A DNA stretch of 64,000 nt from Neoechinorhynchus agilis. Its lineage: Eukaryota > Animalia > Acanthocephala. The translations under genes were made by a program, and so were the position numbers. Positions 1 to 64,000 of this stretch are shown piece after piece. Position 1 is the stretch's first letter, and every line of letters starts with the position of its first letter. A model generated the notes under the pieces. The model was not told the DNA's origin. It saw nothing but the letters and a program-made list of their open reading frames with translations, and made no database searches. The stretch lies in assembly GCA_051530055.1 (NCBI GenBank), contig CM121342.1, positions 12,353,480 to 12,417,479 on the forward strand. Direction: 5' to 3'.

Positions 1-766
1 GAGCGTCGTCATCTTTCATTAACTTCATGATCTTAACGCGTTCGAATTTTCGGGTTCCGCATTTAATAAGCGCAAATGAACCCACTGATAGTTCCTTCAT
101 ATTAAAATGTTCAGCGACAGTGCCATCAATATTGAAAACTTCTTTGTTTGTGTAGAAATAACTTTCCATTTCCAGTTGAGATACGCACAAATTGTCCAGG
201 CCAGTGAAAGACGTGAATTTTGAGGCCATGCTAATATTTATAAGATATTTGCCGTCATCATCGTCTTTTCTAATTAAATCACAAGTAACATCACCGCAAA
301 TTTTAGAGTCTGGCACCAGCTCCTGCTCGATACGACCAGTGAAGTCTCCTCTTAAGAGATCAAATTTGCAGGGAAGGGCGAGAATAGGAATCGAATTGAA
401 GACCTTCTTGACCGGTCTTAAATTAAATAGAGGGAGCCACTCGGAGTGTCCGTAATCGAGAAACATCACCTTATAGCGATTCCCTTTCTCATTTATATTC
501 GTTATGCGTCCCCTGTACCATTTCTTGTCCGTTTGGGACTTGGCCACACATTTCGAGTTTTGTATGTAAAAGTACTTTGGACAAAAGACTAAACGCTCAT
601 ACTTTCGATTGAGTCTTTGTTGAATATTTAAGAAATCGTTCCAAATAAGACTCGGGACGACATAGATATTATCCGGTCCAGACATATACGTGATTCGACA
701 AGGAACCTGGTCTTGCAGAGAAACTTTAAATCGAGGAAAATCATCAAGAGGGACGTAATCTGTCAT
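1..766 (-). CDS. Tudor-domain protein, left copy (5' part; runs off window edge)
   Basis: Reverse complement of 1521-2281. Reads MTDYVPLDDFPRFKVSLQDQVPCRITYMSGPDNIYVV...KWYRGRI...VMFLDYGHSEW with no stop to position 1. A 45-bp tandem duplication adds an in-frame upstream ATG at 811. Confidence 0.8.
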   Translation of the reverse strand, partial: MTDYVPLDDFPRFKVSLQDQVPCRITYMSGPDNIYVVPSLIWNDFLNIQQRLNRKYERLVFCPKYFYIQNSKCVAKSQTDKKWYRGRITNINEKGNRYKVMFLDYGHSEWLPLFNLRPVKKVFNSIPILALPCKFDLLRGDFTGRIEQELVPDSKICGDVTCDLIRKDDDDGKYLINISMASKFTSFTGLDNLCVSQLEMESYFYTNKEVFNIDGTVAEHFNMKELSVGSFALIKCGTRKFERVKIMKLMKDDDA

Positions 767-2281
767 TTTTGTTAAGCCGAGAGGGAAAGAGAGAAAGTTC
801 GATTCTGTCATTTTTGTTAAGCCGAGAGGGAAAGAGAGAAAGTTCGATGAGTACAGAAAGTAAATGCAAAAGTCAATGAAGTTGCCTCGCATGTTAGCTC
901 AGTAGAAAAACGTTAGCCAATCAGATTGCACGCTGGTGTAAAAGCCATATGCTGATCAATAATCACCCGCCGCGTTTCAATTTAATTTTAGAAGTAGGAC
1001 AACGCCCTATTTTATGGGAATGCCGGCGATTTTCAAAAGAAGTGCAAATTGAACATTTTCAAAAATTCTAGAAGGATGCAAAAGTTATAACATCCAAAAA
1101 TATTTTATAGGTTTAATGTTTATAGTTTTTGTTTTCCTGGATCTATCACGAAGATTCACATTCCTTATGCTTAATCTACCTGAAGATTTAGGAGTTGAGG
1201 ACATTCACTTCATCGAAACTTAATTAGGTGTTATAGCCATTAAATATGTACGCCACTAAGAATTGCATAAGTAAAATGTTCAATTTGCACTTCTTTTGAA
1301 AATCGCCGGCATTCCCATAAAATAGGGCGTTGTCCTACTTCTAAAATTAAATTGAAACGCGGCGGGTGATTATTGATCAGCATATGGCTTTTACACCAGC
1401 GTGCAATCTGATTGGCTAACGTTTTTCTACTGAGCTAACATGCGAGGCAACTTCATTGACTTTTGCATTTACTTTCTGTACTCATCGAACTTTCTCTCTT
1501 TCCCTCTCGGCTTAACAAAAATGACAGATTACGTCCGATGATTTTCCTCGATTTAAAGTTTCTCTGCAAGGCCAGGTTCCTTGTCGAATCACGTATATGT
1601 CTGGACCGGATAATATCTATGTCGTCCCGAGTCTTATTTGGAACGATTTCTTAAATATTCAACAAAGACTCAATCGAAAGTATGAGCGTTTAGTCTTTTG
1701 TCCAAAGTACTTTTACATACAAAACTCGAAATGTGTGGCCAAGTCCCAAACGGACAACAAATGGTACAGGGGACGCATAACGAATATAAATGAGAAAGGG
1801 AATCGCTATAAGGTGATGTTTCTCGATTACGGACACTCCGAGTGGCTCCCTCTATTTAATTTAAGACCGGTCAAGAAGGTCTTCAATTCGATTCCTATTC
1901 TCGCCCTTCCCTGCAAATTTGATCTCTTAAGAGGAGACTTCACTGGTCGTATCGAGCAGGAGCTGGTGCCAGACTCTAAAATTTGCGGTGATGTTACTTG
2001 CGATTTAATTAGAAAAGACGATGATGACGGCAAATATCTTATAAATATTAGCATGGCCTCAAAATTCACGTCTTTCACTGGCCTGGACAATTTGTGCGTA
2101 TCTCAACTGGAAATGGAAAGTTATTTCTACACAAACAAAGAAGTTTTCAATATTGATGGCACTGTCGCTGAACATTTTAATATGAAGGAACTATCAGTGG
2201 GTTCATTTGCGCTTATTAAATGCGGAACCCGAAAATTCGAACGCGTTAAGATCATGAAGTTAATGAAAGATGACGACGCTC
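1..2281. repeat. Large inverted repeat: arms 1-1059 and 1273-2281 (left arm truncated by window), 213-bp spacer
   Basis: Direct reverse-complement match. Arms differ by a 45-bp tandem duplication (759-848), a 5-bp indel (aagag) and at least one substitution. Confidence 0.95.
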
Positions 2282-2805
2282 TTGGAGTCGAAAAGATCGA
2301 CTCTGGAGAACGAAGAAACGTTCCAATGGAATTATGTTTCAGTATGGCTCCGATACTGAGTACCATTCCCAAAATGTGCCACAGGTGTCGAGTTGTCAGA
2401 ATAACTCCTTTAGATGGACACGAGCAAGTGGTAAAGATCAAGATCGATAAATTTAACGATCTCTACTCTTCTGAAGGACGACTAATAGTAAAGATTGTGG
2501 GTTATGATGTGCCCAATAGGAAATTCTTAGTCGAATTATTCATACTCAAGAAAAACGGTCTCAGAGACATTGGATCCTTTTTGAGGCGCCACATAATAGT
2601 TGAAGATCCAGATGACGAAATAGCGGAATGCAGAGAAATTCCGGCTATGCGCATAGCCGTTGAATCGTATTTAGAGAATTATATTATGGAAGCTGATGAT
2701 AATGTTGAAATCGCAGAATATGAGGAAAACAAGATAAGAGATTCTGGTGAAACGAAGGAGTATAAATTGAAATTACGTGGAGATATTCAAATGACCCAAA
2801 ATTGA
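1597..2805 (+). CDS. Tudor-domain (TDRD-like) protein, right copy, N-terminally frameshifted relative to the left copy
   Basis: 402-aa ORF with extended Tudor signature (CVAKSQTDNKWYRGRI, VMFLDYGHSEW, LRPVKKVFNSIPILALPC) and a second degenerate Tudor repeat. The original ATG at 1521 hits TGA at 1539-1541. Confidence 0.8.
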   Translation: MSGPDNIYVVPSLIWNDFLNIQQRLNRKYERLVFCPKYFYIQNSKCVAKSQTDNKWYRGRITNINEKGNRYKVMFLDYGHSEWLPLFNLRPVKKVFNSIPILALPCKFDLLRGDFTGRIEQELVPDSKICGDVTCDLIRKDDDDGKYLINISMASKFTSFTGLDNLCVSQLEMESYFYTNKEVFNIDGTVAEHFNMKELSVGSFALIKCGTRKFERVKIMKLMKDDDALGVEKIDSGERRNVPMELCFSMAPILSTIPKMCHRCRVVRITPLDGHEQVVKIKIDKFNDLYSSEGRLIVKIVGYDVPNRKFLVELFILKKNGLRDIGSFLRRHIIVEDPDDEIAECREIPAMRIAVESYLENYIMEADDNVEIAEYEENKIRDSGETKEYKLKLRGDIQMTQN

Positions 2806-4391
2806 GTAACCAAGTTTGTTTTACTCAGAACGTTTTAAATTTACAACACTTCGCGCGGCTTTTGAGTGTTTTATTGGGCGCAGTTGTTTTTGGTATATTT
2901 GGCACTTGTGTCGGAATTTGAAGTTGCGTCCCGTTTCTGAGTATGGTTTCTGAACAAAAAAAGATGACGTTCGCTCATTCTTAATTACTGCACAGTTTAC
3001 CTCTGTGTTCGGGTTTATCTGTTACTCTTTCATTGAATTACATATTATGGATCTCCTTTGTTGGTCCGAGCGTTTTTAATGGTTTCTAATCTATCTACGG
3101 AAAACCAGTTAATTAAAGACTAATGGTGAATTGTCGAATATTTCAAAAAATATATGTTGCTGCTTTTTAATCTTTGAAAATGGGTGGGCGGACACGGACA
3201 CATAAGAGAGTCAATAAATGAAATCACAATACTACTTAAAATAATTATGGAAAACAAAAGTTCAACCGAAAAATAGATTAAATTTTTTGCAAAGTTCATA
3301 ACAGTCAAAAAAGTAGAAATAACATGCTTTAAAAAATGGGCCGTAAATATCAGAGAAACGTCTCTTTTTGCAATAGAGAAACGTAACGTTTAGAGTTCAT
3401 GTTTACTACGAATAATTGAAACTTAATTAAAACATCGAGACTTTTGGACAAACACTGATTTACTTGTGCTACTAAGTTTGAGTCAATATCAAGATTTCTG
3501 TTTACGATTCCTAAAAAATAAATACGCTGCAGTTCGATGCGCGAATGTTGTTCTCTCAACTCGCCAAATAAATATAAATTCCTCTATCAAAATGTGCTTT
3601 TTGAAACAGCACGTTTAAGACTCGAATGTAAGCACGCCTAAAAATATAACGCTTTATTTTTTTACCCGGTTGAAAATTTAATTGTTTAACTAGCTTGAAG
3701 AATTGAAATGTGTAATTGGGAGCGGAGTCTAGGCAAGGACTCTTAAGTTTTGCCGATATTTTTTTCAGTTGGAAATATCGCCGATAATTGAACTATACGT
3801 GTACAAATTATCATCTGTACTGCATTAGTTTTAAGACGTAAAGTTCAAACAGTTTAGATTCCTTGTTTCGCGTTTTATTTGTAGGAATTTTAGCAACTGT
3901 GCATCATTTTTTCTCGATCTCTGCATTGAATAATCACTAAGAAATGACTAAAAGATACTTGGCTTCTACGCTTTCAAACCCTTTAGCTTCAAAAACGTTG
4001 ATTGATAATTTTGAAGGAAACGAAACAATAACACTCAACATGAAGGTTTCTTCCTATAATTGTTCCAGTAATTTAGTCACTAAGCATTGCGGGGCAATGC
4101 GGCTAGCATTTTGGCCAGCGCCGATGAATAGGGGCGTCGAAGAAACTATAAATTATGTATGCTTGAAAAAAATGCAAAATTTGTCTAAAAAAATTACCTT
4201 TTAATAAGTCACTAAGCTTACTATTTTCTAGTTTTTGTCCATTATGACACACTCATGATAGCTAATACTGAGATAGCTGAATTGGTTAGATCGGTCGTCA
4301 TATCACGGTCTCACGAATGTTAAAGATCACAGAACGACTTTCAAGGATTTACATCAATGCTCTTCAACGCATCCAAAATTCATGAAACAAT

Positions 4392-4480
4392 GAGGCAATG
4401 CTGCTAGCGTGATAGCGAGAGCCGAGGGAGGAGAGAAGCTCCAATTTTGCGGACGGTGTTGATTGCACGTTTTGTACTTT
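4392..4480 (+). repeat. Dispersed repeat, also at 34930-35018
   Basis: gaggcaatgctgctagcgtgatagcga...ttgcacgttttgtacttt is nearly identical at both sites. Confidence 0.85.
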
Positions 4481-4962
4481 ATTATTGTAAAACCTGTCTA
4501 TTTTGAAAAAAAAAGGAACTGTGTTTTGTCTTTGCCGATCCCGTCTAAACGTGGGACTGTGGAAAAAGGAGCACGTTGATAATTATAATCTACATACTTT
4601 CCGGTATGCTCATTTTAATTAATTATTGCTCACAGGTTGCTGCACAGTTGATCTTTTGTACATGTGCGTTATAATTATCGATTTTCGTTTGACCTAAAAG
4701 GCAATATGTGCAAAACTAAACAAGGTCCGTGTTTTATAAGTTTTAAAAGAAAATCTCTTTTAACAAAAAAGTCAATGTGCAAATAAAAATCGTAATTTTT
4801 ACGATCGATTACTGCGAAATCGAAACGACGAAAAGTAGTGCGAAAACGTGAGAAGTCTACAATTTAATTGGGGAGGATAACAAAGTATAAGTCGGTTTAA
4901 TCCAGACTGAATTATAGACTATCGATAATTTTGCTTGTTTTATTAAGTCTAAAATACCTTTA

Positions 4963-5668
4963 CCTGCAAGGTTCCGATAATCCGACCCCAAGGGAAAATA
5001 AGGTTTTGGTAGATTCCATCAGTATGCTAAACTCGATTGAAGATTTGTTGGAAACGAATGGTGTTCTAAAGACTGAGAATATTTCGACCTTTACTAGGGA
5101 CTTGGTACCACCCTTAGAGGATATTCAGCATGTAGTATTTTATGATTCCAATATTGCTGTGGAGGAGTATGATATTGTGACTGGGATAAAAGGTAGCGAT
5201 AGGAAAAGCAAAAGCGATTCAGCTGCAGTAACTACTAAGAAAGCTACGGTCGAACAAAAGGTCGAAGAAACATCTGAACGAGTAGTAACAAGAGCAAAAG
5301 GAGGAACTCGATCAAAATCAATCAACCCTTCGATTCATTTCGGTAATGATACGCCTTCTCCACCCCGGCCATCATCCCTTGTTGCTCTGAATTCGACCCT
5401 TCGCATCATGCACTCCTCCATCAAGGATAGAAATCGCACCATATTTATTTCTTGTATGCCGGAAGCCCTTGGTTCAGACCCTGTCGCAGCTGATGCACAC
5501 AACCGCCAACAAATCCTTCGAATCGGTCAACTCCCTTTCCCCGACATTCACTCTACTATTCCACCCCCACCAACAGTTATGCGTATTCCCTCCCCTTTAA
5601 CCCGAGACCATGTCTCCTCGAAGCGTGAATGCGGCTTAAGTTGCAGGGAATCGCTAAAAGTGACGTGA
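4963..5668 (+). mobile_element. Possible LINE ORF1-like remnant
   Basis: RNRTIFISCMPEALG...D...QQIL resembles the RRM-like segment of CR1/L2 ORF1 proteins; weak. Confidence 0.35.
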
Positions 5669-5926
5669 TTATGAATGATTGTATTGCACATATAAACTTA
5701 ATGAGAACCATGAAACTTCCCCGATTTATTTATTCAATCAATCTTCATTTCTCGACAATTAACACACTCACCACCTCCCGCCGAATTCCAGCTTTTGTCC
5801 TTCCTCGACCGTCGCCATCACGCCAGCAGCATTGCCCCGTTGTACTGCTAGCGAGATATTTTGTCGAAGGAATACGCCTGCTCTTGAGTCTCCGGTTGCC
5901 TCTCTCAATTTCTTTGAGAGATCCTG

Positions 5927-6000
5927 GAGCAGAGAGAGTGCCGAGCTGCCGAGCGCTCCATACGTCTCTACCCCAAAGGGGACAAAATAGTGAGCCCTCG
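5927..6000 (-). repeat. Dispersed repeat, inverted match to 34795-34868
   Basis: Reverse complement matches cgagggcccactattttgtcccc...ctctgctc; same composite element as 4392-4480. Confidence 0.8.
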
Positions 6001-6248
6001 ATAAGTGAAGATATTATAATCGCTATTTTCTTGATTCAAATATTCATTGATCTTTCACATTGACGGCATCACAAGTCGGAATCTACAACATGTAACATCA
6101 ACAACTTGTTAGAAGTTTTTAACAAAACAATTTTGCTTTTGTTTAAACGTGTCGATAAACAAAGTTGAGTTCAGCGTTGATATATTTTTATGCGACACTA
6201 ATTTTTCGACAAGCCTCATAAAGATCTCGGCGCTAAAACTCCAACTCA

Positions 6249-9200
6249 ATGATCAGCTTCAAAGTTCGGGATATACCAAATATTGCAACTGGAACCAATG
6301 TTCTTGCCAAACTTTATTTTGCGTTTGTTACTATTCCATAAATAGAGTTTAATTTGAAACGTTTCTTAGGTATATCGCACCAATATTTTTTCGCATACAT
6401 AGACCTCTTCATGAAACGGACATTTCTGGATTACCTGAGAAAAGAAAAGTATCTAAAACTGGCAGAGAAATTGAAAGGTATTGAAAAAATTTATACGTAA
6501 ATAATTTTTTTACACAGGAGATGGAAAAATCAATTATCTTCAAAAAGGCGCAGTCTTACACGAATATTTATATACGTATTTCTCAAACAAATCATACTTG
6601 CGACATTCCTCAGCGTATTAGAGGTACGCATATCCTACCGCGTTTCAAACTGTATCACTCATAAATTCATAATTTCTGATTACATGCTGTTGGCGCATTT
6701 CAACGTTTTTTATAAGCCGTTGCACGGGTAGTACCGAATCACAGATGGCCACTATGCTTGAGTCAAGAAAATCGATTTCTTTTAGAACTTCAGTCCCACG
6801 CCTTTTATCGTTATCAAAATTAGAATTAACTTATATATTGAAAGGTCCAGTATGGATGTACCAGTTCTTCTAAATTGGGAAATTTGTTCTAACGATTTAT
6901 TTGTTTTGTCTCCTCAAATAGGCCATATTTCTTCTCGCAATGATCCCATTATTCGGTCGAATATTGCAATATATAAAGGGAGAACTCACAGACAATCGTG
7001 CAGCCGTCTTCTTGGTATCTCACATTTCATTATATCACGCAAGTTCACTCACGAGTTGCTGGTCGCTGCACGAATCACTATGTCTTGGCTTCGAAGCAAG
7101 AGCGGCTTTTATGAGATTGGTCTATGCAAAGGTCAGTAATTTTGAAAATGATAAAATTGCGCAATTCCTTTTCTTCACATTCTAGTGCTTAAGGCTTTCT
7201 CTTCATCAATGCAATCGAATCGAATCGGGATATCTTAGCAGTCTCATAAGCACCGATAGCTACTCGTTTGATACGTTCGCACAATTCGGTGTTCGAGTTC
7301 TTGGAGGCATCGTGAGATTTATTGTGGTATTTACATTTTGCTACGTTTACATTGACACGTTTGCTGCGATCGCAATATGCGTATATTTCATTGCCTATGC
7401 ACTTATACCTATCTATCTGATTTGCTTACGACTAATTAGGTTAGCGAATGAACGTTTTGAACCGGGTTTAAATTCTTTGCAGGAAACACATAAACCGGAA
7501 AGTAGATGAGAGACTTCGCAATCTCGCGATATATTGCCGATTCGCTCAAACCTTCAAAATGTGTTGTTTAGATACAGTTATCTATAAAGTGATGCGCCGA
7601 TTACATAAAAAGGAGACGTTCTTATGTGCGTTGAAAAATCTCGTGGAAGCGAACTCTTGTACGCTGCCAGCGTTATTTCACTCATTTATCACACTGACGT
7701 ATATTGTTACAAGTTTTAAAGCTCACGGCAAGCTTCCAAGCGGAGTAAATGTGTTTCAATTGATGGCTGTATCTCCCGTTTTGCGACTTAATTTTGGGAG
7801 CGATGCAATTCGATTCTTTACTCGTTTCTCCGAAGTGAAACTCGCCATTGAGAGATTGCAGGTACGGTTTGTTTATTCATATCAAAAAAGATTTACATTT
7901 TTATTCAGAAACTGGCCGAAGATGTTGATCTTAATTGCAATCATATAATTCGTCAACCGGAAAGCGTTAATAATGATTCTCACTATGCCATAGAATTATC
8001 GTCTTTAACTTCATCGTGGGACAATGAGGTATTTAGCTTTGCATTCTTTATTCCTTTAAACATTCAATTTATTCTATGTAGGCTTCTTTCATCAATCTAA
8101 GAAATATTTCTTTAACCATTGAAAAAGGAACTTTGACTTACATTGTCGGTCCGTCCAAATCAGGGAAAACATCACTGCTCTGCTCAATACTGAACGAATG
8201 TCGAATTGTAAGCGGTATTGTAAACATCCGCGGAAGCGTATCAATTAGCACCCAAACTCCATGGCTGTTTCCCGGCACAATTCGACAGAATATAATTTTC
8301 ACCGCGAGACCGAATGTTGAGCGGTACAAGGCGGTTATCTATGCCTGTTGCTTAATTGAGGTTTATTATTTTATTACAAACACTATAACGAATCGCCTTC
8401 CTGTTCAGGATTTAAATGCTCTACCCGAAAAAGATCTCACTATGATCGGTGATGGAGGAAGCGGTTTAAGCGGTGGACAAAAAGCAAGAATTTCATTGGC
8501 CAGAGCGATTTACCAAGACGCAGACGTGTATCTTCTTGATGATTCTTTGACTGCAGTCGATTATAAAACGCGGGCGCATATTTTAAAGCAGTCAGTATTT
8601 TCTTTTAATAATTTCAAAAAGAGTTCAATCGAACTTAATGTAGTTGCATTCGAATATTCCTAAAAAACAAAACCGTTCTATACTGTGCCTCCAGGGTTCT
8701 GGACGCCGGTCGTGCCGCTACGGTCGTAACTCTGAAGGACGTTAGTGAGCCTATGATTTCTTTAGAGCAGCCAAATCGATATCTTAGGGTTTAATCGACT
8801 GTATTTACGAACAAGCTGCTTCAAACTCCGATGAGGATTCTGATTCACCGCGCACTCAGCAAGATTACGATTTCGAATTAATCACTCTGGACAAAGTGGC
8901 TCGGCGATACTCGATGTGTTCACAGCATGACAAATTCGAAACAAACGGATTTGCCCTCAAGCCAAAAACAATGGACACTCTGGGCTGGCTTAAACTTCTG
9001 CGAAAATTATTTACACCGAACAAAATTGGAACCGCAATTGTTCCCTTTTTGATTCTATTTTGGTGCGGATCACATACTTTTCGCATACTGTCGGAATACT
9101 GGCTTTCTCGCTGGCTCTCAGCTGAAAACGGAAATAGCACAAAGCAGTTTAGTGACAACACGTATAAGACTTTCTACCTAGGTTTACTAATTATGAATTG

Positions 9201-11577
9201 ATTTGGTCTTTACTGGTATTTATAGGTTACCTCTTAGGATTTGTCATCTGTGCTGGTTCGGTTCTACTTATCATCACTAGCCTGATTGGCTACGATACAT
9301 TCCATGCTCATTCAAAAAGCTTAGCAAAAGTGATGGGATCGTACTCGTTTATATTCGAGAAAGTACTGCGAGGTTTGCTTTGAAGTATTCTGAGAGATGA
9401 GATTATATGCTTTAAAAAGGTGTTACGTTCAACCGATTGTCGTTCGATATCGGAGTTATGCAGAATTTCGTTCCCATTTCAACTTATTCGATGGGACAAG
9501 TTAAGTACAAATTTTATTGTATTTTAGGTCGCTTGCCGATACTTGAGAGAGATCATTAAAGACGAATTTATTTCGACTCATTTAATCAGTCATATCAATT
9601 TAATTAATTAAGTGTTTTTCAAGTGTGAATAAAACGCTTGAACAAAATTGCGGTTTTTTATTACTTTAAATTATGGAGGCAAACGATTAATGATATTATG
9701 TTTTTAGCGTAAAAACCTTTTCTGTAAGCAAAAATAACTGTAGGTAATATGTGAGGCGCATTAATTATTCTTTTATCAGGATAATAACGATAATCAACCA
9801 TACTGAGCTCCTCTTGCCTTTTCCTCCCTTTAATTTCAAACTGTCTTCGAAATTTGCTAAACGACAAAGTATCTTTTTAGGAAGCTTCATTAATCTCCGC
9901 ATTTATGATCTACATTTGCTGCATCTGTCCGGTAGCGATCGCGTTCGCAGTGCCGGCGATTTTATCTATGGCTTTCTTGGTATATCACCAAATAAATCTA
10001 ACGGCCGCAGGATATCAAATGGAATCGGACAGTAAGACTCATGCTAGAAATAGAAAGCTCATTCTCGGTACATTCATGTTGTAGCTCGAACAAACATACT
10101 AACCCATTTGGTGGCAACTCACCAGGGTCTCGTATCCGTTCGAGCATCCAAAGCTGAAGATGAAATGATATCGGAGTTCGAGTATACAATTGGTATAAGC
10201 GTTATTCGATGCATGAGAATATTTTTCGATACAATCGCTTTAGATACCAACAATCAGCTGCGGTACACGCTAATTTTGCTTGATCGAATAGCTCAAATTG
10301 CTGTTGATTTGGTTGTTCTCTTAGTCATGCTGGTGACTACAAGTGTTTTCTTGTTTTTCTATAACGGTCAGCTAATTTCAATTAATTAAAAAATCAAGTA
10401 ATGAGAAATCGTAAAAGGGAAAACCGAGGTCGGACAGCTGGCAGTGACATATACAATAGTGGTAGCTGAAATCGCTCGTTCTTTTATTCAAGAGGCTCAA
10501 CTAAGTATTAATTACGTTCGTAAAAGCATCGCTTGTCGAAGAAATAATCATCTACATTATTGATAGTTGCTATCAGCCGCTAGAGTTTTCGATCTTTATG
10601 ATGCTGTACAAGAACCGAACACCGGATCAGAGGATGAAAGCGAAATACCTCCCTATGTTGATAACTCAATCGAATTAATCAACGTCCGTTTCAAGTATTT
10701 TACAGATCTTCCCATGGTTCTGAATGGCCTAGATCTACGGATTGAGCCCAGATCTAAGGTTATTATGCGCTTAAGTACTTTCTATAGATTTTCAACACTG
10801 CAAACAAATAGGTTGCTATTGTTGGACCAACTGGAGCAGGAAAGAGCACAATATTCGGTGCCATACTTAGATTGGGGATTGTGGAAGGAAAGATTATTGT
10901 TGGCGGTATTGACACTGAATCAATGAATCTCCATCAACTAAGACGCAGCATTTCACTACTTCCACAGGTATGACTGATTTTTCACAATACAAAACCACTG
11001 AGCTATTTTTAGGAAGCGGTATTGATGAAGACTAGTATTCGGCTTAACTTGGACCCCTTTCAAGAAAAGTCGGACACTGAGATTTGGGATGTCCTTCAGA
11101 AAGTACTTGCGATTCCTTGTTAGTTTAAATCAAAGTATAAACTTATAGGTTGGACTGGATAATCGAATTCGGCAATTGAGATTTAGCGATTCAACTAACC
11201 AACTCGATTACGTATGCGAAAGCGAATCGGAATTTGGAATAAGTGAGAGGCAGTTATTGTGGTTGGCGAAGATACTTCTAGAAAAGAAATCAATTGTTCT
11301 GATTGACGAGTCCAGTTCCAAAGTCGACCAGGAAACACAGATTCAGATTCAAGAGATTATAAATACCGAGCTAAAGGAAAGTACGGTTATCAGTATAATG
11401 CACAAACTCGAAGATGCAATCAATAGCAATGTAGTTATGCTTGTGAAAGACGGAGATTTGGTCGAAAGTGGAACGCCATCAGAGTTGTTGGCGAACGAAA
11501 ACTCCATCTTCTGTCGGATGGCGAGCACTGGTGGCAAATATGCTGAGGCTACAAGGATGGATCATGTCGACTACTAA
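6249..11577 (+). CDS. ABCC/MRP-family ABC transporter (multi-exon, all introns traced are GT-AG)
   Basis: Spliced reading MISFKVRDIP...YIAPIF. NBD1 has Walker A GPSKSGKTS, signature LSGGQKARISLARA and Walker B YLLDD. TMD2 has EYWLSRW and FNRLSFDIG. NBD2 has GPTGAGKS and LIDESSSKVD. Confidence 0.92.
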
Positions 11578-11899
11578 ACAAATTTAGTGTCTTTGCAGTG
11601 GTTAATACTCGAAGGCGTAACCATAATTAAATGCTCTTGAATGATTTGTGTATATTTTTCGAGAACGGGATAGATATTAACACTTTTATTATGACATTTC
11701 TCGTCGCTTAATAGAAACTAAAACATCTTAAATTCTTAAGAAGTTATTTCCGGTATAGTGAGGTGAAGCGTGAAGTTCCAGCAGCACGTTTGGCTTGCGA
11801 TCTTTAAGTAGACTTTGCTTTCGGGGTTGGGATACAGGGCAAATCGCTCAAATAACTACGAAGATTGCTATTAACTAACAACTGAGGATTAGTTTTGTT

Positions 11900-12045
11900 T
11901 TGGTAATTGCCGACAGGCGAGACCATGGCGTCTCGATTGTTCCACGGTCGCTCCGCAACGGCAGCGATGGGATGTGCACATCGGTACCTCAAGTCTCAGG
12001 CACACTGCAATTCTTATTTTCTCATCCGAGAGACGGGTACCTACA
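11900..12045 (-). mobile_element. CRE-like LINE fragment
   Basis: Close nucleotide match to 25050-25175 of the CRE-like element. Confidence 0.7.
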
Positions 12046-15000
12046 GAAGCGATTATTATTCATACGCCTCATACAAACACACACAAATCAGTTCTCCAAT
12101 TCTTTAGTTTATGAGATCCAGCATGTCCCGGGCCTAAGACAACTGTGAGTTGAAGGACGATCTCTTAAATCCCTCACAGCAGCCTCGAGTACTCTTTTTA
12201 TTGTCTATTGATAAGTATCCTTTTCCTACCCCGAGCCTGTAAAAGAGAGATGAGCGTAAAGAAATCACTTACCTCTAGTCATATTTAATATATTAGTGGA
12301 ATTAATGGGTAAAAAACTAGAAGAGTTATTGTAAAAGATTGTAAGAATTGAAGAGTTGCATTTAAAATATTTACAGTTAGAATTAAGATTAGAAAAAAAA
12401 CCAGATTTTAGACAAGAAAAGTCTTGTTAAAAAAGAAAAAAGGGTTCCGTATCTATATTATTTCTAAAGAGAATACTATTAAGCTTATTTAGCAAGATAC
12501 GAAAAAAGGAAAGCCTATTTTCAGGGAGCCGGCCTCGTGCGAAAAAAAAATGGAACCCCTTAAAAAGATTTTTAAAACTTTGGAGATAAAAGGAGAAGAG
12601 GTGGAGAGCCTTTTTGCTCTTTTGATGAAGGTAACTGTTTTTGTCAATAGGCTTTTAACGGAAGAGTTGATAAAGATTCTATGATTCTTACAAGGGAAGT
12701 CTACACCTAAAATCCTGGAATGTGATCTAAAGTTGATATTAAGAAAATTTAAATTAGATGCTAATTCATTAATTAGGAGCTTCCTCGAGACCAAGGTTTT
12801 AGCAGGTGGAATAAAGAAAGTTTTGTTACTAATTACAACCAGATTGGCTTTCCTAAGTTCCGAAGACAAAGAATGCATATAATTAGCTATATTATTAGTT
12901 AGGATTGGATATGTTCTAACTTTACAAAATAGAAATATATCATCCGTATAAACTAGCGGAAATATGGAAGAAGATTTCTTTAATTTTTTTAAAATATATA
13001 TGAGGACAATTAAGAATAAGGTGGGCGAGAAGGGAGAGCCTTGAGGAACGCCATACCTAGAGAAAAATTTAGTGTGAGAAGGGTCTACCTCATAATAAAA
13101 TGACTTAGATTCCATAAGATAGTTGATTTTGTAGATAATATTTAGAGGAACATTAAGACTAACTAAAGCCTCATAAAGGAAAGAGCGATCCAAGGCGTCA
13201 AAAGCCTTATTAATATCCAGCTGAATGAGAAGTTTTTGTAAATTAATAGCTTCATTCATAGAATTAAGAGAGGATAAAAGCGAACTAACACCTTTACCCC
13301 TAATAAAACAATGAAAAAAGTCAGGTATAAGCTTTCTAGAAACTAAAAAGTCATACAGCTTCCCGTTCACCGCGCTTTCTAAGCAAGAGACAATCGGGTT
13401 CTGTATGGATATGACTCTAATGTGGGAAGCGTTAAAAATACGTCCTTTCGTCTTGGGAATAAAAAGTTTCTTAACAATATTAATGTTCAGGAGATCATTA
13501 AAATCAATTTTCGATAAACGAAGCCTATTAAAAAATCGATTGATCTCCATAAGAGATAGCAGTAATTTTTTCGGGTGAAGTGCCACTTATATCATAAGCC
13601 TTAGAGGATTTAGATTCACAAGCCTTTAAAAAAGCTTCCACTTCAAAATTCCATGAGAAGGACTTTTGTTTATTTCAATTTCACCTAGCGATATTCACTC
13701 AGAAAATTGATTTATATTGAAAATTTTCGGCCTTTTCGTTGGCCTTCTTCAGTCAGATCTAGAATGCTTGTAAGTTTTTAAATATGTGAGTAAACTTACA
13801 AGCATTCTAGATCTGACTGAAGAAGGCCAACGAAAAGGCCGAAAATTTTCAATATAAATCAATTTTCTGAGTGAATATCGCTAGGTGAAATTGAAACAAT
13901 AATGATTAATTTCTTTACAAACTTTTGTTTATAGATAGGAAGTGGAGGAGAAGAACATGCACTAAAAGTATCCGCCATCAAAATAGACTCGATTACTGCA
14001 GGATAAGAAATAGAGCCAATACAGTTAGATGCTTTTGCCTTCCAACAAACTGGTCTCCTGTTCAAAATACAGGACCAAAAATCCTTACCAAAAGGCTTAA
14101 GAGAGATCAGCTTCTTTTTGTCCAACGAAACTTGATGATAAAACTTAGCCGAGTAAAAAAAATTTCAGAAAGAAGTTTTTAAGAGGGGAGTTATTATACA
14201 AATCAGCTTTAACAGCTTTTTTATAAAACATGTTGGCTCCATGACAAACAGGGGGTCGCTTGATCATAGACTTAATAATTAAATTGTTATGTACAGAGGA
14301 TAAGATATCATTATTAAAGTCAGATAAGGAGATAGAAGTATGTGAGTTCATAAAAGATAAGAGATCATTATTAAATTTCGATAAGCTTTGAGGATTAAAA
14401 ACAAAAGTGTCCTTAAGAGAAATGTCATTAGATTTAAAAAGAATGAAGTCACGCCCTAATAATCTCTGTGACTGATGTTGGGAAGCAGGATAGAATAAAA
14501 TTGGAATTGACTTTTTAATAATTGCGCCATCCAAGAAGGTATGTCTATTAGATTTAACATTATGAAAAGGAGATTTAAGGAGCAAAAAATTGTGAAACTT
14601 AAAAAAGGAGTCGGGATTTCAGTAACGGAGGATATGTATAAAAGATTTAGTAAATTTTCCCACATGTCTGGGTTGAATATACAAGTTGTAAATGATAAGA
14701 GTAGGAGAGAAAAAGGATGAGGTCCCATAGAAGGGATTCTTAAAAGAAAGAATTTGCATTGCAAAAGAGATATTTTTAGTTTGAAAGAGAAGTTTAGAAG
14801 AGTGAGATTTAAGAATAAATGTTTGGAGTCCTCCAGAGAAGCCAATATGCTGATTGGTTGATGAGGAGCAAGGGAGAAGAATATAGAATCATAATTATCG
14901 AAAAGAAACAATTTAGAAAAGCCGGTTTCTTGAAAACATAACATATCAAATATACAAGGAGTAAGAAAAACGGGAAGACGCGAAGCCCTAGAGGCATTAT

Positions 15001-15960
15001 ATGTAATGAAGGAGAAAGGAACGTCCTTAGAATTGGCACAAGTCATTAATTTGATTTAGGACGTTTGGAATCAATAGATTCCAAGTTACGTGAAGATGGG
15101 GAGATATTCATTTTAAAATGTTCACAATCAATTCAGTTTTTTTAGAGAGTTTAGGTTAGGTAATATAGATGATGTGTTAGAGGAAGAGTCCGATACAGAA
15201 CAATTATCAAGTTTGTAAAGAATCCAAGTAAGGATGTCCTTAAGCAAGGAGATTTCTTTACCGGTACCAAGTGAAGTAGAGAGGGAAGATACTAAACTTT
15301 CAAAAGAAGATTTTTCCGGAGGTTTGGGGGGAAGCTTAAAGTTGTAACCATTAGAGGGAGGCTGAGTCTTCAACTCCTTAGAGGAAAAGCCGTCCGGAGA
15401 TAGGAGTTTGATGAGGATAGATTTCTCTATTATTTTTATTATAGTAGACCCACTGCTTCGATGATAAGGAATCGTCAAAGTATTTTTGTGCGAACTTGCA
15501 AGAACGCGCAAAGGCTGGATGACTTGCCACAGTTTGCACAAGTGGCGGAATCAGAGTGAGAGCAGGATGATTTGTGGTGAGGACCTGCACAAAAGATGCA
15601 TCTGGGGGGAAATTCACAGTCCGATTCGTGGTCTGACAGATTATCAAATTATAGTCATTGATAGAGTCCTTATATCGGTCGAAAGTGACCCAGTATGAAA
15701 AGAAGCCTCTGTCGGAGTTAGCCAAACTCTCGGCGACATTGATAGTGGCTGAACATAGGATGGCGTAGGCGGAAGTGGCATTGGGTCTAAATAAATATTT
15801 GACCAGTTTAATTCCTAACTCATCCTCAATTTTGCGAAAGTCAGCAGAATCCAAGTCTTGAGGAGGATTCCTCATAAGAAAGGTGACTACGGGAAAGGTC
15901 AATAGACTGTATGCTTAACTCCCCCAACATCTTAAAAAAGAGGTCTTTACCTGCCACATC
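12046..15960 (-). mobile_element. Degenerate APE-RT LINE (I/Jockey-like): ORF1 with Zn knuckles, APE, RT, 3' stem-loop, short (AAT)n tail
   Basis: ORF1 knuckles CIFCAGPHHKSSC and CANCGKSHPAFARSC (across frameshifts). APE start FITYNAS...CFQETG. RT 12489-13586 has LDINKAFD, GVPQGSPFSP and YTDD. The 3' UTR hairpin ctgtgag...ctcacag is shared with 62.8 kb. Confidence 0.88.
13674..13932. mobile_element. Hammerhead-bearing foldback mini-element, family A, 12-bp TSD
   Basis: 105-bp perfect arms (13673-13777 / 13792-13896), each containing CTGAAGA-AGGCC...GGCC-GAAAATTT. Direct repeat acttttgtttat at 13662-13673 and 13921-13932. Removal restores LINE ORF2 (PIYKQKSFSWNF). Confidence 0.85.
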
Positions 15961-16087
15961 GAAGAAGACAAATAGAATGTGGAATTTAGTCACCGAGAAC
16001 CTCTTAATCAGAAAATTCATCGACTTCTCTCGACCACTAGGCTGTAGGTACTTCTCGTAGTAATTACGCGAAAAATACGAGGGGGAT

Positions 16088-16351
16088 TTGGTACCCATGG
16101 CTTCCTTGGGAATTTTAATAACAAAGTCTACTTTTCTAACCGGACGCCTAAACTTTGATGCGTCAATAGAATGCCACATTATACAATCTTTTCCCGGATT
16201 TAGTTGTCGCCGTAGAGTACATTCTCTGTTAGCGAAACTCCATTCCATGAATGATAAGATGAATGTAAATATATTATTAATTCAACTTGATCTAAGCAAA
16301 GCATTCGATGCTTTAGACAAAAAAATTCTATTAGGTTTAATTTCATTTTAA
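16088..16351 (+). mobile_element. LINE RT fragment
   Basis: LLIQLDLSKAFDALD, homologous to the RT at 12489-13586. Confidence 0.7.
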
Positions 16352-17401
16352 ATTGTTTTTTAATATGATTTGTATCCCATTGTCGAAATTATTCGGCGAA
16401 AACTCGGAAATAAATTGCAAAACTATCAAAAGAAAGGAAAAAAGCTCACAGTCGATCACGATTATTTTGCACCATTGTCATAACAAAGTATAAGATTTAT
16501 GTGCAAAACTGATCATCAGAATCGATCGGTTTCCATGGATGTGAAATACTCGTTGGACATCATGTATCAATTAATTAAGATCGCTGTATTGAATTGTCTC
16601 TCAATTGCGGCTTGCTTTAAGTATTGATTTTGAAATTCTTGAAACAAGATTAAAATGTCGATATGTGGGGAGGTACCGAGTTATATGATTAGAAGTGTTA
16701 TTTAGGTCTTCACCTGATAAGGAATTTCTTTATTAAATACGTTTCGAAAACCGCGTCTGGTTCAGCATGAATACCTAAATAGCATTTCCAATGTGGGATG
16801 GCAAAAAATCAAATATTAATTCTCATTCCGTAAAGGGATTATATCAAATGCTTTTCATGTCGATGCACGTTTTCTGTTCAACAAATGGTGTTCTAACTGA
16901 CAATAATAAGACGTATCTCTATTTTACGATTTTGTGTAAAGTCAAACATTTTTGTTTTGATCATTTGTTTCGTTCACGAATCTGAGACAAGTAATGGACA
17001 GCATAATTGATTTTAAAGCGCATATATTTCCTAAAGATAATTAAAAGCTACAAAGGAAGCAACTTTAAATAATGTGCGCATTGAAATGACATAGAGCTTT
17101 GTGAAACTGGAGAAAAAACCTCATTTGAAACTCGTGAATATTTCAAAAAACCTAGATCTTAAAACTTGAGAATTCGTTGGTCATTAGGAGATCTTGTAAA
17201 AAGCATCAAAATCCTTTGAGTAAAACTTATAGTTTAATTTCTCAATAATGTTATACCGCTAAGAAGCTTTTTAAGATTCGGATAACTTTCCTCCCCATTG
17301 CGTATAACAATGTTTAATTTTAAACGCCAAACTGCAATTCTAATCGTCACAAAAATACGCCAACATATCGACGTGTAGGTTTTATAACTTCGATTATATA
17401 T

Positions 17402-19107
17402 ATGGAGACGGATCCTGAGAAGCAAAAAAATTACTTGCAAAAGGACGGACCGATTCAAAAAGTGAAGCACATCTTGGAGTGTCGCATTTGTAGTGGATTT
17501 CTGAGAAAGCCGGTCCGAAATGTAGAGTGTTTGCATGCATGTAAGTTTATTTTTTACGCCAAAATCGAAGCAAATCGATCATAGTTTGCGCTGAATGTGC
17601 AAAGGAAAGAATGGACCAATTGAGTAAATATAGTTGTCCAAATTGCATTAGTTTGGCAAAGTCGGAGGATATACTGCGAAATATGTGGTATGTATAATAC
17701 AAAAATCAAGATTAAGTTACTTATTGTATCTCCTAAAATAAGTTTATTTTTGTTTATTTTCGTTCAAATTTTTGTTAAAATTTTTTATCCAATTTTTAGT
17801 TCTCAAGAATCGACGTTTTATACTTTTCATAAAGAAGTCGTTTATTTATATGTGTTCTTTGGTGATTATAAAAATAGACTGATTTATTGATCTCAATATT
17901 TCGTCCGTTTCGTCGGATATCTGCAGGTTATTAAAGTATATTATTCGCACGACGAAATATTGAGATCAATAAATCAGTCGTCATTTTTATAATCACCAAA
18001 GAACACACTTATACTTTTCGTAGAGCCTAAAGTATTTCTAATAAGAATCGGAGAGCTGTGCTCTGTCGTAGTATTTGGCATAATCAATTTACAATTTCCG
18101 ATTCATAACTGTCGTTCAGTCCTGACGAAAGCTTAGACCGGATTGTGCGAGCTTTTACGGAAAGCCCTATCACTCAAGAGGACTTTCTGTGCATCAAACT
18201 AACTCTGCTCAACAACAATCTGCAATGCCCAACTGTGCAGCCATTTCCAACTAAATCATATTTTCAAGTTTCGCCTCAAATGCCTGTTAGACCTCTCATG
18301 AAGCTCCTTCGTCAACGAATGCAGCTTGATTCCGAGGAAACGATAGAGTTCAGAACTGTAATTGGATTAGTGAAGATAGACGAAGAAACAAGAATATCTG
18401 AGCTTGTTAAGAATTGTCAAGACACTACATTGCCAAACAGGTTACTGAACATATTCGTTAATCTGGGACCACTGAAAAGTAATCACCACAAAGGATCCAT
18501 TGCAAGTTCGCCGAAAAACCCGTCAACGTCGTGCGCAATACCACCATGTTTAGCCAAGAAATCAATCATGTTATCGAATCGAACTATTGACGGAAATCCG
18601 AGGAAAAACTCACGCAGGAATGGACCTAGTTGGGAGCGAGTGTATGAAGTTCACGGGATTGCAAAACGTCAGCATGGAAAGGCATCAGTTGCAGAAGTAA
18701 AGCCAACGTTTTCTAACAACGATGGGAAAAAAAGTGTTCCATGGACTTATAATGTTCCTGGACGAAATTTTCAACGAGGTACAAGCCTACCGTCTCGTAA
18801 TCAGTTTAAAAGCTCCTATAAATCCCGTGAAGGCATTTCCTATCCAGCGACTTTAAGTCAATCTCTATTACAGAAACCTCCACCGAACTCCAAATACGTT
18901 TGGATTCTACCGAAAGGAGTCACCTTGCATGAGTCAAGTCAAGCGGTGAAACAGAGAAAAGTACAATCGGAACTATTAACAATTTCCGATGTTCGAACAA
19001 TGAAATCCACGCACACCTCTCGGCCATCTCTTCGACGTCTTAGCATTGAATGCAATGTGGCATCAGTTATTAATGATCTACTTGAAAAAGTCGATGGTTT
19101 CTTTTAA
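17402..19107 (+). CDS. Polycomb group RING finger (PCGF/BMI1/Psc-like) protein, 3 exons
   Basis: RING CRICSGFL...ECLHAFCAEC...CPNC followed by PDESLDRIV. RAWUL-like segment YFQVSPQMPVRPLMKLLRQRM. GT-AG introns 17541-17584 and 17688-18119. Confidence 0.85.
17829..18019. mobile_element. Foldback mini-element, family B, inside a PCGF intron
   Basis: Inverted arms gtgttctttggtgat...atatttcgtc; 11-bp direct repeat ttatacttttc (17818-17828, 18009-18019); degenerate hammerhead core on the minus strand. Confidence 0.75.
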
Positions 19108-19342
19108 CTGAACAGAACACTTTAACTTGAGGAGAATGAAGCTTTGAATAAACTTACATTGAACTCGTGTAAGTCTTTGGGTACTTAAGTTTAGGGCATC
19201 ACATCGGAAATTGTGCACTTCTAGCAAAATTAAATCTTAAATATGCCGAATGAATTTTTAATACAAAAAGAGGGAATGGATGCTCCTAAAAGTTCTCGAA
19301 ATTTGCATTGCTCAAGATGACGAATATAAAAAATCTTGGAGT

Positions 19343-19670
19343 TTTTAAATTGACACTTGGGCGGGCTGTTTAACACACTTCATATCTCAACGCGCTTATG
19401 TAGATTCCCGAGAAAGCCTTTAGACGGGGAAAGCTCAACAATAAAGATGTTTTTTTATTGAGCATTGCATTCGGGTGGTTGGATATGTTGTTATTTAGGT
19501 CGCTTGTCGACATCCGAGGGAGATCGCCTTAAAGACGAATGAATATTTCGACCGATTGAATTCGAAATATTCATTCGCCTTTAATGATCCCCCTCAGGTG
19601 TTGACAAGCGATCTAAGTAAATAGAGATTTTTCTGTATCATTACAACAGCTCAAGTGTCAATTTAAAAAC
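19343..19670. repeat. Nested foldback element
   Basis: Outer arms ttttaaattgacacttg/caagtgtcaatttaaaa and an inner hairpin at about 19492-19620; a related fragment lies at about 9523-9580. Confidence 0.7.
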
Positions 19671-19749
19671 AAAACTTAATCCTTTTTCAGGGTCTTGCAA
19701 AACCGGGACGTATAACTCATACCTTAGGATGCTCCTCAGGCTATGAATT

Positions 19750-20180
19750 TTTCACCATTACTCTCTGAGATAAAAGAGGAACCTTCTCAGTTTGCTTGTT
19801 AAATGTGTGAAGCTGTTCGGTGAGCGAACCTGCTTGACAATAAAATTCGGTAGTACCTTTATTCGAAAGCAACGATTGAAGCGCATGTAGCGGACAGACG
19901 ACGAGGACTTTCCACGTACGTATTTTTGAACACTTACGAAACGCTTTGAACCAAACCGCGGCCTCCTTGGGCCAAACACCATTCAAGGTTCAACCCAGGT
20001 CAAGGGGTCAAACTTTTGACTTCCATGAAGTACCAAGCGAGTGACCCATTGGAACTTTCGCTTACGGAATCGCTGCTCATGGCAGAAGGGGTGAAAAGTA
20101 AGACTGCTGGTCGTAGAGAGCAGACGGTCAGCGTAAGACTGTTGAACCAAAGGGACAGGTTGACTATTTCACTGACCATA
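19750..20180 (-). mobile_element. Penelope-like element 5' fragment
   Basis: RFNRCFRIKVLPNFIV resembles the PLE N-terminal motif; the upstream part is homologous to 23570-23790. Confidence 0.55.
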
Positions 20181-20449
20181 CTCTAACTACCTTTCTGGGT
20201 TGTTTTGTTGGACCCTGAATAAGGACTAAAACTCCAAAGTATTGGTCCTAAATAAAACATTTTTTCAACCGTGTATATTGCTCAAATAAGGACAATCAAA
20301 AGGAGAACATGCGACTGACTGAGGACACTAAAGTTTTTGAGAGGAGTTTTGCGCACTAAGATCGCAGGATTAAAATTAATCATTGCAAAAGCATGAGAAT
20401 TTAAATCTCGTTCGTTTCTTACAAGAACTCACTTGAGCATATTGTTCAA

Positions 20450-20833
20450 TCATCTGGCAGTTGCAGACACTCGATTGACAGCTATTTGATCGAAATTATA
20501 CAGAAAGGGCGAAGGCGGAAACTCATTGTGCATTCTTCGATATTCTCTCCTGGTCTGATCAACGTGATTGAGAGTGGCTGTATTCTTTTTTGAAGAGCGG
20601 TCGTGACGATCAGTGAAATCGTTTATAAAATGTTCTTGATTGCAAAACATGGTGCCTGCTTGTTTATTGTTACGAATATTAAGTTGTTCGTAAGGCTGAG
20701 GTGTAAACGGAGGAGATTTATCATAATAATCATGAAATTTTTCCATTAATTTCCGCTTGCTTAAGATTATTGGTTGCTGGTTAAGCTTTCGCTTACGGCG
20801 TGGATGCCGGATCGTTTCTAGAACGTTACCCAT
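20450..20833 (-). CDS. Hypothetical protein
   Basis: 127-aa ATG-initiated ORF; no recognisable domain. Confidence 0.35.
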   Translation of the reverse strand: MGNVLETIRHPRRKRKLNQQPIILSKRKLMEKFHDYYDKSPPFTPQPYEQLNIRNNKQAGTMFCNQEHFINDFTDRHDRSSKKNTATLNHVDQTRREYRRMHNEFPPSPFLYNFDQIAVNRVSATAR

Positions 20834-21218
20834 TTTGAACTGTGCTGACTAACTTAGCAACCAGCGGGTAGAGTTTGATGAAACGTTTAAATAAGAATTG
20901 TAAATGTACGGGTTCCTTAATGTCATGAGTACAAAGGAATTTCGGCGTAACGGAAAAAGCGTTCAAGCAAGAGTGAAGTAATGAAACACTTTCATTTGAC
21001 ACAAGTGTACCAAAGTGACAATGAAACATTGTTGACGCTTTTATTGAAGCGTTTGATTGGTCTGACTTATGTCTGCCATGCATGTTAATACATTATGGTT
21101 CCATTATTTGGCATTGAAGGTCGATGGACATTTTGCCGATAAAAGATTTCACTTCCCAAATATACTGGTGACCTGAAGGTACATGGGTCCTATTCTTTGT
21201 GGATTAAGAAATAACGTG

Positions 21219-21458
21219 CGTTCTTTGGTGATGAGAATAATAGATATTGATTCATTGTTCTCAATATTTCGTCCGTCTCGTCGGACTTCTTCAGGTCGTT
21301 TAAGTGTTTTACTCGCTGCTGGAGTGTTGTATTCGCTGCGAATGAAACACTTAAACAACCTAAAGTCCGACGAGACGAAATATTGAGAACAACGAATCAA
21401 TATATATTCTTCTCATCACCAAAGAACATGAACAACATCTTTTATAAGAAATAAACGT
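21219..21458. mobile_element. Foldback mini-element, family B
   Basis: Same gttctttggtgat arms as 17829. TSD taagaaataa(a)cgtg at 21205-21218 and 21444-21458. Minus strand CTGAAGA-AGTCCG-ACGAGA-CGGAC-GAAATATT. Confidence 0.8.
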
Positions 21459-21558
21459 GTTATTATTATAGAAAAATCGTATGTTTAAAATTCACAGGCT
21501 GACGATTTGATGCTTAAGCGAAGTAACCTTTGTATGAAAGCTTTGAAAACGAGCAGCG

Positions 21559-22499
21559 GTGTTGAATATAGATTTATCCGCCTTCAGGCAAAAAATGACT
21601 TCCTGGAACGAAACTGTTAATGGTAACCGTAGCAATTGTAATGCGGAAAAATATTCAATTTTTTTAATTCTCCTTTTAGTTGAGATGAAGACACGCACTT
21701 CGGCACATCCAGCAATAAATCGCACGTTCGAAGAACGCCATTTGTTCACAGACCAGAATCGCTTCAGTGTTCCGGATGAATTTTCGATATTGCTTGAATA
21801 TTTACTGGAGCAGTTAACTATTTTAAAGCCCATGAATGACCACATAAACGACTTTTTAATAGAAATTCTCGAGAAACTCCTACGTGCTAAACAAAGCAAT
21901 AATTCCGAGCCGTACAATGATTTTCCAAGGTATGTGAAGAAGCTTCTAAGACGTGTTCAGGGTACGGGCGACCCTTCGAGCTATTTTGAAATGGTTAGTT
22001 GCTACGTAGACAATGAAGGCAATTCGACGAAGTCTAACGGAGCAGATACATTGCATGCCGATGAGAAACGGCGTGAACACCAAATATGCAATCGACCCGT
22101 ATCGATTATGTTTTATTTTGTAACATTTTCCCGGATCCCTATCAACCTCCATTAGTTTCTTGAAAACCTTTTTGTTAGTTAGTTTAAATAATTGCATAAG
22201 ATTAAAAAACCGATTGCTAGAAAATATGTATGGTCTGCTTACCTTACTGCATATTGTACAATCGAGAATTTGCGGGAAATCAGCAAAGCGATGCGGGTCG
22301 GTTCTTAACAACCGTTAATGACGAGATCTCGTCTCAACTGATGCACTTGATTGACTGTTCCGTCACATGGAAAACCCAAAGAAGCGTCGTCGAAACTGAA
22401 AAAAGCGTGTTTGATTGGAAATCCATCGAGGCAAAGGATGAAAAATCTCAGGCAGAAGTAAACGACGATAATGTGAGAATTATCCGTTGTTTTAAGTAA
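21559..22499 (+). CDS. Hypothetical protein, probably 2 exons
   Basis: Two ORFs (21559-22155, 22230-22499) can be joined by a GT-AG intron at about 22099-22220; no recognisable family. Confidence 0.45.
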
Positions 22500-23559
22500 A
22501 CTGAATAAAGATTTCTTTCATTTACTTAAATGTGAGAGCAAATTTTGAAAAATCTATCTAAATATATAAAGTCCAGAAAAAACAAACGAAGCGTAATATT
22601 TCGAAGTGAGCTCTAGTATATTCCAAAAAGTGTAAATATTTTTTTAGGAAATTGCAGTTTTTCTTCTTTGACTAGTCTTAAAAAAGCAATAACATTTTTT
22701 ATCATATCACGAAGATCCTTCGGAATGGTAAATATTGGATTGGATGGTGGTGAACATAAAAGGAATCTTGAACCGGGATTACGCTCACCACTATCCAATA
22801 AAAATTTTGTGTGGGAGATATTACGATTACTCAAATATTTTCCGTATAAAAACTTTAATTTCGTAATAATGATGAAATATACCTACAAAATCTGAATAAT
22901 CGGCTGGGTAAAATTGAACATCAGCTCTTTGTTTTAGATCCGAAGATATTTTACGTTTCTTAGCTTATGCGTAATTCACTTCACACGCCACTGCAATTTT
23001 TGTCAGCCATCCGAAACAATAAATAACCCACCGTTACACATTCACTCATTTTGGTTAAATCTTCATCTCATTTATCAAGCGAATAACGGAACGTCAACGA
23101 AACTCGTCTTGGACTGATCGACCATATCACCAACTTCGTGCTACTTTCTGTTTAATATATTCTCTGAGGCCGTCTCTAAATGGAGCTCGTTTATTCCGTA
23201 CATTTAGTGAGAAACATACTTCTTGGATTTAGGCCAACCGATCGGAAATACCGGGCTTTAAAACCAACAAACGCGTCGTCTAAAATAGGTCCACAATAAT
23301 GTATCAATGTCAGTGTTTCAAGACTCGTTGATAGAACAAAAATTCGAACGGTGCCCACCAAAAACACCCAAAGCGGTTATACGATGGACGAATGGTATCA
23401 TTTGGTAGATTGTCGATTGACTTGTCAATCGCATGTTATCTTTTTGATTGCCCTTCTTTGAGCGCCACACGCGGCTGAAAACAAATGTTTATTTGTGACC
23501 AATACTTCGGAGTTTTACTCCTTATTCAGAGTACAACAAAAACGCGCAATCTACAAAGG

Positions 23560-24630
23560 TAGAGTTAGAATAAGGCCATTGAAGAGTCTAACCCGTCCCC
23601 TTGGGTCCAACAGTCTCCCCTTGGTCGTCTCCTCCCTACGACCATCAGTCCCACCTTTCAACTCTTCCGAGATGAGCAGTGATTCCGAAAGCGAATGTTC
23701 CAATGGGTTACTTGCTTGGTACTTCACGGAAGTCGAAAGCTTCACTTTTTGTCATGGATAGAATATCGAGTGGTGTTTGGCCCATGGTGTCGACAAGTAG
23801 GAGACCGCGTACCACCGTTTTCGGTGATGAACCAAGCGATATATACTGCGATGTATAAGACGACAAGAATTTATTCATCTTCGCCGGGGGCTATAAGGAC
23901 CGCTGTTGAGGTTTTAAACAGAATGTTCGCTCTAGACTGCAACTGAGATCGGGAAATTGAGAGGCTTCAACGTCGACCGAAATTGGTTGGTGGACGTTCG
24001 TAGAAGAAGGAAGGAATTGCGATTCCAAAAAGTTCGTTTTGTTCTAACAAAAACGAGCAATAAATTTTCTAATGAAAGAGACGGACGGCAATGGCCTTTG
24101 AAAATATGCTACTAACAGAGAGAGACATTGTCAAAAATGCTAATTTTCAGCGAATTCGTGTAAGAAACCATAAGTTATGAATATGAAGAATAAAGACTTC
24201 CAAATACGAGTTCGAGAATGTCGATGTATAACAATGGTTTTTTGCAATGCAATCGGTACCCTTCAAATGTGGTGGCAGCATCGTCGGCATTAAATCGAAA
24301 ACTGAAGAAGGATAAATAATCCGCCGGGTTGTCCCTCGTCATTCTTAACCGCTCGGTTGTGTTTATTGTATTGAACCTCTGTTCCAATTCATCCACTTCG
24401 GACGTCGCCCTGTAGAGAAGTGGCACGTCTTCCACATACCTTAGCTACATCGTTTTTTCGGTAATGTGTGGAAAAAACGTGCTGCTTCCCCCTAAGTCCA
24501 AGAGCCAAATGGCCAAAATTGGAGCAATACTGCAGTTCCCCGTAGCCAACTCTTGGACTTGCAAATAGAGCCTATTTCCATACTTGAAGAGATTGCATTT
24601 GAGAATCAAGCGTATGAGCATTAAAGACAT
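23560..24630. mobile_element. Rearranged Penelope-like fragments (thumb on +, RT core on -)
   Basis: Plus strand NQAIYTAMYKTTR...AVEVLNRMF. Minus strand LKCNLFKYGNRLYLQVQELATGN...VEDV. Both are homologous to the PLE at 60.8-61.4 kb. Confidence 0.75.
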
Positions 24631-24689
24631 TTTTAACCTCTTCGGTGGTGTTAGTTAGATCTCCACTAGGGAAATAATTTCTTATTGAA

Positions 24690-24810
24690 GATGTTTCGAA
24701 CCTCGTCGGGAATCTTATTTAGGTCTTCACTCGGTAAAGAATATTTTTACTAAAGACGTTTAGAACCTCGCCGATTGTTAGTTAGGTCTTCACTCGGTAA
24801 AGATTTTTTC
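24690..24810 (-). repeat. Two units of a ~62-bp repeat family (also ~16695-16760, ~36040-36100, 50752-51115)
   Basis: Shared ttatttaggtcttcacycggtaa...aaagacgtttcgaacctcgtcgg. Confidence 0.8.
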
Positions 24811-24848
24811 CTTTTACTAACATAACCTTTAAAATTTCGGAGCAGAAA

Positions 24849-26708
24849 TCATTCACACCATCGCTCTGGATCACTCAGCTGCCGTCCTGGTGTAACGGTC
24901 CAAAGGACGGATGCAGCGTTCCCCTGTTGCACAGCCAGGCTTATGTTTTGTAGGAGGAATGCTCCTGTCCTCGGATTGCCAGTGATTCGTCTCAATCTCT
25001 TAGACAATTGCTTCACAACCAGGTCCTGCGCCGCGGTACCAAACGACCCGAGTGTCTCGTCGCCAAAGGTTCCACGATCGCTCCGCAGCGGCAGCGATGG
25101 GATGTGCAAATCGATACCCCAAGTCTCAGGGACACTGCAATTCTTACTGTCTCATCGAAGAGAAGGGTGCCCACAGGAGCGATTGGGATAGCGTTGAGCC
25201 AAGCACCCGATTCTCTGAGACCGCCGCCAATCGAGTTCGGTTCAGCAGATCACGAGAATCTGAAATTAAAGAGTAATGAATTCTCGCTACCAGGGGTGAA
25301 TCGCAAACTGATTGTTTGCAACCATTGACGGATACTTGCTCGCTGCCTGAATCTTCACATCAAAGATTAAGGGCCTCCACGAAATCTTCATCCAATGTGT
25401 AATTCTCTTCAAAAAAAGATTGAACTATTTCGCGGCTTGTTTCATGCGATCCCAAATAAGCTGGCAGAGAAATATCAGCTGCTTTTCGGATACCCAAACC
25501 GCCGGACGACACCATAAGGACGCTTGACGCCAGGCCTCGTTTGACAGCTGAGTATTTAAAATTTTCCCGAAAGAGGCTTTCACCGTCTCGTCTAATTTTG
25601 AAAGCTTATTCTTATGTCTAAAAAAGGTGCTGTGCGCAGCTTATACAGCAATTTTGGAATGAAGAGGGTGTTCGTGATCAGGAACAGAGCCTCATGAGAA
25701 GATAATTCATCAACTCGTTCGCACAGCACCGAAAGTTGCGGTTGAAGATTGGCAATCTCTGCTTCAACATTAGAACCAAAAATGCAGCTTCCTAGAAGAC
25801 TTAACCGGTCTAGAGTGGTCAATTTATCCCGGGGGCCAGATTCTGAAAATCTTTCGTGATAATTTGTCTGGACGCCTCATCGTCCACGTTCATCACTAAA
25901 ATCTCGCATTTCGCAGCATTCCATGCAAATTTTCGCCGTCTCCTTCACGAGTATCTCCAAATCGCGCAGTACTACAGTGGGCTTACCTCTGAGCGTGGCA
26001 TCATCCAGGTACCAGTCGTTAAAGCTGGACTGGATGGAGTGCGCGACGGAACTGACAGAGTGAGAAGGCTATTGGGCCAAAAGCATCCTCTTGTTGAAAT
26101 CCTCTTTCTGACCACAAAACGTGATTATTGAACAACAAGGGTGTTGGAGTCCCATAGGCATTAACGAAATAGCGAAATGCTTCTGGTGCGTGATCTCTAA
26201 CTACGTCGAACAAATCTGCTCGGTGAACTGTGTTGAATGCATTTTTGAAATCACATTTCAAGATCACGCACGGCTTTGAATTTCCGGTGATTAAAGTGCG
26301 TTGCGAATGAACGATCGCCTCTGCGCCACAAGGTGTAAAGCAGCCTAACTGAGTAGGGCGAAGCAGTATCCCTACTTTTTCCGCGATCTTTTTTTATAAA
26401 ATTTGTGCTGTTAAGCGGCTCAGAGTTGTTCCAATTGCAACGGGATGAGGTCGGAGCAAGTCAAGCCCGTGAGCTGATCCGTTAGCAAAAGAAGAAATTG
26501 CCACCTTCAATTCTGATTTCGATGATAAAACATAAGGGATCGTACCGATGGAGGAGGATTTCACGAAATGCTGCCGACCGCCGTCACTCGGATTTTTAGA
26601 ACGAAGAGTTCGTAAAGTTTCTTCGTTATTTTTGGCGACTTGCTCCTGTGACATCTCCGTCTGCGAGCTACAAAGAACGCTTTTGGTGGTGGTCACGCTC
26701 CTGTACAC
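24849..26708 (-). mobile_element. Degenerate CRE-clade (RLE-type) non-LTR retrotransposon
   Basis: PVAIGTTLSRL; LKCDFKNAFN...SERGFQQEDAFGPIAFSL; C-terminal ETLGSFG...FLLQNISLAVQQGNAASV. Confidence 0.85.
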
Positions 26709-26759
26709 ACTAATTACGTATAGAATATATATTTGCCATTGTTAAATTGATATTTGGCG

Positions 26760-27910
26760 TAATTAAAGAATTATAGATTAATTTAATTAATTTTCGGCCT
26801 GAGCCTGGGCCTTCTTCAGATATCTAAAACACGTCATTTTACAAACATTTGTCATTTAGGACGTATATCAGGTGGAAGGCGCAGGTGGAGTTTGTAATCC
26901 GCCTTATTGTGCGTAAATGTACGCGTTGTTTGTATTAAAATGGCCTCCATCGTTGTTCTGTCTCTACGGTTGTTACACTTTGCTAGAATCTTAGTGCATC
27001 AAAATTGATCTGATGATCATTTTCAATCACGCGGTGTACAATCGCTGCGATGTTCTTTGAGCCGTCTCCTTATATTGTTCGTTTGTCCTACATACGATTG
27101 ATCACAGTCCATGCAGGGGATCCTATAGACACACTCGTTTATATTGTCCACTCTTTTAGGTTGTAACAAATTATATAGTGTTTGTCCCCTTTTGGAATAC
27201 ATAATACATTCCTTCTTCATATCGAGTTGTTTGATCAATGTTTCTATATTGGAATTCCACCTATCATTTATGAAAGGAATTTCTATATATCGTGTCTGCA
27301 TTCGTTGAGGATCCGATATTCCGATTTTTTGTAGGTTCCCTTCCGATCACTTGTTGAGCATCTTTCAATGTTCTTAACATTAATTTCTTTGGATAGCCAC
27401 CACTTTTAAATATATTCCATAATCGATCGAGTTCGTTATTGAGGCAATTCAAGTTCGAGCTACATCGGTATGCTCTGATGACTAGTGATCGGACTGCGCA
27501 AAATTTTCTAATTTTGAGTTCGAAGGACAGAACTATGATCAAATTAATGGGTTGGTAATGGGAAGCCCACTTTCGCCAGTTCTTGCTGAACTTTACATGA
27601 GACATTGGGAGGAATCAAATTTGACCAAGTTAAGAGCCATACAATTCTGGTGTCGATATGTAGACGACACCTTTATCATATTGGACCAAGACAGATGCAC
27701 AGCTGTCCAACTTCAACAGGAACTAAATGAAAAAGATTCCCATATTCAATGGACATGCGAAAAAGAAGATTGTGGTTTTTTACCATTTCTCGATGTACAA
27801 GTCAAAAGGAAGTATGATAACACTTTCTCTACCTCGGTCTATATCAAACAGGGTGTCCCGCATCGAATAGTATCTTGGATCTCAGCTCAACCACACAAAT
27901 ACAAATTATC
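26760..27910 (-). mobile_element. 5'-truncated, 5'-inverted Penelope-like element (GIY-YIG and thumb on -, RT core on +)
   Basis: VYRIPCMDCDQSYVGQT...RRRLKEH; AVRSLVIRAYRC...GGYP; plus strand GLVMGSPLSPVLAELYM...RYVDD...LPFLDV. Confidence 0.88.
26774..26826 (-). ncRNA. Hammerhead ribozyme-like motif at a PLE 3' end
   Basis: TAGATAT-CTGAAGA-AGGCC-CAGGCTCA-GGCC-GAA-AATT..AATT-A-ATCTA; stem I is imperfect. Confidence 0.55.
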
Positions 27911-28449
27911 GAGCAGATCGTGTGGGGGATTTAACGTGAGAAAAGTTACTTTTCCGGAAAAATCATCAAATAGAATATCTAGTCTTTTAATCATAGTACT
28001 GAATAATTTTTCTTTTCAGCGCCGTTGAAGACAAATATGGTATGAAATTTATTGGAAAATGTGCTTTTGATGTCGGTGATTATAATTGTTTTGAACAAGG
28101 TGATTAGTGAAACAAAATGTTTTAAAAGGGATGAGGGGGGTGTGATTATTTTTAAGATTTTTCTTCGGTATTCTAATGAGGCAATCCTCCTCTGGAGTGG
28201 GTCTTTTTATGTATTGGATAAGTGATGAAAACGAGGAAGGGATGAACACAGAAACAAGTACAAGGAGGGGGATGAACAGCCTGTTACTCCCAGAACTATG
28301 ACAGGATCGATATTAATTACCTGCTCGATAACCGGGGGTTTAACATCCCCGTATTCAGGGATCCAGCTTTATTGGATCTAAGCTATAGCTTTTTGGCTAT
28401 TTTTCTTATTTATATGATCAATTCTATGTTCGACTTATGTGTACGGATT

Positions 28450-31400
28450 TTAGCTTGATTTCATTAGACTAGAATTTTTAACATTTATAATCAATACGGC
28501 GTTCGTTGCGAATATAGTAGAATACGCAATACTTTTAAATGGGTTTCGCGTCAACCAGTCAATGTTTTCGCAACCACCTAGTGTTGCGACGGAGGATGGC
28601 ATACGGCAATCCAACTCACTGAAAATTAAGGTACCTCCGGACATACGGAGGCACCTTCTCAGTGATCGTTCAGAGGGTGACATACGGCCACCCACAAAGC
28701 TTCAAACTTCATCTTCAATAGGTGATACACACAAAATTATATACTTCGATCGGCCCGTTAAAAAGGACGATTACGTAACCAAAATATCTGCGATTCCAAT
28801 CGCATCAAAGGAAGCCACATGGGGATGTTTCCTCAAACCATGGCTGAACACAAAGAAGGATAGTATACTAAGAATCAGATCAACTTCATTCTGAAATGGT
28901 ACTTTAAAAATTGTCTTCGTCAACAAAACTGAAATGGACGACTTCGAATCCTTTGTGAAGGGTCGGCACGACGAAAATTTTTTCAACATTCAATCCTTCA
29001 GAAACAAAGCAACTTTCATTGCTCACAACATTGGGAGTTTATCTTCACCTGATACGATTCAAGACTATGAGAAACAATTTCACCTGAAGTTTAAATTTTT
29101 CTTCAAATCCAGGAAGACGGGAAAGGCAATTCCAGTGGGAATAGTTAAAACCGACATGGATCAAATGGAAACTCTTTGCTTCCGCAAATGGATATTCCAG
29201 CGTATGGAAATCACATTCACAAAGGACTCCAATACAGATTCGAATCTCATATACCCACAATGCAACATATGCCTACAGTGGGGGTACTGGAATCAAAACT
29301 GTCCCAATAGAACCCAAAAATGTTCCTTCTGTGCTGAGGATCACCATATGTCTTCTTGCACCAATAAGACGAGCAAATGTGTCAATTGTGGTGGATCTCA
29401 CCGAAGCTATTACAAAGGATGTCCATGTCTTAAAGCCTACGTGGATGCATGGAAAAAATACTCAGAAATGAAAAGAAATCCGAACATTTTAAGGACCACC
29501 CCTTCAGCAATCTCCCATCAGACGAGTCCCAACCCGTCTGTAATGAAGAGAAGTTATGCCAAAAGATTTTCGATAAAGTTCTACATGATGTCACTCATCG
29601 TATATCTTTACTTTTCAATAATCTACAGAATCAATTCGCTCAACAAATACAAAATTTACTAGCAATCACGATTCCGGACGCCGTTATAAATTCGGCACCG
29701 CTTAACGATAACCGAACAACGTGAGATTTGAATAAGGTCAGTAGTAACCCGCCTGTTACAACCAATCCATACAGGGGTAAAAGACTACCAACGAAAGCTA
29801 CTAAAGCGGGCGGTAAAAATTCACGCCGCTCGACCAATATAGGAAACAACAAACTCATCACTAGCGACTCTGACGTTGTGGTGGATGTTGTAGAATGACA
29901 ATGAGTGCGTCCTCGCCAACGCCGTTTAACTTACACTGCTTACAATGGAATTCGGGTGGAGCCGCGGCTCTAAACAGGTTTGATATTTTTACTTACATCA
30001 CAGAAGATATCATTTGTATAAAAGAGGGTTTTCACTAAATTACGATGTCTTCCCGACATTCCCCTTAAATGCACATTCTAGTGGTCTCTTAACAATCTTT
30101 AAAAAACATCTTTCAGCGTCGCTGATCCAAAATTACATCAGCGAAAATCTATCTTTTGCAATCTTTAAAATTCATGCCAACGGAAAGGAATTTATGCTGC
30201 TTGGCAACATTTACGTACGTCCTAAGTTTATTCATAAGAAAGATACGGAGGATATCATTAGCAACCTTCTAAGTCTGGGCAACATCATTTTATTTGGTGA
30301 TTTTAACGACCCTACAGGAAAATGGACGAAAGCTATAGCAAATAGAGAGGGCTCTCACGTATTTTTAACACCCACCCAACCCACATTTCACAGGATATCG
30401 AGTAATGTTCATTCTTGGTTGGATGGATGCTATGCCCCATCCAACCGTCAGGAAAGCATTACAGTTGTAAAACAGTGCGCTTTATCGGAAGTATTATGCT
30501 TTCATGATCTGATAACATGGCGACAAGTCATTAAGTCGTAGCTTTTTTCAATTTCGCCATTAAATGTCCTCTTTACAAATTTCTGAATTTCCAGGACTGG
30601 AATTCTTTACTTTTTAATTTCTCAAACAAATTTCTATCTATCCCCAATCATTTTTCAAGAGGAGTAGTTACCTCCAACTATCTTAGATACCGTGCATCCC
30701 AAATTAAAAAAGCTAACTTGCATCAGGATGCCCATTGCAAAAGTTTTGGTCCAACAAATACTGGGCTTGCAATTATAATCTGCATTTGCAACAACATCGT
30801 AGAGTAATGAAGAATCTTTCCTCCTCTACGAAATCCTTTTGGCGGGTTTTGAAGAATTCAAAATTTATCAAATGGAAGGACAAAGCTTCAAGATGGATCA
30901 GGTCTTCATCGTATAAGGTGGTTTTAGACGATATTATTGACAAACTCTCTTTTGGAGCACCAAATGTTTTACCTACAAATGATTGGTTAACCCTCCCACT
31001 ACTGCGATCATTAAATGAAGGAGACTTACAGATGGATGATATTTTAAAAGCCTGGAGAAGTATGATAAAGATGTCATCGAATAATGTCTGTGCACTTAGT
31101 AAATGCCTAAGATACGTAGAACCTTCAATCCGACCTTTAATCGTTTCTTGTATGCTTGAAGCATCCAGAGAAGATTGGTTAGGTATTAATCTGACATGGA
31201 GAATTCTTCTCGTAAAAGCGAAAAAGAAGGCGGTCAATTCCTCTTTAGATCTCAGAATAATTTCCATTCAAAACGACCTAGTATCCCTTTATGAGAAAGC
31301 TATTGCCACCCGTTTGATGGAATTCTGCATTGAAAAGGATATTATCAACCAAAACTGTCATGGGTTTTACCAAGGGAGATCCGTAACTTCTGCAACGAGA

Positions 31401-32360
31401 GCTATCTATGACTCCCTATATCAAAATTTTAGGTATCGCTGCCTCATTTCATTCGATCTCACCGCAGCGTATGACAACATTGATCTGCAATTTTTAATGC
31501 ACTACATGGTCCTTCTCAACTTCCCACAGGATATTGTAGTTCGTATCAGAGATATTCTAGCCACCAAGTCCTTTTATTTTGATGACGACGAGGATCATAA
31601 AATCTTCTATCCTAAAAAAGGTTTACCACAGGGCTCCCCTCTATCCCCTATTTTATTTCTAATAGCTATGCAATTTGTAGCCAAATTTTATAAGGACGGT
31701 GTTAACATTTTTATATACGCTGACGATATAAGTGCAGTTTTATTTACCAATAACCCCTGGGAATTACCTATATTACTGAAGGAATTGTTAGCTTTTATCA
31801 ATAGGAATGCAGCACATATGGGCATCGGGCTGAACCCTAACAAAACCAATATTATGGCTGTAACTGGCATCAATTATGTAAATAAGAAACTTAATTTAAT
31901 AATTAAAAATCAATTTTTACGTATTTTAGATCGAACCAACAACGTTGGTAATTTACATTTTAATAAAATTAAAATTTTAGGTTACAATTTTAACGCAAAA
32001 TTGAATGAAAATTTAGACATGAAACATTTTAAAAGAATTTTAATAACTGCCAAACGTTACTGCACAAGAGCGTTGAGACTGCAACTGAGCTATAAAAAAC
32101 AATATTTTATCTGGAAAACATGGGCAATATCTGCCGTAACCTTTTTTAGTCGCGGTCCTCCACCCGAACAGCGACCCATATTCGGCGAGGTCCTGCTACA
32201 AAACGCGTCATTCGTAAGACAAAAAGAGAAGATGGAATTGGTAAAAAGGATAAATTACTGGCTACAACTATAAAAAATTAACAAATAACTAAGTCTCCAT
32301 AATTGATAAGTTGAGCGCTATCACGTGTGTGTTTGTAATATATATTTATTTATTATTATT
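28450..32360 (+). mobile_element. Near full-length APE-RT LINE (I/Jockey-like), frameshifted
   Basis: ORF1 with knuckles CNICLQWGY, CSFCAEDHHMSSC and CVNCGGSH. APE CLQWNSGG...GNIYVRP...GDFN. RT 30735-32273 has FDLTAAYD, GLPQGSPLSP and YADD. Confidence 0.9.
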
Positions 32361-32406
32361 TAAATGGGCTTTTAAACTCTGCTGAGCATTCGGTTTACTT
32401 TGAGAT

Positions 32407-34076
32407 ATGTCCATTAAGCGCAACACAGAGGTAATTGAGAACGTATTTTGGAATGAGGAATCCGGTTATATCACATTTCTGGATGATAAGCTATTCTGGC
32501 AGTCAAATGATGGCGATTACTCCGAGGAGTTCGTTATTTCCGCTAACAACATGCTCAGTGTCAGGGTTACTTCGGATGATAAACTCGTGCAGCAGATAGC
32601 CATCAAACGGCGCAATGAAAACGACGAAGTATTCTTAAGAGTCGGTAGCGATGAACCGATCGGAGAGATAATAGAAAAAAGGAATCAAATCGTTAGTGGA
32701 ATAAAGGCTGCCATAAAACGAAGATCCAGTTGTCCGTTAGCAGCTGCAAATCAAAAGATTCGAGCACGGTGAGCGTCCAACTTTTCGAGCATCGAAAGTG
32801 TTTTTCTTTGTTTTTTCGAAATAGAATTCTCGCTACAAATAAGTCACTTGCGATTCTGTTCAATCAATTGGTCGTTGGTGGCATCATTAGTAACCAACAA
32901 TTCTGGATGGAGTACATTGACGTGAGTCTGAAATTTCTTTTGTTTTGTATATTTGGAATTTAGAATCTCCTAGGAAACTTCAATTCAACTAATTAAGAAT
33001 GTTCAGCAACAGACATTGCCAACTGGTCTTATTACACCTCTCAAGGTTTCGGTATCTAAAGACGGAAAGACGGTCGTTGATTTACCTCCTGAGTTGATCA
33101 CAACAATCTTTCATTTGAATCCGAGTGTCCGAGAAAAATACCTAGAATGTGTTCCAGGAAAGATGAGTGACAATCGTTTCTGGGCGGACTATATGAAATG
33201 TCTCCTTGCCGGCGACGCTGACCCTCATGATGCACTGCTATTTCAAATGGGAGATGCGAGAATGGCAATACTTGAAGCAATTGAAGAAAACGAGGATGTA
33301 ATTGAAGAAATTAGGCGGAAAATGCTTGGTCCAGAAGACCATCAAAAGGTAAGTTTTTGACTCGATTTAACTGAAATTTTATTCGTTACACATTGTGATG
33401 TTTGACTGTTTAGACGACTGAGAAGAAAAAGGAGACATCCATATCTCAACTAATGAATCTTCATTCAATTAGGATGCTGCGAAATGTAGCCCCTTGCCCC
33501 AAGTATGTCGGGAAAACCCCGTCTAAAGAGTCTACTGAACTTGAGCCAAAACAAGAAAAAGTCGAATGGAGTGCACATGTTCGACATATCCTTCCATCTT
33601 TTGAAAATCAAGATGATATCAGTGTTCACTTTGCGAGTACATGCTCTGCCCGAATCGATGAGGATTTCTTTGATTCTGGTGACAGAGGGCACGGCATGAA
33701 CACAGTTAAATCCGCCAGTACTACCGTTGCCAAATGGTACCGTCAGATGCAAGAGAAGAAGAGGAGCCACAAGGAGAAGAATATCTTTGAACTGGATCCT
33801 CAAGTGAACCAAGCTGTCATATCGGCAAACGAGATGCTCTCGCATTTCTGGAAATGCTTTCCAGTGACCAACAGCGCATTGGGCAATAAGCTAGTGAGCT
33901 TTGGGATGCAGCTAAAGAAGTTTAGAGACAAGCGGGTGTCGGTTTTGTTGGCGAAAGTTAGCGAGGAATGTGACATTGCTGCCTTAACGCAATCCCGCGA
34001 AATGCTGGACTTCGGTATCGAGGCATTTAAACGCTATATGAGCACTATTGGACAGATTGGCGATTTTAGTCAATGA
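32407..34076 (+). CDS. GTF2H1: TFIIH subunit p62, 4 exons, GT-AG introns
   Basis: PH-like N-terminus, two BSD-like segments (LVVGGIISNQQFW; TIFHLNPSVREKYLECVPGKMSDNRFW) and C-terminal EMLSHFWKCFP. Confidence 0.85.
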
Positions 34077-34676
34077 CCTAATCCATATTTCGTTCCCATT
34101 TACCTCTGTTAATAAATGAGGTCGCTGTAGAATGTTCAACCATTAAGATTCCACTTTTTTCTTTTTCCATTATTATCGACAACATTTAAAATTGGGTTTG
34201 TTTATCATTTAAATTGATTGCATTACATGAGAACACTTTAAGAATCAATGTAGTCTTACCTTTAAAACTAAAATTAAAACTGTTGATTCCATTTCGGGGC
34301 ATAACATGCTTTCCGCATTCTTTATTCCAGTCAATGATTTTCGTTTTTTACATCTTTTCTATTTTCTTAAATACGTTAAGTAAAATTTTTATTTTCTCGG
34401 TCATTGCGAACTCACTTTCAATTGAGTGGTACAAATTTAAAATACTAAGTAGAGAAAGCAATCACCTTTTAGAACTTTATTGTTTTTGGGCCTAGAGGAA
34501 TTTTTTAATAAATTCTACAAAAAAAGTATATGTCATTTGCCATTAATTCTAAGCATTGCTCGGTCTTTTCGTGGCAGGAGGGCAAATGCCTTTTCTGGGA
34601 CGCAACGTGTGTGGACACCCTCGCGAGCAGTTTGGATTTTATTCGCCGATTATGATCAAAAGACGACTTTTGTTTG

Positions 34677-34766
34677 TAATTATAAGCAAATATGGCAGGC
34701 TAAAGCGTGTGTCTTAAATTCGTATTCAAGACACACGCTTTAGCCTGCCATATTTGCTTATAATTA
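34677..34766. repeat. Perfect 39-bp-arm hairpin with 12-nt loop
   Basis: taattataagcaaatatggcaggctaaagcgtgtgtctt and its exact reverse complement. Confidence 0.95.
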
Positions 34767-35387
34767 GAAACGATACGAACATATAGAGATTTAGCGAGGG
34801 CCCACTATTTTGTCCCCTTCGGAGTATAGACGTATGGAGCGCTTGGCAGGTCGGCACTCACTCTGCTCTAGACCGGCGACACACCAGCAGGTGTATTCCT
34901 GCGACAAAATATCTCGCTCCCAGTACAACGAGGCAATGCTGCTAGCGTGATAGCGACAACCGAGGAAGGAGAGAAGCTCCAATTTTGCGGACGGTGGTGA
35001 TTGCACGTTTTGTACTTTCTTATGTTATGATTAAATTTTTTTTGGAAAACTCGGGAATCGCACGTGAAATCGCCAATGGTTTTTTTCGAGTTCCAAAATC
35101 AGAAAGCATTATAATGCCCACGCAACCGAGATTTTCATGATGACCCAAAATGTCTTTTGCTTTATCTAATGTTTCGGTAACTTAACTGAGATTGACGACC
35201 TCAGTTAATTTTTTCATTGAAATATTTCATTCGTTTGAATTTAACTGACCTGTAAATATATTTATCTTGAATATCACTTTACGTTGGTCAATAATTTAGA
35301 ATTTTCTAAAGTGAATAGTCACTTGCCATCAGTTCTTAAAAATCCATTGATTTTTTGGAAAACGTAAAGCTGAACTTTAAAACTTTT

Positions 35388-35455
35388 GCTTTAGTACTGC
35401 GGTGAATGCTGCCACCTTTCAACGGAAATCGGGGTTCGATTCCCCTACACCGGGG
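35388..35455 (+). pseudogene. tRNA-like remnant (pseudo-tRNA or SINE head)
   Basis: T-arm GGGG-TTCGATT-CCCC (B box); no convincing acceptor or anticodon stems. Confidence 0.35.
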
Positions 35456-36764
35456 TCTGGCCTTTAAGAGAAGTTCATTAGTCGGCAGTTGTCTTCGATC
35501 TAAACATTGATTCAATTCCGCTTAGTAAATCTGTTGCACTTTTTACAAAGAAAAGTTTCAGATACAACATTTTTAGAGTACGGAAAGTTTTTGATAGCGA
35601 ATTATAATACTTCTTTCAAACAACAGATTGAAGAAGGCCTACACAAAGGCCGAAAATTATCAAATAACCAATTAAATTATTATAATTCGCTATCAAAAAG
35701 TAAATGATGAACACCTTTACAGTACGGAAAGTTTTGTCAGCGTTGTGCAAATAATTTTATTGTTGATTTAGTGAAAAAAGATCGAGTCAAGGTTTTATTA
35801 TACATTTTAGCGGAATATATAACCCCAGAATATCTCTTACATTTTCGTTTAAAATTTTGGAAAATCGTCCGAAAAGGTATGGATCACTGGCAGCGAATTT
35901 TTGTGTTAAAACCGACTGACTGCTGCATTAGCTGGGAATCGTAACCGCGGGAAATGTACAATTGAAGCACCAATGCTTTGGAGTCGTCATCTCAGAGAAA
36001 ATTACGCATTCACTATATTGTACTACATTTGAAATTATTGTTTAGGTCTACACCCGGTAAATGATTACTTATTAAAGACGTTTCGAACCTCGTCGGATTC
36101 ATAATCAGTTTGTTTGTTTGTGCGTCTATTACTAACAAACATATTCGCGTGCTTAATGAAAATCATGGTAATTCAACGGATGTCTGGGACTTTTTTCCAA
36201 TCTTAGATTTATGATTTTAACTTTTTAATGCATGCAATGAAACCTTCGTTTTTAAGATATTATATTTTCTGCAGTCATTTGCTAATATAAAGTTTTAAAA
36301 TTTCTGCGTACTTGCAAAAATTCATCATAGTGCAACGGATGTCTGAGGCTTTTTCCTTATCTTAAATGCTTTCTGCGCCATTTTTCATACAAGGCTTAGA
36401 AAAATAGTTAGTTCCAAGAACTCAAGTTTTGTTTTCTAATATCGAAGTCGATGATGAATTTTAAGGATATTCGCGTTCTCGCTGAAAATGCATGATGCCG
36501 CACTAGATGTCTAAAGCATTTGAGCAGTCTTCAAAAAATTTTGCATATATTTCAAATTTACGTTCCTGGATTATAGATTTTATTTTTAAGTCGAATTCAA
36601 AAACCATGTTTACTTGTATTCTCGTATCAATGTAATCATGTAAACGTTTCAAAGTCTAACAACATTTTGTGCTCTATTTTGATCGTGATGCGATCGCTAT
36701 CTCTTCGAGCTCACTTGAACGACATCGTTTTCATCGTCTCCGTTCGACGTCGAAGAAATTCTCA

Positions 36765-37963
36765 ATGATCGTTAATTTCATTGCATTCTTATCACTCGGA
36801 AATACTTACGGTTACAGGTGGTACTACGACCGAGCCAATTATACTCTCTTCCGTTCAAACAAAAGTGTAGATCTTACTAAGCCCAGATTTCAAGCTGTCA
36901 ATTGTGACGAAGTTGAATTTGGTCGTAATCGAACTCTTGTAAGACTTATCAAATTTAGTGAATCGAACAAAACGTACCAGGGTTGCACTAAGAAAACTGG
37001 AAAGTGCAAGGAACATGCACATTTCGACGAAGAACTTAAACTAAGGATAAATACACCTCCTTGCTGTCGGCACAATCTTATTTTAACTTATTACGACGTG
37101 CTGGATGTTCTTGAAAATTTTAACTTTTCTTACAGTCTTTACGGTGGCAGTGTATTAGGTGCGTATCGAGACAACGGGCACATTACGATTGGTGATTTCT
37201 TCATATTTTTATAACGTATGGGAATTGCCCTTAATTTAATCTCTTTTTTATAACTTTGTAATAATTTTCTTTTATAGGATCGGGTTCCGATGACAATTGC
37301 TGATTTTCTAGCAATTTGCATTACTTTTTATAGCAATCGTTAAACTAAAACCTGTATTTATCTTAAAAGCGTCTCCTGTCTTAAATGAAAGATTTTCGCT
37401 TTTTTCACATTTATTCGTATTTTCGGTCTAGCGAAAAAATATTACAGTGAACGCTGACATTTTGTTCATTCGTGCATTGTCATTGTATTAGCATTTTAAT
37501 ATTCCCACTTTAATTGATCGTTTGCCTTTATTATCTCAAAGCCAATGAAGAAATCATTTGTATTCCATACGACGACGATATAGATTTTATTGTGAACTCA
37601 ACTGAATACGATCGGTTCATGGCAGAAGCCAAACCAATTCTTGAGCAAGAAAAGAGTCGAAAACTTCAAGATGTAAGAGCAAGAAAGCAAACTCATATTC
37701 AAGTCAGCGATAAGAATAAACTGTCAGTTGATATCTTTTGGTTCATCGACAATGGCACTTCAATTGATATTCAGTTCAATTTGCTTAAGTTCGACAAGAA
37801 GATGCTTTTTCCGACCAAACCGATTGTTTTTGAGAACAGGTCGCCACAAGGCCCATCAAAGGTGAAGGAACTTATGGGAAGACTTTATAAAAACTGGCAG
37901 TATCCTTTGGATTGCAGTATTAGAAAAGGTCATAATTGCATTGGGAAACCCATGGCCTTTTGA
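36765..37963 (+). CDS. LicD/fukutin-family phosphotransferase, interrupted once
   Basis: Hydrophobic N-terminus, LYGGSVLGAYRDNGH(I)|IPYDDDIDF, VDIFWF and F..PTKPIVFE. Confidence 0.85.
37185..37564 (+). other. Candidate non-canonical intron in LicD gene (377 or 380 nt)
   Basis: Flanked by ATT/ATT or TA/TA repeats; 12-bp inverted ends TGATTTCTTCAT/ATGAAGAAATCA. Confidence 0.65.
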
Positions 37964-39452
37964 TTATCAAATATTATGATTAAGCCGCTCTCTTTAATAC
38001 GATGAACGTCATGTGGCTTGTTCGCGGGTTTTTACAATTATTAAAACTTTTGCGAATTTTTCCTGAAACATGAATACTACAAAAACGTGCACTAATCGCA
38101 CGTTTTGAAAAAGATCGATGTCAATATTGCCCTTTAAAAATTCGGTTTCTAATTTGATATTTTTAAGATAATTAAACTGTGAAAATGTATGTTTCCCGGT
38201 TACTTCCTAATATTTAGAAGCATTTAATTACAAATAGATGTATTAATCTGAAAAGGTCATTCAAAAACAATTTTTATCTCTGATTTTTCATTCACGAACT
38301 CCATTGATGCTGAGAGTATAAAACTGCAAAACACTTCGGAATTTTTCGGTTCGTCTAAGACTTTCAGGTTAATTTTTCAGCAAGTTGCAATATTTTCTTC
38401 TTCCTGTAAGAATTGTTTTTATCGAGGAACCTAACCAATTTTAAGTTATTAGAAGTTTTTGTGTGCTCTGTAAAAATTCGCATGGGGGCTGAAGCCAATT
38501 ATTTCTTTTCTACTAATATTCCTATATTCGTCCCTGCGAAAAATCTTGTTGTGAACAGAAGAACTAAACCACTTTTAATTAAGTGATCTAAAAACGAGCC
38601 AATGAGACTTTTTGAACGAACTTTTTTGAGAAAATCTTGTTCAATTCGTGAACTTCTCTTTATTATGATAAAGTGAAATTGCGAAGATCTTCGCTCGAAA
38701 TTCTTTGTGAAAATATTGAAATATTCGAATTTTTTATTGACAAGTAATAGACTGAGAGTACTAACGACAATATAAACATAAACTATTAATTGCTTTAAAA
38801 ACTTGTTTTTAATGGAATTTTATGTACATGTTTATGGTGATATCTATTTTCATCTTAATTTTTGGAAATCTATTTGTTGGGAAGTGTCGCTGTAAGCACA
38901 AATTGGATCTGATGGTTTTAATATTGGTAGTAAATATATCACGCAGAATTGAAAAAATCGCAACTTTGAAATTATTAGTACAACGACAACAACTTGGGAG
39001 CGTTTAATTGTCTAGGAAACCACATAGCGGCTTAAATACCAAATAATTTGAATACCTAATAATTTTGTAGGGTTAGATAATTTATGGGTCAGAAATTATC
39101 ATCTTCAGTACTTGCTACGTTTCCATGTTTTATTTGGATCAAATTTCTTTAACGCAGAATATAAAAAAATAACTCACAAAGGCAACATGGGTCTGATAGA
39201 TGTAATTAAATTGGAACTGCAAAACAAACCTATGATATATAATTGGTTTAGATCCTTCAATTATTTTGACCGATCATCAAAAAATAGTTTTACTTGTCCG
39301 CTAATCCTTGAAGAACAATTACGGCAGAAGCGTCTTAAATGCTAAAAACCCAACATTAAAACGGGAATTTGCCGGTGTAAGAGTAAATCGTTTAAGTTTA
39401 TGACCTTGGATAAGCACTTAAAAGTGTCTGCAATATCTTCACGTGCATAAAT

Positions 39453-40067
39453 TTATTTAGACAAAGAATTGTGTGTGTTCACGGCATTATCGAAGTCGAT
39501 TGAGAATCGTGTTCGCCCTTCATATTTTTTATACTCAACTCCAGCAAGACCAAAAATGATCCTGGCACCTTGACCAACAACCTTTGTCATGTATTTTTCC
39601 GAGTAATATACAACTTTCCTAATTCCAGCCTGAACAATTAGTTTAGCACATTCATTACAAGGAAACATCGTGACATATATGGAAGTTGGAGCCACATTGG
39701 AGCTGATGGATAATGCGTTTCGGTTCATAATTGCATTCATCTCGGCATGACACGCATAAGCGTACTTTGTTTGAAGATAATCTTCCATTTTGACACTTTC
39801 AAGTCCTTCTCCTCCATTCCATGGAAGCTTGTCATCCGAACATCCTACTGGGAATCCGTTATAGCCTATTCCAACAATATGGTTCGATGCCTCGTCCACT
39901 ATACATGCCCCCACTTGAGTCCTTGGATCTTTACTTCTTTGAGAACTCAGGAAAGCAATGCACATGAAATACTCTTGCCATGACAAATAATCTTTACGCC
40001 CAAGATTATCGGGAATCACTTCTGGAAGAGGTGGCATCAAATCTGTCTCTTTTGAACTGTTTTCCAT
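39453..40067 (-). CDS. DCTD: dCMP deaminase (intronless)
   Basis: [55 protein letters not shown]. Confidence 0.95.
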
Positions 40068-40383
40068 TGAGACCTTTGTCCCAGATACCAAAGAATTATC
40101 TTAAATCATTTGGGGAAAAGTGTTAAAACCTGGCGACTGGTTAGAATGCAAGTCTACTATAAGTTTCTTTAGTCTTATAGAACATATTTCCTATATTATT
40201 TTTACATAATATAAATTGGTTACAGTTGTATTTAAAGGAGCTACACATTTACGAATCAGTCATTAGACTGAAATGAGATTTACAAGCGGCTGAAAAACGA
40301 AAGCTATCCGCAATGAACACCCATTCGCTTCATTGGTATCAAAGGGACATTTATCTGAAGTAGAAGGGTGATTCGAATTTCAA

Positions 40384-42106
40384 TCACTCATTTGACTGTG
40401 TCCTTGCGGACTTTGGTACCCAATCAAGATAATCGCTTTTTGCACAAGCCCTATACTCTTCAGCAAGTGTTGCTACGACTTCTTTGGCATCATCGAATTC
40501 GCTTAAGTTATCAGCAAACATGGGTTCGCTTTTAAACCGTTCAAGAAAGGCTTCTCGTTTGATTAATTTCTCGTATTGTTTTATACATTTCTCAAACAAG
40601 CCAACAACACCCGTGTGATTGGCAAGCATAAGTCCATTAACTCGATGAGTGTGTTTTATATAAGGACTTCTTTGTGAAAGTGCCACCTGAATGGAAGCCG
40701 GTCCCCATGGAATAAATTGAGCCAGGCGACGTTCCTTGATTCGAATAAGACTCTGGTGAACTTGTGGGATTTCAACCTGACCTTGAATGATATTAAGGAT
40801 CGATATGTAGCAATGGGGAAAGTCCCTTTCTCTGGACATAGTGACCATGAAGTTTTTTGGTTGAAGAAGGCGTCGCATCACGTCCAGGACTGTAGTTCGT
40901 CGAACTTCACTTTCGTGCTGATCGCTAATGAGAGGAGTGTAACTTGAGATTAGGAAATGAGGATTTGGATTCGGAATCAGCGACGATACGAGTGTCGTCA
41001 AATCATTGTACATGTATCCAGGATATCGCAAGGTCGATGTACTCGCTGACATTATCGTGGAAATTAATTTATTAATCTCAGCGAGGTCAGGGTTATCGAT
41101 ATGCAGACGCTCCGCTGCGATGTGGTTCAATGAATTGTTATCTAACACAATTACACAATCAGCGTTTTGAGTCAGTCGCTTTAGGGTCAGAAGTGCATTG
41201 TAGGGCTGTACTATTATATCAGAAACGTCCTCTTGTACGGACGCAGTTCCAAGTTCAAGAAGGGGTCAAAAAGGCCGAAAATTCAAGATGAACAAAACAC
41301 AGTGAACAGAACATTGATTAAAAGAAAGTTTTAATCGATCATTGATTCTTCAGACCTGAAGGAGAACAAACAAAGGTACATAACTATATATCCTTCATCT
41401 TAGAACCAGCAAGTTAAAATGGTAACTTCTGTATGCGTCTTAGGACGAAATAAACGAGTTTCATAAAATTGCCTAAATATAAGCCAAATACTGGGAACCG
41501 GGTCTCTTGAAGAGGAAAAACAGAATATGTTTGCAAAAGCTTTTTTGGGTATCGATCACTTAGACGCTCAAGTATAAACGACCCCATCCCCGATCCTGTT
41601 CCACCTGCAATGCTATGGCACATGACGAATCCCTCTAGTTGGTCGCTATTTTCCGATTCGCGATCAATAATATCAAAATACTCTTCACTTAGCCGCAATC
41701 CCTTTTCGTACCCACTTGCCCATGAGTTTCCTGCACCACCACCATCTCGCGAAACGTAAACATTCTCGCGGTTATACAGATTTCTGTGGGTGCCTGCCAT
41801 TATGCCACTAATCACACGAGGTTCGAGATCCATAAGAATGGCTCGTGGAATGTAGTGCAAGTCATCAGCCTGATAGAAGAAAACATCTTTACGGTCATGA
41901 ACGGGCTCTGAGACTTGAGACGAATCAATTTCTTTGCCGTTGGCACAAACTGACGCGGAATTGTAGTCTGTGGGTCTAGTAGCTGCGAATGGTTCAAGAG
42001 TGCCTTCAGCATTGATACCATGTTCAACGCAAATCTGTTTCCAAAACTCACTGCCTACTTGGTTTCCACATTGACCCAGTTGGAGGGTAATAAGTTCTCG
42101 CGGCAT
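40384..42106 (-). CDS. TUBG1: Gamma-tubulin, interrupted once (41230-41503)
   Basis: [42 protein letters not shown]|[30 protein letters not shown]. Confidence 0.96.
41230..41503 (-). other. Intron of TUBG1, candidate non-canonical (274 nt)
   Basis: CAAGAG direct repeats and imperfect 14-bp inverted ends; a 262-nt GT-AG alternative would add TRFP. Confidence 0.5.
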
Positions 42107-42714
42107 CTGAAATAGTGTATGGCAGGGTAAGAGAGAAAATCATGATGAAAATATACCAGTAAATGAGTTCGCCTCATATAAAATTCTTATCAAAATATGG
42201 AAAAACGATCAATTGCTAGCGTTTGTCAGTCACCTTATCTGTGTTTTCCTGGATGTGAGAGCAATCCAATTTGAGCTCAAAACGTTCTCAGACATTGGAG
42301 GCGCTCTGGTGCTTTCCATCATAAACCAGCAGGAAGGATCTACTCTTTAATCCCAGATCCGATTGCTTGACCGTGGAAATTCACACAGTGTTCTTAAAAG
42401 ACTTGCCCAGCAACCGTAGCGGCGACGGGTCTTCGAAGTCCTGGCCGTAAGAGTTCTGTTATGTAGCCCAAGTGCCACTACGGGGAAGCGGTGATGTACA
42501 ACCAAAATATACGGATGTTACTAGAATATTAAACAGCGACGGACCAATACAGCTAATCTTTATTGTTACCGCAATTAAATCTAAAATTCACCATACTATC
42601 GAATTTATTGTTAAAATGCCGAGTAAGGGAACAAGACACTATAGCACTTGCTCGAACACTCAATTTTTACATGGATAAATATGACATCCATTAGAGTTAA
42701 TCGGAGTTGTATGT

Positions 42715-45068
42715 TCACAACTGTTCGCGTCTAAGTGGTGGTTTGGGTAGCCTTGAGTGTGTAGCGTTTGATCGTTTCATCAAACTACGACCAGGGAATC
42801 TAAGATGACAGGAAAGGTTAGATGAAGGCAGTATGGGTCGTTGAACACATTTTGCAATCACTGGACCATTACTGCTGATTCCGTTTGGTCGAGAGTCAGC
42901 CTTTGGTGTGCTCCTCACTCCATTCGAAACTTGAGCAGTAGGAGGAGGAGGTCGTGAAAGGTTTCGCCTTGGATGTACGTAATTCCTGGCACTGAGAGTA
43001 TTATCGGACGACGAATGAATGACTGCGGATATCATATTTGCGGCGGTGATGGCCGCGTTTTTAGAGGATGATTTAAATTTGTTCTGAGGTGTTTCTTGCT
43101 TCAACGAGGACTTGATTGCTCCTTGCATATCTTTTCGTTGACTTAGATCACAGGACTTGTCTCTCCGCATTTGAGCGGGTCGTTCCGGACTAATAGCGAG
43201 GGTTTCCGTCTTTCGCTGGCGTCCGCTTACGTATGCCTTGAGTCTTGATCTTGAAGATATTCCAACGTTTTTCTTTAGATATTGATTGTTCTCATCTTGT
43301 CGACTTGGTAATGTTTGCGTTTGTGACCCCAAATAAGGTTGTACGGTTCGCTTATTGGGTCTTGATTGTATGTCTTGTGGTGGATCGGGTGAAACTCTAA
43401 GTGTTTCAGTTCCTTTTCTATTAGATCCGTATCGTATGGGTTGTCGTCTTGCTTCAGGTGGTGTCGATGAGAATGCAGAATGGTATGATCCACTTGAACC
43501 GGGAGACGATAAGTCTGCTGTGGACTGTGGTTGAAGAAGGTCACCATCGCCTGACTGATCTTCTGATCGTGATCCGCCTGATGGGTTAAGAAGAACTGAT
43601 CGTTGAAGATTTTCCATCTGGGCCAGAGCTACGTCCTGAACATCTTTGTAATCGTGGAATCGACGATCACGTGAGCTATCACGGACGCTTCCAGTCGATT
43701 GAGGAGTGAATGATCCATTGAAGTTATACGAAGACAGGGCAATTTCTTCGTTTTATAAGTTTTATGTCAAAAACAACAACTTTTAAAAAGACGGTCATCG
43801 CCAACTTTGTACCCCGAAAATTCCTGCACTATCTGAAGGAAAAGATCAACGGTCATCCTTCAGGCCCTTAAGAAAAGAAGCAAGCGATCGCTTTCAGAAA
43901 GGATTAAGTGTGCAAGTGGCGTAAATAATCCACCAAGAAACGTCGTGAGCTATTTCAAATCATTACTCAATGAACGCTAAAGTTCCCTTTGTGTTTTACT
44001 TTTCAATTTTTTTAAATATTTCAAAGTTTACAATTTTAATACTTGAAAATACACAGACGAACCCCGATGTGACATTACAAATAACCTCAATAGAGGTTTA
44101 AAATCAATGTTCAAAATAGAAAAACGGACAATGTTATTGGGTGTTTTTCGAGAATAATATACTCAAAGCAGAAATTTTTAGAAACCCATTGGTCACCTTT
44201 TTCAGCAGCAATTTTAGTCGTTTGATACAAATTTCGTTTGAAGATCGATATCATTGATTTAATAGCAAACTTCGAGGTTTTGCTTATACGCTAAAGTTTT
44301 TCGAGTTTTGAAATGAACAACAAAAAACTAAATAATAATGACCGAAAATACGATTCCATCGAAGAAATTCCTGTTGTAAGGCCTTGTTTGTTGTTGCTGA
44401 TCCGATTCGGAATTGTATGTTTCTTCTCTGGTCACAAAGCTATCATTGGGTCCTGGACGTATATATTTATAAAAAAACACATATTAGTACAAATTCGCAT
44501 TTTCAAAAAATCTAGAGAAGCGTTCAAAATTTAAAGCAAGACAGAATTTGTGGACGACATCGATACTCCATGCACTAAGTTTGGACGACAAAACGTTCCA
44601 ATACCTATCATATCATCGTCTCGATACGGATAAACCGAGAAAAAATAATCATCGTCATCATAGGGGCATTTAATGTCAAATTCATCCCATTCAAGGCTTT
44701 GATGCGAGGACGTGGATAACTTACGTCCTTTTTGTTCTAACACAATTAAAAATAGTTGGTTTGATTTTCCGCTTACCTAATACGCGATTTTCTTTGACTG
44801 GACTAGATTTTTTCGGCACTATAAAAAAACACGAATGCCATTTGAATTTAAGAGTAACAAAAGTAATACCGTTTTTGCGTTTTTTTAGAGCGATTGATCT
44901 GACTTTATTGATTAAGGCGAAATGAGCGACGTTGAGGTCAGTTATTCGCTGTTGGGTTTCCTCTTCCTTAACTGGAGACCAACGATCTCTCCAATGCAAC
45001 CACTGATCTGAGCTGCGATCAACGACTGCGGCCAGATTTGCCAATTCCGTATTGTCATTCTCAATCAT
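42715..45068 (-). CDS. Hypothetical low-complexity Ser/Pro/Arg-rich protein, multi-exon
   Basis: ORFs 44721-45068, 44531-44743 and 42715-43750 can be joined by GT-AG introns; no family recognised. Confidence 0.55.
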
Positions 45069-45466
45069 CTTAAATCTCTCACACAGGAGGAACAGAAAGT
45101 TTGTCTCTATGGCTGAGTTGTCTGGCAGGACGCAGAATGTATCAGTCAGGAAACGTCAGTTTTTCGAGACTGTGCCGTTCCTCGGCAGTACCAAAGCGTT
45201 ACGCCGCGCGCGACGCAAAAACACCGATTTCGCTTCTTAGGAAAATTCAGCACGCCACTAGAAACCAGGAGAACTTTTAGATAGAAGTCGGGAATTTTGT
45301 CACGAGACTAAGAGCTTTCGGATCCGGTATCGCTTGTAGCCGGAAGAAACATATAGAGAATAAAGTGGCGTCGTGGGAACTTGGCCTCCGTCGATTTAGT
45401 CTTTAAATTGGGGTTTTCCATAAATGATGAAAGCTAAACATGTTCGACGTTCCAAAAACCGCGAGA

Positions 45467-46590
45467 AAAGCATGTCTTATAAATTTCAGATCCTTGTATT
45501 TGTTTATTATCCTTTGATATCCCGTCTGGTTTCCATCTTCATTTAAAAAAACATAGTTTATGATGGATCTAAAATCTCTCTGCCTTGGTCATTTGCTTTC
45601 TTGATCTCTATAACTCGTATTCTTGGAATTTCACTTAATTCGTAATCTTAGCCGATCACAAGAATCTCTCGATTTTTTACAGTCAATTGCTTTTTGACTG
45701 ATTACAAAAACGATATTTATTTTGAAAGCATGTCTTATAAATTTCAGATCCTTGTATTTGTTCATTATCATTTGATATCCCGTCCGGTTTCCACCTTCAG
45801 TTAATAAAAAGCTTAGTTTATGATGGATCTAAAATCTCTCTGCCTTGTTCATTTGCTCTCTTGATCTCTATAACTTGCATTCTTGCTATTTCGGTTAATT
45901 CGTAATCTTAGCTTATCATAAGAATCTCTCGATTTTTTACAGTCAATTGCTTTTTGACTGATTACAAAAACGATATTTATTTTAAAAGCATGTCTTATAA
46001 ATTTCAGATCCTTGTATTTGTTCATTATCATTTGATATCCCGTCCGGTTTCCATCTTCATTTAAAAAATGCTTAGTTTATGATGGGTCTAAAATCTCTCT
46101 GCCTTGGTCATTTCCCTTCTTGATCTCTATAACTCGTATTCTTTATATTTCAACTAATTCGTAATCATAGCTGATCATAAGAATCTCTCGATTTTTCACA
46201 GTCAATTGCCTTTTGACTGATTTTAAAAACGATATTTATTTTAAAAGCATGTCTTATAAATTTCAGATCCTTGTATTTGTTTATTATCCTTTGATATCCC
46301 GTCTGGTTTCCATCTTCATTTAAAAAAACATAGCTTATGATGGATATAAAATCTCTCTGCGTTGGTCATTTCCTTTCTTGATCTCTATAACTCGCATTGT
46401 TGCTATTTCAATTAATTCGTAATCTTAGGGGATCATAAGAATTTCTCGGTTTTTCACTGTCAATTGCTTTTGGACTGATTTCAAATACGATATTTATTTT
46501 AAAAGCATGTCTTATAAATTTTAGATCCTTGTATTTGTTCATTATCCTTTGATATCCCGTCCGGTTTTTATCTTCATTTAAAAGAAAGCT
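45467..46590. repeat. Tandem array of ~259-bp units (~4.3 copies)
   Basis: aaagcatgtcttataaattt recurs at 45467, 45725, 45985, 46244 and 46502. Confidence 0.95.
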
Positions 46591-46799
46591 TGAAGATGAA
46601 ATTCAACCATTTCATGGTATTGGCTAAGGTGTTAGTTTTTCGTCTGTTTATGTTTCATACGAATCGACTTTATTACTGGTATCCGGATCTCTTGGTTTTG
46701 TCAATAAGGATTCCATCAATGAACTGGAGCGTAAAAGAAGGTACGAAGCCTAAGCCGAATTTGTTATTGTGGAAGGTGAGAATGTGTTGCTACGGGCCT

Positions 46800-47400
46800 T
46801 ATTCAAGACTCTAAGTATGCCGGAATTTGCGTAACGTAACATTTCGATCTTGTAACCTTACAGCGATGATCTTTAAGTAGAGTTTGGACTCTAAATACCT
46901 TTTACTGAAAAGAAATTTATCCATACTTTTTATCATGTAGAGAAAATCCTTCGAAATGATAATGTTAGAATTGTGGTGATTATACTCCCGGTTAAAAGGC
47001 ATTTTATTGCTAAGAAATATTTGGATAGAGATGCCCGCTCCTTGCGTTGTGTGGCGTTTAATTGTTGCTAAACACGTCGCTGATCGGTAGTTTTAAGCTA
47101 AAATTAGCTTAGTCCTCAAGAACAATTTGTCGTTTGAGGTTTTGCTTTCCACGAAATGCGTTCTATCAAAATCTATGTGATATTGCTTTGTATCCTGGTG
47201 GTTGGATATGGCAGATGAGTGTTCAAATCGGCGATAGGTTTTTTTATGTTGAACGATACTCCTCTTAATGCCCTGTATCTTTTGTTCGATTCCCGAGAGA
47301 CTGATTATTGTGCCTCTTCTTCTTAAAAGTGTTTGCGAGAATGATCCCTTTATTGTTCTACAACCGAACCCCAACATTTTCGCTACAATTCTAACTTGAT
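46800..47400 (-). mobile_element. Penelope-like GIY-YIG C-terminal remnant
   Basis: RSIVQHKK...SAISNHQ...YHIDF and RYLESKLYLK. Confidence 0.6.
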
Positions 47401-47561
47401 CATCCTTTACTTTGGTTAAAAATACTCATTTTCAACTACATCGTATTTAGTGGCGTTTTATTCTCTGTCGCATATAACGAATTAAATTGAACTTTTTGTC
47501 CACAAACGTACACGCCACAAACTTTTTATCGCGCTTCTAGTGTACACGAACTGCACAAACA

Positions 47562-48323
47562 ATGATTCAAAATAATAGAATCAAATTCTTAGCTGGTATT
47601 GTATTCGTCCTGATGACAGCGTCCACACTATTGCTTTGGTTCGGCATTCTGCGGGATCCAGCACCACGAATGGACAAAAATATGAATATTGTATGCCCTA
47701 CTATTACCGGAGAATTTTCAAATCTATCTTTGGTAGATTTCTTCACTAGTCCAGAAGGTATGAGATTAATGTAGAAAAGCTATTTGACATCTCCTTTAGT
47801 TGGCTATACAAGGATAATCACTCTATCGACTGCTGCAACTTATACAATTATTCTTTTGATGTCATTGGTGATCACTGTCACCAAACAAAAATCGCACTTC
47901 GTTTCATTTGAAATCATTGCAGCTCTATCGATTTTTACAGGTAGGTTGTGTACGAAGTGGATGTACTGACAACCTAAATTCCTTCGAATTTCGATTTCAT
48001 CTTTAGCGATCGTCCAAATGGTAGTGGTATCGCTGGAATCTATCTGTGTCGTTCGATCGAAACGACGTGTTACCGAGACGTTAATCCTAACCAGCACTAG
48101 CATACTTTTCTCAGTGTTCAGTGTGATCGTAGCACAATTGTGTGCCAGTAAGTGTTTAGGCAACAACTCAAAATACGAAGAGAATAGCAAAGCGCTCACC
48201 AGACCTGATAAGTATAAAAGGATTTACTTGAATAATGCATCAAAACGTCGATTTAGCATGCTCCGGGTGAATGCGACGATAGTGGAACAACCATCGATTG
48301 ATGATGATCGAGGTCTAGCTTAA
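47562..48323 (+). CDS. Small multi-pass membrane protein, 3 exons, GT-AG introns
   Basis: About four hydrophobic segments; introns gtatga...tttag and gtaggt...tttag join the ORFs in frame. Confidence 0.65.
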
Positions 48324-48529
48324 ATAAAAAGAATTTTTTTTAACGTTTCAACTGAAATTTTATGTAAGGTTATCAAAATTTACATGCTTCAATTGCTGTT
48401 ATTATTCCTTCAATGAAATTGGGATTCGCGCTTGGATATTTCAAGCTAAGAACGAATTAAATGCCTTAAACCTGAACACTAAATTCTAATTATATTCACT
48501 TGCTCAACACTGAAAATCTTGTGTTCATT

Positions 48530-49961
48530 TCAATCATCAAAAAATTGCTGAAAACACGGTCCAATGCGTCTCACTATATCATCAGTAATAACAGCCCGTC
48601 CATGATCCATAAAAGCAGTAATAGCACATTCTCTAACAAGAGAGCCAGCCGCATACGCAGCTACCATCATAGGGTTTACTTTAGGTTCAATAACCTCGAG
48701 TGATTTGGCCGTCCATCCTGCGAAAGTGCCCATAACTCCGCTTAAAACGTCGCCTTGGCCAGCGCACCTCCTATAACTACCTTTTCGCTCTACTGAAACA
48801 CACTTAACTCCATCGCAAATAAGATCAAAATCCTGTTTTCGAAAAATTGTAAGACCGCCGAGATTTATGCAAAGTTCACACATTTGATCACGGTCGCCAC
48901 TCGCGTCCCTTAATGACTCAACACTCATAACTGCCTTTACCATTCGGTCATATTCCATTGCATTAGGCGTTTTCGAAGACGACGAGGAGAACGCGTACAA
49001 GTTTGAAACACGAATAAATTGTAAAGAAATTATTCATTATAATTTCAGTTTCAATTAGCGATTTTTGATTCAGAAATAGATTTATCTTGAAAATTTTCGG
49101 CCTTTTCGTTGGCCTTCTTCAGTCAATTGTTTCGCATTTCTGAACCAAACATCGCTAATTGAAACTGAAACACGAATAAATGCCTCTTTGTACAGAACCC
49201 TTTGAAAATCAGTTAAGAATAGTAGTTCGGCCGGTGAATAAGCAAAATACGACGTGTAAAAACAATTAGATATTCTTAGATTTAACCTGAAAAAGTATGT
49301 TGTTATAGGAAATGAATTAGATAAATGAAATTAATTTAGACGATTCACGATTCTAGGACGAAAATTAATGTTTAGTCCAATGTTCGTGGGGCGCATTCTT
49401 CGTTGACGTTCACAATGTCGTGACTTTGCTCGGGAAAGGTCTTGAGACCCCCACAATACCAGAAATCGGAATTCTCCTTTTCGTTCGAGTAAGTATTGTG
49501 TTTCTCTTTGAATGTACGATTTGTGGAAATCGATCGATTAACAACAGACCATCCGCATCAATAACAACAGTTGTTTTCGGCATTCGTTCATAAATGTTAG
49601 TCAATATTTTAGCTACGAATTCAAGTTGTTGGTCATCTCGACCAAGTCCAGGTCCTAAGACGACTGAAGTACTTTTATTGATCCATTGCAAAAGTCTTTC
49701 AAGATCGGCGTTTTGGGCGTTTAAGAGTGGATGAACAACGAGGTCAGGGGAATAGGATTTAATAATTGGCGCGGTTGAGTTAGGACACACAACTCGGACA
49801 TAATCAGCTCCTGATTTTAGTGAGCTTATTGCAGAAAAGTATGGTGCTCCGGCGTAGTCTTCGGATCCGCCTATAATAGCCACTCTGCCACATTGCCCTT
49901 TATAAAGTTTACTGGTAAGGCGAGGAATACACTTTTGCATTAAGTTAAGAAGTTCCGACAT
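48530..49961 (-). CDS. NAXD: ATP-dependent NAD(P)HX dehydratase, interrupted once
   Basis: KGQCGRVAIIGGSEDYAGAPYFSA, VLGPGLGRD, VIDADGL, NTILT|PNAMEY, RRCAGQGDVLSG. Confidence 0.93.
49020..49181. mobile_element. Family A hammerhead mini-element nested in the NAXD interruption, 16-bp TSD
   Basis: tgaaacacgaataaat at 49004-49019 and 49166-49181; ~35-bp inverted arms; homologous to 13674-13932. Confidence 0.8.
49087..49126 (-). ncRNA. Minimal type I hammerhead ribozyme motif
   Basis: TTGA-CTGAAGA-AGGCC-AACGAAAA-GGCC-GAA-AATT-T-TCAA: stem I 4 bp, stem II 4 bp, palindromic stem III. Confidence 0.65.
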
Positions 49962-50751
49962 CTAAAAGACATTCAAGATTGCTCAATAGTAAGCAAACAA
50001 TTGGGTGCATACAATCTTTCGCTTTTTGAGTAAGCTTTCGTTCATCGCCAAAATCCATTGTTGCAGTGAAGTCTGCCAAGCGATGAAAGTAGAACTCTCT
50101 AAATTCACGTCAATATTAAGCTGTTGTCGCAACACTTTCCACATAAGAACATACCGCAAGGAGATGTGAAGACAACATTATTTTATGTTCACCAAGATTC
50201 TACGTTTGTTGGGGTTTGAAGCAGCAGAATTGCCTAAAATAAAATCGCCAAATTGGAGCCTCTTTAAAGTGATCCAAAACGCCACACACGGAAAATAGAA
50301 TAAGTGTTAAATTCCAATTGAGCATTGAGTAACGGACTCAAGTGGACGCGTATTCAATGCATAATACAGCTTATTTTTGCGTCGATAAAAAAAGAGGGTC
50401 GCATCGCAGTCTTCTGCCAAAAATCTTTAAGCGTTAATTCAGCATTGATGGTTTCTTCGCACTGTGTACTGAACAAAATAGCCTTTGATTCTCAACGGTA
50501 GCAGGCAAAATATTTGGCTGTATAATTAAAACGGCGATACTAGATACGATAAATGCATTTTAATTATTTTCCAATGTTTGTTTGTGAGAAAAGAGGCTCA
50601 GCTTTACAGATTTGAACGAGGTGTTTCATTGCACGACGAAAAAGTAAGTGGATAACATAAATACCGTTAACTTAAATTATTTGGTTCGACCTGTTACATT
50701 TTCGACGCAGTTTGAGAATAGTTTTGCTCTATAAACTCAACAGAACTAGAA

Positions 50752-51115
50752 GTGTTATTTAGGTATTCACCCGGCAAATAATTTTTTATTAAAAACGTTC
50801 TTAACCGGGTGAAGATCTAACTAACACTCCAGAGGATGGGCGAAACGTCTTTGCTAAAAAATTCTTTACCGGGTGAAGACCTAAATAACACGACTGACGA
50901 AGTTAAAAACGTCTTAAAAAGTTCTTAACCGGGTGAAAATCTAACTAATACTCCAGAGAATGTTCGAAACATCTTTGCTAAAAAAATCTTTACCGGGTGA
51001 AGACCTAAATAACACCCCTGACGAGGACGTTTTTAACAGGATGAAGATCTAACTAACACTCCCGACGATGTTCGAAATGTCTTCATTAAAAAATCCTTTA
51101 CCGGTGAATACTTCT
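50752..51115. repeat. Inverted head plus tandem ~60-65 bp units in alternating A/B order
   Basis: ccgggtgaagatctaactaac and ccgggtgaagacctaaataac alternate; the first segment is inverted relative to the array. Confidence 0.85.
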
Positions 51116-51206
51116 AAATAATAATTTTAATCATATATCCCGGTACCTATTCACATATCGGCATTTCAACAGAACTGTCTTACCCATGTTTTAAAATCCG
51201 TTTTAG

Positions 51207-51949
51207 ATGGGTCATATTAATGTCCTCTATGGAGTGAGTGGCAGTGTTGCCGCTATCAAAATCCCAGAAATACTCAGTCTCATCAGAAGAGAAAACTATT
51301 CAATTATCCTGGTTTTTACTAAATCATCGATGCACTTCCTTAATCCGGGCGACTGTTGCAAAAAGGGGGACGTTTATCGATTGCAGAATGAACGGGGATA
51401 TCCACACGGAGAATGTGTATATTTTGAAGATGTTGATGAGTGGGCATCGTGGTCTAAAAGAGGTGATCCAGTCCTTCATATACTTCTGAGACAATGGGCG
51501 ACGATTTTTGTTATAGCCCCTTTAAGTGCAAACACAATGGCTAGCGCAATGATCCTTTAGGAAATCAAATGTCTATATTACGCAGATTTGGACGCTTACG
51601 GTGGGTAGAAATCCCCAGCGAGGCTTAAAAGGATCTTTGCTTTAAAATCTGCAACGGCATTTGTGACAATCTCCTATGTTCGGTAATGCGTGCATGGCCA
51701 GTTGACCACTACAACCAAGTACTTATAGCGCCGGCAATGAACACGGAGATGTATCGCAATCCATTAACCGATCTGCAAATTACCTTTCTGAAGGACCAAC
51801 TTGGTGTACGTGTATTAAAACCGGTGGTCAAAACCCTAATGTGTGGCGAGCACGGTATCGGAGCGATGGTATCACCTGAATCAATCGTTAAGGCAATTGA
51901 TTTTCAATTATGTGAGCTCGGCGAGCGAGATAATAGCAACTCAGGGTAA
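51207..51949 (+). CDS. PPCDC: Phosphopantothenoylcysteine decarboxylase, interrupted once
   Basis: VLYGVSGSVAAIK, DEWASW...DPVLHILLRQWA, APLSANTMA|KICNGICDNLL, APAMNTEM, LMCGEHGIGAM. Confidence 0.93.
51544..51644 (+). other. Candidate non-canonical intron in PPCDC (101 nt)
   Basis: TA repeats at both ends; inverted ends GCAATGATCCTTT/AAAGGATCTTTGC; in-frame TAG. Confidence 0.75.
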
Positions 51950-52575
51950 CGTAAACTATCTGCTAAAATGTTCGCCGGGGGAAGGGTAGATCAAAAGTTT
52001 TTTAAAAAAAATGAGACTATTCTGCTTGAAGACTGGACTACTCATGCTTGTTTATAACGGTGAAAAATCATAGATGTTATACTAAATCCGATATCAAGGT
52101 TGCTTGTAATTTGCAACCTTGATAAAGCCGTATATCGTCGGATTTAATAAAACGCCTTTGATTTTTCAACTTCATAAATGAGACTACTCTTTAATGTTTG
52201 TATCTGGCATAAAAACTCCAATATTTCGGCGCACAATCTTGCGCGCCTTTATCAAAATTGCTTGTAAGTTTTTTCAACTAAGCACAAGATTGTGCGTCGA
52301 AATATTGGAATCAATAAATTCTTGTAATTTTGACGCCAGATACAAACATGAACAATTCAATCTTCAAACACTACTCTCAAATATGGAAATCTAGTGAGCT
52401 CCGTGATTTCAATAATGCCCAAAGGTGGCTCTCTACAGCCGCGGAAAGGATTGCTTCTGTTTCCTTTGGATCTTTACAAACCTTTAGTTCAAAAATTGAT
52501 GATGCTAAACTCAGAAAGAGTGAGCTCTATTATTGTTGATGCTTATTGATTCTAAAAACATTGAAAATGGTTTAA

Positions 52576-53268
52576 CTACCCGTACATGAGGTCACCATGC
52601 TCTTTGACTGCAGCCTCCAGGATCTTTTCTACCTCGGTTTGTACCCTGTCAACAGATTGTGCCTTTTGAGCGGTTTTGGTTGTCGCTGTTGCCGGATTCA
52701 AGATTGATTCTACCAATCGGTCAATTTCTTCATCGTCCTCATACTCATCAACATCATTAAAAGCGATCTCCATTGCGTCCTCCATCATTTCGTCTGCAAC
52801 ACCCATTTTTAGCATTGTTTTCTCGAACTCTCTCATAGTGGCAGCAAGCTCCGGAACTCGGCTAAGGGCATGAACGCTCTTCATGACCCCAGTTGCCTTG
52901 GAAACACTTGCCGTAAGCTTGGCATTGGCGAGATGTTCACGCAATTTTAGCATAAGACTGTTGATTTCCGCTTTTGTCCGATAGAGCCTTGCTTTTTGCT
53001 TAATCGAATGAACTGTTCCCGAAACCCTACAACAGTCCGTTCATTTTCTGGCTTTTGCGACTTCGAGGGCGAGTACACGAACAGCCGGATCATTGCGTCC
53101 TTGTTTAGCAGTTGACCTAATTGAATCAAGAACCTTGAACTCTTCGCGTTCAATCACTCTAATGTCCTTTTCTAGTTTCCGGATCTCCTGGCGAAGATTT
53201 TTACATAGATTGTCATATTTCTCCTTCAAGCGCTCTGTTGGAGGTTTTCGTTGTAATGCCTTGAACAT
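52576..53268 (-). CDS. CHMP3: ESCRT-III subunit CHMP3/Vps24-like, interrupted once
   Basis: RKPPTE, IEREEFKV...AKQG, LALEVAKARK|QKARLYRTKAEINS, VPELAATMREF...KMGVADEMMED. Confidence 0.8.
52999..53043 (-). other. Candidate non-canonical 45-nt hairpin intron in CHMP3
   Basis: Starts at an in-frame TGA; folds AATGAAC..CTGTT/AACAG-TTCATT; no GT at the required position. Confidence 0.65.
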
Positions 53269-53619
53269 TTGCGATCGATATTTTAGTTGATAGGAGCAGC
53301 TTCTTAGGAAAAAATCGCGAGGAAGAAAGTTGGGAGGAGAAACGGAACACAAGTCGAAAGTCCTTGATGAGAACTATGAATAACAAACAAAAATGTTTTG
53401 CTATTCGCGAGACTGAAAAACGATGATCTTTGGTATTTGTAAAAAAATCGAATAGGAAAATCAATTACATTCGTCGCAGCGCTGGTGCAGGTCGTGTCCG
53501 TAATGTTGGCGTTGTTTACTTCATTCAGCAGCCCAATTCGTCGCATAGTTTAAGGGATCGACCCCGATTTGTACCAAATCGTGGTCATTGCCCCAATAAG
53601 ACGCATTTTGTCGCGTATT

Positions 53620-53800
53620 TTCCTCCGCGAACTTTACTTTTTCCGGCACTAAGGTGTTGCCCCCTAATCGACGCACTTATCATCCCAGATTAGCCATATT
53701 CCTTGTCGCCAAAGGAAAATTGTCATTCCATCCGGTTGCTTGCCATCCGAACGAGAAAATCTGAGGGACATGGACGGTGTTTAAAGCCCTGCTTATTAAA
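53620..53800 (-). mobile_element. CRE-like RLE endonuclease fragment
   Basis: [25 protein letters not shown] resembles the R.DGKRPDG.T..PW..G...WD motif. Confidence 0.7.
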
Positions 53801-54217
53801 CTCCTTAAGGACAGAAGCCAAAGGTGTCCATCTCGTTTCGCTGTGAACTTTTATTACAAGTTTTCTCTAATGAGGGAGGCTACTACTGGAGTAAAACCTT
53901 CCTCAAGGGGAACGCCGCCAGCATTATGGGCAAAAGGATATTGACCGATGAATTTACAGTAGGAACAAATAATCTTCGAGTCGCCTTTGTCTTCAATCCA
54001 CCCCGTGGAAAATTAAAAAAGGATAATGTTTGCGACAGAAGAGCACTATTAGGACAGTTAGCATTATGAATAATAAGGAAAACGAGTTCTGACTGGTTAT
54101 ATTTTAGCAAGATGACATTTCGGAATGAGCTCGGTTTGTCTTTAAGCCAAAATTTCAATGCAATTTTTAAAAGTGGTTTATCGCATTTTATTTAATAATC
54201 ACTCAGAGTCAAATATT

Positions 54218-55336
54218 AAAGGTTCTGTGGCAACTTAGGCAATCTTCATTTTCGAATGTAATATATTCAAGTAATCTTTTCCCAAAACAAAGCGATGGTT
54301 AAAACTCGATTTTAAAAACAAAAGCAAAATTCGATCGTCTTGACAAATAACGTGTATAAAAGCGCTTTATTTGTTTACAATATAATCAAGATTGAGCGTC
54401 TTTATTGTTTATTGTTGTTTGCACATCACGCAAAAATAGTTAAGTCTCTTGAGTTCATCTATTCTTGTTCGAAATCATCTCGTATCGCCGAACAGAAATG
54501 AGTATTCAAATCGCGAATTCATTGGTACAAGGAGTTGTGGAGTCCATGAAACGAGACATTTGTATGACCACCGGACGTTCCGGATGCTGTGATATTGTTG
54601 CTACAAGATATATTATTGGCGCTATGGAAGGAAATGGTTTTCCCATGAGCATCAGGGTAAGCTTCTTTATCGTATTTGAACCTATTCCTTCCGCTTCGTC
54701 CGTCTCCAGATCCGTCTCAATGGCTGTGACTATTATGACATTGAAGCAAATATCACATATGAACAAAATTCGGAATTCAAGGCCGAGTTAGTCGAGGTGG
54801 TTGCCTCTAATGTTGATCCTGCTGCTATCCTCAGTCCACCAAGCTAGTTCAGGAGTCGATGAAAGTAGTTTACTCTTTAGTTTTTAGTATTAGATCTTTT
54901 ACTTGCGAGTAAATCCTTAGTAGAGAGTATCTGAGCGAAGGGGAATGCAGGGTGAGATCAATCGATTAATTTTTCTAAATAACGTGATAATAAGTTAATT
55001 ACCTGGTACATTATTAAAAATCAATTTTTAGTTGCCATCGTTCCTCCCTAAGTTTATCAAACATTCATTTCGTGAACTCAAAGCATAATTTTCGCGCATG
55101 ATGATAATGAGAATCCCAACGCATTGCTGAAAATATCTACATCTTTTCGTGGAGTAATATCGGGAACTTGTAAAACAAAGTTTGCAACCGTCTACCGTGT
55201 GCATTTTGCTAGCCCTCTGAGTTCTACTGTTTAAATATATCCAGAAAAAGGTCCCCAAACAACGTCGCTACGTTTACAGTTAATTTTCATTTACATCAGC
55301 GGATTCAACGAATGGTTCACAATTTGAATCGCGTAG
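54218..55336 (+). repeat. 1119-bp direct duplication, copy 1 (copy 2 at 61446-62564)
   Basis: Colinear, about a dozen substitutions by eye. Confidence 0.95.
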
Positions 55337-55817
55337 AGTAAGCGAAAACACCCATTACACGATTCAATTTTTATGAAAGATCACGTGGATCACCTTAGCA
55401 GTTGAGGTAGTCATCTAATCCCGAGCTTTTGTGTCGCTATTATCCCAGATGCAATTGAACACTTTTTGACATATTCTCATAGCGCTTTTCGCGTCAATGC
55501 CGGTCCCACGGTTTTGATATAAGTTAAACTTTCGTTTTTCGGTGAACGCTTGTTCATGGAGGCCGTCAACCACTAAAAATTGACTGATAAGCCTACTGAC
55601 AAGAACAAAACCGTTAAACAATAAAAACCAATTAATTGGACCTAGATTAAAATCTTTTAATTCTCATTAGGAATTCGTCGTCTAATCAGTCACACTAAGC
55701 AGATGATCTCATGTTTTTCATTTGAAGACTGCATCCTTTAAATAGTTTCCTTCGGTGGATAAAATTGTGGAACATACCTATTTTATAGCAACACAACTCA
55801 CCGTTTTTGATTTTGCG

Positions 55818-58088
55818 ATGGTCCGCGCTTCAAACCAAGATCCTCACGACTTTAACGGAAGAGCTCTGAAGCCCGCATCGCAGTTGATGATTCATCCGAA
55901 TTCGGATACCTATGAAGGTCTTAACGTTTTGCCATGCCATGAATACATCTCAATAGCTATTGAGTCTAGTCCCCAAAAACGTCTTCTCCTACGAGAAATC
56001 TACGAATGGTTATTTAAATACATCCCATATTACAACCGGCGAAACCGTCCCGACCAGATTAAATCATGGCAAAATACTGTGCGGTATAACTTGTCCGTGT
56101 ATAAACGTTTCCTTCGTATTCCTCATCCCAACCAAGTTCATGGGTCCTGGTGGACCGTGGATCGTCGTCGAACTGGCATTCGCCGCTACGGACGACAGCG
56201 TCAATACCTAATGCATAATGAATATGATGAACTTTCCCAAGTTGACTTGGCAGCGATCCACACACGATTCCGTGGCATTTCCTCAGAGGAGCACCACGAT
56301 TGGATCCAAACCGGCTATCGCCACACGAACGAAACGGGATTGTCGAGGGGAGCTTCTAAAGTAGACACTATGACTTTCAACTATGCCGATTTGATGAGAG
56401 ACAATCCTATTTACGATAGTGCAAACTACAACCCTCAAGCAAATAATTACGGGAACCTTTGCTTCGTCGTAGAAGGAAGTAGCCTTCAAGAAAACGAGGA
56501 AGGACTGTTGTCGCAACCAACTCTGAAGGACAAATCTAGGCAAAGTATCTTTCAGGAGTCAAGACTTTATCCTTTACAATCTGAATACCTGGCTGTGAAA
56601 CGAGAGCCAATCGATGTTAGCCCTGAAGGCCAGCACTTGGAAAGTTCTGAACAAAATAATTATCACTTTCATCAGTCGTCAGTTGAGCATTCGATTTACG
56701 AGAGACATGATATGCGAACTCAGCAAAGAATTGATGGCACGAATTTCGAACTATTGGAGAGGAAACGAAAAGCCGAGAACGTTAGTTCAGATGAACAACA
56801 TCTTGAAGAGCCTCCACCTAAGGAATACTGCGCTCGAGGCCGTAATATTCGGCCTTCGACGGAAAAGTTCAATTGCATCACAAGTGTTGAGCGAGCTGTT
56901 CAAGATAATGATACTATGTTCTACTATGAGCACATGAACCCGGAATCTTTGGCAATTAAACAAGAAGTTACTGACGCTGATTCGACCTCCCCGCGTTCTT
57001 TGAGTATTTCTGCACAGGCTCATATCGATCGAAAGCGCAATTCACTTAGTACCCTAGAGACACAAACGAACCAAGAATTAGGAGAAGCATTTGAGTATTT
57101 TGGAGACTACATTGGATTGAAGGGTGCTAAACGTACTAAAAAGGAAGCACAAGATTCGTATCGAGTTAATGAGACTCATGACTCTAACTTATCGAACCAA
57201 CAGTATGTTCCAAGACGTCGTGGACGACCTCCAAAGTACGAGCGTAGATGCGGGCGGTACAATGAAGGATTTTCACCCGAATACAGAGATGAGTTAAACT
57301 CAATCCGGCGGCACGCGGCACCGATTTTTGATCCTATTGATCAGAATAGTAACGACAAAATCATCACTGAACAAAAGCGAGGTGTCAATTGCAGCCACTT
57401 TGAAAATCAATACCTTGGCAATTCATTTCCGCTCGACAGCACTTCATGTGCATCTACCAGGACAAATCCTTATTTCCCAAAGCCGGGGAAATTAAATCAC
57501 CTCAGTCAATGTCTGAATCAAAATGAAAATGGGGTTCGGCCGCGCTTTGGTTCTTATTACAGACCGCATTCTACTTGGAATCAGTCAAGTGAACAGATCT
57601 CTTTTCCATACACCGATTCGATTGGCCCATTTGAACAACATTGCGCAAACAACGACTCTGAGCTGTGGCACACTAGTGTTTTTCCCGAAGTCTATCCGCT
57701 TGTACATGGAAGCGGACCAGGCTTTGCGCCTGCTAATAACTCTGGCGGTCAACAACAAGCTCCGTTTATGACCCAGCATTCCTATGAAACTGGTCAGGCA
57801 ATTCAAAACGACTCAAACACTTACTGGACCTGTAATTCTCAGCAGTTTAGATCTGGCTTTTGTCCACAACGATTTGTACCAACCGACAACAATATTTGTT
57901 ACGAAGTAGATAACATTCAAACTCAATTATCTAAAGACTTGCGTTTTCAAAACATTCAAACTAATGACAGCCAAATTGAAACTTGGAAATCGAATTTTAC
58001 TAACGATCAGAATGCACAGGTTACTACAAATTCTAATGATGGAATTAGAAATGACGAACAATTGGGTCAGATTCTTGACCAAATGTAA
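55818..58088 (+). CDS. Divergent single-exon forkhead-box transcription factor
   Basis: YISIAIESSPQKRLLLREIYEWL...IPYY...SWQNTVRYNLS...RF.RIP...GSWWTVD; AT-hook-like RRGRPPK. Confidence 0.9.
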   Translation: MVRASNQDPHDFNGRALKPASQLMIHPNSDTYEGLNVLPCHEYISIAIESSPQKRLLLREIYEWLFKYIPYYNRRNRPDQIKSWQNTVRYNLSVYKRFLRIPHPNQVHGSWWTVDRRRTGIRRYGRQRQYLMHNEYDELSQVDLAAIHTRFRGISSEEHHDWIQTGYRHTNETGLSRGASKVDTMTFNYADLMRDNPIYDSANYNPQANNYGNLCFVVEGSSLQENEEGLLSQPTLKDKSRQSIFQESRLYPLQSEYLAVKREPIDVSPEGQHLESSEQNNYHFHQSSVEHSIYERHDMRTQQRIDGTNFELLERKRKAENVSSDEQHLEEPPPKEYCARGRNIRPSTEKFNCITSVERAVQDNDTMFYYEHMNPESLAIKQEVTDADSTSPRSLSISAQAHIDRKRNSLSTLETQTNQELGEAFEYFGDYIGLKGAKRTKKEAQDSYRVNETHDSNLSNQQYVPRRRGRPPKYERRCGRYNEGFSPEYRDELNSIRRHAAPIFDPIDQNSNDKIITEQKRGVNCSHFENQYLGNSFPLDSTSCASTRTNPYFPKPGKLNHLSQCLNQNENGVRPRFGSYYRPHSTWNQSSEQISFPYTDSIGPFEQHCANNDSELWHTSVFPEVYPLVHGSGPGFAPANNSGGQQQAPFMTQHSYETGQAIQNDSNTYWTCNSQQFRSGFCPQRFVPTDNNICYEVDNIQTQLSKDLRFQNIQTNDSQIETWKSNFTNDQNAQVTTNSNDGIRNDEQLGQILDQM

Positions 58089-58629
58089 GAATTTTACGTC
58101 TTATTGAGCAGCAATTTTCGGCAAAGTCTGCTCGGGATTATTGTTTGGTTGCGCTGTTATGGGTTTTTAATAAAGTAGCGCAGGACCGAATTCACGCTCT
58201 AAATGCATTTCGGAGCTAGTTTTCGAATAATTAGTAGTTCTTCAGTCTGTTTAGAAATCTTATATTTGCTAATGGTAACTATATACCAGAGCAGTCATTA
58301 CTGCTGCACTTTTAAATATCGGTATTGTGCTCATTGCGTTTTCCTGTGCGGCCAAATCCAGTGCTTGCATCCTTAAAAACTACACAGTCATGCAAGAAAT
58401 ATGTTGTGTCAAACGACTCACATCTCCAATTATCTATCAAATCTATTGAAATCAGGTCTGTATATTTCAACTGAAGGAGAAGGCGATTTAGAAGATTCGA
58501 GAATGATCATGTCAGCGGCTCAGTAGAAATTTAAGCGAAATAGAAACGATAGGTCTTATATTTTAGCGAAACTGCAATGATCTATGAAGAGGTGAAAGTG
58601 GGGAAAAATTATATATCCAAGAATCACTT

Positions 58630-58676
58630 TAATTGAAATACTTCGTCCAATCACGCTGGATTTCTTCAGTCAATTA
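58630..58676 (-). ncRNA. Mutated hammerhead copy in a pLTR-like direct repeat
   Basis: Copy of 59277-59323 with GAAA changed to GAAG and a stem II mismatch. Confidence 0.55.
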
Positions 58677-59276
58677 TTGTTTGCAAGTATTTTTCAACTG
58701 TGAATGCGTGAGTTATCGCATAAAATAAATTCTCTAATCAAAAGCAAGTTTTTTCTAAAGTATAGAGATTCTTGAATTGATGAATGAATAATAAGTTGAA
58801 GCGTAGAATCACAAGTCATGTCTTTTCGCATCCAACGTAGTCCAGTTAAATGAAATTATTGACTATGAACGAACTCTTTCAGTGTGTGGTTTCTGAATCA
58901 CTTTTTATTCATAAGTCATTATAGTGTGGATTAAAGAAAGGGTGCTTCCAATTCTAACATTAAAGCAGAAATCTTAATGTTTAGAATTTGGTTCTAAAGT
59001 CCAAAATGACCATCGGAGTGCAAATTATCAATTTTTAATATTTAGCAATGTAAACAGCAGTTTGCAATAAATTATTCCCGAATACAGAACGTGTAGTGCT
59101 TTATTAAGGATGGCATTTGATTTGCTATCAGAAATTGAAGGACGAGTATTACTGAAAGCCCGATAAATCTCATTCAGGAAACTCGTGTATCATTGAATAC
59201 ACGTAATCTTCGCACTACGTAACACTTCGTTAACACATGTGGAAGCGGGGGAAAAAATTATATCCAAGAATCACTT

Positions 59277-59323
59277 TAATTGAAATATTTCGTCCAATCA
59301 CACTGGACTTCTTCAGTCAATTA
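59277..59323 (-). ncRNA. Minimal type I hammerhead ribozyme at a PLE 3' end
   Basis: TAATTGA-CTGAAGA-AGTCCA-GTGTGAT-TGGAC-GAA-ATAT-T-TCAATTA: perfect 7-bp stem I. Confidence 0.75.
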
Positions 59324-61400
59324 TCTAAAAAGGAATTAGGCAACCTCATTGTCTTATTGGGAGGTATCCCCAACCTTAGGGAATAACCTGTCTTATTTCC
59401 CTCGAACGTATTGGCTGCCTGAATGAACATGGCTTCGATAATAACACGCTCAACCTTATGGTCATTGCGTTCCAACAAATATGCGTCGTTAATATCGATC
59501 TTATGGCCCGCATTCAGAGAGTCGGAAACCAAAGCGGAGTTCATATCCTGTTTCCTCAGTTAATAGCGATGTTACCTCATCCTCCTCCCAGCATCGATCA
59601 CAATCCGAGCAAAGTATTCTATATACCGCACCACCTGGGCATTCACGATTGCTCGGACAGATCAGACCATGAAGATTCTTCCTTCGTTTGGAATAGACGA
59701 GAGTACGTTTGCACTGGTGGCCTGCCAATAAGACCCGGATAAACTCTGATAGGAGGAATCGTCAATAAACGGCAACTCAAGAACGCACGGTCCTTATCCG
59801 ATGTCACGACTGTCGGCCTCCCAAACCTAGCGCTCCTGATCGCCTTCCTAACCAGATTCACCACACCGGATCCACCAAATGAGGACCCAAAGGTACATGG
59901 ATCCTCTTTGTGAATCACCAATAAAACGTGTTATTATTATAACCCTTCTGTCCTGATAAATCCAGGATAAAATCCAGTTCATGTTCGAGGTCAGTACTCG
60001 AGCTGCAATAAGCAAAGGGAAACAAGACAATCTTTATTTTATATATTTTGACAATCGACCGGAACGAGACTTATTTTTATTTTATTTTGGTCGAGCTTTA
60101 GTCGTTTTACGACTTCGACAGGGCCGTCTAAAACACAAGGTGGAAAGATTATGCGAACTCACAATAACATCATGGACGTGGACAGTTCGTCGCTTTTATT
60201 GATGAGGTGTGCCTTTATTTTCTTCATCCCCTTGTTGAGCACCTTCACGAGTCACCCTTTTCGTCTCACGAGAGCTCAGTAGAGCCTCCGCGATCGCCAT
60301 ATCCACCGGATCCAGGGCAATATACCTGATCTTCGTGGAAAGCGCAAATAATGCTCGGCCCACGGTGTCGTTTTGTGCGATGGTGCATTGTGGTTCAGCG
60401 TATTGCGGACGTGTTCAGTGACGCGTTTGTACAACGATCTTTCTGTTTTTCCGATATAGGAATACTTCCGATTGACATCTGCCTTGCATCGTTCGTACGA
60501 GATTTCATAAACGACGTTGTTACGGCCACATAGAGATATTCCCCCTCGTTCTCCCTTCTTGTCCCTGCATAAGCCGGACGAATACCTGCACATCATGCAT
60601 GATTTTGGGAATTCAATAGACGATTCATGATGTCTTGTCCTCGTCAGTATTCGGTGCAAGGTGGGTGCATTTCGGTGTACTAAGCGTACATCCAGTCCCG
60701 ACTTTTGCAGGAATAGTTTAACACCGCTCGTAAATTGCTCGCTGACAAACGGTATCTTCAGAATCGGCTTGAGCTCGGACTGATTCTTGGTAAAAACCAT
60801 CGCTTCCATGCTGATTTACCCTTTCTGAACGCATTTGAAGCCGATGATTTCTTCACTTGAATACCCATTATCAGCAAACAAATCATTGACCTTCTGAACT
60901 GCTGAACGTTTTGCATCGGATAATGAGCAACTTCGTGCGGTATTATGCATCTGGGCGTAAATTGCCTGCTAAATCACCCAGGGGTGATGGGAATCGCGAT
61001 GCATAACTATTGCCTTCCGGCACGGCTTACGATACCAACTGAATTCCCTTAGATCGTTGACATTAAACAGCAAGTTCAAGAAAGGAAGGTAATCCGACGG
61101 ATTGTCTTTAGTTACTTTTATTCGTCGTGTTGCATCCATCGAGTTCAACCGACGCTAAACGTCGCTCACTTGATCATCTTCTGTGTAGGTGAACAGAACA
61201 TCATCCACATAGCGGAGGTAAATCTGACTCGACACTAAGTGTGGAAAGATGCTCTGCGTTTCCAAATCGTCCAGGAAAATGACAGTTAGGACGGGTGCTA
61301 AACTATTACCCATGGATAATCCGTGAATTTGTCGATAGAGGCGGTTCCCGTATTGAAAGAGGTTGCACTCTAGCACTACCCGTGTGAGGATGAATCACAT
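59277..61400 (-). mobile_element. Two adjacent degenerate Penelope-like elements
   Basis: RT GLSMGNSLAPV...LRYVDD; thumb; GIY-YIG NVVYEI...YIGKTER...RVTEH; second endonuclease AVYRILCSDC...IIEAMFI. Confidence 0.88.
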
Positions 61401-61445
61401 TGGCTTCCCCCTAAGGCTAAAATGGAAAACTTCGTTGCACAGCGG

Positions 61446-64000
<2,555 letters not shown>

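Follow-up and report, generated by a model that had tools for sequence, protein, structure and literature searches.

The 64,000-nucleotide stretch of chromosome CM121342.1 analyzed here (the window), from the assembly GCA_051530055.1 of Neoechinorhynchus agilis, an acanthocephalan parasite of fish, raises the question of how neighbouring housekeeping genes can each be interrupted once and otherwise remain intact. The LicD/FKRP-like, gamma-tubulin, NAXD, PPCDC, and CHMP3 genes carry one insert apiece of 45-520 nt, at the places given in a preliminary description of this DNA, and their ORFs and spliced models are intact reading frames outside the insert, with no frameshift or stop elsewhere. The five inserts are real and statistically unusual. 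As had been claimed, precise removal restores conserved motifs: every junction then aligns gap-free with solved homologues (in gamma-tubulin and NAXD also with close relatives), and in every gene the profile score is highest for the collinear model, 4-27 bits above every GT/GC-AG alternative. By these comparisons, only exact removal would restore the conserved proteins. In the public BRAKER annotation all five genes are modelled wrongly; despite being given mRNA-Seq evidence, BRAKER joined neither NAXD nor PPCDC (the NAXD model is frame-shifted), as would be expected of genes lacking a canonical junction at these places. About 50 whole worms contributed to the pooled DNA, whose consensus carries the inserts, and the assembly has a k-mer completeness of 96% and a BUSCO duplication of only 1.8%. 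The window is rich in retroelements, and its 31.9-41.5 kb region has a nearby duplicate at 99.8% identity.

In the LicD/FKRP-like gene, on the forward strand, exon 1 (36765..37184) ends with ...GGSVLGAYRDNGHI, which aligns with 'GGSLLGAARHGDI' of FKRP, and exon 2 (37565..37963) starts with PYDDDIDF. The preferred extent of the insert is the intervening 380 nt (37185..37564), with an ATT repeat at 37182-37184 and 37562-37564. It was first placed at 37185-37558 (374 nt); the 5′ end stands, but the 3′ end fits better 6 nt further on. The Pfam LicD profile gives 52.4 bits for 37185-37564, compared with 45.4 for 37185-37558 and 28.7 for the annotated GT-AG intron (37159..37541), a gain of 23.7 bits for the collinear over the GT-AG model. 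Removal of 37185-37564 reads RDNGHI|PYDDD, a register whose ATT repeat is conserved in 5/5 paralogues. The 5′ inverted-repeat arm TGATTTCTTCAT (37193..37204) forms a perfect 12-bp pairing with the 3′ arm ATGAAGAAATCA (37545..37556); in the 3′ arm of the CM121341.1 paralogue, one change preserves the pairing as G-U, a second creates an additional pair, and a third abolishes one. At least five paralogues carry the insert at an identical position, its first 24-32 nt being identical and its interior diverged. Compared with a paralogue, dN/dS is 0.29 for exon 1 and 0.13 for exon 2 (dS 0.27-0.48), and the value for exon 2, at a dS of 0.48, shows that this exon is translated in frame. Because the insert is common to these paralogues and both flanking exons are under purifying selection, we conclude that it is removed, and it has been retained through gene duplications while this selection persisted.

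The gamma-tubulin gene, on the reverse strand, has exon 1 at 41504..42106 (ending ...YSVFPLQE) and, in the collinear model, exon 2 at 40384..41229. Its 274-nt insert (41230..41503) has a 6-nt direct repeat, CAAGAG, at 41509-41504 and 41235-41230, and pairing and fold analysis places the paired arms at about 41499-41490 and at 41254-41246. The orthologue from Pomphorhynchus laevis is intronless and collinear at the insert site, and the tubulin insert of N. agilis is therefore lineage-specific. In NAXD, also on the reverse strand, exon 1 (49491..49961, ending ...KRNTIL(T)) and exon 2 (48530..48970, starting (T)PNAMEYDRM) are separated by 520 nt (48971..49490) with an AC direct repeat and, by the same analysis, paired arms at 49487-49472 and 48991-48974. 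Alignments across ILTPN are gap-free, including that with a relative 63-64% identical, and the public annotation splits the gene in two at the insert, the products being 181 aa and 142 aa long. Within this insert lies a foldback mobile element (49004..49181, no strand assigned) with a perfect 16-nt direct repeat, TGAAACACGAATAAAT (copies at 49004-49019 and 49166-49181), and 88% identity to a copy at 13.8 kb. The insert must be old enough for this later transposon, with its own 16-nt target duplication, to have landed in it. The foldback core is also found, diverged and inverted, at 13.7, 26.8, and 35.6 kb and in the tubulin insert, whose 3′ part resembles it; the inserts, proposed to share architecture but not sequence, thus have some sequence in common.

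The PPCDC gene, on the forward strand, is composed of exon 1 (51207..51542, ending ...APLSANTMA), a 101-nt insert with a 2-nt direct repeat (51543..51643), and exon 2 (51644..51949, starting KICNGICDNLL), which aligns gaplessly with 'GKIAGGLCDNLL' of AtHAL3a. The arms GCAATGATCCTTT (51546-51558) and AAAGGATCTTTGC (51628-51640) pair, the fold has a z-score of −2.5, and in the AG..TT register the first and last bases of the insert pair with each other. The collinear model reaches 98.0 bits against Pfam, compared with 85.4 (GC-AG) and 88.8 (GA..AT), a gain of 9 to 13 bits; the public annotation truncates the protein at 117 aa. CHMP3, on the reverse strand, is the weakest case of the five. Its exon 1 (53047..53268) ends with ...LALEVAKAR(K), its exon 2 (52576..53001) starts with (K)QKARLYRTKAEINS, and the junction is gap-free compared with human CHMP3. 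The 45-nt insert between them (53002..53046) has AA as its direct repeat; a TGA follows the last exon-1 codon in frame, and the pairing and fold analysis places the hairpin arms at 53044-53031 and 53017-53008.

That inverted-repeat ends pair the junctions was confirmed by comparison with 1000-2000 random same-length intervals per insert, among which the duplex energies of the insert ends (−14 to −21 kcal/mol) rank in the best 1-7%. For each insert alone this pairing is moderate (p 0.01-0.07), the Fisher combination of the five values gives a joint p of ~2e-4, and every insert is closed by an end-to-end helix in its minimum-energy or centroid fold. Six canonical introns from the same window showed random-like end pairing (p 0.6-0.86). 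The control set was formed by the short GT-AG introns of an ABCC transporter gene (8029..11148, forward strand), at 8029-8081, 8361-8408, 10759-10811, 10968-11012, and 11103-11148. This gene has a frameshift at 8595-8643, and the assembly may contain small indel errors of this kind. Most introns of the two multi-intron genes examined, ABCC and a PAK-like kinase, are canonical, and ordinary GT-AG introns of 45-56 nt that lack paired ends are present in the genome. The flanking direct repeats of 2-6 nt reported earlier were found at all five inserts, with totals of 3-4 (LicD), 6 (tubulin), 2 (NAXD), 2 (PPCDC), and 2 (CHMP3) nt. Their chance probabilities are 0.18 for at least 2 nt, 0.06 for at least 3, and 0.002 for at least 6, and the combined p of ~0.002 is driven mainly by the tubulin CAAGAG. 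None of the exact-removal registers of the five inserts is GT/GC-AG or AT-AC, as had been described, but in-frame GT-AG pairs do lie near the LicD, tubulin, and CHMP3 inserts. No shared boundary motif emerges from the five. An A-starting phase-0 register was pointed out in all five by the preliminary description, but any repeat of at least 2 nt provides a phase-0 register, which is therefore no signal, and the leading A is post hoc, with n = 5.

We suggest that the inserts are probably non-canonical introns, which arose when lineage-specific insertions split coding sequence that had been continuous. They would be built at least partly from mobile-element DNA, a short target duplication would span each junction, and a terminal helix, in place of GT-AG ends, would bring both junctions together. 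Removal would act on the pre-mRNA and, by analogy with Amoebophrya and Fritillaria, the most likely remover would be the spliceosome, tolerating non-consensus ends juxtaposed by the helix; since normal GT-AG introns exist in the genome, nothing here shows an altered spliceosome. That five knock-outs are implausible, as argued before, is in agreement with the purifying selection acting on the two exons that flank the LicD insert and with the later transposon in the NAXD insert, and the sequence evidence supports inserts that are not knock-outs and that would require precise removal. The intact flanking codons of tubulin, PPCDC, and CHMP3 could partly reflect recent insertion.

The use of nearby cryptic canonical sites, which would leave LicD, tubulin, and CHMP3 slightly altered and NAXD and PPCDC truncated, split, or inactive, is in our view unlikely, although the first three genes have in-frame GT-AG pairs with passable signals. 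The public LicD model uses such a pair with the junction 37158|37542 (AG|GTGCGT, a pyrimidine tract, and AAAG), whose signals are kept in the paralogues, and the similar signals GTCGGT and AAAAG serve genuine introns of the N. agilis genome. Product length and gene span suggest that the public tubulin and CHMP3 models also use in-frame GT-AG pairs; the tubulin alternative is GTATTT..ACAG (junction 41492|41205), and that of CHMP3 is an intron of typical size, 63 nt from GT(53061) to AG(52999) (GTCGCA..TTAAG, junction 53062|52998). However, each canonical model deletes conserved residues still encoded in frame and scores lower. The CHMP3 alternative drops VAKARK and reaches 77.2 bits, compared with 87.5 for the collinear model (+10.3). 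For tubulin, the gamma-tubulin profile gives 794.1 bits to the collinear and 766.6 to the GT-AG model (+27.5), the gain against Pfam being 3.7 bits, and the 16-residue FP...PYN segment with [ED]xSDVVVQ is present in 114/114 animal gamma-tubulin homologues. Between LicD paralogues, GAYRDNGHI changes as coding sequence does (2 synonymous, 1 replacement), whereas 3 replacements fall within the 7-8 codons of ANEEIIC. No canonical solution keeps the invariant ILTPN in NAXD or the ANT..K..G spacing in PPCDC.

Splicing by an endonuclease and an RNA ligase is known for tRNA and HAC1/XBP1. A non-spliceosomal machine that cuts the inserts from RNA, either a structure-specific endonuclease with a ligase of this sort or the machinery of Euglena, with the terminal helix as its recognition element, would fit junctions that lie in or adjoin a continuous helix, the paired terminal bases of the PPCDC insert, the lack of a common dinucleotide, and the canonical introns of the same genome without such helices. 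We nevertheless consider it quite improbable, since neither bulge-helix-bulge geometry nor the IRE1 loop consensus was seen in the folds and junction sequences of the inserts, the helix-to-junction distance varies among them, the Euglena signature N3CDG...CH'GN5-6|R is absent, and comparable Fritillaria introns need the U2 spliceosome (PMC13326754).

Slightly less probable still is that the loci are damaged or redundant, through recent deleterious transposon insertions, decay of a duplicated block, or assembly artefacts, an explanation which assumes that function is supplied elsewhere or lost. The retroelements, the 99.8% duplicate, and possible assembly indels such as the ABCC frameshift would suit it, but every gene carries just a single lesion, purifying selection acts on the LicD exons to either side of the insert, and BUSCO duplication is low. 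The nearby duplicate carries only exon 2 of gamma-tubulin and is therefore not an intact spare. Paralogues are possible because N. agilis proteins are incompletely covered in the searchable database, where no transcript-derived protein of the species was among the matches; within this coverage, protein searches found no second NAXD or gamma-tubulin. The least probable explanation is somatic DNA excision as for ciliate IESs, with the repeats as pointers and the assembly as the germline form: the 2-6 nt repeats are pointer-like, excision would be precise and scarless, and the sequenced whole worms are rich in germline tissue, but the consensus of the pooled whole-worm DNA, at 96% k-mer completeness, contains the inserts, splicing accounts at least as well for the intron-like tolerance of a nested transposon and for the precedents published at the RNA level, and we know of no description of programmed DNA elimination in rotifers or acanthocephalans.

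Read as non-canonical introns, the inserts resemble introns described in a few protists and in a single tunicate, and they break public gene annotation. Hairpin-ended non-GT-AG introns appear to be new in an acanthocephalan host and unreported in this animal group. In the canonical introners of Micromonas, Aureococcus, and dinoflagellates, reportedly described by Huff in 2016 and by Gozashti in 2022 and 2025, a transposon insertion likewise creates an intron with a target duplication at the junction; however, these carry or create GT-AG sites and form large near-identical families. The two introner surveys checked make no mention of rotifers or acanthocephalans.

The non-canonical introns of Fritillaria borealis were reportedly described by Henriet and colleagues in 2019. 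Both Fritillaria and N. agilis are animals with species-specific intron positions, non-GT-AG ends, and terminal inverted repeats with target-site duplications, which suggest a transposon origin, and some N. agilis registers are Fritillaria-like (LicD CAT|TA..TAT|, tubulin ..TAC|, and NAXD TAC|TC..). In F. borealis, however, ~95% of introns are non-canonical, the AG/AC and AG/AT classes dominate, YAY triplets are present, and U2AF is duplicated, whereas PPCDC and CHMP3 cannot be read in this style and normal GT-AG introns are also common in N. agilis. The Fritillaria architecture has been validated by RNA-seq (Soo et al. 2026, PMC13326754) and reviewed (PMC11282704).

The nonconventional introns of euglenids (PMC12501133, PMC11170887) are similar in that pairing near the ends joins the junctions, abundant short direct repeats make these slidable, and conventional introns coexist, but the hosts are unrelated and the Euglena code 5'-N3CDG-/-CH'GN5-6|R occurs in no register of the five N. 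agilis inserts. In the introner elements of Amoebophrya, inverted repeats of 8-20 nt join the ends, direct repeats of 3-5 nt lie at the junctions, there is no dinucleotide signature, and removal is validated by RNA-seq (PMC7789003, Farhat et al. 2021). Amoebophrya is a protist, a parasitic dinoflagellate, in which >60% of introns are non-canonical and some of these form recognisable repeated families, whereas N. agilis is an animal with 2-6 nt repeats, partial family membership, and removal deduced from DNA. Both are parasites with compact genomes, in which canonical introns coexist with inserts that have end-pairing inverted repeats, boundary-overlapping direct repeats, no preferred terminal dinucleotides, and a boundary that is ambiguous within the repeat. 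Because this architecture has been published for Amoebophrya and related forms for F. borealis and Euglena, the inserts would represent a known kind of intron in a further lineage rather than the candidate new system originally proposed.

All five interruptions reported in the preliminary description were found where it had placed them, in a LicD/FKRP-like gene (37185-37558, plus strand, 374 nt in the extent first given), gamma-tubulin (41503-41230, minus strand, 274 nt), NAXD (49490-48971, minus strand, 520 nt), PPCDC (51543-51643, plus strand, 101 nt), and CHMP3 (53046-53002, minus strand, 45 nt). The inverted-repeat ends said to pair the two junctions were present in every insert, with arms of 10-18 nt. 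The end-to-end duplexes have energies of -14 to -21 kcal/mol, which places each insert among the best 1-7% of 1000-2000 random intervals of the same length from the window, and in the predicted folds an end-to-end helix closes all five. The end pairing of ordinary introns from the same window (n = 6) is like that of random sequence (p 0.6-0.86). Flanking direct repeats of 2-6 nt also held up in all five (totals of 3-4 nt for LicD, 6 nt for tubulin, and 2 nt each for NAXD, PPCDC, and CHMP3); among random intervals, the probability of a repeat of at least 2 nt is 0.18 and that of at least 6 nt is 0.002. Our own Fisher combination over the five inserts gives p ~2e-4 for the pairing and p ~2e-3 for the direct repeats. 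The inserts are real and beyond chance. Their boundaries can slide within the direct repeat, and GT/GC-AG and AT-AC are absent from every such register of exact removal, as had been claimed. Two further shared features that had been put forward carry no weight: a phase-0 register in all five is automatic once three registers exist, and a leading A in all five is a post hoc pattern with n = 5.

The claim that exact removal restores conserved motifs was borne out by alignments to known homologues, which run gap-free across the junction in NAXD, PPCDC, CHMP3, and LicD. The joined NAXD aligns without gaps to a solved NAXD structure, through ILTPN, and a relative that is 63-64% identical is collinear through the junction. 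Gap-free matches were likewise obtained between PPCDC (ANTMAKICNGICDNLL) and Arabidopsis HAL3a (ANTLGKIAGGLCDNLL), between CHMP3 and human CHMP3, and between the LicD-family protein and FKRP. The gamma-tubulin gene of Pomphorhynchus laevis is intronless and reads FPIQNEASDVIVQPYN opposite 16 residues of the joined N. agilis protein; in 114 of 114 animal gamma-tubulins there is a 16-residue FP...PYN segment with [ED]xSDVVVQ at its end. In every gene scored with family profiles (LicD, CHMP3, PPCDC, and tubulin), the collinear model, in which the insert is removed exactly, had the top score. It reached 52.4 bits in LicD (28.7 for the annotated GT-AG model), 87.5 bits in CHMP3 (77.2 for GT-AG), and 98.0 bits in PPCDC (85.4 for GC-AG and 88.8 for GA..AT), while tubulin scored 187.2 bits with the Pfam profile (183.5 for GT-AG) and 794.1 bits with a profile of 114 animal gamma-tubulins (766.6 for GT-AG). 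A search for transcript-derived proteins across the junctions, made with a chimeric query of four junction peptides and a single-exon control, returned annotation-derived N. agilis proteins only.

The strongest evidence for removal is evolutionary and comes from the LicD paralogues. At least five copies of the LicD-like gene exist, namely the one in the window, a 99.85% identical twin 38 kb away, a 95% identical copy 0.75 Mb away, and two on CM121341.1, and the insert lies at the identical site in all copies found (at least five). Between the window and the CM121341.1 copies, the exons show a dS of 0.27-0.48, with a dN/dS of 0.29 in the upstream exon and 0.13 in the downstream exon, and the interior of the insert has decayed with indels while its first 24-32 nt are identical. 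The downstream exon is under purifying selection and must therefore be translated in frame, which implies that the insert is removed and has been since long ago. In the comparison with the copy in locus extract L007, conservation is higher in the insert than in the exons, probably through gene conversion, and this pair is uninformative. As for the extent of the LicD insert, the 5′ boundary first given (37185) stands, but the 3′ boundary is better placed 6 nt further on; with 37185-37564, the ATT repeat is kept in all paralogues and the family spacing RDNGHIPYDDD is restored. Within the NAXD insert, a foldback mobile element was inserted later, between the two copies of a perfect 16-nt duplication, which likewise marks the sequence that received it as a long-tolerated intron.

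Around the LicD gene, window positions 31890-41468 are repeated ~38 kb downstream (4456-14704 of locus extract L008, CM121342.1 ~12.4238-12.4340 Mb) at 99.7-99.85% identity. The block of ~9.6 kb contains a BSD gene, LicD, dCMP deaminase, and exon 2 of gamma-tubulin, and it ends inside the gamma-tubulin insert; the exon-2-only fragment appears in the annotation as a 222-aa Tubulin_C protein. The second copy of the block represents a very recent duplication or else an uncollapsed haplotype.

The interpretation of the N. agilis inserts as non-GT-AG introns is well supported by these genomic comparisons. We suggest that they are probably spliced from pre-mRNA at non-canonical boundaries, with the terminal helix assisting. 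It could be argued that the spliceosome uses cryptic GT-AG sites instead, since in-frame GT/GC-AG pairs are plentiful by chance in the five genes, and canonical sites are not absurd given that GTCGGT and AAAAG serve genuine introns of the N. agilis genome. However, all canonical in-frame alternatives score below the collinear models, and every one of them drops conserved residues for which in-frame codons persist beside the junction. No canonical solution is acceptable for NAXD or PPCDC; CHMP3 is the weakest of the five because sites of this sort are in use elsewhere in the genome. We consider the use of cryptic sites unlikely. The inserts are not U12-type introns, which have a /RTATCCTT 5′ box and a TCCTTAAC branch site near the 3′ end. 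Their in-frame AT-AC pairs are without the U12 5′ box and would delete conserved residues, and the sole ATCCTTT string, in PPCDC, is a hairpin arm whose register scores 88.8 bits compared with 98.0.

In the public annotation, produced by BRAKER with mRNA-Seq evidence, every one of the five genes is mis-modelled: two of them are broken up or cut short, and the other three lose conserved residues. The junction of the LicD protein model P0121, GGSVL|ANEEIIC, places the intron at GT 37159 .. AG 37541. Judged by length and span, the tubulin model (478 aa, 1723-nt span) fits only GT 41491 .. AG 41206, losing DVSDIIVQ, and the CHMP3 model (209 aa, 693-nt span) fits only a 63-nt GT 53061 .. AG 52999, losing VAKARK. 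NAXD is annotated as two genes of 181 and 142 aa (107-1538 of locus extract L004, window 48530-49961), and the 181-aa N-terminal model contains a bogus intron of 44 nt and, through a frame shift, runs on into the insert. The PPCDC model stops at 117 aa (5390-7451 of locus extract L006, window 51207-53268, together with CHMP3). For users of the N. agilis annotation, five mis-modelled genes are a practical consequence.

Removal from the transcript by a non-spliceosomal RNA pathway we regard as very unlikely. That the loci are damaged or redundant is less probable still; each gene carries one lesion and no further stop or frameshift. Excision of the inserts from DNA, as in ciliates, is the least probable of these readings. 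The assembly is a consensus of DNA pooled from ~50 whole worms and the inserts are present in that consensus, so they are not rare alleles. Separate polypeptides from split genes were ruled out, as the breaks lie inside invariant motifs, and so was a translational bypass like that of T4 gene 60 as a general explanation, as the inserts other than that of CHMP3 are 101-520 nt long and full of stops. The CHMP3 gap (53043-53001) is formally bypass-like, with an AAA for take-off that is followed at once by TGA, a hairpin on the 5′ side, a gap of 45 nt, and an AAG for landing; we take this resemblance to be accidental, the remaining four inserts being much too long.

N. agilis is an acanthocephalan parasite of fish, with a genome of 46.2 Mb in three large scaffolds (PMC12690905), and chromosome CM121342.1 is 16.4 Mb long. 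The word "intron" does not occur in the genome paper, and one supplementary file of that paper has no intron, splice, or transcript-level content (PMC12690905); RNA-seq reads are public under PRJNA1223661, and a Trinity transcriptome of N. agilis is available from Zenodo (10.5281/zenodo.17199078). The window has a G+C content of ~38%, gave no matches in Rfam and tRNA scans, and also encodes an ABCC transporter, a Tudor gene, a Forkhead gene, a single-exon dCMP deaminase, and several LINE-type reverse-transcriptase fragments. It is otherwise gene-dense, the non-LTR retrotransposon fragments (reverse transcriptase, endonuclease-like) lying at 12489-13586, 27552-28028, 30014-32273, and 62924-63997. 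A tandem array at 45466-46591, between an unnamed 491-aa gene and the NAXD region, has 4.3 copies of a 258-nt unit that are 91% matching, and a 24-nt piece of this unit resembles part of the LicD insert.

Genuine canonical introns in N. agilis are 45-56 nt long, with GT followed by mostly A/T-rich bases and a 3′ end of YAG or AAG. The ABCC gene has GT-AG introns of 45-53 nt at 8029-8081, 8361-8408, 10759-10811, 10968-11012, and 11103-11148; as controls from this gene we used only clear canonical ones, because its transmembrane parts align too weakly for a full gene model. At 8595-8643 of the same gene, a well-formed 49-nt GTATTT..TGTAG intron puts the next conserved exon (FLKNKTV...) out of frame by one base; the cause is an assembly indel close to an A-run or else a non-canonical intron with GT..AA ends (8595-8638). 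The kinase domain of a PAK-like kinase 0.75 Mb away (5276-8978 of L007) contains two canonical introns, GTCGGT..TTCAG (48 nt) and GTAAGC..AAAAG. The annotation divides this kinase into one gene for the PBD part and another for the kinase part, and a further unusual intron could lie hidden between these two calls. N. agilis has a mixture of ordinary short introns and a distinct class of hairpin-ended inserts.

With respect to origin, the tubulin insert is lineage-specific, and 6 nt of the original coding sequence are duplicated on either side of it, the signature of an insertion. One foldback repeat family, with the core CTGAAGAAGGCCAACGAAAAGGCCGAAAATTTTCAA, is the source of parts of both the tubulin and the NAXD insert. 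A full copy lies at 13674-13920, within 13662-13932, with 108-nt arms that are 99% complementary and a 12-nt perfect target duplication; another copy, in the NAXD insert, lies at 49004-49181 between perfect 16-nt direct repeats. Fragments occur at ~26773-26819 and ~35618-35667, and a piece in the tubulin insert spans 41246-41292. These long, variable duplications of 12 and 16 nt are unlike those of DDE-type MITEs and point to another insertion mode. The LicD insert recurs only in its paralogues in the ~95 kb of genome covered, and for the PPCDC and CHMP3 inserts the window contains no second copy. Classical MITEs, mobilized by DDE transposases, have inverted repeats at their very termini, a target duplication of fixed length, and many copies, a combination not seen in the inserts: their direct repeats vary from 2 to 6 nt, their paired arms start 0-8 nt inside the 5′ end and leave up to 16 nt of the 3′ end uncovered, and few copies were seen. 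A single DDE-type MITE family does not fit such variable repeats and often subterminal arms. The data fit heterogeneous insertions of which the survivors are the removable ones.

The occurrence of canonical introns alongside non-canonical ones within one 64-kb stretch makes N. agilis a handy natural contrast for the contribution of the terminal helix. If RNA data confirm the non-canonical introns, Acanthocephala would join the tunicate Fritillaria as a second animal lineage whose hairpin-ended introns disregard the GT-AG rule, and N. agilis would join Amoebophrya as a second such case among parasites whose genomes have shrunk; this would point to convergent splice-site tolerance after transposon invasion. 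There is an outside chance that N. agilis is an animal with structure-guided, dinucleotide-independent removal beside ordinary splicing, by RNA cutting and ligation without the spliceosome or by precise somatic DNA excision. The helix and the direct repeat would then be the sole signals, many genes would be affected genome-wide, and part of the reported acanthocephalan gene loss would be an annotation artefact. The BUSCO values of N. agilis are 47% (Metazoa) and 58% (Eukaryota) for the genome and 55% and 71% for the transcriptome (PMC12690905). The lower genome values raise the hypothesis that some inferred gene loss could be a gene-finding artefact, and the low transcriptome values suggest that most gene loss in acanthocephalans is real.

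Full-text literature searches returned no report of hairpin-ended non-GT-AG introns for acanthocephalans or rotifers, and two large introner surveys do not mention either group. The nonconventional introns of Euglena share end pairing and slidable junctions with the N. agilis inserts, but their code, 5′-N3CDG...CH'GN5-6|R (PMC12501133), was absent from all registers of the five inserts, which were checked by eye; N3-CGG occurs in the tubulin insert only, where the 3′ spacing then comes to 8 nt instead of 5-6. In Fritillaria borealis, ~95% of introns are non-canonical (PMC13326754), whereas N. agilis has canonical introns in the ABCC and PAK-like kinase genes. Fritillaria introns show a preference for AG/AC and AG/AT termini; one YAY triplet lies upstream of the 5′ site and another forms the final three bases of the intron (PMC13326754, PMC11282704). 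They share with the N. agilis inserts an origin with terminal inverted repeats and target site duplications, but their end preferences can be read in only some N. agilis registers: the LicD, tubulin, and NAXD inserts have one register each with 3′ AT or AC, most with YAY-like triplets, PPCDC and CHMP3 have none, and a full AG/AY register is absent from all five. The introner elements of Amoebophrya have inverted repeats of 8-20 nt that join the intron ends, a hairpin that unites the exon ends, direct repeats of 3-5 nt over the boundaries, and no dinucleotide signature, and some of them fall into repeated families (PMC7789003). This description matches the N. agilis inserts almost point for point, including the end-pairing arms and boundary-overlapping direct repeats; removal is documented by RNA-seq in Amoebophrya and would follow from genomic comparison in N. 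agilis. What had been proposed as a candidate new system is better described as a known kind of intron, with the architecture found in Amoebophrya (PMC7789003), in a new host lineage.
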